The notes under the pieces are model-generated. The model did not search any database. It was not told the origin of the DNA and saw only the letters and a program-made list of their open reading frames with translations. The translations under genes were made by a program, and so were the position numbers. A DNA stretch of 59,774 bases, the filler included, from Sphacelaria rigidula (Eukaryota): assembly GCA_964200075.2 (NCBI GenBank). It is 9 parts of 9 records of this genome, joined end to end, with 100 filler letters (N's around TTAATTAATTAA, not from the genome) between each part and the next. Parts side by side here need not be neighbours in the genome. Positions count along the whole stretch, not along the records: positions 33,266 to 39,818 come from CAXNAA020019385.1; 8 more parts are not named here. The stretch is one strand, 5' to 3'. Below are positions 1 through 59,774 of this stretch, piece by piece. Positions within the stretch are counted from its first letter, which is position 1; each line of letters begins with the position of its first letter.

Positions 1-1400
1 GCCAGCAGCTGGCGGTGAGAAAGGTCTGAGGGGAGCCCGAGTCCGGTAGTTCCAGGGCCACAATTTGATGTCTTGCACAAGATCCACTACATTCAAGTCC
101 AACTCTACTTGTACAAGACGCGCCGTCTAAGGCGACAACGCCACGCGTAAGATCTGGGCCAATGTTTGGAAACGAATTGATACGCGTTCGCTGTACCTAC
201 TGAACTTAGTACTGAGATATACTCAGGGGTGGTCTTGTGGGACCTGGGGGTGTGGGCACTGGTCTTGGGATTCTCCAATGTTGGGGCGTAAGGGCTACGT
301 ATCTCGTAAACCGCTGTAGGGGCGCGACTATTTGTCGTGACGGTCGTGGTAGGAGCGGGGTCGGCTGTGATGTCGGCATGGGGGAGCATGCACTGCCGGC
401 TTGGTAGTGGATTTCCCAAGTGCGGGGTCGGCACAAATTTCAGCCCTGCACAGCAATGTGTCTGCCGAATCATCTACAATAGTGGACAAAGGAGTCGGCG
501 GTTTTTCGTCGTCGGACGACCGGTGGCTGCACCAGCGGAACTCCGTCATCACACCAACACATGTAGTGGAAATAGACATGATCTTTACGAACGTATCGAG
601 AAACACGTTGTCGGGGGCCAACTTGGAACTACAGGGAACGAATCGTCTGTTACCCGCGTGAGCCTGTCGTGGTGTGCGATCGCCAGTGGCGGACCCGCAC
701 GTGAACGCGACAACGAACCGACAGTAGGTAGGGTGGTCTTGTGGCTCAACACGTTCCGCCTCAACCTCTTTGTTGGTGCTGGCTCAGGGGGCAACGGGGG
801 GGCAGACGGCGGTAGCGGCACATCCTATACCTGAGGCGTACCGTCATGACCTGTCGCTGTTGGGAAGTTCGCGAGAGGTTTCGTGACGGTGTGAGCTCTT
901 GGCTGACCGACCGGTTCACTGCCGGGGGTCCTTCTCCAACCCGTAGAGCAACGGAAAGCAAGGGTTCCCTGTGGTCATGATCCACATCAGTCATCTCTTG
1001 TCTTGTCTCGTCTCGCCAACAATGGTTTCCACGGCCACGTCTTTTCAAAGTCAGTTCAAGCATGACCATGTTCAAGTACTGGTGAAAATATTCAAATCTT
1101 TGGCCAAAGTAAACCTATCATGGATTCATCCCGTTTTTCACCATACTTCAGTCACATATTTTTTCAGAAGTCACACGTCCGTCACAAGTGACTAAGTCTT
1201 TGCAACAAATCGTTCTGCGCCACATACGCGTATGTCTGCAAATACACATGATGTCAAAAAACAACCCTGCAGGTTTGTCGTCAATTTGACTAAAATGTAC
1301 ATGTATTTGCTCCTCCGTTGAGGATTTATTCTGAAAAAAGGAAGTCACGGTATTGTCTCGTACACGTCTTTGCAAGTGTTGTCTAATGTGCGCATGTATC
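1..1400 (-). pseudogene. Decayed Ty3/Gypsy gag-protease region
   Basis: Minus-strand reading of 1-120 gives ..IVALELPDSGSPQTFLTASCW, resembling a retropepsin D(S/T)G active site. Upstream Pro/Thr-rich, stop-riddled ORFs are consistent with gag. The 5' limit is approximate. Confidence 0.5.
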
Positions 1401-3524
1401 CACATCGTCTCGTGGAACGTCTCATGCCGCGTTAGTGGATTGGATATTTAGTAAACTCGAAAGGTCTTGTCCCTAGAGGTTCAAATACCAGTCTTTAGCT
1501 TCAGCGGAGTCGCGCGCTAACACCGCTGTAGCTGGGGGGGTATGTTATTATGGCCTCTGTATGGCCCGACCCGCTTACTAATAAACCCGGGCCAGTCAAC
1601 CCGAACCGTCTTCTCGGGTCTATCACCCTGGGACTGTCATCCTCCAATCCCCAGTCCGGGATCGTCATTCTCCCGTCTCGAGAGGTACCCCCGTGGGTGC
1701 CTCCACCACTCTGTCAGTTCTGTACCTCAACCCAAACCGGCTTGCAAAGTCCATCCTGTTCAAGTCCACGTCACGGCTCCGCACACTCCGTACCCTTTCA
1801 CCGAGTGAGAAGCTACAACCTACACACACACCCACCGTCCGGGTAGGATAAGTCACACTCACTGTCCGACTGTGTCTTAAAATAGTGGTAACGGGTAATC
1901 ACGGGTGCACAGGTAATCGACATCCTTGTTTGTTTTCAGACGCATGTGACCACACGGCTGGATCCCTGGGGGACCAGGTCTAGTGCGACAATCAATCGAC
2001 CAATCAACAAAGAAAGCGTTTCACCCGAAAACGGAGCGGCTTCATTGTTTTATTTTCCGAGTCCGGGAAATACGTTCCGGAGAATGGCGCTCTGCGTGTA
2101 CGGCGAGGAGTTCGGGATTGCGCCCTTCTCAACCCTTTGACCGCGAGGGTAGGTCATCTAGTAGTGCATTCTTCTTTTAACCCTTAGACGACGAGCGTCG
2201 CCTCGGAACAGTTGTACAGGCGCACAGTCCCAAGACATCCGGGGGTTTCCAGTGCTCGGGGGGAGTGGTTTTTTAAGGGGGGGGGGGTGTCTGTACGCAG
2301 AGCACCGCCGAAGTCCACGGAGCCAACCATGCGTGTTTGGAAGTTTCCCGCGGAAAATTATGGGCCGTGCAAGGGGCTCGAGAGGCGGGGTATGACCATT
2401 CTGACCAATCACGGCCGTCAAAATTGTTACGTTTCTGTAAGACTGCTTCACGACTGGTTTCGTCGTCAGGCATGAAAGCTCATTATGGTCACCTGATATC
2501 AACCATAGATTAGATGAAGCAAAAAGCATGTGTTGCTGGGTGTCTGTATCTTCAGTGATGCCTGACCTTGATACTACCTGCATACCTCATCTGGTATACA
2601 ACGTAATGGCGCTACACGCGAGCCCCTACCACGAGTATCCGTCCAGTGCGCATTGCGGCTGACGCCCACGTCTACGGAGATGTGACTGCTATTGCGGACC
2701 AGATATTGGAGGTTTGCGTGCACTTTGCACACCATCCTCGAGAGTTCGCTCACCAGGCTGCAGCGACTGTCGGCGCGAGGCGGCGCTACACAATGGGCCG
2801 ACCCCAGGGCTGGATACTAGTGTGAAGGGTGACGCGCTCGTGAAAGCGGCCGCAGCTCATGTTGATCTGTGCTGGGAGACGTGATGGCCAAATAGGGTTC
2901 GACGTCTGCGAAGAAATACCGCGATCAGGTGAGGACAAGCCTCTGGCGTATCTGTGCCTAGTGAGGTCGTGTGTGACCTGCTTATCGTGGTGTCGCCGCC
3001 ATCAAACTAACTCACGCTTAGAGGTTAGACCCGTTTTGGCACATGGTGCAGTAAGTAATGTGTAGCACTCTACAGTTGCGTGAAGGCGGTCTTATTTGGA
3101 GGTGCCGCACTTGCTTTGTACAAGGGGGCGCTATCGCGTCAAACCGACCGCGTGTACAGCAGATAGATGATGCTCGCGTCTGGGTATACTGTAGTGTATA
3201 CAAAGAAATATATACAGTAGGGAGTAGGGTTAATGTTTTTTTCATACGATCTGTAAACATACTACACTGTCTGTACAGTGTAAATATACTATACTGTACA
3301 GTACAAAGGCCGCAACCGCTCGATGCCTCCCAGGTAGGGAGGTGCGCCATGCGGCCTATTTCACAGGTGCTCGCGAGTGTGCGATGTGCGAGGTCGACGA
3401 CCTGCTGCTATTAAAAATGAGCACTCATCGCACTTCACACACGCGCGGTGCCTATAGTCACGCTCTAGTTGCGGGCGGCTATGGGTGCTCCAGTTTGAAT
3501 GTGTGTGATGAGACTACAGACTGC

Positions 3525-3830
3525 ACAGGTACCCTAGGTTATTGGTGAATACCAGTACCCGGTACCGGTATTTGGAACATCGCACACGCTACATACGGGT
3601 CCAATTGTGTATTTACAAATATCACGTCTATGACACCCACGATACCACGGTATTTTGAGGTTTCGATACCTTTCATACCCGCCCAATCGGGTATTTTCTA
3701 AAATCGTGTCAACGATACCTACGATACCAGCGTATTTCAAAATTTCATCATCCGCTGTACCCGCTCAATCGGGTATTTTCAAATGCCGTACCAAGCGGCA
3801 GTTGAAAAACAAATTCGGGACACGTAGGCC
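3525..3830 (+). repeat. GATACC/GGTATT-rich dispersed repeat (non-autonomous DNA element)
   Basis: The motifs CCCGCTCAATCGGGTATTTT and ACGATACC recur here and at about 5050-5210 and 6093-6260. Confidence 0.6.
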
Positions 3831-3974
3831 CCAAGATCGAAAATTCGAGTTTTTGAGGGGAGAGGGGGGGAGGGTAAATGGGGGGGGGGGGCGCACCACG
3901 CCGTGTGTCCCCTGTTTTTTTGCCGAAGCGTCGGCAGATGCGTTCAGCTGCCGTAGACAGTAGAGATCCTTCTG

Positions 3975-4275
3975 TAATATATATCATACATTATGTTATA
4001 TTTCATATATTATCTTTTGTATATTTTATTTCATATATTATCTTTCGTATATTATATTTCATATATTATACTTCGTGTATTATATTTCATATATTATCTT
4101 TCGTATATTATATTTCGCATATTATATTTCGTATATTTTATTTCGTTCATTATCTTTCGTATACTATCTTTCGTTTATTATACTTCATATGCTGTATATT
4201 TCATATAGAATATTTCATACAGTATATTTCATATATTCTACATATCGTACATTATATTTCATACATAATACATCA
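3975..4275. repeat. AT-rich 14-bp minisatellite, TATATTAT(A/C)TTTC(A/G), roughly 20 degenerate units
   Basis: Tandem units are visible directly. The overlapping Y/I/F-rich ORFs are artefacts of this repeat. Confidence 0.85.
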
Positions 4276-4384
4276 CATAACATAGGTCTATATTATTGAT
4301 CTATTTTTTACATATTCTTCTCCATAATATATACTATACTGTTTATATCATAAAGAATAGCTTATATATATGTATGTATCCGTC

Positions 4385-4717
4385 ACACACGCGGCCATTT
4401 GGCTACCTCCAAACTTCCTCCTGGTGGGTACACTTTCCGAGCCTCCAGAGGAATTAAACGCCTCCGGAGGGGTGCGCGGCCCTCCAGAGGATATTTTTTG
4501 GTTCCCTCCAGAGGGGTTGGACGCCTCCGGAGGCTTACTTGCCTCTGGAGGGCCGCGCATACCCCCACATTCCTCCGGAGGGGTGCGCGGCCCTCCGGGT
4601 CGGTAAAGTTTCGTCTCCTCCACAGGGATGGAAGGCCTCCGGAAGCTTGTTTTCCCCCTGGAGGACCGCGCATTCCTCCGGAAGCATGTTGGGGTGTAGC
4701 CGAATGGCCGCGTGTGC
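4385..4717. mobile_element. MITE with CACACGCGGCCATTTGGCTAC TIRs and internal CCTCCGGAGG palindromes (copy 1)
   Basis: The TIRs are ACACACGCGGCCATTTGGCTAC and GTAGCCGAATGGCCGCGTGTG. An inverted homolog lies at 25869-26207. Confidence 0.85.
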
Positions 4718-5049
4718 GAGGGGCATTACATACTATATCATATATATATATATATATAACTTTATGTGCTGAAATATATACGATCCTCATATTATATATT
4801 ATATATACATATGTAAAGGAGCAGAAGCAAACATACACCCCGCAAAGCCCACCAAACGTTCCGGATTTAGTCAACATTCATTGATCAATGTCTCGCAACA
4901 AAATCAACAGAAATAATCAAAACAGTGTTTATTGATCAACTTCTTGCGAAAAAGTGGACAAAACAAAATCGGAAAATCATGACAATTTTCGAAAAAATGC
5001 CCTCAAGGGGGGGGGGGCTACGTGTCCCGATTTTTTTCAACTGCCCCTT

Positions 5050-5210
5050 GGCCGTACCTATGATACCTAAGATACTACGGTATTGCGATATTTCAACACC
5101 TACCGTACCCGCTCAATCGGATATTTTGAGAACTCATGCCTACGATACCCATGCGAACCACGGTCATGGGATACCGCGGGAAATACCGAGAATATACACC
5201 GTGAATACCG
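5050..5210 (+). repeat. GATACC-rich repeat related to 3525-3830, possibly the other half of the same element
   Basis: Shares GTACCCGCTCAATCGG.TATTTT and CCTACGATACC motifs. Confidence 0.55.
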
Positions 5211-6553
5211 GACGCGATGCGATCCCCACGGTGCAGCAGCTGGCCCCAAGTTATGCAAAGGCCAAAAGTTGTGAGAGCAGGTTTTCACTTGTTTTCACAA
5301 GTAATAGATACCCTGATTCCCCCTGATTCTTGTGTTTGAATTAATTCCAATGAACTTGTGATGATGTAGTCTGATTATCTGGGTAATAAATGGATATGGA
5401 TATTTTATCATGTTACGGCACTGTACATTGTTTCATAACTCATGTCGAACATGAGCCTTACACACGGTAATACTTCACGTGCAAACAAGCAGAGAGAAAA
5501 AAACGAGGAGGAGGAGAAGCAACAAATAAACGCGAGGGGTCGCACAAGCCATACAAAATAGACAACAAGGTGCCAAAATACCAAATGAATAACCGCACAT
5601 ATATATATATATGTACATATATATGTGTACTCTTCATACTGCGTCATTGCCGGGTGCTCTACATGAAGAAGTACAACCACACGAAGAGGCAAACCCTGGT
5701 CCTGCGTACTACTGCAATTCCTCAGTGCCACAATTTACAGCGCTCCCCCCTCGAAATGAAAATATGCCCATTGAATTTTAAATTTGCCCTTACTACTGCT
5801 CTATCCTCAGAGTGCCCTCGTCGCTGCACCCACGTCAATAACCACGAATCTTACTACGCAGTACTCATGATCGATTCATGGATTGGGTTTCTCGCCCTGT
5901 CAGCTGATTGCAACAATCCAGCTGGTGGTCATGATGGGATTCTGTGTGTTTTGAGGTCTGCAGGTTAGCGTTATGCGTTGTGTGCGTGTGGGGGTGGCGC
6001 TGCCCACCTCGGGCACATCAGTAATGTGACTTCAGAACCCGCACAGGGATCTCAAACGCTTCTCCGCGCTGCGGATGACAGTCTTGAAATCGGCATAGAG
6101 GGTAAGCGAGGTACCCCGTACTGGTATTTCGGACATCTCCTACCCTACCGATACCGACCCAATCGGGTATTTTCAAGTGTCATTCCTACGATACCCACGA
6201 TACATACCCCGGTAGTTCGATGTATCAGTACTTACCGTACCTGTTCCTTTCGTACCTGTTCCTTCCGCGGCCAGTGAACACCGCTAAGCGACCTGTGTTC
6301 ACCTTTTCTGTTGCCACGGAATAGGCGTTCGTCTCAACTGGGGGACGAGTCTTATGTATGGAGAGGTACAGAGGGACCAATCGGGTTTGGTTCAGCGATT
6401 CTTGCCCGTCGCGGGTTGGCGCCAAAGCAAGCAAAGGGGGGAAATAGTACAGAAATGGAAGTACATGTGCGAGCGGAGGACGTGGGAACCACAGATCGCT
6501 GCCTAATATGGACAGAAAGCCAACAGACGAGGGCTAAAAGGCATAGGCGGGGT

Positions 6554-6653
6554 NNNNNNNNNNNNNNNNNNNNNNNNNNNNNNNNNNNNNNNNNNNNTTA
6601 ATTAATTAANNNNNNNNNNNNNNNNNNNNNNNNNNNNNNNNNNNNNNNNNNNN
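6554..6653. other. Artificial contig spacer
   Basis: 100 bp of N-TTAATTAATTAA-N, with stop codons in all frames. Confidence 0.98.
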
Positions 6654-6740
6654 CGCGTAGATACTTTTCCAGCGCAATTCACCGACTCTGTGAGCTTACA
6701 GCGCTGACCGAAACCGTCATTTTCCCTGTTGGGCAAATTG
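6654..6740 (+). mobile_element. Fragment of the foldback MITE family seen at 23103-23516
   Basis: CGTAGATACTTTTCCAGCGCA..CGACTCTGTGAGCTTACAGCGCTG.CCGAAACCG matches 23225-23290. Confidence 0.8.
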
Positions 6741-7645
6741 TTTCGGCTAGCTGTGAGCAAACCAGAAATTTTCTCCGATTCTCTGGATGCTTACTTTCGG
6801 TAAACCACCTCTCTGCTCGAATCGGAAGACTCCCGCGCATCTCCCCCGATTTTTCTTCAAAATCGGGGCAAAATCGGGGGAGATGCGGGAGTGTCCCGAT
6901 TTCAACAGAAAAGTGATGTATCAAAAGTCAACACCCAGAAAATTGGAGAATTGACCTGGTTTGCTCATAGCTAGCCGATAAACATTGCCCAATGGACTGG
7001 GGTCCGAAAAATCAATCCACGGGAGAAAGCCGCCTGTACACGGGCTGAAATCCCCATATTTGTACAAATCGAGATTTGTTGCCATAAACGTGGGTCAAAC
7101 GCCTCAGATTTAGAAAAGTGGGCTTTCGAAAACAAAACGACGCAAGATCGGTAATCAAAGAAGGTGTGGGTGGATTATTGTCCCCCTCTATATGGGTGAA
7201 ATGACGTTTTCGCGCAGAGGAAGGCTGATATAGGAGTGTTTCCTTTTTTACTTTTTTTGAGCACTCCACATTCCTACTGCGGTGCTTGTCTTTCGTTTTG
7301 CTGAGAGAAGGGTTCAGCAGTCCCTCCCCTCGTCGACTGTGAAGTCGAACTTTGCGTACTCACGACGTAGTCGCTCTTCACTGTTGGGCACTGTGTGAGA
7401 GAAAATCCCAGGTCTTCCCGAGATTCCAATCCTCGTCACAACCGTCAGAAGGTTTCGAGGTTACCATCTGAGCCACCGAGGCGACCGGCTACTGCTGTGT
7501 GTTCCTCAATCCTGTCACCCCTGTGAGACTGATCATTCCTCGACACGAGTGGTGGATCGATTGGGGGGCGCTTCTTCTGGGCCACCAGCACTATCAAGCA
7601 GCAAGGTGCAGGTCGTCGAATTTGATGGTGGAGGTACCCAACCCT

Positions 7646-8065
7646 GTGTTGTATAGGATACGGTTTGTTGTATACCCGGAGCATGTTGCCGAGTATTTTC
7701 CCTGCCCGACAGTTCTGTGACTTCTGTAAGACTTTCATACCGGTACCCGACAGTTCTGTAGCTTCTGCAAGAGGTTCATTACCCTACCAAATACTTCCGC
7801 GGCTTCTGTAAGACTTCACCCCCGTACTCGATAGGTCCGTGACTTCCGTAACACTTTCATACCCCTCCTCAATCGATCTGTGACTTCTGTAAGAATTTAA
7901 TATATAGTTGATAAATAGTTCTGGATTCTCTCTGTAAGCTTCCTATACCTACTCGATAGGTTCTGTGACCCCTGTGCGAATTTCGTGCCGGTGCCTGTTA
8001 CTTCTGTAAGTTTTGTAAAAGACTCTCATACGCTACCAAAGATAACCTAACCCTACGAAAAACAG
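7646..8065. mobile_element. MITE with internal TTCTGTGACTTCTGTAAGACTTTCATACC repeats
   Basis: About 8 degenerate ~40-bp units. A reverse-orientation homolog lies at 43070-43602. Confidence 0.75.
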
Positions 8066-9917
8066 CGTTGTTTATAGTTCTATGAACTAGCAACTCTGGT
8101 CCGTTAGGTTTAAACTGGCCGCGCCAGAGGCCAGTACATCAATGTTTTTCCAGTCAATCGCTCCCTGCCCCGGCTGGTGAGAGGAGCCTCGCGAGAGCGC
8201 CGCCCGAGGCAAGGAAATCACTGTGTTTGACTTACTTCCCCTTCAAAATCGTGAAAAGTGGTGAAAAATATGACCACTCACAATGACCAGCTAACAGGCT
8301 TGTACTGCTCGAAAATGTCATCCAACGTGGTGAGAGCGATTCGAAAATCATCCATCTGTAGCATTCATCCATCTGTAGTTTGCAGCAGCAGAGACTCTCC
8401 ATGAGGAGCGGAGGATGGGACCAAGTAAGCCAAAGCTGGCAGTACCTGGAGACAAGAGCGCGACATTATCCACGTTCGGACCGAAAATCACGCCTATCGT
8501 TGAGTAGAATGCTTGTGTATTTTGTGATCGCGGGTTACCGTTTGGTTTTTTTTTCGGATGAGGTGTATATCTGCTGTATCACTTCGAGGGGAAGTGTGCA
8601 TGTACTGCATCATGTTCAGAACGCTCTTCCCCATGCAATTGGCAATTGGGAGTTGGCGTTCGACACTTCCGCATCGAGCGTCCCACCGTAAATAAGTCAC
8701 ACTACTATATTTCTTCATCTTCCTCATTCGACTGACCAACTGTCGACCTACCCGCTATGGTCGATAGATGGAAAACTTCAGGACAACAAGGTACCAACGA
8801 AGTTTGTGGTACCTGTACTACTGCAGAGTGCAGACTTCAATCGTGCAGACTAGTTGTTCGGTGTCTTTTGTGCTAAACTTACCATGATAAAATTATGATA
8901 AAAATACACGGTCACGACAAACCCCCAAGATAAACTGGACAACTGGCGCCCTTGTAGCCATTTCCAGTTTCACTCCAGTTACAGCGGAAATAGACAGTAT
9001 TCACTGGTCCAGTTCCCAGCCCAATTAATGCATGTGTTCGGTGTGCGTTCCCACAGGATGTGACACCATCCAAATTCAGCCCACCAATCAACATATATGA
9101 AGAACGATTCAACAGAAAGGAGACCCCCCACCTTCTTTGTGTTTACGCAATACAACTCACTTCTACATGCTGTGCTTGTTTGTTTGCCTCGGTCCTATAC
9201 TAGAAATCTGATTGTAGAAAATGCCACAATTACTAAGAGGCCGATGGTTTTACCACGGTAAGGTTATCAAGGAGTGCTCCTAAAAGATCAGCTTTCGACT
9301 CTTTGACGGGCCGTGCAAAGGTGGTCGACCGCTTGAATCTGCTTCAGCCTAGTTCCGCTCGTAACCTGACAACCGAAAGCAATCTATGATCCAACTTCTT
9401 GGTTCTTCCAACCACTTGACCTTACTGCTTCAAACACCCGTTGGTCACGCATTCACTCACGGTTCAACTATGTTTCTTTCCGTACTTTCTTCGCTGCATC
9501 TTCCGCAACCGTCTTTTCGTCCTCCTCCCGATTCGTTCGATATCGACAGGTGCTTCGTGTGCACCACCCGTGTCTCTGTATCCCAGGGAACGAACCCAGT
9601 TAACATGTCCCCTTCCTCTGCCTTGCGGGTGGCGTGGACATTGGCGTCAGCACTCCGTACCACCACATGACCGACCCCACCGGCGGTAAAGACTGGGTGA
9701 ACGCCCACGCCGACGACCTCAATTGCGTTGAGACCCTCGTCAAAGCGGACGAGAACCGTTCTCACCCTCACTACGAATGCAGAGCCCCCACTACCTCAAA
9801 ACCTCTCTTTGCCCCGTCAGCGGGACATAATGACGAAGACTTCATAAGGTGTCAAATCTGCTTCTACATCACCCGTGCTTATCTCTTGTCTGTGACGAAA
9901 ATACGCCGTTAAGTTAA

Positions 9918-12900
9918 GTTGGTTGTGATGATCTGCGTAATGACCGGGGACACTAAGTTGATACCCGGCGTGTCTAGGAGGGTGCCTTGGAACGGCACTC
10001 CTGATAATGTGAGATGTTGTGAAGGCCGACAAGTGAAGTTGAGGCCAGTGAGGCTGGGGAGTCCCTCGACAGCAGTGATCCACCAGTGCTTTTTCTGGCT
10101 GGCGTGATAATATCGATATTAGTTCTAGTATTAGTGCTAGAAACCTGCTGGGGAGAATTTCGGCGGAGGAGTCTGGAGCTGTGGAAAACCTGAAACAAAC
10201 ACGCAGGCGTTGAAAGGGTTCCAGTAGAGACAGCTGCAGAAAGGCGGCCGGCCTGTGATTGATCCAGACTCGATACTTGCTGAAGCTGCGTTAAGCGGGT
10301 GTTTGGAGGCTCCTACGACTGTGCGGTGCGGCGACGAAGCAAGGAAGTGCGCGATTCGCGAAAGTCCGCTGGCCTGTGAAGCGTTCGCAGGTAGCCCGTT
10401 CCAGCCATGGCGACCGGTTCTCGAGGTACGTCCAGCGTGACACCCGTGATCATGCGGGAAGAGTTGCCACCTCCCCAATACGAGGATAGTTACTCAGAGA
10501 TTGCATCTCGCACTTTCTATATCAAGTACTTGGAGTACAAAAAGCGTGGGGAGCACCCTATCGCAGGAGGTGCTGTGCGGCATTAGGTGGTGCCAATGGC
10601 TCCACAAGTGCGAGCTAATGGGCGGAGAGTGTTTGCTCGTTCGGAGCATAAACGGGGCACAACCACCCCTCCGCAATTGCTTGCGGCGATCAAAAGGCAT
10701 GCTGGGCGTGCGGCGAGAACTTGCCGCTGTTGTGGCCAAATCGACTGTTACGCGCGCTACTGCCCAACGTATTCCGGTGGAGAGTCTGGGCAGTCTCATG
10801 CCGCGCGCCATCAGCATCGTCAGCACAAGGGCGAAAGACGAAGTAATCGGGGTGGCGGCGGCGGATCCTCCGGCAGTGGAGGGTCGCAGTCGAGTTCTCA
10901 ACAGCAGCAGCAGCAGCAGCAGAGGCAGCAGAGGCATCAGCATGGGTCTGGTTCTGGGTCCGGCGCCGCTGTAGGTGCTGCTGCTCCGCAACGAGCAGTG
11001 CAGGTGGGACCGACTTCTATAGTGTCGAACACTGCGCCGGCGCCGATAGTGGCGCCGGTGGCGACATCGGCAGCAGCGCCAGGCACGACGCCTGCTGATG
11101 CGATGGTCGGGGGTCCACGAAATTATTGGCCTGCTTGCTGGGTGTCATACCCGCCGGCGGTGCCGTTTGAATCTGCCGGGGCGTCTTCGCCTGCGCAGCT
11201 TGCGCAGCTGTGGCGTCAAGTGGGATTAGCGGCGCATCGGTCGGCGAATAAAGTGCCACTGGAGTCTGCGCACAAATACGTTCTTGCGGAACTCTGTCTT
11301 CCCAATTAACGGGAGCGTGGGGCCATTGCGGTTCGGGCTAAGTGGAATTCTGGCGCCCACTTGACGGGTCATGTGCGTCTGTCGGTACAGATTGTAGTGA
11401 TGATAGAGCGTCGTCTCTCGGGTGTGTTGCTGCGCAGGCCGTTTTCGCTCGGGGCGCGGCAGGCCGTCACCGTTTCGGGTCAGCATGTTTACGTCACAGA
11501 GCGTACTGTTTTGATGCAGCTGACTTTATCGACTTCCTGGGGGCCGGCGCAGTTGCCTCCGATCTCGTTTGTGATCATGCCGGGGTCCGATGGCGTCATT
11601 CTTATGGGGTTGCCGACGCTTCAGGAGCTTGGAGTCGACGCTCGGCGGGTTGTGGGAGTCAATGAAGACGCGTATGTCTCCGCCTGGTCCACGCTTGGAG
11701 ACGCCCGCCTTTTAGGGCAGTTGTCGCGTGAGTTTGTCGGTGGATGCTCTTCAGGAGGCTGGAGGGCAGGGATTTCCGAGGAGCGGGGTGCAGCGGTGGA
11801 ACGCTCGGTAAAGCGCGGCCTGGAGATGTTAATGATTCCGGCGAAAGAGGAGTCCGCTCGGAAGGTCGCGCTGGAAGAGAGCGTGACGGATGCTGGGGCA
11901 GCAGGCCTCACTATCTCAAAAGCGGAGCGCCTGCGCGGCATATTGCATCGCCGCGTCAACGTGTTTCGTCGTCCGCTGCGGGGTGATCCCCCTGCGCGCG
12001 TGGAGCCCATGCAGGTTCAGCTAAAACCTGGGGCGTCCGCGGCGAAGACGAAGCCGCGGCGGTACGATCCAGTGAAGTCTAGTTGGTTGGCGTTGTGTAC
12101 GGCGGCTCTTTTGGCGCTCGGGTTGGTGTTACGGAATTTGCAAGCGGGGTGGTCCAGTCGAGATATGGCTTTTCCGAAGAAGGCTGCATCATGGACGGAG
12201 GGTAGGCTGCAGGCGTGGGCGGCAGCGAAGGATTTGATGGCTCGTGCCATGACGGTGTTTCATCCTTGTTCTGATTGTCAGGTGTTTATGTTTCCGGATG
12301 CATCTGAGTGTCATTGGGGTAGTTTGGTCATGCAAGTGCCTATAGTTGAGACGCAAATGCCTAGGCGCTCTGTGGCTGTGTATGGTCCGCGTCAGCCTGA
12401 TGACTCGATGCTATCCAATCTGTTGTCTGCCAAGCGAAACGAAGAGACCTTGGGGCCGAAGATGCGGATGTGCAATCCTTCGAGTCGGTATTTTAGGCGA
12501 GAGTGGCCCGCTAGGTTCGGAAGGTTTGTCGGAGGATGCTGGGTTTCAATATATTTTCGTAATCATGGATGATTTCAGCAACTTTGTGTCTCTGGAGCTA
12601 GTAGCAGTGTGTACCGCTGAATTAACTACTTCACCTCTGCTAAATTGGTGCAACACTTTGGGGGTGCCGCGTGTGTGGGTGAGTGATACCACCACGGACT
12701 TCAAGAATGCGATCTTGGCCCGATTGCGAGAGCTTTTGCACGTTGATCACCAGTTTGCAGTGGCGTCTTCTCCGTGCTCTAACAGCACGTGCAAACGCAT
12801 TGCAAAGGAAGTACTTCGAGCGCTTCGCTCTATTCTTCTCGAGCAGCGTAGAGCGGTTTCCGAGTGGGTGGACGTGTTGCCTGCGGTGCAATGGGCGCTT

Positions 12901-13139
12901 AATACAGCGCATCGTCATCCTTACGGTAGTACGCCGTACCACGTGATGTTTGGTCGTGCTCCTCGAACGCCTTTCTCGGTGTTGGCGTCTTCGTCGGCGG
13001 GAGAATGGAAGTGTGATATCTTGGAAGATGTTCAAATTAAGAGTGCATTGCAAGGAGTCTTGGACTTGCAAGGACGTTCCCACGTTCAAGTGCAGGAACG
13101 TACTGTTTTGCCGCTGAACGTGCGCGTAGGCGTGAAAGT
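9918..13139 (+). mobile_element. Internally deleted Ty3/Gypsy retrotransposon (copy A): 5'UTR, gag, protease, RT start, RNase H start, integrase core
   Basis: Degenerate zinc knuckle CRCCGQIDCYARYC; GDPPARVEPMQVQLKPG..KPRRY (RT N-terminus); MFPDASECHWG (RNase H); IMDDFSN..VSDTTTDF..CKRIAKEV (integrase). Colinear with the copy at 47798-53122. Confidence 0.9.
12560..13100 (+). pseudogene. Gypsy integrase catalytic core (rve)
   Basis: YIFVIMDDFSNFV..WVSD..QWALNTAHRHPYGSTPYHVMFGRAP. Confidence 0.85.
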
Positions 13140-13206
13140 CATCCTACGATAGGGGGGGGGGGGGCGTACTCATTTGTCGCTTGCCTTAGTTGTTTTTCCA
13201 TTGACC
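13140..13206 (+). mobile_element. Terminus of the CATCCTACGATAG(G)n repeat family, inserted in Gypsy A
   Basis: The same terminus or body occurs at 19792, 20046(-), 26241, 28645-28730(-), 31613-31800, 53303(-), 59215-59300 and 59716. Confidence 0.75.
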
Positions 13207-13306
13207 NNNNNNNNNNNNNNNNNNNNNNNNNNNNNNNNNNNNNNNNNNNNTTAATTAATTAANNNNNNNNNNNNNNNNNNNNNNNNNNNNNNNNNNNNNN
13301 NNNNNN
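13207..13306. other. Artificial contig spacer
   Basis: N-TTAATTAATTAA-N. Confidence 0.98.
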
Positions 13307-13430
13307 CTACGCTGAATACCGTCCACCCTACGCTTCGATTCTGGGGGTATATAGATGTTCCCTACGAAGAAGTCCTTCGTTGCCCGCTCTCCTGGTACCC
13401 TTATATATATATGCTCTCCTCGTACCACCA
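13307..13430 (-). pseudogene. Probable non-LTR (LINE) APE-endonuclease fragment
   Basis: GEHIYIRVPG..FFVGNIYIPPES resembles the E-hhh..hhh-Y-x-P-P segment of retroelement APE domains. Cut off by the gap. Confidence 0.5.
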
Positions 13431-13898
13431 CCGCCATGCTTTGATAGCCGTTCCCAAGCGTCGCGCGGATAAGGCGCAATGGTGGGTCGGTGACAGTGGA
13501 GCGTCTGTACATGGCACTAGCAGTGCCACTCATACGTAGTACAACCTACATACTCCAGCCATCGAGTAATCTCGCCTAGTTGTGGGTTCCGGTGAGAAGA
13601 TGGAGGTAGATCTCATCGGAGATTTGGACGTGGCGCTACACTGTGATGAAGATGTTGTCGTTATCTTGAGGGACGTGTCTTATATTGCTGGCTTATGGTA
13701 TGAATTCATGTCTTTCAAGATCATCCAGGAATTCGAGACTGCTGTCCTTTGCAAGACCGGGGCACACATGCTTGGTGGGCGTGTGCGGTTCGAGAAAAAT
13801 AGAACGGCAACTACGTTCAGGCTACGCGCGTGCCACCGGGTTTCCGTGGGCCACCCGCCGTGGTGGCAGCCGTGATAGAGCAGGAAACGCAACCGGGG

Positions 13899-14149
13899 AC
13901 ACTTTCTACGATAGCCTCTCCCCCCCCAAAAAGTGCATGGTTTTGGGAGGCAAAATCTTCACGTAAATCGAAATGAGAAAAGCCGAACACAACAAGCAGC
14001 CGGAAATTCCCACGCTTGGATTCGTTCTAGCCAATGTCGCCAATATGAGGCGCTTCATGCAGCCTAAACCCAAACATGAGGTGCTGTATGGCCATTTTTC
14101 TTGTGGCACTTTTGGGCTGGTTTCGGGGGGGGGCTATTGTAGAAAGTGT
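13899..14149. mobile_element. 251-bp MITE inserted in Copia
   Basis: The TIRs ACACTTTCTACGATAGCC and GGCTATTGTAGAAAGTGT are flanked by the direct repeat CCGGGG. Confidence 0.85.
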
Positions 14150-15000
14150 CCGGGGCAGACGCAGCGGCCGACGCCGCAACAGCGGCCATCGCCACAATCA
14201 ACACTGCCGCAGCATTGCCTACAGTCTGCGGTAGCCGGGGGCGGAGCTGGGGCGGGCGGAGCAGTGAACGCACCCGGGGCAGACGCAGCGGCCGACGCCG
14301 CAACAGCGGCCATCGCCACAATCAACACTGCCGCAGGATTGCCTACAGTCAGCGGTAGCCGGGGGTGGAGCTGGAGCGGTGGAGCAACGAAGACGGCTAG
14401 CGCAATTGGATCAGACGCAGCGGCCGACGCCGCGACAGCGGCCGTGGTGACAGTCGACACTGCCGCAGCGTCGCGTACAGTCAGCGGGAGTCGGGGGCGG
14501 AACTGGGGCGGTGGAGCAACGGAGACGGCGAATGCCGTCGGAGCAGACGCAGCGGCCGACGCCGCAACAGCGGCCACCGCCACAGTCGACACTGCCGCAG
14601 CATCGCATACAGTCAGCGGTACCCGGGGGTGGAGCTGGAGCGGTGGAGCAACGAAGACGGCGACCGCCGCCGGAGCAGACGCAGCGGCCGGCACCGCAAC
14701 AGCGGCCGTCGTGGCAGCCGACACTGCCGCAGCGTCGCGTACAGTCAGCGGGAGCCGGGGGTGGAGCTGGGGCGGTGGAGCAACGAAGACGGCGAACGAC
14801 GCCAGAGCAGACGCAGCGGCCGGCGCCGCAACAGCGGCCATCGCCACAGTCGACACTGCCGCAGCGTCGCGTACAGTCAGCGGATGCCAGGGGCGGAGCT
14901 GGGGTAGTGGAGCAGCGAATGCTGCCGGAGCAGACGCAGCGGCCGGCACCGCAAAGACACTGCCGCAGCGTCGCTTACAGTCAACGGGAATTGAGAGCGA
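14150..15000 (+). repeat. 132-bp GC-rich tandem repeat (about 6.5 units) in the Copia pol linker
   Basis: CAGACGCAGCGGCCG recurs at 14156, 14280, 14412, 14544, 14676, 14808 and 14931. Confidence 0.95.
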
Positions 15001-16510
15001 AGCTGGAGCGGTGGATCAGCGAAGGCAGCGACCGCAACCGGCACAATTGCAGCGGCCGGCGTCGCAGAAGTGGCCCTCACGGCAAGCATGGCTGCCGCAA
15101 CGGCGTGTTCAGCTTGCAAGGGATGAGGACGAAGGAGGGGCGGTGGAGCAGTTGCTACAATTTCAGGAGGATGAGGACGAAGCAGTGATGGTGGAACAGC
15201 CGGTACAGTTGACGGGGGTATCAAGCGGTACTAGGTCGATGGATCCGTGAATATTGGAGACAGAGGAGACTGCAGGCACCGATCTATAACAACAACAGCA
15301 CCGTGTGACACCGACGGTCACAAGATCCAGATCAAGAGCATCGCCGCTGGGACTGTCTGGAGCATTTGTGATGCTGGCAGTTGAGGCGGACATCGCAAAA
15401 GCTGTTGGTCAGGGAGACGCTGGTTATCATGACAAAAAACTGCTAATGGACTCGAGCTCGCGGGAGACACCGCGGACGTATGCGCAGGCACATTCCGGAT
15501 CACACGGCGCTATCTGGAAGGCCGCAGAAGCCAAGGAATTCGTCGGACTAGCGGCAGTCGGTACTTTCGTGCCAGCGGGAAGAACGTAGCAACGAGGGAC
15601 TAACGTCATCCCGTCCAAGTCGATGTATGCTTGAAAGACGAATGAATTCGGTAAGGTTGTGCGCGCTAAGGCTAGATTAGTAGCTAGAGGGTTTTCGCAG
15701 AGTAAAGGTATGGAGGTTCTGGAGATCTTTTCACCGCGCCCGTGTTCACCGAGTGTTCGTTTGTTAACTGCCATTGCGTGCGAGCTGGGGCTGGATCTAT
15801 GCCATTTTGACGCCGAACAGGGGTTTGTGCAATCAACTTTGGATGAGGAGGTGTACCTTCGTCTACCACAAGGCTGCGGGGACCTATCTGGTAAGGTCGT
15901 GAAACTTGACCGGAGTCTTGCCGACCTCAAACAAGCATCGTGCACTCAGCACAATCATTTGATGAGAGGGATACGGGGTCTCGGTTCCGGAAAGTGTGCT
16001 ACAGATGCGTGTGTGATGCATCTGCAAGAAGATGGTGTGATTTCAATAATGGTTGTCGTACATGTAGATGGCATATTTGCTATCGGACGCAAGAGCAGGT
16101 GTGACCAGTTTGGTAGGGATCTCAGCCGATACATCCCCATTACTAACCTTGGAGAGCTTCGTCTGTACGCTGTCTGCGTATTTTCACGCGACTCCGACTT
16201 AGGTACGATTACGATTTCCCAGCGGGCAGTTGTTGAGAACATTGTGACGAAGTTTGGTGTTACTCGCAACAAGGAAACCCCCATGGTGGTTGACTTAACG
16301 CTTGATGTATTTGACCCAGCTGCACCTGATGTAGAGGTACCTTGTCGATTTTTAGTAGGACGTTTGATACGGCTTGCTAACCAGACCCGCCGCGATATTC
16401 GCAACGCGGTACGTGCCGTGGCGAGGTAAATTCACGCCCCGGAACTTTTGCACTGGAAAGCAGCTTTGCATGTTTATATGTATGTTGGATTCACAAGTAG
16501 CTACAGTATG

Positions 16511-18039
16511 TAGCCAAATGGTACCAAGCCGTAGGTTTCAGTATAATCGCATGCAAGGGTGGAGCAGTGGCAGGGGACAGGGCATCCCGGGTCTATGGCA
16601 CTTTTCTATGTGGCCCCTTGCTGTCTGGCTCGTGATGTGATCTGTTGAGTATCACTCCGTGATAATAACGAGTTAGAAGAAAGGACTTGTCGAGCACGAG
16701 GCTAGTGATACTGGAGGAGTCCCTCGTTGACAGTCCTCTTGTCCAGATCGTCTGGCAGAGGCTATAATATCTAGATAGCGTTTTTCGACCCTCTGTTGGA
16801 GGAGTTTGACTGAGGAGAGGGGCCGCAGCTGGAAGCCAGTCTGGCCCGCAGTCGGAAGGACGCAACTTGAAGCCCACAGCAGTGGAGGACGCTCCGTGGG
16901 CTGGAGGACGCACAAGTCAGGCAAGAGTCTCTCCGTGAAGTGGTGAATCCTAGACGACATGGCTCAAGCGGCGGCAGCTCCGCTGGTTTTAGGTAAGCCA
17001 CTAGACCCGCCGAAGTATGGCGAAGTGTGGACCGAGGGAGCCTCAAAAGGTTTTTATGCCAAATATCTCGACTATTTAGAGAAGTTGAATTTGGCAAATG
17101 CACAAGGAGTCATACGGCATGCCAGGGTGAGCAGCGGAAAACTTATTCCAAGATATTTTCACCGGTGCTTTGAAGACATATGTACAAGGGCCGTCGAGCT
17201 ATGACCCCCGACGAATTGCTAGATGCTGTGAAGCAGCATGCCGGGTACACCACAACCAGCGGCAAGCATGACACTGCGCGGGCTGCAGCAGACCAACGTA
17301 GAGTTTTTACTATGCCACAAAGCGGTGGAACATTCGTCAAGGATCGTACGATGATGGTCAATTCATCGATGAATTCTTTTTTCGCAGAAAACCTCACGGT
17401 GCAAGCCATGTACCGTGCGGAAGACAGGAGCTGGTTGCCAGGCCAGGCCGAGTCGGTTTCCACAGCTTTGGTGGACGGGATTTCGCCTCCAGAATTCAAG
17501 GCGTATGTTTGAAATGTACTAGCGTATGTTGACGGTTGGAAAAGAACCCAACGGAGGTGTTCAACAAATTATTTGATGCCGCCGACTACTGGAAGTTCAT
17601 CGAGGCGCATGGCCGGCGTGACTCTGCGGCAAATGCATGTGGTGCGCGCCGCAAACAACAACAGCAACAGTCTTCGCCAGCATCGTCTACTCGCGCGTGT
17701 TACGACTGCGGTGACAACGGACACCTGGTTGAGGACGGCCCCAAGCTTCGCGCTCAAGGTGATGCTCAGGGCAATGCACGGGATTCATCAGGATCTCGAG
17801 GCGGTCGTCACGGTCGACGGGGCCATGCCAACCAGGGACGCGGGCGCGGCGGCCGCGGTAGAAAGCAGTCGGCGGCGGATGGTGGTTCCTCCACTGCTGC
17901 TTCTTCCACTACGTCATCAGGTGGTGACTCTGGATCTTATGGTTCGTCCGTGTCGGGGCGGACAGTGTACGTGGGAAATGCAAATACGTCGGTGGGGAGT
18001 GCTGGAGCGACTAGTTCGCAACCCCTCGGCCAGGCAAGA
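16511..18039 (+). mobile_element. Ty3/Gypsy copy B: LTR end remnant, PBS-like site, 5'UTR and gag
   Basis: TAGCCA-AA-TGGTACCAAGCCG is followed by sequence highly similar to 48208-49630. The gag has a degenerate knuckle, CYDCGDNGHLVEDG. Confidence 0.88.
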
Positions 18040-18399
18040 TGTCCAGAGATTGCTGCCTGCCCCGGCAGCGTGTTCACAATGAATGAATAAGAAATAGTTA
18101 ATTATCGGGGAACAAGAGAGAGTGACCCCCGAGGGGATCAACAACTCCCACTCACAACGCCGAGAACCACATATTCAGCCAATCTCCCGCGGGCCATCCA
18201 AACGTCCCACGGGACTTGTTCAGTATTTCCCGCGGGCCATACAAATGTCCCGCGAAACATTCTCAATCTTGTTCTGGATAACGTTCCTTAGGACGGAGAC
18301 TTCCAAAGAAACATATCTTACAATACCCTGAAAGATATCTGCGGATGCAGACTTGACAAATATACGGATACCCTTCCTCGGGCATTTGCTACACCAACA
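18040..18399 (-). repeat. Putative Copia 3' LTR (TGTTGG...TGGACA)
   Basis: TG..CA termini lie just downstream of the RNase H stop, and the outer end coincides with the insertion point in the Gypsy gag. Confidence 0.65.
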
Positions 18400-19791
18400 A
18401 GTGGTTTTCTTTGATCGACTCTCAAACCTCTCAACAAATATATACTGCTTCACTCAATACTCTACAAAAAAATCGGTAGTGGACAAAAAATCCACGAGGT
18501 AACGCTTTGGTCAGAATACCAGCGTGTTGCTCGTTACTCCGTACATGTTCCAACGTTATCCTCTTTTTGTCCACCAGCTCCCTAAAAAAATGATGACGAA
18601 TATATGTATGGTTACCCCTCTTCGATGAGATTATTGGACTTTCAGCCGAAGCAATCGCACTCTCGTTATCCTCCAACACCTTGATGGTTCTTGCTTTCCT
18701 GTCAGCTTGAAGAAAATCCACAATTCCGTCTGTAAAGCAAGCTTCTTTGACACCATCCCCCATAGCAACATACTTTGCTTCCGTGGTCGAAGGTGTAACG
18801 CTCTTCTGCGTCCTAGAGTACCATGATACTGGTGATCTACCACACAAAACTGCACCAACCGATACCGATCTACTCGCCTCGTCCTTCCCGTCGTCCGCAT
18901 CCACACACGCCGTCGTTCTTATCTCTACACCAGGTCCTACACGATATGTCAGCCCTAGGTCCGACGTTGAATGCAGGTACTCGGAAATCGTTTGTACTGC
19001 CTTCAAGTGGATTTTCTTCGGGTTGTGCGAGTGCCGCGCTACGGCTCTCACTGAGTTGGAGATTTCAGGCCTGGTTTGATTGGCAATCCACATCAGAAAC
19101 CCCGCCATTTTGCGGAACGGCACATCCTTTACACCCTTGTCACCCACGAACCTGAGATTCATAGAGGTAAAGGCGGGAAAAGAGCTGGAGCGGCAAGTAT
19201 CAAAACGTTCAAGTACGCTTATAATTAATCTGTCTGTGACAATTCGATAGCCCTGTTCTCGTAGATGCTTAGCTGGCAGTGTGTCATTTAGTGCTTCCAC
19301 TATTGTCTTACCTAGACTACTTGCCCCTTCAAGAATGATATCATCTACATGCAAAACGACTACTTCTACCAAGCTACCATCCACTAGCAATCGCAATATG
19401 CATGGATCCGACAGGCACCTCTCGAAACCAATTTTACAAGTCTCGGCACTAACAGTTTGTAGATTTGTCTGGCACCCTATTTCAGTCCATAAATGGATCT
19501 ATTACGGCGGACAATTTTTCCTGACATTGATCCGCAACCTGGGGGCAGATTCATATAGACCTCACAGTCCAAATCCGACTGAATGAACGCCTGCTCGATG
19601 TCGAAATGACTAAGATCCCATCCATACGCATCTACCGATGCTACGAGGAGACGAATTGTTGCAGCATTCGCAGTAGGTGGAAACACCTCCAGGAAATTAA
19701 TCTTGTACCGTTGACTAAACCCTTTTACTACAAGCCTAGCCATTGCCTTCAAGATTTCGCCGTTGACATCAGTTTTCCACTTGAAAGGAGT
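18040..19791 (-). mobile_element. Ty1/Copia 3' half (RT, RNase H, 3' LTR) inserted into the gag of Gypsy B
   Basis: KAMARLVVKGFSQ, DIEQAFIQSDLDCEVY, HVDD, STTEAKY, LEDNESAI and IRHHFFRE motifs. Gypsy homology stops exactly at 18039. Confidence 0.9.
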
Positions 19792-19859
19792 CATCCTACG
19801 ATAGGGGGGGGGGTATTTGGTTGCACGAAAAACGAGGCTCATAAGTGTGTCAAACACCC

Positions 19860-19959
19860 NNNNNNNNNNNNNNNNNNNNNNNNNNNNNNNNNNNNNNNNN
19901 NNNTTAATTAATTAANNNNNNNNNNNNNNNNNNNNNNNNNNNNNNNNNNNNNNNNNNNN
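19860..19959. other. Artificial contig spacer
   Basis: N-TTAATTAATTAA-N. Confidence 0.98.
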
Positions 19960-20046
19960 TAGTGCTCCGTCTCGAAAGGGATGCGTGGTCAATGGTCAAA
20001 TGACTAAGGCAAGCAACAAATGAGTACGCCCCCCCATCGTAGGATG

Positions 20047-21620
20047 ACTCATGTGTCTGCTGCCCCTCTTTGTTTTCGGCAAAGGACCAAGGAAATCAAA
20101 CGCTACTATTTGCCCCGGCCACCGCACCGTATACCGATCAGATTTCTTGGCCTGACATGCGTAACAGCATCCAATCCAGAATTTAACACTTTCTTTCATC
20201 CCTATCCACCAATAGTACCATTGCAGAAGAAAGAGGGTCACTTTCCCCCCCAGATGTACTGCTCCCTTGCGCGTTTGGTCCATTACCCAGGGCCTCAGCA
20301 ACAAGGGGACATAGGTTCTCATCTATTCGTCTCCGAGGTGTCGCTCAAAAATGCCCGGGTTCTGCTCTCCGACTCCAAGGGCGCGACCGTCAGCTTGTGT
20401 ACGAACAGTTTCCCACCGTCCGCCAGCTCAATCAAATCGCCTTGTTTTAACAGATCTCGTAGTTCTTTCTCGTCAATTCCGCTATCCCCAGGTTTCCCCT
20501 CTTCCTTCGAGAGTGTTGTCTTTCCCTGTGAGAGATACCCGGCAGTCGTTCGAGTGGTCAAATCAACTACTTGGATTTGCGCCCAGTCACTTGCTAACTT
20601 GGTACACATCCGCTCCCCAAAATTGCACGCTTCGCCGCCTCTAGAGTGCGCGCAGGCGTATCTGAACCGTCCTCTTCGATCGACCCCGCCTCCTCATCCG
20701 TGATTACAAAAGTTTGCGAGCCCGCCGTCTCGTGTAAAAACTGTTCACCTACTTCAGTAACGGGGCAAGCATGTAAGCACAAACCCGGTTCCCGCTGCCC
20801 ACATACCACATCGGTAACACTCTGGGACAGAATTCGCGAGTCATCCTATACCACTTCCGGTCCCTTCCAGCTCAGTCCAGCACTCGTGGACTTCAGTCTC
20901 TCCTGCATCCGATCCCATGTGACGTCCGCTATCTCTGACGAAGTCAGTGGGGCGGCCGAATGTGCACTCTCCCCCCATGAAACTTACCCCGGGGAGCAAG
21001 CCCACCCAAGCTCAAAGCACGGCGACCAGACAGCACAAAGGGAGGCCCGTCCAAGCTGGCAACATGAGAGGATCTGAGATCCCGCGGCGCCACCCCTCTA
21101 GCACCGATAAAGTAAACATCTAAATCAGCCGGGTCAGAGATTCGAAAACGTCCACTTACATCTTCTGCGCTGTAAGCAAGAGGAAGCTGCGATAGCATAT
21201 CAGCGTTGGAAATAGCCACCCCAGGCTTGAAAAAGATCTGATAGGTGCCAGTACTGATAAAATCTTGCCAAGGCTGGGCCCTAGGCACTTTCTCGGCAAG
21301 ACTGAATGAACTGCGCAAAGGTTGATGGTCGCTGAAAATTTGGAAAGGAATCCCATAGAACAGCGGCCGGTTTCGCTTGACGGCCCAAACAATCGCACCC
21401 GCTTCCAACTCGTTGGCAGTCCAGTTACGCTCGTTAGGCAAAGTACCGCCGCTCAAAAAACACTACGACCGCACGTCATCTTCCGAATGGCGTTGCTCCA
21501 CCACCGCCCCCACCCCATCTTTACTCGCGTCCGTACTCTGTCTATAATCGAACTCTATGTTCACAGGATGGGCTGATGTGGTGATCTCAGATTTCAGTTG
21601 GATCATTTGATTGCAACATA
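20047..21620 (-). mobile_element. Decayed Ty3/Gypsy pol fragment (RNase H to integrase zinc finger)
   Basis: TDASKDG, ERNWTANELEAGAIVWAV..SDHQPL, NADMLS; H..YYWW..CYACQ; FDFLGPLP. Cut at 20046 by a CATCCTACG element. Confidence 0.88.
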
Positions 21621-23102
21621 GCAGGTAAAAACTCCTCTACATCAGCCGCGCCACCCTGCCCAACGAGGCCAACTGGAGCCCGCTAGAATTGGATGGCGGA
21701 GGAATCACCTGGGCCATTGAGCGCCTTCGACAATATCTGTTTCACGTGCCCTTTGAGATTTATACGGATCATGGAGCACTCGAACAGCTCGCCAAGGTTG
21801 GCGAGTACAACCCGCGTGAACAACGGTGGCTGGAGTTTCTAACAGAATACCAGTAACCATTAAGCACCGTCCAGGCAAAACCAACGGGAACGCTGATCTT
21901 CTTTCTCGACTACCCCTGCCGCCTACGGCCGCAGATTTCAGCCCGGCTTGCCGTTTAACGGAACCCGATGAACCTGGTTTTACCCGATTGGACGTTTTTC
22001 AACACCCGTTTATGCCCTCGGTCTCCAGTGCCCAGAAATTGGAATGCATATCGGAGGACCTCGTCTTTTATCATATGACGCCGTCTTGGGTGGGTTAGCG
22101 CCCACTACCTCCGATTGTGTCGATTTCCGCACTTTCGGTAATCGCGCGAAGTTCTTCACGGAGACATCTTCGATCACTCACCTAATCCCCGACAACACGC
22201 GCTCCCAGTCTGCCGCCCGCACCACACCCCCGAGTGCCCCGCCGCCACCGATAACACCTGCAAATTTTACGAGCCACGCAACACCGGTCCCACGGACCAG
22301 CACGCAACACTCCGCGAAAACTTCTGCAACGTGCACCACGCGCCGCGGACCATCTTCGCCGCGCACTGATACAGCCCCGCCGCCGATAACGGCGCCACCA
22401 ACATCTACCGCTCCTGAGTATGGGGCCGACCACTCAGCTCCTACTCCAGGAGCAGATATTGACGTCGGCGTTTCTGCCCCGTCGCCTATTCCCCCGCTGC
22501 CTACCCCACAATGTTTGGTCAGCTCTCTTCAGCGGAAGGTCAACTGCGCGAGTTTCTCGCCAGCTACTCTCACCGCGATTGGGCTCGGGAACGAAACGCG
22601 GAACCGTTATGTCGCGCAGCCATCCGCTACTCACAGCTTGACTGTTCAGTCCCTTTTTCATCCGCCCTTCTGGCCCCGGTTGGCACACTGACACCACCAG
22701 ATATCTCTGACGGATACGAACTCGTGCGTAAAGGTACCATTTTTACTACGGATAAAGGCGTTCAACTTCTCGTGCGTCGCCCCACGCCTTTGACGGGCGC
22801 AATTTCCGTCTCAACCACGGGACGCCACGCACGACTACTCGATGACGAACCAACGCGCACATATGTCCCATTATTAATGCGCCCCCGGGTCATGAAAGGG
22901 TGCCACACAGACTTGTCATGTCACCTTGGCGTCACCCGCACCCTAGCGCTCTTGGAACGCTTCTACTGGTGAGTTGGCATGGAAGCTTCCACCCGCTTCT
23001 GGATTCAGCGATGCTTCAGATGCCTAGCGCAAAAAACTTTACGGCAGACAATACGCTGGCCCGTCATCTCTTTGGGATTCCCCAACGCGCCAGGCCACCT
23101 TG

Positions 23103-23516
23103 AACAGAGGGTTCTATATATGAGGTTCATCAATGAATTGAGGTTCGAGCTCAAAACAGTACTTTCTCCACGCTTTCAGCGATGGTGCCCAATGACTTTG
23201 TTGTCAGCCTAATGCCCCTCGATTGCGTAGATACTTCTTCAGCGCATTTGATCGACTCTGTGAGCTTGCAGCGCTGTCCGAAACCGCCATTTTTACTTGT
23301 TTTTTAGGGGGGGGAAATATCAGGGAAAACAGCAGGTTCGGTTAGCGCTGAAAGCTCACAGAGTCGGTAAAATGCGCTGAAAAATATCTACGCGATCGAG
23401 GGGCATTAGGCCAACAAAAACGTCGTCGGGCACCATCGCTGAAAGTGTGGAGAAAGTACTGTTTTGGGCTCGAACCTCATTTCATTGATGAACCTCATTT
23501 TATAGAACTCTCTGTT
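23103..23516. mobile_element. 414-bp foldback MITE with ~185-bp TIRs and a 3-bp TSD (TTG)
   Basis: Removing it restores the integrase sequence PGHLVSFDSFGPL. Termini are AACAGAG...CTCTGTT. Confidence 0.92.
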
Positions 23517-23518
23517 TT

Positions 23519-24664
23519 GTGTCCTTTGACTCATTTGGCCCTCTACTGACCACAGGTCGCGGCAACACCTACATCTTACTCTTCACTGACCGCTTCAGCC
23601 GCCACGCGTTCATATACGCGGTAACCGCTGCAGATTTCACTGCGGCCGGAACGGCCGATATATTGGTCCACGACTACATTAAGCACTACAGTTGCCCGAA
23701 ACGGCTCCTTTCAGACAATGGTCAACAATTTTGCTCAGATTTCTCTGATGAGCGTTACAAGCTCCCGGGCATCCGCAAAATTGCCGCGAGAGCCCACCAC
23801 CCGAACAGTAACGGTGGTCCCGAAAGAGTTAATCACACCATGGCCCAGATGCTCTCTATGATTGTGAATGACCGCCAAAATGACTGGGACCTACATCTCT
23901 CGCACATCATGTTGTCCTACAACAACTCGGTTTACGCCGCCACAGGCCTTTCTGCGAACGAACTCCATCTCGGACGTTACCCTCGGCTACCCATCACCGT
24001 GTTTGAGCGGCACACGTTCGATGGCCACCAAGGATTGGATCAGGATCAGATTTACTATCACAAACTAGCGCATTCACAACAACGCAAAGCGTTTACCCTC
24101 GTGCGCGAACAACACGCTATCAATGCCTCGCGCCTTGGGATATCTAATACTGCTCTCTACAACCTCATGCACAAACGCCCCAACCGGAAAGTTGGTGATT
24201 GGGTCTGGATCTGCAACAGTTCGTCGACCATCCGCCAAGGCACCAGCAAGGCAGCCAACGTCACAATTTCAAAGACAAAAATGTCCCTCAATTGGACAGA
24301 ACCATTCAAGATCCTGACAGTCGGACCATCGTCATCATCATCGGATGATAAATCCGTTGGTGACAAACTGCTCTATCTCGAGCTGCCTCGCGACGTCCAG
24401 GGCAAGGATACCGGACCCCGCGTCTCCGTGCACAGATGCAAACCCTGCACGAACCCGCATGATACAAGTGACATGCCCAAGTACCTGCCTGCCGGACTAA
24501 CACCGTACGTTCTCAACAGCTATTCGACCAAGTACCCGCCCTATCATGTCACCACGGACAACTTGACGGACCAGCCCCTCCGATTGACCGTGCCCACCAT
24601 CTCCGGCCACCAGATCACCCGTGGCCGAGATGGCAAAATTGCTGTCATGTCTACGACCCACTGA
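23519..24664 (+). pseudogene. Gypsy integrase core and C-terminus (381-aa open segment)
   Basis: The D,D,E motifs are intact in this segment. The upstream part is broken by a MITE and by stops. Confidence 0.88.
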
Positions 24665-25868
24665 CACGGTCTTCGGAGAGCGTTTTGGGCACGCGAATCC
24701 GACCTTCAATTGCACCGCTGTGCAATCCTCCTGTACAGGACACAATCCCAACATCAGCATCTTGCTCACAACAAAAAAAATCGCAACATGCGTTGTGGTG
24801 CAGCAGCCCGCGGGCCTCACCGCGATCAGGGACGGCGCTTTGACGCCGATGGTAACGAACTTGTACCCACCAAGACTTGTAAGTCGAAGTTCTTCGCAAA
24901 CCAGCGAATACTACCCAAGGGCAGCTACCTTGGTTTGAAGCCAGCGACAACCTCTGGTGGTTGGGTCCGACCCACTCCGCTAACCTGATTTCTGCCGACA
25001 CATACATCGTGCGCTTCATTGATGACGCTGGACCCGCACGGCTCAAGCTCCGGCCAGCACCATAAATCACCAGCCCGTCTGTACCACGCGGATCCTGGTG
25101 TCTTCAGCGACTCAAGTCGAAAGGATTTCGCCGCGGTTTCCAGCGCAACATCGACCACACCCACGACCTTCACGCACCGCTTTGAACCACGCTCCTTCAC
25201 TGCAACTTTCTTCCCTTCTTCAGTATTTTTTTGCCCTCCCTTTTTCACTAGTACCCTACTCTGTGACATCCACAACAGGACCGCCTTCATCCGACGACGA
25301 TCGAAGAACTACTAGGAGCCACCCACCATCTACGACTACTGGAGCTCCAGTATCCCCTTCAGGCTGGCGCTCGATCTCGTTGAATCACCGATTGTCAGAT
25401 TTATTTCCCTTACTTCCGACCAACATGCGTTGGTCGCATACTGATCTTGCCGTTTTTTCCTTAGGAATCCCTCAGGTAGAAGTTCTGCTCCCTCTTGTAC
25501 CTCCCTGTTTTTCTCCTTCATTTTGCTAGGACGCCGAAGATTTGTGCTTCTTCGTTGATCGCTAGCACGCAGAAGCAGTTTGTTCCTCCGCGTTTCGAAG
25601 CATTTTTTCTGCTCCTGGAAGCGATATATGCTCGCCTTCTTTTGAGGTGTGGGAGTGGGTACGGGAGTGTTTCCTGAGGAATGCTTTACTGGCCGCTCAT
25701 GACTCCACGCGTAAAGAAAAACCTTAGTTTTCGCTGCATTTGAGGATAAAACCCTCGCAGCTGTAATAAAGGTTCGTCTGAGTGGGTTGATGTCATGAGG
25801 AGCATATTAGCCTGTTGTCATGCCGCCTCAGATCCGTCGATGAGTCCGGCTTTATATTTTATTCCAGG

Positions 25869-26207
25869 CTACACACACGGCCATTTGGCTACGCCCCAAA
25901 ATGCCTCCGGAGGGATGCTCGGCCCTCCAGGGGGAAAACAAGCCTCCGGAGGCGTTCAACCCCTCTAGAGGAGACCAAACTCTACCGACCCAGAGGGCCG
26001 CGCACCCTGCCGGAGGAATTTGGGGGTATGCGCAGCCCTCCGGAGGCAAAAATAAGCCTCCGGAGGCGTTCAACCCCTCTGGAGGGAACCTAAAAATATC
26101 CTTTGGAGGGCTGCGCACCCCTCCGGAGGCGTGGAATTCCTCTGGAGGCTCGAAAAGTGTACCCACCTGGAGGAAGTTCGGAGGTAGCCAAATGGCCGCG
26201 TGTGTAG
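25869..26207. mobile_element. MITE, copy 2 of the 4385-4717 family (inverted)
   Basis: TIRs CTACACACACGGCCATTTGGCTAC and GTAGCCAAATGGCCGCGTGTGTAG; internal CCTCCGGAGG repeats. Confidence 0.88.
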
Positions 26208-26512
26208 TTTAAGACTGCAGGTCTGTTTAGAGTTGGAAGCCATGCTACGATAGGGGGGGGGGGTGCGATTCCACGAAAAAATGTGCTCATGGATGCACCA
26301 AACGACCTAAAATACTCGCAGTGCGTTTGTATTCGGATACAAGCGGTGTAAAGCAGCATGAATGAGCTTTATTCATCGGCACCGAGCGCGTTTGAACAAG
26401 TGTGGCTGCTTTCAATGGCGATTGAAGTGGAATTTCGTGGAAGAAAACGCCCGTCCCCCCCCCCCCGCTGCCCCCCGCCCCCTGCCGACACGCCGCTCCG
26501 CCTATGCCAGCC

Positions 26513-26612
26513 NNNNNNNNNNNNNNNNNNNNNNNNNNNNNNNNNNNNNNNNNNNNTTAATTAATTAANNNNNNNNNNNNNNNNNNNNNNNNNNNNNNNN
26601 NNNNNNNNNNNN
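26513..26612. other. Artificial contig spacer
   Basis: N-TTAATTAATTAA-N. Confidence 0.98.
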
Positions 26613-29600
26613 TGCCATGGGTCCCAAGATATAGAGTTTTTCCCACCAGGTGCCTTAAGCGTATCTTAATTGGTACATTTCCCTCTATAGGTACAGAATA
26701 TGTGACTGTGGTGTGGGGTTTTTTCCCGGCAAGCCGTTGCGTACATGTCTTCATTGCTTTGAGGCGGAAGGGGTGAGGGGCGTGAGTCTGGGCATCGCCA
26801 ACCAACAGCAAAGCGAAATATCTATTCGTGTTTCGCATTTGTGCAGGCTGCATCATCACTGATAGCTCGTGATGAAATGAATCTCTCTCTCCCTCCCCCA
26901 CGCATTCACAGGTATCCTAAAAAAGTGACGAACTCAAAACATCGCCAACGGGACACAGGATTGCCGATGCTGAACACAGAGAGAGATGCCAAACTTCCGA
27001 CCCTTTGGGTCGACGGGGGTGGTCATTCTATTGACTTGTTATCCCCTTCACTTTGAAAAATCACGGCGGCGGCGATCGTTTTAATGAACCGCTATCATTT
27101 TCAATCTGAAAAATGACGTCGGGCAAGACCCACACGACCCGTACCCGGGCGGTCGAAGGCCTGCCCAAAGTCTCACAGGTTAGTGACCGCCAGAAAGCGG
27201 CTGCTAACCAAGGGCCTCAGAAGCGGATATATATCATGGGGAAGAAAACACCAAAAATGATATGCTCAGGAATGAACAGCTTTGCGGTTGATATGATGCT
27301 CACAGTGACCCAAAATGAACGCACGCGTACGAACACACACACGCACGCACGCACACACACACACACGTAAAAGCACGTTGCCACGCACCCACCACCAACC
27401 ACAACCACCACCCCTACCGGAGCATGACACACCGGAGTATGATACCCCCACCGGAGCATGACACACACTGAAGTGTGACACACAGCGTAAACGAGAGAGA
27501 CACAGACACGAACAAAAATACCGACACGATCACGCCCAAAATTTTTCAAAAAAAAAGAACCCAAAGGAATCCCTCGGACAAAATAAGCAACGGCGCAGTG
27601 GCCTTGTAACTTTAATTTTCCCAAATTGGTGAGTGAGAATGCAAGAGTGGTACCGCGTCAAGCAAGAGAAAAAAAAGCGGGACACTGAAAAACAAAAACA
27701 AAAATACAACTGCGAACAATAAAACAGATAAACACGCACATGCCCATACAGATGAATAGACATGAGTGCAGATACAACATCCCACCCAAGAAGACCATGT
27801 TCGAATGTCTCGACGCTTTCCAAAAGCGCATGGCGTATCAAAAGTAGCGCACGTACCAATAACTCACCCTCCCTGACAGACAGACGCACGTAAGACCTGT
27901 TCTCACTTCTTCTCCCCCTTTCCCCCACCCCTCCCTGCTCCAACAGGGAAAGGGAGGGAAGTTCCATGCCAAACCCGTCCCTATCATCTGTGCAGAGAGA
28001 GACATAAACGCACTCCTCCAGTTCCATAGAATTAAAACAAACGTGTCGAGTGCACACAAACGCACTCCTCCAGTTCCTCTCACGGGGTCATCTATCGACC
28101 AACCCTGTCGATATACTCGCGTCTCGCCCCCCCCTGCCTTCTTCCCAACAACGGAGTTAGTGATCGCGGGGATCGCACAGGATAAGCTACAGTACAAGTA
28201 AGCGTTTTTGCTCTTATGGCCGCACACGCGTTCAACACGCGTTGCTGCATTTTTAGTATGGACACCGCCGCACCATGTATGGTAATATTTTCAGGTGCAT
28301 AGTGGGGAAAGGAGGGGGAGGGGGGGGGGGGGGGGGGGGGGGCGGGCAGGGGAGAAGACGGGGTTGGTGGGGGGGGGGGGGGGGGGGGGGAGGCATGACG
28401 GAGCGAAGGGAACCACTTTCCACCCTTGTCTGCTCGTGAGAGGGCTTCGCAAGGTGAATTTGTGATTGAGGCAAGGATTGCTAGATCGCTCGGGTGCTTG
28501 ATTAGTTGTCGCACAATACGTGATCTGCTGCAAATCCAGCCGTGAACACATGGGTCTGTGATATCGCTCCTCCTTCTCGACTCCCCCCCCCCCCTTCTTC
28601 TCTCCGCCCAAATGTTGGATGTGCCTCTTTTGGGAGTAGGAACGATGCTCCGTCTCGAAAGGGATGCGTAGTCAATGGTCAAACGACTAAGGCAAGCCAC
28701 AAATGAGTACGCCACCACCCCCACCCCCAACCAGCGAAAACAGGGCCCAGCTCACTTCGTCATTCCTCGTGCCAGTATATATATATATATATATGCTCTG
28801 TTTTTCTTATTGAAAGGCTCGTTCGTGTTTTCTGACAGAAAGATGGAAGGCAAAATGGAAATGTCGCCGACTAGACAGAAGACGGCACGAGAGTGTCTAG
28901 CGCCGCTCCGTCCGTTTCCTGACCAGCTATCCTCGGTGTATCAATCATAGGAAAGTCCATCTGCCACAGCGCCTCCTGGAAAAAAAACAGATGTGCAAAT
29001 AACGTGTTGAAAAGGAGAAAAGAAAAGGGGCAAAATAAATCGATAGGAAAATGGGGGGGAAAGTGCGATTAAATTATATCCCGTGACGAAGGACAAATAG
29101 CGGGTCACTTCCCAGCGCGTTTCCTACCTGCCTGTACGATCGATCGACCATATCCGCGACTGGATTCTAATGTGTTGGTCAATACGCAGGCAAGACACCA
29201 ACGATATATGCAGTCAAAGAATTAATACATAAAAACATGTACATGTATATGTATGTATATGTATACGTGTATACATACATGTATACACATGTACTGTGAG
29301 AAAAGCTTGAGCCGATATACCTTGACGGGGAAGGGAGACGATAGAGGGGGGTGGATAAGGCCAAAATATGGCAAAGGGCCCACAGATAGGGGCAAGAATT
29401 TTGACTGGCACGAGTTTTCGACCAATCAGAGTCTCCCAATATACCAAAATGCGGCGACCTTTTTTCAATCATATGAGAGAATCGAGTAGAAATGAAGTGA
29501 TCAAATAGCTGTGATTGGCCTACACATTGCGCCGCTGCCAGTCAGACAGCTGCTACCATCAATCGCTTGGGATACAGCAGCTCCGTGCTGGCTCAGTTTG

Positions 29601-30415
29601 TATGACCCAACCTCGACGCGTCCGCCTTGTGTGTCTTCTCCGATCACAGCACCCGACTACAACTGAAGTACCGAAGAAGACGCAACAGACAGCTGCACGT
29701 TTTTCATGTAATCGTTTCAACTTTGTGTACAGCGCTTGATCCCACCCCAATTCTGTGCAAACCGAAACATGGCACTCTCCAGCGCACATCAGACCATGTT
29801 CGTCGTGGCGTGTTTAAATGCACAACAGCACAGCGACAATTGGAGCGTAGAAATGATGGATGTGGGAAGCGTCTTGTTCGCTTGACGGAAGACGAAACAG
29901 CGAACACACAACAGTGCGTAGACTGCACTGCGTGCCGACAAACATTATTTTCCTCATTTTCTGTAAAGACAAAGGCAGTGACAGTAAGGCAACTGACGCA
30001 ATCCCAGCGGAAACCGAACCGTCTTCGCAGAGGTCCGAACACACCACAGCGCCGTGACAGCAACAGCGCATGAGAGAGGGCGTGAGTGTATTTTTGCTGC
30101 AGCACGGTGAAACAACACATGTCCCATGTCATACTTCTTCCGCTCATTTCAGACGGTTCCTCAATTATTGCCGAGCAAGATCATCTACAGGCAATCACAC
30201 GAGACACGCATACGAAACGACCACCCCGGTGCGGTCGGAGCAGTTTCTGCCCAACAGTACAGAAGCACGCTCAGGGTATGACTAACATTCATCCGTCGGT
30301 TTATTATAACCCAGAGCGCCAGTGGTAGATAGGTTATCATTACCACTGTACTATTATATGGTGTGTGTACGGTAACGCAATTTTTGTGTGCGCATGATCT
30401 GGGGAGTACACTATT

Positions 30416-30678
30416 GCACACGTCGGACAGCTCATGGGCTGGCTACCCGAAATAACTAATCGAAGACAACTCTCAGATCCATTGTACACAAACACAAGAT
30501 ACGTGACAGCAGTGTCCGAAAAGCCAAAGCGTTACCTTTCCGCTACACTGCATGCTCGGTGTCCATCGCTGTCGGGGGCTAATACGGGTATAGTGGCCGA
30601 AGGAGCTAGCTCATGATCCGGATCAGTACTCTACTGACAAGTAATATCCAGGTAACTCATGACCTGTCCGACGTGTGC
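30416..30678. mobile_element. 263-bp MITE with GCACACGTCGGACAG TIRs
   Basis: Perfect 15-bp TIRs, flanked by the direct repeat ACTATT (30410-30415 and 30679-30684). Confidence 0.85.
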
Positions 30679-31106
30679 ACTATTCTGTGCGCCTGAAGAA
30701 GACTCACAACCTGGAACTGCATTGAAGCGTCAAAAGTAGCCTCTGATGATGTACGACTAGTGCGGGCACACACACAAGAGACAGACGAAATGCATCGCAA
30801 CACGGTTTACCACCCATAACACAAATAAATCAGCCCGACAAAACTGTGACCCGACGACGATCACGTGTGCGCCACCTCTCATCAGCACCCTATAAACCGG
30901 AGACTAATTTCCATCTTTTTCGTTCACACTATTCATAGCGCCGGTACACACCATCTGTCCCTCTACCCATCTATCCAGCGACAGAAATCTGACACACGCA
31001 CACATACACATATATGCAGACTCGATCCAAACAACATCCATCACCAGGGCAAAAACTCGTTCCCCCGCCCCCCCTTGACAAGTATTTAAATTTCCTTCAT
31101 TCTCAC

Positions 31107-31614
31107 CTGCCCAATTTCCTTCGCCTCACGCAGCGTGATCCCCTTCATGTTCCTAGCCTCCTTCGCCGACATCCCACGCTCCTCCTCCTTACTTCCACCA
31201 ACTCCACCACCATCACTCCTACACTGCGACCCTGCTCGGTCGCCCTGCCGAGCACCCCCCGACCCTCCCCCCCTCGCCGCCGCTGCCGCCGCCGCTACGG
31301 CCGCCACGGCCGCCGCCCGACTACTACAGCTCCGACCCGCACGACCCGCGCCGCCGCCAACCCTCGCGCTGCCGTGATTCGCAAGCGCCAGTCTCCTGTC
31401 CTTCTCGATCTCGCTGTCCTCGATGGTCCTGATCACTGCCGACTGGTTCTCGGCGCACGTTACGATCAGGCGGTCCAGACGCTTGAAAACGTTTTGCGCG
31501 CGTCGGCCCCGGCCGGAAGAGAGCCACAGCTCCTCACGGTAAAGCCAAGCCTTCAACTCGCTCATGTCCGACAGGAGGGTCAGATGGACGTCCGCATCGG
31601 GACAGTCCTTTACC
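31107..31614 (-). CDS. Internal coding exon of an unidentified host gene
   Basis: GC-rich open frame (VKDCPDADVHL..KAWLYREELW..LREAKEIGQ) with Ala/Gly low complexity, bounded by a CTACTGTAG acceptor and a CAG|GTGAGA donor. Confidence 0.55.
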
Positions 31615-31942
31615 CTACAGTAGGAGGTTTTTGGAAGGGAGAGGGGGGAGAGGGGGTGGGGGCGTACTCATTTGTTGCTTGCCTTAGTCGTTTGACCAGT
31701 GACGACGCATCCCTTTCGAGACTTTGGAAGAGAGGGGGGGGCGGCGGGGGTACTCGTTTGATCATTGACCACGCATCGCTTTCGAGACGGAGCGAGGAGA
31801 GTCGGGGAGCGGGGAGGGGGGGAGGTGGCAGTACTTTCGTGGAGTTGCGACAGAAAGATCTTGTTGTGGGAACCACCACGTATAAGGGGAAGATCCGAAC
31901 AAACATCCGTCGAAAGAACACCTTTTCAAATTGGCGACACCA

Positions 31943-32001
31943 TGAGACAGCTTGTATGCTTCATAAACTAAAGGTCCCGGGTTCGAATCCGAGCTGTCTC
32001 A
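31943..32001 (+). pseudogene. tRNA-like remnant lacking a D-arm (pseudo-tRNA or SINE head)
   Basis: B-box GGTTCGAATCC, closing stem GAGACAG/CTGTCTC plus A, and an anticodon-loop-like TTCATAA. No A-box. Confidence 0.45.
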
Positions 32002-33083
32002 AGGTGACGCCAATGTTAGGAGAGGACAAAAGAGTCCTTGAAACGATCGGGGTCCACTCAAATGATGAATGATGTTGTAGCAAAGTTCAAAGTCCCTCGG
32101 AAAAATCTTCTGTGCAGATTGTCGGCTATAATAGGGGACGCTACACACGCGTAAAAGGGAAGTGAAAAATAGTGCACATCCTCACCGCTAGCCGGCGAAA
32201 AAGGGTATACCTGCAAGCCTCTTCTCGTTGAATAACCGGAAGCACACGCTCATAAAAGGGGAAAACTTCCACAAGTGTCCGTCGAGGAATCGCCTCTTCA
32301 CATTGTGGCGACTGTCTATCTTGCCTATACATACTACATGTATATACTTAAAATCTGGCTTCCTTTTCTACTCTGAAACGCACAATTCAACTCAATTCAA
32401 CAAACTCATTTCTGAAAATCTACCTACTGCGCATGTTGATACCCCGCATCGTCTGTGCCTCTTAACCACATACACCGCACGACAGTCAACAGCGTCCTCC
32501 CGATACTGTAAGCCTTTCGGAGTCCAGGACCAGGAGAGGACTGCCCGGAGTAGTATTTGCCTTAAAGGCCATGCAACACATTATGATAGTCACTTCTACC
32601 ATATCTGTGCTATCGATATCTTGACGTTATACTAACGTGGCCTGTCACCGAGCACCTCTCAAAACCCCCCCACGAGACAGACACATCACAAAACCGGGTA
32701 ACCAGGGAAAACTAGACGCCGATCTAACTTGCAGCAGCCGACCGGGACAAAAATCATACCCTCAACAATAGATCACGTTGTCAAAAAGTGTAATGCGCAC
32801 AGTATGGAATCTAGTGTCTATTGCAATAGACGCAATGATCGATTCTATACGCAGCACACTTGTTGGCAATGTAATATAATATATTCATTATTATCCAGGG
32901 TGTAAAAAAATAAAATAAAATCATGCCATCATCCTTCAGTCACGGGGAACGACCGAAAACACACGACGCCCCACACCACTGTACACTACATGTAAACTAG
33001 AGTTGTGAACTGGTTCGGCTAACCAGTTAACTGGTTGCAAAAAATTACATCAGTTACAGTTATTATCTATTAAAAACGGATAA

Positions 33084-33165
33084 CTAGCGGCGAAGCAATC
33101 CTGTCATTCCGGCAGCGTTGCCTGGCAAGGCAACGCGGCGGCGTCGCGTAAACGCCCCCCCCCCC
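33084..33165 (-). mobile_element. Possible Helitron 3' end
   Basis: On the minus strand, a GCGTTGCC/GGCAACGC hairpin is followed about 27 nt later by CTAG|T. Confidence 0.3.
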
Positions 33166-33265
33166 NNNNNNNNNNNNNNNNNNNNNNNNNNNNNNNNNNN
33201 NNNNNNNNNTTAATTAATTAANNNNNNNNNNNNNNNNNNNNNNNNNNNNNNNNNNNNNNNNNNNN
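33166..33265. other. Artificial contig spacer
   Basis: N-TTAATTAATTAA-N. Confidence 0.98.
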
Positions 33266-33596
33266 AAGATTTTAATCCTCCGGGTTCTCATCCTCAATCA
33301 ATAGCACCATCCTCAACATAGATGATTGGCTGTTTTCAGTAGTCAGGTCATTCACCGCTATTTTATTCTTAGTCTTTTTCTCAACAATAGTATAGAGTAT
33401 GATGAGTGGTGTAGATACAAACGTTAGTTTTCCGGCCTGCTCCGCGTTGATAGTCCAACAATATGAATTATCAAAGCGAAAATAATGGTTTTGTACATGA
33501 GCACCACCAAAATATATCGAAGAATAAAACAAGGATCCCTTAAAGACACCAAAATGCTTTCATATGTCCCCCTGCTCTTGTATCTAATTCCCGCAG

Positions 33597-35180
33597 ATGA
33601 CCACAGACACGTTTGCGTCCTTAATCGACAGCATCATACCGAAACATGTGTTTGTGGCAGCGACAGTCGACCAGGGGGGAAACGCGGTTGATCCCTGGAT
33701 ATCTCTCGACGCCCCCGTACTTCTTTGTCGCGTCCAATGGATCAACTCGGCTGTGATGTGGATGCTCGGGATCGCCGGCTCAGCCTCTAGGTGCCAGAAC
33801 AAGGACATGGAGGCGCAAATCCACAGGGCTGCCGCGTTGGTCGGCGTGTTCAGCCATTCTGCTGTCAACAACGATGCTGTGCGAGCAGTCCAGCGCAAAG
33901 TTAAGGAGCAAAAGATGAAGGAACAAGCAGAAGCCATGGCGGCGGAGGCAGCGGGCATCACTCTGGCACAAAGGGAGTTCCTGGAGAGGGCGAAATGGAT
34001 GAATTCGTGTAGCGAGGAACCGATCAACTTGGAAAACATCAAGTTCGACATTCTGAACCTAATGAGGGCCCATGACACCAGGTCAGCTTCACTGCAGGAA
34101 GGAGAATGTGACGTTCGGGGTTGTACTGTGACATCCTTCAGATTTATCCGTCGTTGTGTTGTGTGCGCTTTTTGTTTTTTGCCGGGTGTTTCCGTTTGCC
34201 TGATTTATCCTGTCTTGCTTTGTCTCCTATTATTAGAGCGTTTGTGTACATTCTCCTCCGTTGGGTTCCTGTGTTTATTTTTATCGTTTTTTCTACCTTG
34301 AAGTCGTCCGTCTTGCGATCATAGCTATCCGTCGGGAATCAGTAAAAGTCAGAACATCAATTCACCAAAAATGATCAGTTGCTGATGGCTGTCTCGTCGT
34401 TCACACCCGCGTGTATACGCAACAATGAATGCCAGGTGGGCTTCGCAGCTTGCGTTTTTGGTACGTTTGATCATCCTCGAAAAGTCCATCGCCCAGTAAC
34501 TCCGAGAAGAAAAAACAGAATGCGCACCGCAGGCTCTCGCCGACCGATTGGGTGGTTGTGAAGGAGATCTGCTGCGTGGTGGAGTACGCGGAGGGAGTGA
34601 AGATCGGTATCCAGGGCGGCATTGACAGCATCCTCAGCCGGACCATCTACCCGTTACACCAGCTGGTTGACATCCTCACCTCCGCAGACGTAGTGATGGT
34701 CGACTTCGAAAAGACCAGGGAGGCCTAGACGGGGGAGGGGCCACCGGTCCACGAGCTGAAATGCGTCGATGACCTCCAGGCCCCAGTGCAAAAGGCGGCA
34801 TCTGTCTGCATCCAACAGCTAGCTCAAGGGTCGCAAGGTCAACGTGGCTTCCACCACCGTGGAGATCCTCGCTCTCTACCTGGACCCGCGCTACAAAACA
34901 ATGGACGACTCGGTGTGTCGCAACCGGGATTCCGCGGAGGTGGACGACCACACTTTGAGCGAGAAGGCGAAGGAGGCGCTGGTCGCCCTAGGCAAGGCGG
35001 TGGACAGTGAGCTGTGTAGCAAGGAGACGGCGACTTCTGTTGATGATGTTTCTGCGTCTCGACGCTGGCCGCATCAAGGAGTTGGAATTAATCCCCATGG
35101 GAATGGGCAAGATCCACGCAAGCCAGGAGAAGGCCCGGCGACATGCCATCGCTGCACAAGGGGAATGCCGAAGGCGAAGG
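33597..35180 (+). pseudogene. Decayed intron-containing hAT transposase
   Basis: Exon 33597-34081 has TVDQGGN (second catalytic Asp), LLCR..INSAV (C-x2-H-x-LN region) and DTR|gt. The exon from 34533 has LSPTDWVVVKEICCVV..IQG and then LALYLDPRYK. Stops and frameshifts are present. Confidence 0.8.
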
Positions 35181-36260
35181 GTAAATCGTAAATCTTGCAC
35201 AGGACGAGGATCTCGTGTATGCACTGTAGTGGTGAAGGAGAGGGTCGAGGGGCATCGTGAATGCTTGTATTGAGTTTGTTCTTTGTATTATATGTTGCAT
35301 TTTATCCTGTGGCGGAGGGTTCTCTTCATTTCTGCTGTTTCGTTGTTCATTATAATTATTATTTTTTATTGAGTATCTTGTCAGAGTAGCGAGCGTGATA
35401 TTTGTTTTGTTTTGTTTTCATTTTTCGCCATTCGGTCGAGAATTTGTTTCTTGTCAAAAGTATCGTGTGTTTTAGTTCTTTACGTCGGGTATCTTTATCA
35501 GGCGACCACGGCTGGTGTCGTAGTGGTCCAATCTGATGGAAATCGAAGAATATTTATCAGTCTGTGTACACCAAAAACCAACTGCAGCATGGCACATCCT
35601 GGACAAAATGTGGTCATTAGCTGCAAAGGAAAATAGTGTACTGCGTAGAGAATACGCGTATAATCATGATTGCTGTCCCGAGCAGGGTAGACCTCAATGT
35701 TGAAGAAGTCGTGTTTGTTCTCTTCTTTCGGGATGATGACGTACGCGGGTCTGTAGGCCACCGTCATGAGCGATGTGGATCTGTTTTCTCGGTTGCCTTC
35801 CTTTCAAGCATCAATTCAACGGATTTATGTGGTGAATGTTTCATGCTTTCATATCGCTGTGCCCACATACCCGACGTCCTCACAGTCCACAGCTTGCTGG
35901 AGAAGCACGTCACATCTCCGGAGAGCGCCTGGACCCTGGTCATCATGCTGCTGCCGCTCGTAATGGGGGTGAAGTTTTCCTGTTGTTCATGCCCCGATGA
36001 AACGTTTCGGGCCTCCGCCACCAACGACAGCAGCATGAAGGTCAGGGTGCACCCCATGTCCCAAGACTTTACATGGTGCCCCAGCAAGTGTGTTGGTTCG
36101 CGTCGTAAGAGGTGGCTCCGTTTGTCGCTATATATGAGGGGTTGTGGGTTGCGAGGGTATAGGCTCTGGTACAGTAGCAACAGGAAAGACGAAAAATGAC
36201 TACTATACCTGTGCCGAGCGGGCTCTTGACAAAACTGCGCACCCTGGACAATACAAAATG

Positions 36261-36670
36261 TAATATATATTGCCCGCTCAATATATCGACGCGTCGGGTG
36301 GTCAATATATATTGGGCGAGCAATATGATGACACGACAGAGGGTCAATATATATTGTGCCATCAAGATATCGAGGCTCGTGACATGCAATATATATCGAC
36401 CGAACAATATATCACGACACGCGCCACCTCAATATATATATATTGGCCGAGTAATAGGTTGGTGCGAGAAGGCACCAATATATATTTATCGAGTAATATA
36501 TTTGCTGCCACCCGAGGTCAATATATATTGACGATTCAATATACTCGACACCCGAAGCGCCAATATATATTGCCGCCCCAATATGTCGTGCGTCAACGCG
36601 TCCAATATATATTGGGCGGACAATACACGAGGGAACCGACGGTCACAATACATGTTGATGTAGCAAAATA
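36261..36670. repeat. Array A: 10 units, palindrome plus half-site with unique spacers, ~42-bp period
   Basis: Unit starts: 36261, 36303, 36345, 36387, 36430, 36476, 36519, 36561, 36603, 36646. Confidence 0.92.
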
Positions 36671-37132
36671 TATTGATTTTAACATATATAATGGAAAGTG
36701 TATCGGAAATAGTATGGTGAGCAGTTCTTTGTTCGCGGGCGCCATTCGAAGACGTATTTTACATGCCGAATATGCTCAATGTACCAGTCGCCCCGGTGGC
36801 TCAGTTGGTAACCTCGTAACCTTCTGGTGGGATTTTTTCTTGCACCATGCTCAACAGTGGAGAGCGACTATGTCGTGGGTACACAAAATTCGACTTCACA
36901 GTCGACGAGGAAAAGGGACTGCTGGATCCCTCTCGCGATAAAAAATATAAGCACGTACCGCAGAAGGAAGGTGGGGTACTAAAAACAAAAACGAAAAAAA
37001 GAGCTCCTGTGGTGACCGTCCTCCTGTGTGACCNNNNNNNNNNCCCGGCTGATGCGCCCACATATCCCGAAAGGGGTAGACTGGCGTCCAGAATAAATGG
37101 GACGACAACACACACTCCTCCGCAAGCGTGTT

Positions 37133-37518
37133 CAATATATATTGGTTGCACAATAGCTATCCGATCAGCGTGCGTAATATATATTGGAGAAACAATTCTT
37201 CTGCATGGTTTGCGTTCAATATATATTATGGTAACAATATCCTACACATCGCCTCGACTCAATATATATTGACACTTCAATACATACACGGCCGGCATGC
37301 ACAATATGTATTGAATGTTTTATTCTCGGAGCAACTGCATGTCCAATATGTATTGTCGTACACACTACTTCATGATCATGACACGAGCAATATATGTTGT
37401 TGCTTCAATATCTCCGAGGACATCTCAACACAATATTTACGGAAAGGACAATATTTGCGCTGGCTCCAATACAAAGTATTGATATCATATTGGAATATAA
37501 TATATTGTCCAGGGTATG
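37133..37518. repeat. Array B: about 8 units ending in an internal right-TIR copy
   Basis: Unit starts: 37133, 37175, 37217, 37260, 37302, 37344, 37388, 37431. TATATTGTCCAGGGTATG lies at 37501-37518. Confidence 0.88.
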
Positions 37519-37868
37519 AACAACACAGCCCCGGTGACCACAGGGGTACCAAGAGGCGCATATCGACCCGCGTTTTCTGTCGTGATGTTTAGCCAAGATA
37601 TTTATATTACATGCTGGAAAGGGGATGGGCGGCCCCGCACCGTTGGCCAAATAGGTATCAGGAGGCATATATACCGGGTCGCCTCTTCTGTCACCATATT
37701 TTCTAACCAGTATACATACATATATATATATCGAATGCATTCGACAACTTTCCGAAGTAATGCACGCGAACTTCTGCGGCTCCCTTTAAAGCCTTCCACA
37801 ATCGGCACGGGCTCCGGCATCCATCGCGTCTGGACCTCTCCTAGAGCGTACACGATACTTACAACATC

Positions 37869-38190
37869 TAATATATTTTGACCGGCCAATACGTCGTCAC
37901 GCACGCAGACCCAACATATATTGACCGGTCGATATGTTCTCATCAATGCGACCCTAATATATATTGGTCGTGCAATATGCTGTCGCCCACGCTGCCCCAA
38001 TATATAATGACGGGACAATATGTGTTCAACCCAATAGTACCAATATAAATTGGGCGGGCAATATCTATGGAGTCCCACGACATCAATATATATTGGGCGC
38101 GCAATACATGTGCAGTCTAGGGGTACCAATATATATTACACCGGCTATATATCGCAAAATTCCAATATGATCGACTAATATATATTGGAA
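37869..38190. repeat. Array C: 7-8 units, 43-bp period
   Basis: Unit starts: 37869, 37912, 37955, 37998, 38041, 38084, 38127, (38176). Confidence 0.9.
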
Positions 38191-39818
38191 ACATATTGTA
38201 TTGTCCCGGGTGTGCAAAACTGTAACAGAGGGAAAAACCCTACGCCCATACACAACGTGATCTTGATTCAGAACATATTTGTGGTACTGGCTGAATACTT
38301 ATTTCTCGGTTGTTGTCGTTCCCTTACTCTGCGCACTTCCCAACTATTCCTTCTTTGTATTTTCGTAGATACTCTAGTCGGATCGACCGTGGTATTTCGT
38401 GATTCGCATGGCAAGGAAAAATTTTGGAGTCTGGATTTTGCGAATGACCGAGAGTGCATTATGAGCGCCGGTCGTGAGTATGGATAATGACACATATCCT
38501 CAAAGTCAACCATGCGCTGCAGCAGTAGTACGCAGGCAGTGCGGCCCATTTCCCACATCGGTCACAGTACAGCAGTGCAGCACAGTACAGCGCAGTCCAA
38601 GTTAAAATATGCCAGTGTGTGTGTCGACATATCACACCGATTGATGGATTTCCCAGCATGAAGTCGGGGCAGCAGCGAACGTTGTTGGTGATGGCGAGTC
38701 GAAAATAAACACGGACGACAATAAGCGTGTCTCCGTCAGGGGTGAAACATGACCTAGTCTTGTATAGACGTGTATCCACATTTATAGGTAGACCACATTT
38801 CCGGGCCTGCCGTCTAACTGACTCATCATGTTGGGTTTTGCAACATACGCTCCAAACTTTCTGAGAAATCAATGGAATCACAACCCCTCAAAGTAGACGA
38901 CTTCCTGTGCATGTTGTTGCAGAGCGGGTTATGTTGCAGAACATGCAACATCATGAACGACAACACGTACACAAATTCGGAGGAATTCAAACCATGGTAG
39001 CTGCTGTGTCGACGGTATTTGGTAGCACGCTGCTAATCCTCCAAAGGTACGCGGCGTGATGTTTCGTCCGACATACGTGGTTTGCGCTGGCGTTCATCAG
39101 GCCACGATATCTATAATATTGGACCGGTACTGTTTGGATGATGAAGGGAAATCACGATACTTGTTTTGTCAAGTGGGTCATTTTCGTCATGACAGGTTTC
39201 ATAGAAAGACTTCGTCTAAGCCGCGGAGACGTCAAACCCTACGCAGATGGTGTGCCAGCGGTATTCATGTGTTCATCAGTGTGTGCACGGTACGTGGCGA
39301 CTTCTGTGCCATAGCTTGGGGTGGCACGTAGGTGTAGTACAGTGGCTGCCATTGCCTCAGCATTCAGTCGTCGCGCCGATGCCGTTCCTGATGTACTCCC
39401 CGCTTGTGGTGTGTGGCAGCAACAAGTCAGGAGAGGTCGGAGACTAGGCGATGCACTTCAAGACTTGGGTCGGGCAGCCAACATTGTGCGTTTGTTTGTC
39501 TCACCGTCTAAACCTTCACTTTCCTCGGAACGAGTCCGTGGTATCAAGGGAACGACGCGTCTCCCTCTGAGTATGTAGATTAGTGGGCGATCTAACTACT
39601 CATTTTGAGGCATTTTAATATTATATTCGTGAGTTTCAGAACGTAGTTTCAGATTCAGAGTGGATGCTCTCTAGCGTTCCTAACCGGCGACTTTTTTCTT
39701 TCTTTTTCTTGAGCACACGTGCTGTGCATGCAGCTGCCGTACAGTACCGCATTCGAGGAATTCGGCGGTCTGGTTGGTGAGATACCGCACAAAGCATTTT
39801 TACGCCTGGGGGGCATTT

Positions 39819-39918
39819 NNNNNNNNNNNNNNNNNNNNNNNNNNNNNNNNNNNNNNNNNNNNTTAATTAATTAANNNNNNNNNNNNNNNNNNNNNNNNNN
39901 NNNNNNNNNNNNNNNNNN
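39819..39918. other. Artificial contig spacer
   Basis: N-TTAATTAATTAA-N. Confidence 0.98.
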
Positions 39919-40727
39919 ATCAAGGGCCGACAGCGTGCTCGGGAAGGGGTGGGGAGGGGAGCGGGGGGGCGGGGGGGGGGGGGAGATCACTCTGGGAAAC
40001 TCGCACTTTGCCTCTTCGTACGTTATCGTTTGTTCAGTTTGTCCTGTTTGATTTCCCCTTATTTTCCACCTTTCACGGGTTTCCTTTACTTACTGGGTGT
40101 TTCCGTTTATGTAGCGACAGGGCAGTGATGTCTCAAGTCTCCGCCTGCAGTTGATGGCTGGCCACGTTTACTGGTCAATCTGTCATCGTCAATCAGCCAC
40201 AATCTAAACCCTCGACCACGCGAACAGAAGGCTGACTGAAGCTTTCGTCAATCTGTCCGATCGCTTCCTCTAGTTCAGAGAGGACATGCTCTTGGCCCCG
40301 TAGCGATGTTTCGGCAGTACTCAGCCAAAGCAATAGTTGTGTGGTACCGCTCGTCTGAAGCACTTGGTGACTCCCACCACTCACACGGGAGCGACAATCG
40401 GCAGTTGCAGACTTATTTTTCGGGGTACCCATTCATGAATTCTCCCGACAACCGCTGAAAAAAAACGTACTCTGCCATGACTTGGGTAAAATGACATGGG
40501 TCCTCTTGTCTCTGTCTTCGAACCAGCAAAACCCACCACATGTTGCACACCCCCCCACGCCCTCGTTTATGCGGTTTGCACACTATTAAAAACACGATCC
40601 CATCAATGTGATTGCGTGCTCTCGAAATACGTGGTTTCTGATGTCTAACGCCATGCAGGAGCCGCGCTTGTATCGTGCGTGAAAATATTTGGACGTGTAT
40701 GACGTATGGTGTAAATGTATGCTGCAG

Positions 40728-40867
40728 GGGTGGTGGCGGTAGCGGCGCTGAGGATGTCGTGCGGGGTTGACTTTGGTTTGGCCGACGCGTTGGCGATCCC
40801 CACGGTAGCGGTAGGCTGGAGTTTTCAGGAATGGGCGATCCACAAATACCTCCTGCACGACTTTCAG
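40728..40867 (+). CDS. Fatty acid hydroxylase/sterol desaturase superfamily protein, first visible exon (5' exons not identified)
   Basis: CAG|..|GTGAG borders; EWAIHKYLLH is the first His box. Confidence 0.85.
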
Positions 40868-41145
40868 GTGAGGTGTGAAAGACGTTGCCGCGTTTCGTTT
40901 CCGCCACTACCGCCAGTTGCGAAGTTCGTAGCCTGAGGCGATGAAAAATCTCACGTCGATTTCATGTATGTAATCACACAGATAGGCCCGGTACTTCCGT
41001 CAGATCGATGCCCTTATTATCGAAGGATCTCAGCGTGACACAATCGAGGATCCCAACATTTTGGTGACCTGTGGAAATGTAATAACGTTGTATTCGTTGC
41101 TCTGTCTCCTGTTTCTGCCTCTATTGTCGTTTGTTGTCACCCCAG

Positions 41146-41357
41146 AATTGGCTGGGGTACGACGTACACAACAGCCACCACGACAAACCTTTTTACCACG
41201 TGTGCGTCGACCCGCCCGACCTGGTTGTGGGCTGGACGGTTGCGGCCGCGTGCATATTCGGGCTGCTTCTGCCCCTCCCTCTAGCCCTCACCGTTCTCGG
41301 CGCCTACATGACCATGGGAGGGGTGTACGAGTGGACGCATTACATCGTGCACACGCG
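41146..41357 (+). CDS. Fatty acid hydroxylase family protein, middle exon
   Basis: Phase-consistent AG/GT borders; HNSHH and YEWTHYIVH boxes with a hydrophobic TM hairpin. Confidence 0.9.
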
Positions 41358-42169
41358 GTGAGATCGACGTCGTTGATGCACGGACACGAGTCACCCAGGG
41401 GGTGGGGGTGGCGGGTTGCCTTCAAATATGGTTGGGTTAGAGCGGTTGAGTTCTCTCCAGACCGGCTTCCCGACTACATGGTTGAATATATTGATGTATC
41501 GATACTCTCAGGTAAAATGTAGGAATGTGAAAATGATGCAGAATTTCAATTAACATGTCTTGTTGTATTGTTTGGCAATCGGCCGTTTGCGATTTGCGAG
41601 ATCTCAAGGCCTATCCGCGCGAGCCTGGGAAAGTGGGCTGGGGTGCGTCCCCGTGATATGCATACGTAGTGTCCGAGACGTTTTGGCGGCGGAGAAACAA
41701 AGCCAAGAATATTCCACTAGAGCTCAAACTTCCGTTCCAAATGTTCACGTTCCTATGAAAGCTGGCCTGGGCGCAGTCCAGTCATGTGACATAGCAGACG
41801 CTGTGTAATGTTAGTGCAGGGCCATGATATGAAAGTGCGGGAAACATGAGATGCAAGGGAAAATGCAAAAACATCTTTCTGAGAATGGTGCCGCGGTCTC
41901 GGAAGAAATCAACAACCCATTTCTGCCCCGTTTCTTACTTGCCGCGTTACGATCGAGCATCGACTCGGCTCTCCCATCTAATTCCGTGTTTTTTATTGTT
42001 CCAACTCAACTTCCTTTGTTCCTCGCGTTTCCGAACGTGATGGAAACCAGAAAGAAAAAAGACATGGACCATTCGGACTCGAATCTCAACCCTACGGAGC
42101 CTCCCCATTCTACTGTAGCGTGTTGGTGTACCAGTTTGTCCCCAGAGCGCCGCGTATATTCACGTCCAC

Positions 42170-42760
42170 CACTCTGTTCCGGAATATGAGGGAGATTTGG
42201 AAATGCGGCTCAATATTTCCCGTATTGTTTTTTTCGTTCAAATATTTTTTTGCATCGTGTCCGGGGTCCTCTAGCGGGACTGTCAAAACCGTTTTTTCTC
42301 GGCATGACACCCAACATGCGTCCACAACAGCATCCAAGGCAGAGGCACTCAGAGCTCGAAAAGTAGAATCTCCGGTAAACTGTCTTCCTATAGTCTGTTC
42401 ACGATGTCCGTTGCTTGAGGCGCTGGTGGGAGGGTAAGCAGAAATAAGCTGAACGAAAGCGAGAGACGCGCTTTGATGGAGGAGCTCCTCGAGGGCAGCA
42501 ACAGCGGCAAGTTGGCTCATGGCGAGGGTTTGATCACAATTTTCACAAAAATGATGGCATCTTCCGCAATAATTGAAAAACCCCGGGGATGCAATTTAAT
42601 CATCCCCTACCCTTAGGGGACGTACATGTACCGTCCCCTTATCACTTTTGCTTCGTTTTGAGGGTGTTTTGACGTCGCACACCCGATCTGTGGGCAGAAT
42701 CGCGAAACATCCCTTATGTTTCGGCGTTTCCAAATCTCCATTATATTTCGGAACGGACTG
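42170..42760. mobile_element. Intronic TIR element (degenerate ~40-bp TIRs)
   Basis: GTTCCGGAATATGAGGGAGATTTGGAAA is inverted with TTTCCAAATCTCCATTATATTTCGGAAC. Confidence 0.55.
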
Positions 42761-43069
42761 GTAAAGTAGATGGATTCAGTTACGGCACGGTAGGATACCG
42801 TCCCCCAGAGTACCCTGCGTTTACAGTGCATTTGCAGTACCGGGTATAGTACCCCAGGTACCCGCGGTATAAACTGCCGCAACTAAGGGGTATTCCATGG
42901 TACTTGGGGATGTGCGCCGAAAAATAATGCTGGAAAAACTGAGCTGTACATGTATCCTACCCAACCTTGCGCCACGTTGAGCACCCTTGATTAATGCTCG
43001 TTCACATTATTTGATGCGGGCATATTTTATACAGGCCCACCTACTATGTCTATCCCTATGCCTTACATG

Positions 43070-43602
43070 GTGTTCTGTAGGGATTCCTTCAGAACTTGAA
43101 AAAATATCAGGTACTGACATGAAAGTGTTACAGAAATCACAAAATCGTCGAGTACCGGTATGAAAGTCTTACAGAAATTACAGAAATTGTCGGCGAGAGT
43201 ATGGGAGGCTTACAGAAAACCGTACCGGCAATCGGGTATTTCTTCAAGGGCATCCCCGTGCTCCGGGTACGGGTGTACATTCTGTACACAACTCAAAACT
43301 GTCGGGTAAGGGCATGGGAGGCTTGGAGAACTCACAGAAACTGTCGGATAGGGTACGGAGGTTGCACAGAAAACCGTACCCGCAACCGGGTATTTTATCA
43401 AGGGCAAACCCGTGCCCCCGGTAACGGCATGGCAGGCTTACGGGACTCGCAGAACGTTTGGGTCTGGGTATGAAAGGTTTTCAGAGTTTACAGAACTGTC
43501 GGGTACTGCTATGAAAGTCTTACAGAAGTCACAGAACTGTCGTGTACGGTAAATACACGGGAAAATACCCCGGGTATACAGAAAGCGTACCCTCAAGAAC
43601 AC
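43070..43602. mobile_element. Intronic MITE of the 7646-8065 family
   Basis: TIRs GTGTTCTGTAGGG and CCCTCAAGAACAC; internal GGTATGAAAGTCTTACAGAAGTCACAGAA repeats. Confidence 0.8.
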
Positions 43603-43853
43603 AATCTTTCATATATATATATATTTATTGATATATTGATTTTCTGCTGTGCTGCCGCTGTTACCTCCCGTTTCAGATGCGCATTGATTCCATGTATCAA
43701 CCACGACCGCCATAACGCAGCCGACACTCATTTGTTCATTCATGTCCAACTTCCCGCCCCGTCCTCGTCTCCCCTGTTTTGCCGAATAACGATTCGCACG
43801 GCATGGTATGCTCCGATATAACCGCCGAAAATAACCTGACATTCATCATCCAG

Positions 43854-44082
43854 AGTGATTCCTCGCTCGTGGTTGGGGAAGGAGGTGAAACGGCATCACA
43901 CCCTCCACCACCTGCGGGACGACAGCTGCTGGTTAGCCTTCACTGTGCCGCCGATAGACCACTTTCTCGGTACAGTGCCGCCGGCGCGCTGCGACATGAA
44001 GAAGAGTAAGACAGCCACAGCTGGTCCGTCCGGTGCTGGTGATGCTGCTACTGCTGTTTTTGTGGAGGGCGAGAAGTCGTAA
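43854..44082 (+). CDS. Fatty acid hydroxylase family protein, last exon
   Basis: The phase-2 join gives HTR-VIPRS; RHHTLHH box and D..LGT motif; TAA stop at 44080-44082. Confidence 0.9.
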
Positions 44083-46470
44083 TTTGGTGAAAACTCCTGG
44101 TTTTACCATGAAAAGGGTTCTCGTTCCTCGATGATTGACGAGCAATAGCCCTGATATATTTATTTAATACATATGTATACAAGGGTAGCTGCCCCGGGGA
44201 GTGCCATCGCGCCCCCTTCTTTTGAGTTGCAGGGAGGTGGTAGACGAGGAGGAGATTCAGGAGGCGGAGGTCGAGGAGGCGGTCGTCGTTCATGGCTTCG
44301 AAGTAAAGGTGACGAAGGGTGGATCGACACAGGGTGAAAGACGAGGAACTTTTACACGCACTTGAATCACTTTGACGCGAGATCGGAGCAACATTGGTTG
44401 TGCCGATTTCCTTGCAAGGTCCCTCTACCTTACAAAGTGGAAGTCAAGCACACTCGAGGCTAGAGGAGAAAGTGGAAGGCTTTCCGAAGTCCACTACAAT
44501 AGGAGGTTTATCGATCGATTGAATGATTGATCGTCGCACTTTTACTGACCCGCCAGGGATCTAACCGTGGTCGCGTGATTGACGTGCCCGAGACGAAACA
44601 AGACTGAAACACTCGCTGAATGAAAAAGAAGTTGATTTTGTGTGTTTGTGTTTGATAACGAGATAGTTTCGAAGTGGATACAGGGTGCGTTGCAGGTAGT
44701 CGCTGAGTTCACGAGATGGGTTTTACATGTTGATGGTTGTGATCATCTCACGATTCTTACGTGAAGACCGTATGTTTAATCGTTTTTTACACGCGGATTG
44801 CTTGTTGATGGAAGCAGTCATGACGACTTGCGTCGTCCATCATTGGTTTTTGTACTGTGTAGGATTGACTTATTATGTGCTACCAGTAGTTGAAACGGGC
44901 TTTCGGTAGACCTCCACCATGGTCACGATTCATAGTTACGGATTTTGTGCAACTTTTTGTGGTTTATAAAGGTTTTGATTGGTCTGACGAATCATCAGCT
45001 ACTGTGATTTCTTATTTTTTTGTCAACTTGCGTCACTAGCAGACTTCGCAGCCATGCACAAATAGTTGTGGTATTTGTAATGTATTTGGCGTTTCAACCA
45101 AGAAAGTAGTTCGCCGTCCTGGTGGCCGTCGTGGCATATTTACACCATCGACTGTACTTACAATGTTGCGTTTTTGTGTTCTTGTACGATTCTTGTACAT
45201 ACCTATGAGCATTCAAATGATCGTATAGCCTGATGATCGTAGTTGATCCACTTCAGTTTGACGCCAATAGGCTGACTTTTTGACTGACTGATGACGGATT
45301 GGGCAGTTTGTATACACCCCTTTTTTTTTTTCTCATTTTCTCTTCTTGGGAGGTGTATTTACTGTATAAAGACGTATGTATACACGGAAGGCTCACTCCT
45401 TTAACTCCCTCGAGAGAGGGGGACACGATGAGCGAGGGACAGATGCGGTGGCGGGTGTCGTTGGGGTAGCGGGGCGGGAGCGGGGGGGGCGGGGACGAGA
45501 GGTCATGAATATTCATCATGTATCATTCCGAGGTCTTTCTTTCATTTTACGCCGTCTTGGTTGGTTGGCGCAGGTCGCACCGGATGCAGAATAGCCCAGC
45601 AAATATTTGACATATATGGCAGTTTGACCGGCATTTTGCTAGTGGCTTCTGCTGCCAATCTACACCCAATACGTTCTATTGAAGCGCCGTTATCCATCAC
45701 CTCTCCTGCTTATGACTTCCTTCCGTCTGTTCGTGGAGTTTTTTGCCGAAAGTTGTACGGGAAGCCACTAGCTAAACGAGCGCGCTGCTAGATTCTAATC
45801 GCCCGAGGTTCGCACGTAGGCTGTATTGTAATCTCGACTTTCCATTGGGGATTGTTTCTTCTGTTTCCTGATTCCACTCGAGTAGTCTATCTTGTGATGG
45901 CCATTGGATTCGTGGCCAAGCAGGGAGTGTTGGGTGTGATCCATCACTAACAATGTCTCGTGAGATTGAGAGTAGCAGATTGGGTTTATAGTCAACAATT
46001 TATTCGAAAGACGGTCACATGCACCTTTTCAATTGTTGCACGACACCTTGAAGTGTAGCATAATAAGAGGCTAGTTAACCGCCCTTAGGCTACGTTTTAG
46101 GATGGTTGCCACAACTTTACAAGTATCGCTACCCCTAACCCTAACCCCAACACATGCGGCCATTCGGCTGCACTGAAGTGGATTTTGAAAACGTCACCCA
46201 AGCTGACGTCGGTTTTGAAAGTTCCCTCTGGAGGATCATGGGTATTCGCAATCCTCTAGAGGATTTTCAAGGTTGGGGTCTCCCTCGAAGGTCTGTCAAT
46301 ATCAAAATCTTCTGGATTGTTTTCGAAGGCACGCGTGCTATGGAAACCGGAATTTGAACAGCCTCTGCTGTTCGAAATGTAGTAGTCAGCGTCATGAGTT
46401 TTCAAAATTTGTAGTCGTCCTTTTTTCTGAGTTTTTCTGGAGTACAGTTCTTCACTACTACTTGAAAATG

Positions 46471-46570
46471 NNNNNNNNNNNNNNNNNNNNNNNNNNNNNN
46501 NNNNNNNNNNNNNNTTAATTAATTAANNNNNNNNNNNNNNNNNNNNNNNNNNNNNNNNNNNNNNNNNNNN
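46471..46570. other. Artificial contig spacer
   Basis: N-TTAATTAATTAA-N. Confidence 0.98.
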
Positions 46571-46944
46571 ACTACACAGTCAACGGTCATCATCCTGCTG
46601 ATCACTACATGGCACATCATGTAGGCGATATTTCGTCACAACTTCTTGATTTTTTTCACCGTTTTTCGGGGGTTTGACGCGATCGAAGTTGTTTTTCGAA
46701 GTAGTCTCCATTCTGGGACCCCAGAAAAACGGCACCACGATCTTGTTTCTTCATTTTATCGCAAAGTATCTGCCTCGGCATCTCCCAAGGATGGGCTCCA
46801 CAAATTTTCGTCGCAAAACTCGATCAAGTGATGCTTGAATTTCCATGCTCACATGAAAGAAGGCCCAAAAACGGCGTTTTTGTACTAAAATCAAGTAGTT
46901 TGCGGTTTCACCGCGGTACCGCAAACTTCATCGCACAAAGTCCA

Positions 46945-47220
46945 AAAACCTCACGCCGTTTTAAGAAGTTAGACCCTGAAATTTTGCACAACTGTGCTTT
47001 GGGACATTACGCAACTTTGGATGGACGAGGGTTTTTTTTTTGCCGTTTTACGGGGATCGGATTGGGTCGAGGTTTCCCCCAAAAATTTGGGACCCCCGAA
47101 AAACGATGAAAAAAGTCAAGAAGTAAAAAAAAACTCGACCTCCGAAAGTTGCGTAATTACCAATAGAACATTCGTGCAAAATTTCAGGGTCTAACTCCTT
47201 AAAACGGCGTGAGGATTTGC
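46945..47220. repeat. Inverted repeat with ~100-bp arms (foldback element)
   Basis: CCTCACGCCGTTTTAAGAAGTTAGACCCTGAAATTTTGCAC is inverted with GTGCAAAATTTCAGGGTCTAACTCCTTAAAACGGCGTGAGG. Confidence 0.8.
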
Positions 47221-47797
47221 CGATGAGTGTTTTTTGGGTAATAAACGTGAACCACCTTGTGTACAAAATGGTGGTCGAGGTACTAGGGTTTGCGAATGCT
47301 GTACAGGAGTTCTCACGAAGACGTTGAAGAACCCTGTGCAGCACGTCCTACAGGGTGCTATCTGTCCACGTGTGTATATACCGTCAGCTGCGGTACGCGT
47401 GTTTTTGTTAACAACTACCTGTACAAGCCAGTGTGCGCGTCTGTGAGGGTTTCGTACAGTAGGATGTAAAATAGAAGCAGGCGACGTGCAGTGCAGATAG
47501 CGCAGGATTATCTGTACTCTCTGCTCACGATGCGACGTGGAACGAACTTTTAAAGAGTGAGTCTTTATACTACCTGCACTCTCCATGATTATGTACGCAG
47601 GTCGGTCGTCCGCCGCGGCGCACACGCAGCTCCGTCGCCGATCCCCACTATAGAAGATGCTTGACCCATCACCCCCCAAAAACGCAGCATACCCAACTGC
47701 TGGAGTGTGTTTTATCCACGTGTCCAACTCGTGCTCTTTGTTGCAGAGTTGCGGTGGTAGCCGGGAATAGTTTGTGTGGGGTTTGCATGGATCGATC

Positions 47798-50700
47798 TGT
47801 GAACGGGGGGTCATATATAGCGTAGTGGTCTACTGTAAGATTGCTGAGGTCGCAAAAGTGCCCTGGAGGCAGTGACGACACAACTGTCGTCCAGAGGCTT
47901 GATTTCGTGCGAACTCCAGAGATAAATGTACGCACTGGAGTGGATTATTTTCCCAAGTTTCCCCAGATGCACCTTTAGTGGAATCACGTGCTCAAGCGAA
48001 TCATGTGCCCGCTAGCGGCTTCGCGTACTGTCGGTTCCAGAGGCATTATGACGAACCAGAGGGCATTCCATCCTCCAGAGGGGCATTCTGCTCCCTGGAG
48101 AAAAACAACGCGATAATGGGATTCCAAGGAGGAGTCGATTTGCTGCGTGTGTGTGCAAGATGTGGACTTCATTATTAACGATTCCGCTACCCCGTGCAAG
48201 GGCCCTTTAGCCAAATGATACACCAAGCCGTAAGGTTTCAGTATAATCGCATGCATGATTGGAGCAGTGGCAGGGAACAGGGGATCCTGGATTGATGGCC
48301 TGTTTCTGTGACCTCTTGCTGTCTGGTTTGTGATCCGTTGAGGACTACTACGTGACAATACAAGTTAGAAGAAAGGACTTGTCGAGTACGAGGCCAGTGA
48401 TACTGGAGGATTCCCTCGTTGAAAGTCCTCTTGTCCAGATCGTCTTGCAGAGGCTACAATATCTATGTATGTTCCTCGACACTCTGTGGAGGTGTTTGGC
48501 TGAGGAGAAGGGGCCGCAGCTGGAAGCAGTTTGGCACGCAGGCGGATCGAGACTAACTTGAAGCGCACAGCGGTGGAGAGTACTCAGTGGGCTGGAGGAC
48601 GCACAGATCAGGCAAGAGTATCTCGGTCAAGTGCTTGAATCCTAGATGACGTGGCTCAAGCGGCGGCAGCACCGCTGGTGTTAGGTGAGCCGCTAGACCC
48701 GCCAAAGTATGACGAGGGGGGGACCGAGGAAGCATCACGCGTTTTTTTCGCGGCTTATTTCGGATACGAAGAGCGTTAGACACCTCATCCCTACATACAT
48801 TCATCGGTGATTTGAAGCAGCATGCCGGGTACACCACAACCGGTGGCAAACATGATACTGCGCGGGCTGCAGCAGACCTGCGTATAGTGCCTTCAACGCA
48901 GCAAAGCGGTAGAATATCCGTCAAGGATAGAGCGATGATGGTTAAGTCATCGATGGAAAGTTTTTCGCTGAAAAACTGTCGGTGTAAGCCATGTACCGTG
49001 TAGAGGACAGGAGCTGGTTGCCAGGCCCGACCGAGTCGGTTTCCACAGCTTTGGTGGGCGGGATTTCGCCTCCAGAATTCAAGGCGTATGTCAGAAGCGT
49101 ACTCACTTATGTACACGGCTGTAAAAAGAAACCGGCCGTAGTGTTTAACAAGATATTTGATGCCGCCGACCACTGGAAGGTCATTGAGGCGCATAGCCGG
49201 CGCGAATATGCGACAAGTGGGGCGCGCCGCAAACAAGAACAGCAACAGAAACAGCAGCCGCCTTCGCGAGCGTCGTCCACTCGCGCATGTTACAACTGCG
49301 GCGACAACGGACACCTGATGAAGGATTGCCCCAAGCCTCGCCCTCATAGCGCTGCTCAAGGAAATGCGTGGAATTCATCAGGATCTCACGGCGGTCGCCA
49401 CAGTGGACGAGGACGTGCCAACCATGAACGCGGGCGCGGCGGCCGCGGTAGCAAGCAATCGGCAGCGGATGGTGGTTCCTCCGCTGCTGTTTCTTCCACT
49501 ACTTCATCAGGTGGTGACTCTAGATCTTATGGTCCGTCCGTGTCGGGGCCGGCAGTGTACGCGGGAGGTGCAAATACTTCGTGGGGAGTGCCGGAGCGAA
49601 GAGTTCGCAACCCCTCAGCCAGGCAGGATCCGTGCCTGGTGCATCTCCTGCTGCTGCGACAGCTGTAACAGCGCCGTCTGCATAGTCGGCGACGTAGTCT
49701 GGGTGGACCGCCTATTCTTAATCATCGATGCCAAGTATTGGAGCGCAGCCCTGGCGTCAGGTGACTCTTGGTATCGACCAGGGTTCTCCGGTAGGTGTAG
49801 TGCCTGTCGATCGCAACGCAGACTGTTTAAGCTCAGATCTTTTCTTGCCTGGTTCCGTAGCTTCGTTCATGGCCCGCACTATTCTGGTTCAGGGTCCGCG
49901 CTCACGTCGATCGATGTGGGGTTGCTGGAACAAATGTCTTCGCAGTTTGAGGGCGCTCAGCTGCAGATTCCGTTCAAAAATGGACCGCAAACGGCGTAGA
50001 CCGCCACGGGTGCTCCCGTGACGGTTACACGTTAAATGGTGCCGATTACAGTCAGCGTGCGTACGCCGTGGGGGGCTGTGGAGTTGCAGCCCATCACTTT
50101 CGCTGTCATGCCCGGCAGGGACAACGTATTTTTGTTTGGGATGGCGACGATGAAGGAGCTCGAGATCGATTTGTATCCGCTGGCGTTGAATAAGTTACGC
50201 CCGCGTGCTGTGCTGGTGCAAACCGGCGTGGAAAACCCCATCTATCTTGCTGCGAGGCGTGTGGCCGTATCTATACGGTCATTCCGGAGAGCTAATGAGG
50301 ACGAGGCTCCTGCGGATGAAGCGGTGGAGCGCTTGGTCGATCGGGGGCCCGACATGTTTATGGACCCTGCGGAGGAGAGGGGTGCCCGGGAAGGTACCCT
50401 AGAGGATAGCGTGCAGCAGGCCGAGTAAAAGGGCCTGAGCGCCAATGGCGCATATCGTCTGCGTGATATTTCGGCTCGTCGCGTAGATACATTTTGTCGT
50501 GCGCTGCGTGGTGACCCACCAGCGCCATGGAGCCAAATGAGGGTGCAGCTCAAGCCATAGGCGAAGGCTGTGAAGGCCAAGCCTCGCCGTTACGATCCAG
50601 TAAAGACCGGGTGGCCTGCTTCATGCATCGCAGCTTTGGTGGCGTTTGGTGTGTTGGTTAGGAACATTCAGGCTGTGTGGGCGAGTGCGGCGATGGCGGT

Positions 50701-53122
50701 GCCGAGGCGGGAAACATTCCGTTTGGTCAGCGACAACCAGGCGGTGAACGCGCAGATGGAACAGTCTCCGGGGGTGATGTTAAGCCAAGAAGATATGCGG
50801 GAGTTGCTGTAAACCAAATGCTTCAGCAGCTTAGACCTGCTCCAGGGGTACTGGCAGATGCCTCTGGCGCCGGAGGCTGAGGAGATCTTCACGATCGTCA
50901 CGCTTGACCGTTTGTTTACGCCTACTCGTGTCCCACAGGGCGTGTTGAACGCCACGGCGTATTTCCAAGGTGTGCTGACTGACATTTTGCGAGGTCTAAA
51001 CTGTGAAGTGTGGATGGGTGACGTTTTCTATTTTGCTGAAACCGAAGAAGTATTGTTCGCTTTGCTTGACGAAATTCCTGGCCGCCTGGAGAGTGTTGGT
51101 CTGTTCGTCGCTGCACATCAGTGCACCTTTTTTTCCCGCGAAGTGGTTTGGTGTGATAAGGTGTACTCCAAGGGTACTGTTTCGCATGATACCGTCCGCA
51201 TCCAAGGTTCGAGCAATATGCGACGTCCTCAAACCGCTAGTGAGCTGATGCAGTTTCTGCAAGCGGTATATTGGTTGCGGGCTTCGCTCCCGCGCATGGC
51301 GGAAGTAGTCGCGCCGCTTCGTGTCTTTTTGGAACAACTAATGGTAGGGGCTTTGCGTCGGACCAAGCCGGTGGCGCATAATTGTATCATCCCGGAGGAC
51401 GCTTTGACCGACCGAGGATCTTGTGCGGGCATGGCGTGCTGCGCAAGATTTGGTGGCGCAAGCGGTGCCGCTGTATCATCGTAGTCCAGGATGCGTTGTT
51501 CTGGTGTTTGCAGATGCTTCGGATTTCCACTGGGGTAATTTTTCAACGCAAGTGCCGGTCGCCGAGTTTAGTAGTGGCATTGCGCTCGAAAACATTTCAC
51601 ATGAACCATTGGCTTTTCAAGGATTCACAGTTGCGGTGGGCGAGAGTGGACAAAGAACGTCTCGCGATAGTCAATACGTTTCGAAAGCTAGATTACTTGC
51701 TTTGGGGTGGTGTTCGCATTTTCACCGATCATCGCAATCTGAAATACACTGTTAACCATGAAGAATGTGTCACATTGGTGACGAAGGCCATGGCGCAACG
51801 GCTTGAAAGTTGGAAAGGGGTGCTCGGCCAATATCGTTATGCCATTGAACACATTCCTGGAGAGCGTATTGTTGGGGAGATTTGTTGTCTCGTTGGGTGA
51901 AGGTTCCCACCGTGCCTCGTCGTTCTGTTGCCATGTACAGCCCGTGTAATGCCGATGATTCGCTGCTGCCCTCGTTAGATGTCATTCGTACCGCGCAGCG
52001 CAGAACAGTCGGCGACGGTGTTCATTCTTCTCTGACGACTTTCGGCCAAGCTGCCTTGGCTGACGATGGTTTGTTTCGCGTGCGTGTTGGCAGTAGTGAT
52101 GTTCTGTGGTTTCCGTCGGATGATAAGGCTCTACGAACTTGCTTGATGGTGTGCGCTCACATGCGGTCGGCTGGTCACCGTGGTATGGCACCGACTCTGA
52201 TCCGTTTGAAAGAATACTGTGTGTGGCCTCACATGGATCCCCACCTTCGTGAGTGCGTCCGCCAGTGTTTGCATGGTGTAGACACTCATGCTGGTGCGAT
52301 TATTATACTTCGTCCGTATGGCGATACTGTGCATGGTACTGCGCCAGGTGAAGTTGTTACTTTGCTTTTATGCACGTCGGAAGTAGCGGACCTGAAGGTG
52401 CTAATGGTGTGCCTGATAAGGATGGTTTTCGGTAGGTCTTAGATATCATGGATGATTTGTCCAATTCCTTTCGGTTGGAGCCGACCGAGGCTTGCACCGC
52501 CGAGGTTACGGCTAAGCACTTGCTCCATTGATTTAAGACTTTGGGGGTGCCGCGTGTGGGGGTTAGTGATACTGCCACGCACTTCAAGAATCGAGTAATC
52601 GCGCGGCTGAGCGACACGCTCAAGGTACGAAACCAATTTGCTGTTGTGTATACCCCTTGATCGAGTGGTGCTTGTGAACGCATGATGAAAGAGGTTGTTC
52701 GTTCGTTGCGGTTCATTTTGTCGGAATAAGGACGGTGGGTGTCTGAATGGGTTGATGTTTCGCCAGCCGCTCAGTGGGCGTTGAAAACTTCCTTTCGTGA
52801 ACGCTACCGTAAACACTCCGTACTGTGTGATGTTTGGACGTGCGCCGCGTACAGCGGTTTCCGCGCTGGTTCCTGTCACTGGAGGCGAGTGGGACGTCGA
52901 TGTCATGGGTGCTGATACGTTGTGTGACAAGGTTCGAGGCAGGGTTGACGAGCAAGTGCGGTTTTGTAACGAAGTGCAAGCTGCTGTCGCGATGTCTCGC
53001 GAAACCAAACGCAAGCTTGCTCAGGGCCAGGCTGTGTTGCTCAAGTTTGCAGATGGAGATTTCGTCTTGTATGCCCGTGTTCGTAGGCGAGGTGTGACGC
53101 CCAAGTTGATGTCCACATGGAC
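47798..53122 (+). mobile_element. Near full-length decayed Ty3/Gypsy (copy C): putative 5' LTR 47798-48213, gag, PR, RT, RH, IN; cut off by the gap
   Basis: CYNCGDNGHLMKDC knuckle; DLLQGYWQMPL, RVPQGVLNA and WMGD (dead YxDD); FADASDFHWG, IFTDHRNL; H..GHRG..C..C; MDDLSN..SDTATHF..ACERM. Many stops and frameshifts. Confidence 0.93.
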
Positions 53123-53222
53123 NNNNNNNNNNNNNNNNNNNNNNNNNNNNNNNNNNNNNNNNNNNNTTAATTAATTAANNNNNNNNNNNNNNNNNNNNNN
53201 NNNNNNNNNNNNNNNNNNNNNN
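53123..53222. other. Artificial contig spacer
   Basis: N-TTAATTAATTAA-N. Confidence 0.98.
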
Positions 53223-53339
53223 GGTCTACCCGCGCACGGAGAGAACGCAGGTGAGAGCCACCGCCCCCCCCCCCCCCCCCTCACCCCCCCGTATCGTAGC
53301 ATGGCACCACGATAGATGTAGGTATAAATGTAACACAGG

Positions 53340-56300
53340 TGCCTGGCTTGATTGATAATGTCGGTGAAGAATTCACGCCGGAGTGAAAATATACGTCTTC
53401 GGTGCTGATACCACGTGAAAGAAGCTTCCGCGAGCTCAGTATCGATGTGTCACATTTTTCAGCACTCTGATGATGAGTAGGTCGCGGGGCACCCTTTCCC
53501 AGCTGGATGAATCAATGATGAACTATGTTTGCAGTCTCGGCAAGTGCGGGTATTGGGATGCCATCGCCTGACTCGATTGCATAATGATATCCGAGTAAAT
53601 TCCATGAAGTGATTACGCTCACCGACGAAACCCAGTTAGAAGCTAGGAATACGTACAATACTCACAGAGCACGTGCAGGTCGACAAATCATTTTTCGGTG
53701 CATCTGTCGTCAGTTCGTCTTATTCAAAGTCTAGATGGATACATTTATCCGGTGTTACTTCATGTGGAGGTTGTGACAACATATCCAGAGGTCGTGAAAA
53801 ACAGAGATTAGTGGGGGGTTTGAGCGGTCACAGATGTTGCGACACACAGATGTCACGACACACGGCAAATACAAGATATGCACCATACTTCCCCCATGTA
53901 GCGTTTCTCTAAGCAGCGACCACCCACCTGAACTTCCCCCAGAAAGACAAAGCCGTGAATTGTGCCGCAGTCACATGCTGTTCTTGTACGTACGTGCTAT
54001 TCACGAAGCTCAGCTGCGAGCGTCATTGGTACTCTATTGACCGATCTCTTTACTTGACCCTTCTACTTGGTATTCCGATTATTGCTCAACAAGGGTCGTA
54101 TAGGAGAACAAAATGGGTCTACCGAACGTTCGCAAACATCCCCGCCACCCGCCTAGAACAAAATCTCACAGGATACAGATCATACGAAGCACACACCGCA
54201 CCATGCGCAGACCATACGAGATACGTCAGACTACCATATTTACGAGATACATACCACACAAAGTACTATCATCCGTACAAACAAAGGTTGTCATACAGAG
54301 CACAGACCACAAAGTCGGGCACTTCGGATACGAAGACGGTGTCATATACGAATCACCTTCCGGCCGCGATGCTCGTACTCTCCCGATTATCTTCTGATAC
54401 GCGTCAACAGTTGACACACGCGCGAAACCTCGGACATATGATCAAATGTCACGACTCCACTGCCCCCCGAAAAAAATGAATAAAATTATGTATCACGCGC
54501 AAATAACACGGACACACCCACTACTACAGGCTTGCGTGGCCCCCCTCACAGGGAAAGGAGCACGTACGAGATTCTGGTGCAAAGAACCAACGGCATAGCC
54601 ACCGTCTTGCTCTTTCCCTTCCAGAACATCCTCACCAAAAAATATACCATGCCGAAACAAACGGGGTATTCCTCCGGTCCGCCTGAAACCGCGACTGTAC
54701 TTCGTTCGCCCGACAGAGGAGTACATGACCATAGGAACAACGAAAGTACAACAGAATGGCAAATAGCCAAAATGTGTCGATATCATAGCGGTAGTATCAG
54801 CACAGAGTCGTGGGCTCACGAACTCACAAGCACGAAAGTCACGAACCACACGTCACAGTCCAGACTAGCCCGCCAGTCAGCATCCGCACAACACGTCTCT
54901 AAGTAACACAAGAAGAGGGCTAAAAAAAACGGCAAGATGGTTCTTTCTGCAAACCTGTACCGTAGCTAGACGAAACGCCGTTCACTTATTCTCGAATATT
55001 TCGCCAGCATGTGCTCATCATGCCTCTTCATCGCAGTTGACCGCTTCGCCAAGCAATTCGACAAAGGGGCCAGGATGCCTACGATGATTAATGACTGATT
55101 CATAGCAAACAAAAAGCAAGAAATTCAACAGCACTGACATAAGACAGGATGTGCGTGTGTGAGGATGAATGTCCACAGGTATGCCCGACACGGCAGGTCA
55201 GCCATCATCCGAAGACAAAATATGTTACTATGGAACGGAATTTTCGGTTCCGTACAAATCAATTGTACAAGCACTGATGCTAAGTACGGAGTTGAGTAAG
55301 ATCAAATAGATCATGATGCTTTCCACAACGCGCGGAAAGATGGGGCACGCGCCGGAAATCCAACCGCACCACTACGAAACCACCTCTCTTCGCAGCGGAA
55401 ACGTCCTCGAAACTTCGCAGCCTCTACAAGATCAGGCGTTTGCTACACTAAAGGCAGGGAGGGAACGTTAAAATCGAGATACCAGCGTTCAAAGGTTCGT
55501 GCATCGCAAGAGAGAAGACTTTTTTTTCACTCTTGGGCGCCAAAAAAGAACGTGTTTCCGTCTACTTGCTTTGCGAACAGCAAACACACACTTTTCCCCT
55601 CCCATCCTTGCCACGAAACCCAGCATACCGGCGATATGAACGAGAGCCGAAGAGGTGAACATCATCAAATTGTCATACGCACATATTGTTCTCTCTCGAC
55701 ACGACAAACCTAAACATTATCAAAACTCACTGTCGAAAAAAAGTCGACTTCACCCCCTCCACCCCATTCCTAGTGGCGCACTAACCGCAGCCCCAACATG
55801 CCCCCTACCTACACCCTGAAGAAGAGGTGCTCTCAGCTTCTTGATTGGTCAGACACATCTAGCTGCGTAATCTGGGGATCCAAATTTCCAATTGATGGGT
55901 GACGGCACTCACCGCCGTGACGTCACCATGAGGGCGTGGTAAAATTCAACCATGGACGATGTCGCCCGGGAGAGTCTTCATTGGTCCATTGCACAGCAGC
56001 CACACCAGTCAGCTATACACACACCGTAGATATATCCGGGGTGGTATATGTAAAGGTATATGTCAATATATATACCCCAGGACAATGGCGACACTCACCG
56101 TCGACTTTCACCATGCAAGGAGACCCGCGCACGGCCACAAGGTCCCCGCGTTGGCCGGACAACATCGACGACACGACCTACTTCCAACGGACCAACCTTC
56201 GTCGGCGATGTCATATGTACTCCGCGTAAACACCCCACGACACCTGCGGCTCGGCGTAACCTACTAACTAATCCACGTAACACGCATAGTACGTGTGCCT

Positions 56301-57960
56301 CCGTGCGGTACACTACGAATCACCACATAAAATACTTGCGCGCGGTCCGAGTAGCATTCATGAACCTACTCCTCCGAATAGCACCCGCAGCAACTTCGGC
56401 CCCCGCTCGACATATTCCGGGACACACCCTTGACGTCTGTGATCTGTTTGACATACTCCGTACGAAACCGACGGCAGTAGATGATCCGCGTAGCATGCTC
56501 CAGTCAAAATTCACGTTTGTTGAACTGTCGCTTCACGTCACACGTTCTGAACAACACCCACGAACACGGACGGCGTGGTGCTCCCGGCAGCAAACGGACC
56601 GTCGGTCTCCGCACATCACGTCGACCTTTTGATGGTCTTGACGGGTCAAGACCGGCCCGCTTCATTCCAATGCTTCTGGTGCCTGGAGAAACTTGGAGGG
56701 GCTACAGGAGTCATCACACGAAGAAACGTTGCCAACGACAGCGACAGCAACAGCAACAGCAACAGCAACATGATCACAAACGACCCCGGGGTGAGGTATT
56801 TACGTTCCCCGAGCCGGTGAACATCATCCCTCGTTATTTGTGTGTGTTTTCATCGGTGCGGATAAGCAAAATGGCGCCTTGCTCGTTTTTTCGTATTTCG
56901 TCTGCTCGGCACACACCTATGAATTTTTTTCCGGCGGCCGTCCCGAAAAAAAAATATGAGGGGAAGAAGAATGGGAATCCTACTCACACACACACACAAA
57001 AAAAAATCATCGGTGGTGCTTCAGTAGCTGCGATCGTCACTTGTATCAGGCGGCAGTTAGACACCAACAGACATCAAAAGCTGTCGAGATTCCTCGCCTT
57101 TGGCGCTTTACAGCGAATCCCGAACACCTCGAGCTGCGTCAACAAAAGAACCGTCTTCCTCGCCGGAGTGATTCGCTTGATCGTATTAAACGATCCTTGC
57201 AGACAATGGGCAAAGAATTTCTGGGAAAAAATCACTAGATTCTCCTCGCCAATACAGGTTCGTCCCACTGCTTGGTTCGAAACAGTTTCTCCGGCGATTC
57301 CCCGCGCGATTGAGGTTCGGGACCTGGGACTCAGGGCAGAGGTGCATACCGATGATTTCAAGGCCATCATTGGCGCAGGGTTTTTCATTTTGTTTTTCAG
57401 TCACGTGTATTTGACTGAAATTCCGGAATACATATAATATATACATACAAGGTTCCCCTTCGGGAGGTTGGTACGGGCCTCCCGGGGATGACGCAAGTCG
57501 AAAATATATGGTCAACACAACCTGCTGTTGTATCTCAATGTACAGCAGTGATGGTGGCTGTACAACACATCGCATGTGTTACCGAATGTCGTTCGGAAAT
57601 ATGGGAATTCGGACGGAGGCAGACGGCGGAACCGCCGGCGTAGGGCATGTTTGGTGTTTCCGAGGTGCCAGAGTGCGGAGTAGCTCTCGTGCACAAAGAC
57701 ATGACAGCGGGAGACACTTCCCGAAAAATTGGAATGCGTGGAACATTATCGGCATGTTCTTCGTACACCACTGTGGCTTCCACATCCCCGGGCCTTTTTG
57801 TTCAACACAGTGATTGTTTGTTGCGGCAAAATATTCCTGTGCTGCCGTGCTGTTGTGCCTTGTTCAACTCGCCAATGACCCCTTGCACGGTGCTGTGTTT
57901 GCTCCTGACTGAGGCCAAGGCAATGTTCAATTGATTTCAATTTCTTTCCTCTCATGTCCT
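53340..57960 (-). pseudogene. Probable decayed multi-exon KDZ (Kyakuja-Dileera-Zisupton)-type transposase
   Basis: Colinear minus-strand motifs: a Cys-rich segment (~56350-56600), SPCMVKVDG (~56100), RTGGI..RHGIFFG..LEGKE (~54610-54690), IYSD (~53590), and FIIDS..GCPATY..IDTELAE (~53430-53520). Confidence 0.5.
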
Positions 57961-59093
57961 CGTGACAATAACGGCATAACCGATGTGTTCGTCTCCTGTA
58001 TGAACGAGAACGCGACAAGGAGAAACACGGGGGGGAAATACCCCGCCAAATAATCCTGTTCGAGGATGTCCATAATCTTCAACAGGCTTTTTTCATGGTT
58101 CGGGTTCTTGCTTCAAGTTTTCCATGATCTTGAAAAGGCTTTTGTGGTTAGGGACCTACACCTCGCGAAAAATGGCCCGTTTGAGCGACGTTCGGTGGCC
58201 GGAACACGCACCACAGGTATCAGATGACACCCAAACCTGAACGGTAATGTTACGCTGAGCCTTCTCTGTGCGCTGCAAAAAGAAAGCGCGGGAAAAAATG
58301 TCGTGCTGCCAGGAAAAACTCAGCAAAAGTGGTGAAAAAAGTTAAATGGTACGTGTACATATATGGAAAATCCTCATCTCAGGAATAAACGACTTTCAAA
58401 TAGAGCGTGCACCCAAATGATGGCCTTCAACTTGTCTATGCATACATCACTCTTCCTAAAACATACCAGATCCTGACTCTCGAACCTCGCGTGGGGAGTA
58501 CAAGTCATGTATACCCGAACGAGCGTGGAAATCCCATACACGATTGTGGATACATTTCTCGAAATATGCTTCTTTCGTCGTGACTCTCGAACGTCGACGA
58601 GTTAGGAGCCGAGACAGGCAGTGATGTTCTCGCCTGGACGTCATTCACACGCTTACGTCAGGGCAATCGGGTACCTTTTGCCCTGCACTATTTCCGGATT
58701 TACTGTCCAGGATTTTTTGTCCAGGAAAGTATTTGAAATGATGGGTATGCATGCATGTTCGACCGGTGCTCGCGGCGACCTCTAGGCTGCCATTACGGCT
58801 GCAGAAGCTGCTTGCGCTACTTTTTTCTGCTATTTGTCGGACTTCCGACCGAGACGAGCTTTCGGGCCATGTACACAACTGGGGCCAACCTGTGCGTACG
58901 GTGGATGACAGCAGGCGTGTAAAGTCCAAATGGTTGCTGTTGTGTCGATAATGATAATGATGCTGTTTACAACGGCCAACACTGATCGTATTGTATTTGC
59001 ATCGCCACCCTCCCCACCCCACCCCACCGCCTGCGCGATACAGGAGGTATCATCAGAACCGTTTCAGGACGTACGTGATGAGCGCGCGGTCCG

Positions 59094-59183
59094 TCACAAA
59101 AGGTCAAAGAAGTACGGCATGCCCTGTCCTAGCTCCCACACAGCTATGCCGACCCCCAGTTGCTTAGCCAGCTCTGTTCGTTC
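59094..59183 (-). CDS. CHID1: Last exon of a chitinase-domain-containing protein 1-like (GH18) gene
   Basis: [29 protein letters not shown] matches the characteristic CHID1 C-terminus (WELGQG..YF.DLL). A CAG acceptor lies at 59184-59186. Confidence 0.85.
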
Positions 59184-59774
59184 CTGAATGTATGTGTACG
59201 GGGAAGCGAAGGATGGGGGGAGGGGGTACACATGACCTTGCATGCCGTAGTCATATGACCATTGATCTCGCGTTCCTACAAAGCCGAGACGGAGCACGCC
59301 GGGTTTTCGCCGGACCAGCCTCGCGATCACTCAGCGCGAAGCGCCATGATGTTTTCGGCGATTCGCATGAAGGATTGGCGGCATCCTGCCGAGAATGTTC
59401 GGCCCAAAGCGTACTGATGATGTTGCATTCGGATGACAGCCTACAATGAGCTGCATCATTCTCCACTTCCAGATACAGCTATGGGTTACACACTGCCTCG
59501 TAATTACTTTACAATCCAATTCTACTTAGTATAATATCCCTTTTGCGCGGAAATGAGGTTCTCGTGCCCCGCAAGACATGATCCAGCGCGACCACCATCA
59601 TGGCCACCGAAAAAAGACATGCAAGCGCAAACAAAAACGAAGCCCTGGCTGCCTACAATAGCATACGCAGTGAGTGGCGGAATTTACTGTGTCGTTACCC
59701 ACCGACGTCAACATTGGGGGGGGGGGGGTACTCATGATCATGCATGCCATCGTCATACGACCTTTGACCTCGAA

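Follow-up and report, generated by a model that had tools for sequence, protein, structure and literature searches.

Three direct arrays of a palindrome-based unit in a high-copy, probably hAT-type transposon from a Sphacelaria rigidula assembly

The window analysed here, a stretch of 59,774 nucleotides (filler included) from assembly GCA_964200075.2, contains an element of 1,977 bp at positions 36238–38214, or about 1.65 kb without the SINE nested in it. A search for repeats and for TSD/TIR pairs showed the element to be flanked by perfectly matching 8-bp copies of CAAAACTG (36230–36237 and 38215–38222), a TSD read from this single locus. The 17-bp TIRs lie at 36238–36254 (plus strand, starting CGCAC and including one CAATAC half-site) and 38198–38214 (minus strand, ending GTGTG). 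They are identical at 15 of 17 bases, with one mismatch at the left end (CGCAC versus CACAC), and the two ends stay similar over about 36 bp, interrupted by one 4-base gap. Both the TIRs and the perfect TSD had been claimed in an earlier, sequence-only reading of this DNA, and both are upheld. Of five candidates in the window that combine an 8-bp TSD with a 14-bp TIR, this element has the fewest mismatches. A scan of ORFs and domains returned no coding match inside it, and no further copy was found in the window.

Three arrays, all in the same direct orientation (plus strand), lie within the element: array 1 at the left end (36261–36675; 10 units with periods of 42–43 bp), array 2 (37133–37473; 8 units, 42–44 bp) and array 3 at the outer right end (37869–38187; 7 units, whose six periods are each exactly 43 bp, followed by a terminal palindrome at 38176). 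With this palindrome the count of 10 + 8 + 7 comes to 26, in agreement with the number first reported. Each unit consists of a 12-bp palindrome, a 6-mer, a CAATAY half-site and a spacer of 18–19 bp. The palindrome occurs 23 times in the element at up to one mismatch and not at all in the rest of the window, and 28 of 32 matches at up to two mismatches fall inside the element; only 8 copies, however, are perfect. The proposed period of 42–43 bp likewise holds in the main, with 21 of 24 intervals at 42–44 bp. The other three measure 46 bp, which reflects a 4-bp TA expansion near 36432 in array 1, and 18 and 49 bp, which are array ends. The ends, 1,210 bp in all, contain 60 CAATAY half-sites, compared with 46 in the 57,093 bp outside the element and none in the SINE and linker; those of array 2 are more decayed (1.14 mismatches per unit). 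A derivation of the units from the TIR and the first palindrome was rejected, as the offsets (12 and 16 versus 18 and 24–25) do not fit.

The right end is present twice. An inner version (37482–37518, minus strand) with a third TIR at 37502–37518 is homologous to the outer right end, the two aligning with a score of 37 against a best of 26 from 300 shuffles. It is spanned by contigs of the family and is therefore internal in most copies. The linker that follows (37519–37868) includes a (TA)n run, is part of the family (depth 59,000–136,000) and has no half-site between 37519 and 37860. No homology was detected between the DNA segments preceding arrays 2 and 3 (p = 0.15 and 0.28) or, unit by unit, between these two arrays at 7 offsets (0.21–0.30). 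A larger element, running from 32755 to the inner TIR and enclosing a hAT relic, was discarded, as it has no TSD and its inner TIR is spanned by contigs. The relic lies at 33627–34957 in the window, and any sharing of ends with the element would be hypothetical. At 32998, a hAT-like left end stands alone, lacking a partner end in the window.

The element is one decayed copy of a high-copy dispersed family. The family data are contigs of public runs, in which copies of less than 80% likeness are invisible; in runs X2 and X4, depth jumps 60- to 300-fold at both element borders. Over the host element, depth amounts to 58,000–231,000. Decay of the window copy is evident from nine of the listed motif positions at which it deviates, since 96–99% of the X2 depth there carries the motif letter. 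Runs X10 and X12 (organisms B and D) contain pieces of the element at a depth of 2–10 per contig; X10 also carries flank variants of organism A, and because carry-over is possible in both runs we make no cross-species claim. A joint for the empty site of the whole element is absent among the 15 joints listed of 616. The only hint at such a site comes from flank pieces, whose ends lie 78 letters from 36152 and 34 letters from 38248.

The same contigs bear on the spacers. At seven listed spacer positions (among 40 of 691 rows), at least 98% of the X2 depth is a single letter, and contigs are colinear across 6–10 units. These near-fixed letters show that the spacers are inherited, not acquired. 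CRISPR arrays consist of a palindromic repeat alternating with unique spacers at near-constant length, and the element shares this alternation, which had earned it the label CRISPR-like. The label, and with it the suggestion of spacer acquisition, finds no support here, as the letters and order of the spacers are common to the family. We consider it very improbable that the arrays acquire spacers or serve to yield guide RNAs. Such a function would suit the repeat-spacer appearance, the constant length and the folding of array 1 (better than shuffles, z = −4.8, 0 of 100), and copies whose spacers differed entirely would drop under 80% likeness and go unseen. Repeated palindromes necessarily fold, however, which accounts for array 1, and array 3 folds unremarkably (z = −1.6). 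As had been noted before, no cas gene is apparent: no Cas domain was found in 40 ORFs scanned (11 + 29, the latter from 44 ORFs of at least 170 aa), and there was no Rfam match. Unlike those of CRISPR arrays, the spacers are fixed across copies, measure only 6 and 18–19 bp and contain conserved bases at fixed positions, and the arrays sit between transposon ends. They are no new immune or memory system. Reading the unit as a hairpin, ATATATTG-N6-CAATAYRT, was also rejected, the C at column 24 (6 of 21 units) being uncompensated on the other arm. Pattern matches from metagenomes (L001, L002) are minisatellites of homogeneous 21- or 42-bp repeats that lack the half-site unit. Those from prokaryotic genomes (L003, L004) are palindromes occurring in pairs within AT-rich intergenic regions of Clostridia; we regard neither group as related. 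Viral contigs gave 0 matches to the unit pattern, and 24 candidates but 0 confirmed hits to hAT alignment A1.

Comparison of the units separates constrained from free bases. Pairwise identity is 0.886 in the palindrome and 0.733 in the half-site, against 0.258 in free spacer columns. The claim that spacers lack similarity is correct for the long spacer without columns 34 and 40, which is at background (0.258 versus 0.259 expected; permutation p = 0.41), but not for a CG at the centre of the 6-mer (11 of 22 units, reached by 0 of 5,000 shuffles), a T at column 26 (16 of 22) and a C at column 34 (17 of 22). The central CG is present in 6 of 9 scored units of array 1, 0 of 7 of array 2 and 5 of 6 of array 3; the G at column 40 falls short of significance once corrected. 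These additional bases, like the SINE, the duplicated inner right end and the single orientation of the arrays, had escaped the sequence-only reading.

Units resemble one another more within arrays than across them (p = 0.012), and adjacent units are a little more alike still (p = 0.06). The within-array excess indicates that the units descend from an old tandem duplication, as judged from sequence likeness. Both observations would also suit an old 42-bp minisatellite decaying neutrally within the element, its AT-rich palindrome merely looking conserved, as would the three short arrays reported by TRF (period 42–43, 69–73% matches) and unit-sized deletions among family copies (joint 37225 to 37310, 84 bp). 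Neutral decay, however, cannot leave 12 + 6 columns at 0.73–0.89 identity beside background columns, and it is not readily compatible with a standard deviation of unit length of 0.59 bp. We regard this explanation as quite improbable; spacers aligning as an ordinary decayed minisatellite, named beforehand as a refutation, are not what was found. For 7 of 9 parameter sets, no more than 1.5% of neutral simulation runs attained that standard deviation, with assumed indel sizes, the 18- and 49-bp end intervals excluded and the 46-bp unit entered as 42. With the indel rate at its lowest, p was 0.16 (d = 1), 0.05 (d = 1.5) and 0.013 (d = 2). So constant a length despite unrelated spacers points to selection on spacing. 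The original proposal of a lattice of protein sites, kept by selection instead of homogenisation, is supported for both motif and spacing; the units themselves nevertheless descend from tandem duplication. Strict phasing on one face of the helix, also proposed, applies to adjacent units alone: assuming 10.5 bp per turn, array 3, whose units all measure 43 bp, turns through 205 degrees across its 7 units, so that a fixed footprint length accounts for the spacing as well as phasing does.

It is likely that the element is moved as a hAT, in keeping with its original designation. An 8-bp TSD, short TIRs and subterminal repeats by both ends are all present, and the ends resemble those of hAT-2_Ec32 from Ectocarpus (Repbase hAT-2_ESi), an autonomous element of 8.9 kb with 92 hits (PMC12477816, supplement MOESM3). 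By description, not by sequence, the two share CACAC-GTGTG termini and a short TIR (21 bp there, 17 here); the 8-bp TSD is assumed for hAT-2_ESi and seen here, and the comment on hAT-2_ESi mentions no arrays (PMC12477816). Against this assignment stand the lack of a transposase in the element, the left end of the window copy (CGCAC, not CACAC) and the weakness of a 5-base terminal match as a classifier. The same anatomy could conceivably belong to a different mover, of KDZ/Zisupton, MULE-foldback or P-like type, but this is improbable. Ectocarpus KDZ families do make 8-bp TSDs, carry tandem repeats within their termini and show ends that are themselves repeated in tandem, and the element likewise combines an 8-bp TSD with complex tandem-repeat termini; the listed KDZ termini, however, are of GGGG type or CAGTA without a short clean TIR, whereas here a clean 17-bp TIR ends in CAC-GTG. 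According to the available part of PMC5225508, Muta1 of Aedes, a type-2 foldback MULE, shares with the element a TSD of 8–9 bp and a short subterminal repeat (9 copies of 12 bp) with spacers, but places its repeats, 3–4 bp apart, in mirrored 145-bp TIRs. The present TIRs are short, with end likeness stopping at about 36 bp, and the 42–44-bp composite units are direct. P-like termini are CAAGG with a 7-bp TSD, and MuDR has GGGCG, a 9-bp TSD and a long TIR. The termini also fit EnSpm/CACTA (CAC-GTG), but the duplication is 8 bp instead of 2. Virus DNA of Ectocarpus harbours IS4-type elements with 8-bp TSDs, which are protein-encoding and single-copy in the accessible text of PMC3627910.

The arrays likely bind a protein, and the binder is probably the transposase. 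On balance, we favour a non-autonomous cut-and-paste hAT of the hAT-2_ESi (CACAC-GTGTG) type, its subterminal repeats arranged as a lattice of transposase pads with three half-sites each, much as if the Hermes left end had been repeated. The host would be an algal, probably brown-algal, genome with very many copies, mobilised in trans by a transposase whose gene lies elsewhere. The basic site would be the half-site CAATAY, present in the TIR too; two half-sites placed head to head make up the 12-bp palindrome, and a third, 6 bp further, creates a second dyad centred on CG. Such a triplet fits a pad on which an oligomeric transposase would place three DNA-binding (BED) fingers. The pad would have been multiplied by an old tandem duplication, after which lineages selected for mobilisation would have kept the half-sites and the 42–43 bp length while other bases drifted to saturation. 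With arrays in one direction the two ends are asymmetric. The right end was duplicated, which would make array 2 the superseded inner version, and the window copy has since decayed and received a SINE.

In Hermes, the octamer reportedly places three BED fingers on a palindrome and a third site. By analogy with this octamer, which covers about 45 bp of end DNA, it is possible, though we hold this only tentatively, that a single complete transposase oligomer has each 42–43-bp unit as its footprint. If so, the ends would load 7–10 transposase rings in a row, each oriented alike. Such a row, whether polymer-like scaffold or transposase sink, would let an element without genes win out over its autonomous partner and multiply to thousands of copies. 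Such an end architecture would differ from that of Hermes, where inner sites are dispensable, and would offer a natural ruler for transpososome geometry.

In the portion of PMC10368747 available to us, Hermes BED domains bind a quasi-palindrome cooperatively together with a third repeat, and the exact placement of the sites is important; in Tol2, a palindrome is followed at a distance of 10 bp by a third repeat. The element shares with both the palindromic pair of short sites plus a third, one site in the TIR, asymmetric ends and strict positioning. In that account a lone triple site lies no more than 35 bp from the left tip, and the others are scattered and dispensable; here the three-half-site unit recurs about 25 times at 42–44 bp, at both ends, with CAATAY in place of AAGT. 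The same passages report that putative BED sites beyond bp 50 of the Hermes left end are unneeded (70% activity when mutated) and that the right end is not bound by BED domains, which argues against a need for 25 pads.

That number, beyond the capacity of one transpososome, also suits a role in chromatin control instead of synapsis, the arrays binding an anti-silencing factor encoded by the element (VANC- or TnpA-like), the transposase as transcription factor, or a host factor. Here too the motif would have been multiplied by tandem duplication and kept by selection. Transposases can regulate transcription (available part of bioRxiv 10.64898/2026.08.24.746577), and a host factor was proposed for the dispensable inner Hermes repeats (PMC10368747, same portion). 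VANC target arrays of Arabidopsis VANDAL likewise consist of a short protein-binding motif tandemly multiplied in a DNA transposon. In the passages available from PMC5735166, however, these belong to the MULE superfamily, lie in internal non-coding regions, have a demonstrated anti-silencing role and show no fixed-period constraint, whereas the present arrays are terminal, with a putative function, in an element without a gene to de-silence. The half-site also lies inside the TIRs, and arrays adjoin TIRs in 3 of 3 cases. We consider this alternative to transposase pads rather unlikely.

Literature searches turned up no account of an array or family like this one; an entry may already exist in a repeat library (Repbase, Dfam). 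Among the hATs studied most closely, subterminal repeats lie scattered, and the reason why ends need 100–200 bp beyond the TIR is open (available text of PMC10368747). Since the composite site recurs in about 25 natural replicates, its constrained and its free bases, as well as the permitted spacing, can be read from sequence, giving precise predictions of the binding motif and oligomer footprint for an uncharacterised algal hAT clade. The element further supplies an observed 8-bp TSD for CACAC-GTGTG ends, and so high-copy a family is a possible tagging tool for brown algae.

The nested insertion at 36787–37115 (plus strand) is tRNA-headed, SINE-like and separate from its host element. Its depth is 1.0–4.2 million in the public-run contigs, against the far lower values of the host; mixed loose ends, reflecting unrelated flanks, occur at 36787 and 37115, and an empty site is given by a joint from 36783 to 37116 (332 skipped). 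A tRNA-like head, very high copy number, unrelated flanks and a simple-repeat tail are thus all present, as in tRNA-derived SINEs, while ARAGORN found no tRNA gene and no clear target-site duplication was seen at the borders. The head is A-box-like and the tail is (CA)n; the B-box segment is deleted in this copy, and B-box-like letters are present in others, these names following the box consensus. Notes on Ectocarpus link (CA)n tails to CRE LINEs. A second copy of the SINE lies in the window at about 7241–7488.

The 8-bp target site duplication (TSD) CAAAACTG lies on both sides of the element (36230-36237 and 38215-38222), and the 17-bp terminal inverted repeats (TIRs) are identical between the ends at 15 of 17 bases. 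When the whole window was scanned for exact 8-bp duplications with a 14-bp inverted repeat, five candidates emerged, the element's pair having the fewest mismatches. At up to one mismatch, the palindrome CAATATATATTG occurs 23 times inside the element and nowhere else in the window; only 8 copies are perfect. The units, each comprising the palindrome, a 6-mer, a CAATAY half-site and an 18–19 bp spacer, number 10, 8 and 7 in arrays 1 (36261-36675), 2 (37133-37473) and 3 (37869-38187), plus one terminal palindrome. Intervals of 42–44 bp account for 21 of 24, the others being 46 bp (a TA expansion) and 18 and 49 bp (at array ends). The element proposed by the sequence-only reading, bounded by TIRs and a TSD and carrying three palindrome arrays, is thus borne out.

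The family was compared in the contigs of four of 14 listed public sequencing runs, in which copies less than 80% alike to the element escape detection. Summed depth rises from 590–1,007 in the flanks to 58,000–231,000 in the non-SINE element in run X2, and from 269–858 to 25,000–107,000 in X4; single long X2 contigs have depths of 58–130. As a crude ratio, these depths point to between one thousand and a few thousand copies, summed depth not being equal to copy number. Since the flanks (35900-36237 and 38215-38600) are themselves moderately repeated (8–16 contigs per position), the element sits inside another repeat. Long contigs align colinearly to the window copy across 6–10 units at about 85–95% identity. 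The comparison covers 40 of 691 letter differences, 24 of 2,757 loose ends and 15 of 616 joints. Among the differences listed, the window copy departs from the motif at nine positions (36457, 37175, 37308, 37440, 37441, 37931, 38007, 38048 and 38146), where the motif letter holds 96–99% of X2 depth. Seven listed spacer positions (36337, 36597, 37146, 37901, 38011, 38070 and 38120) have at least 98% of depth on one letter, and an eighth (36488) shows 87% agreement. The window copy has therefore decayed in motifs and spacers alike, and the near-uniform letters indicate that spacers are inherited along with the element. This colinearity and uniformity disfavour an array that acquires spacers, and the earlier CRISPR-like suggestion is not upheld; it had itself noted that no cas gene is visible, and a scan of 40 ORFs yielded no Cas domain. 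No Rfam family matched.

The arrays all share one orientation, so that the element ends mirror each other for about 36 bp at most. Array 2 is closed by a second right end (37482-37518) with its own TIR (37502-37518), which aligns to the outer right end with a score of 37 versus 26 for the best of 300 shuffles. Contigs cross this inner TIR at undiminished depth, and it is therefore internal in most copies. A tRNA-headed SINE-like insertion occupies 36787-37115. None of these three features had been recognized from the sequence alone. Summed X2 depth of the insertion reaches 1.0–4.2 million, about 10 times that of its host; hundreds of contigs carry unrelated flanks at each border, and a joint from 36783 to 37116 represents the empty site. 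As a separate insertion, it leaves a host element of about 1.65 kb. Other SINE-like copies contain a B-box-like segment that is missing here. A second copy lies near 7241-7488, within a stretch of about 7190-7490 (minus strand), the family having a (CA)n tail. According to an Ectocarpus paper, a true SINE could not be established there (PMC12477816), and given that uncertainty this very abundant family may merit separate study.

Constraint was assessed over 22 units, excluding the 18- and 49-bp end intervals and scoring the 46-bp unit as 42. Mean pairwise identity is 0.886 for the palindrome, 0.733 for the half-site, 0.307 for the 6-mer and 0.291 for columns 27–42 (positions within the unit); without columns 34 and 40 the last falls to 0.258, which is background (permutation p = 0.41). 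The claim that spacers lack similarity holds for these free columns but not for T26 (16/22 units), C34 (17/22) or a CG at the 6-mer centre (11/22; 6/9, 0/7 and 5/6 in arrays 1, 2 and 3). ATATTG-N6-CAATAT has its dyad centre at this CG, and the unit therefore comprises three half-sites in two overlapping dyads. Units are more similar within than between arrays (p = 0.012), a remnant of old tandem duplication; the proposed absence of tandem homogenisation agrees with the background spacers. Unit length has an SD of 0.59 bp, and in the contig alignments (29 pieces) 936 substitutions are accompanied by 161 gap letters. For seven of nine parameter sets, neutral simulations gave an SD this low or lower in no more than 1.5% of runs; at the lowest indel rate the share was 16% (d = 1) and 5% (d = 1.5). 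Unit spacing is therefore probably under selection. A neutral minisatellite is disfavoured by this low SD and by conserved motif columns beside background spacers. Phase coherence in arrays 1, 2 and 3 is 0.82, 0.70 and 0.42 at 10.5 bp/turn, where array 3 rotates 205 degrees, and 0.98, 0.92 and 0.77 at 10.6 bp/turn. Phasing is thus less strict than in the proposed lattice on one helical face, and a fixed footprint fits equally well.

The terminal bases of the window copy are GTGTG (right) and CGCAC (left). The element is quite likely a hAT. A degraded hAT transposase fragment, aligned by tblastn (33627-34957, plus strand), lies 1.3 kb upstream; it has 116 relatives, with PF05699 in all four long ones among eight scanned. 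It comprises the middle part only, with stops and frame changes, and a search of it for a BED or dimerisation part found none. The fragment attests hATs in this genome; it is not linked to the element's ends. Nearby, a 150-bp relic (32755-32904) has TIR-like ends of the element's type, differing from the TIR query at 4 and 3 bases. On the right it is similar to the inner right end (score 27 versus 23 for the best shuffle); its left-end match is non-significant (p = 0.10) and its flanking duplication is imperfect. A single TIR-like sequence (35593-35609, plus strand, 3 mismatches) has no partner end or TSD in the window. Another DNA transposon may have its left end at 32998-33040 (TAGAGTTG, then three AACTGGTT/AACCAGTT repeats), likewise with no matching right end in the window.

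In Hermes, a quasi-palindrome is occupied cooperatively by two BED domains, and a third BED domain contacts a repeat close by; exact site positioning matters, and the octamer extends to about bp 47 (PMC10368747). In Tol2, a palindrome is followed after 10 bp by a third repeat (PMC10368747). The element's unit shares this three-site plan, and its half-site is also present in the TIR. The arrays are probably transposase pads, copied up by tandem duplication and retained by selection among element lineages for mobilisation in trans. Against such pads, BED sites past bp 50 are not needed in Hermes and none is required on its right end (PMC10368747). That each unit is the footprint of one transposase oligomer seems rather doubtful. 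The main rival is a chromatin role, as for the VANC target arrays (PMC5735166).

In itself, a non-autonomous hAT that carries subterminal repeats is nothing unusual. Literature searches found no array of about 25 same-direction composite sites at fixed period whose spacers are saturated and whose right end is duplicated; such a family may be present in Repbase, Dfam or the FASTA supplements of PMC12477816. None turned up in the collections searched (viral, metagenome and prokaryote). Loci in two Clostridia genomes (L003 and L004, both 3001-3054) each have two CAATATATATTG palindromes 42 bp apart in intergenic sequence; they are unrelated to the element and probably tandem operator sites.

Transposons are abundant in the neighbourhood, a eukaryotic region where relics of copia- and gypsy-type LTR retrotransposons occur (15635-16429, 20944-21462, 23492-24664 and 48988-52442; RVT_2, RVT_1, RNase H, integrase and zinc knuckle). 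Artificial spacers (44 N, TTAATTAATTAA, 44 N) stand at 6554-6653 and then every 6,652–6,653 bp (8 places), so DNA across those points may be non-contiguous. Probable host-gene exons lie at 40715-41361 (plus strand), with weak Atlas leads (0.84–0.87) to fatty-acid hydroxylase/lipid desaturase clusters. Tandem repeats of 41-bp period (7705-7863, 43119-43218 and 43469-43547), alike in wording (GACTTCTGTAAGACTTTCATA and its complement), are possibly subterminal arrays of another element.
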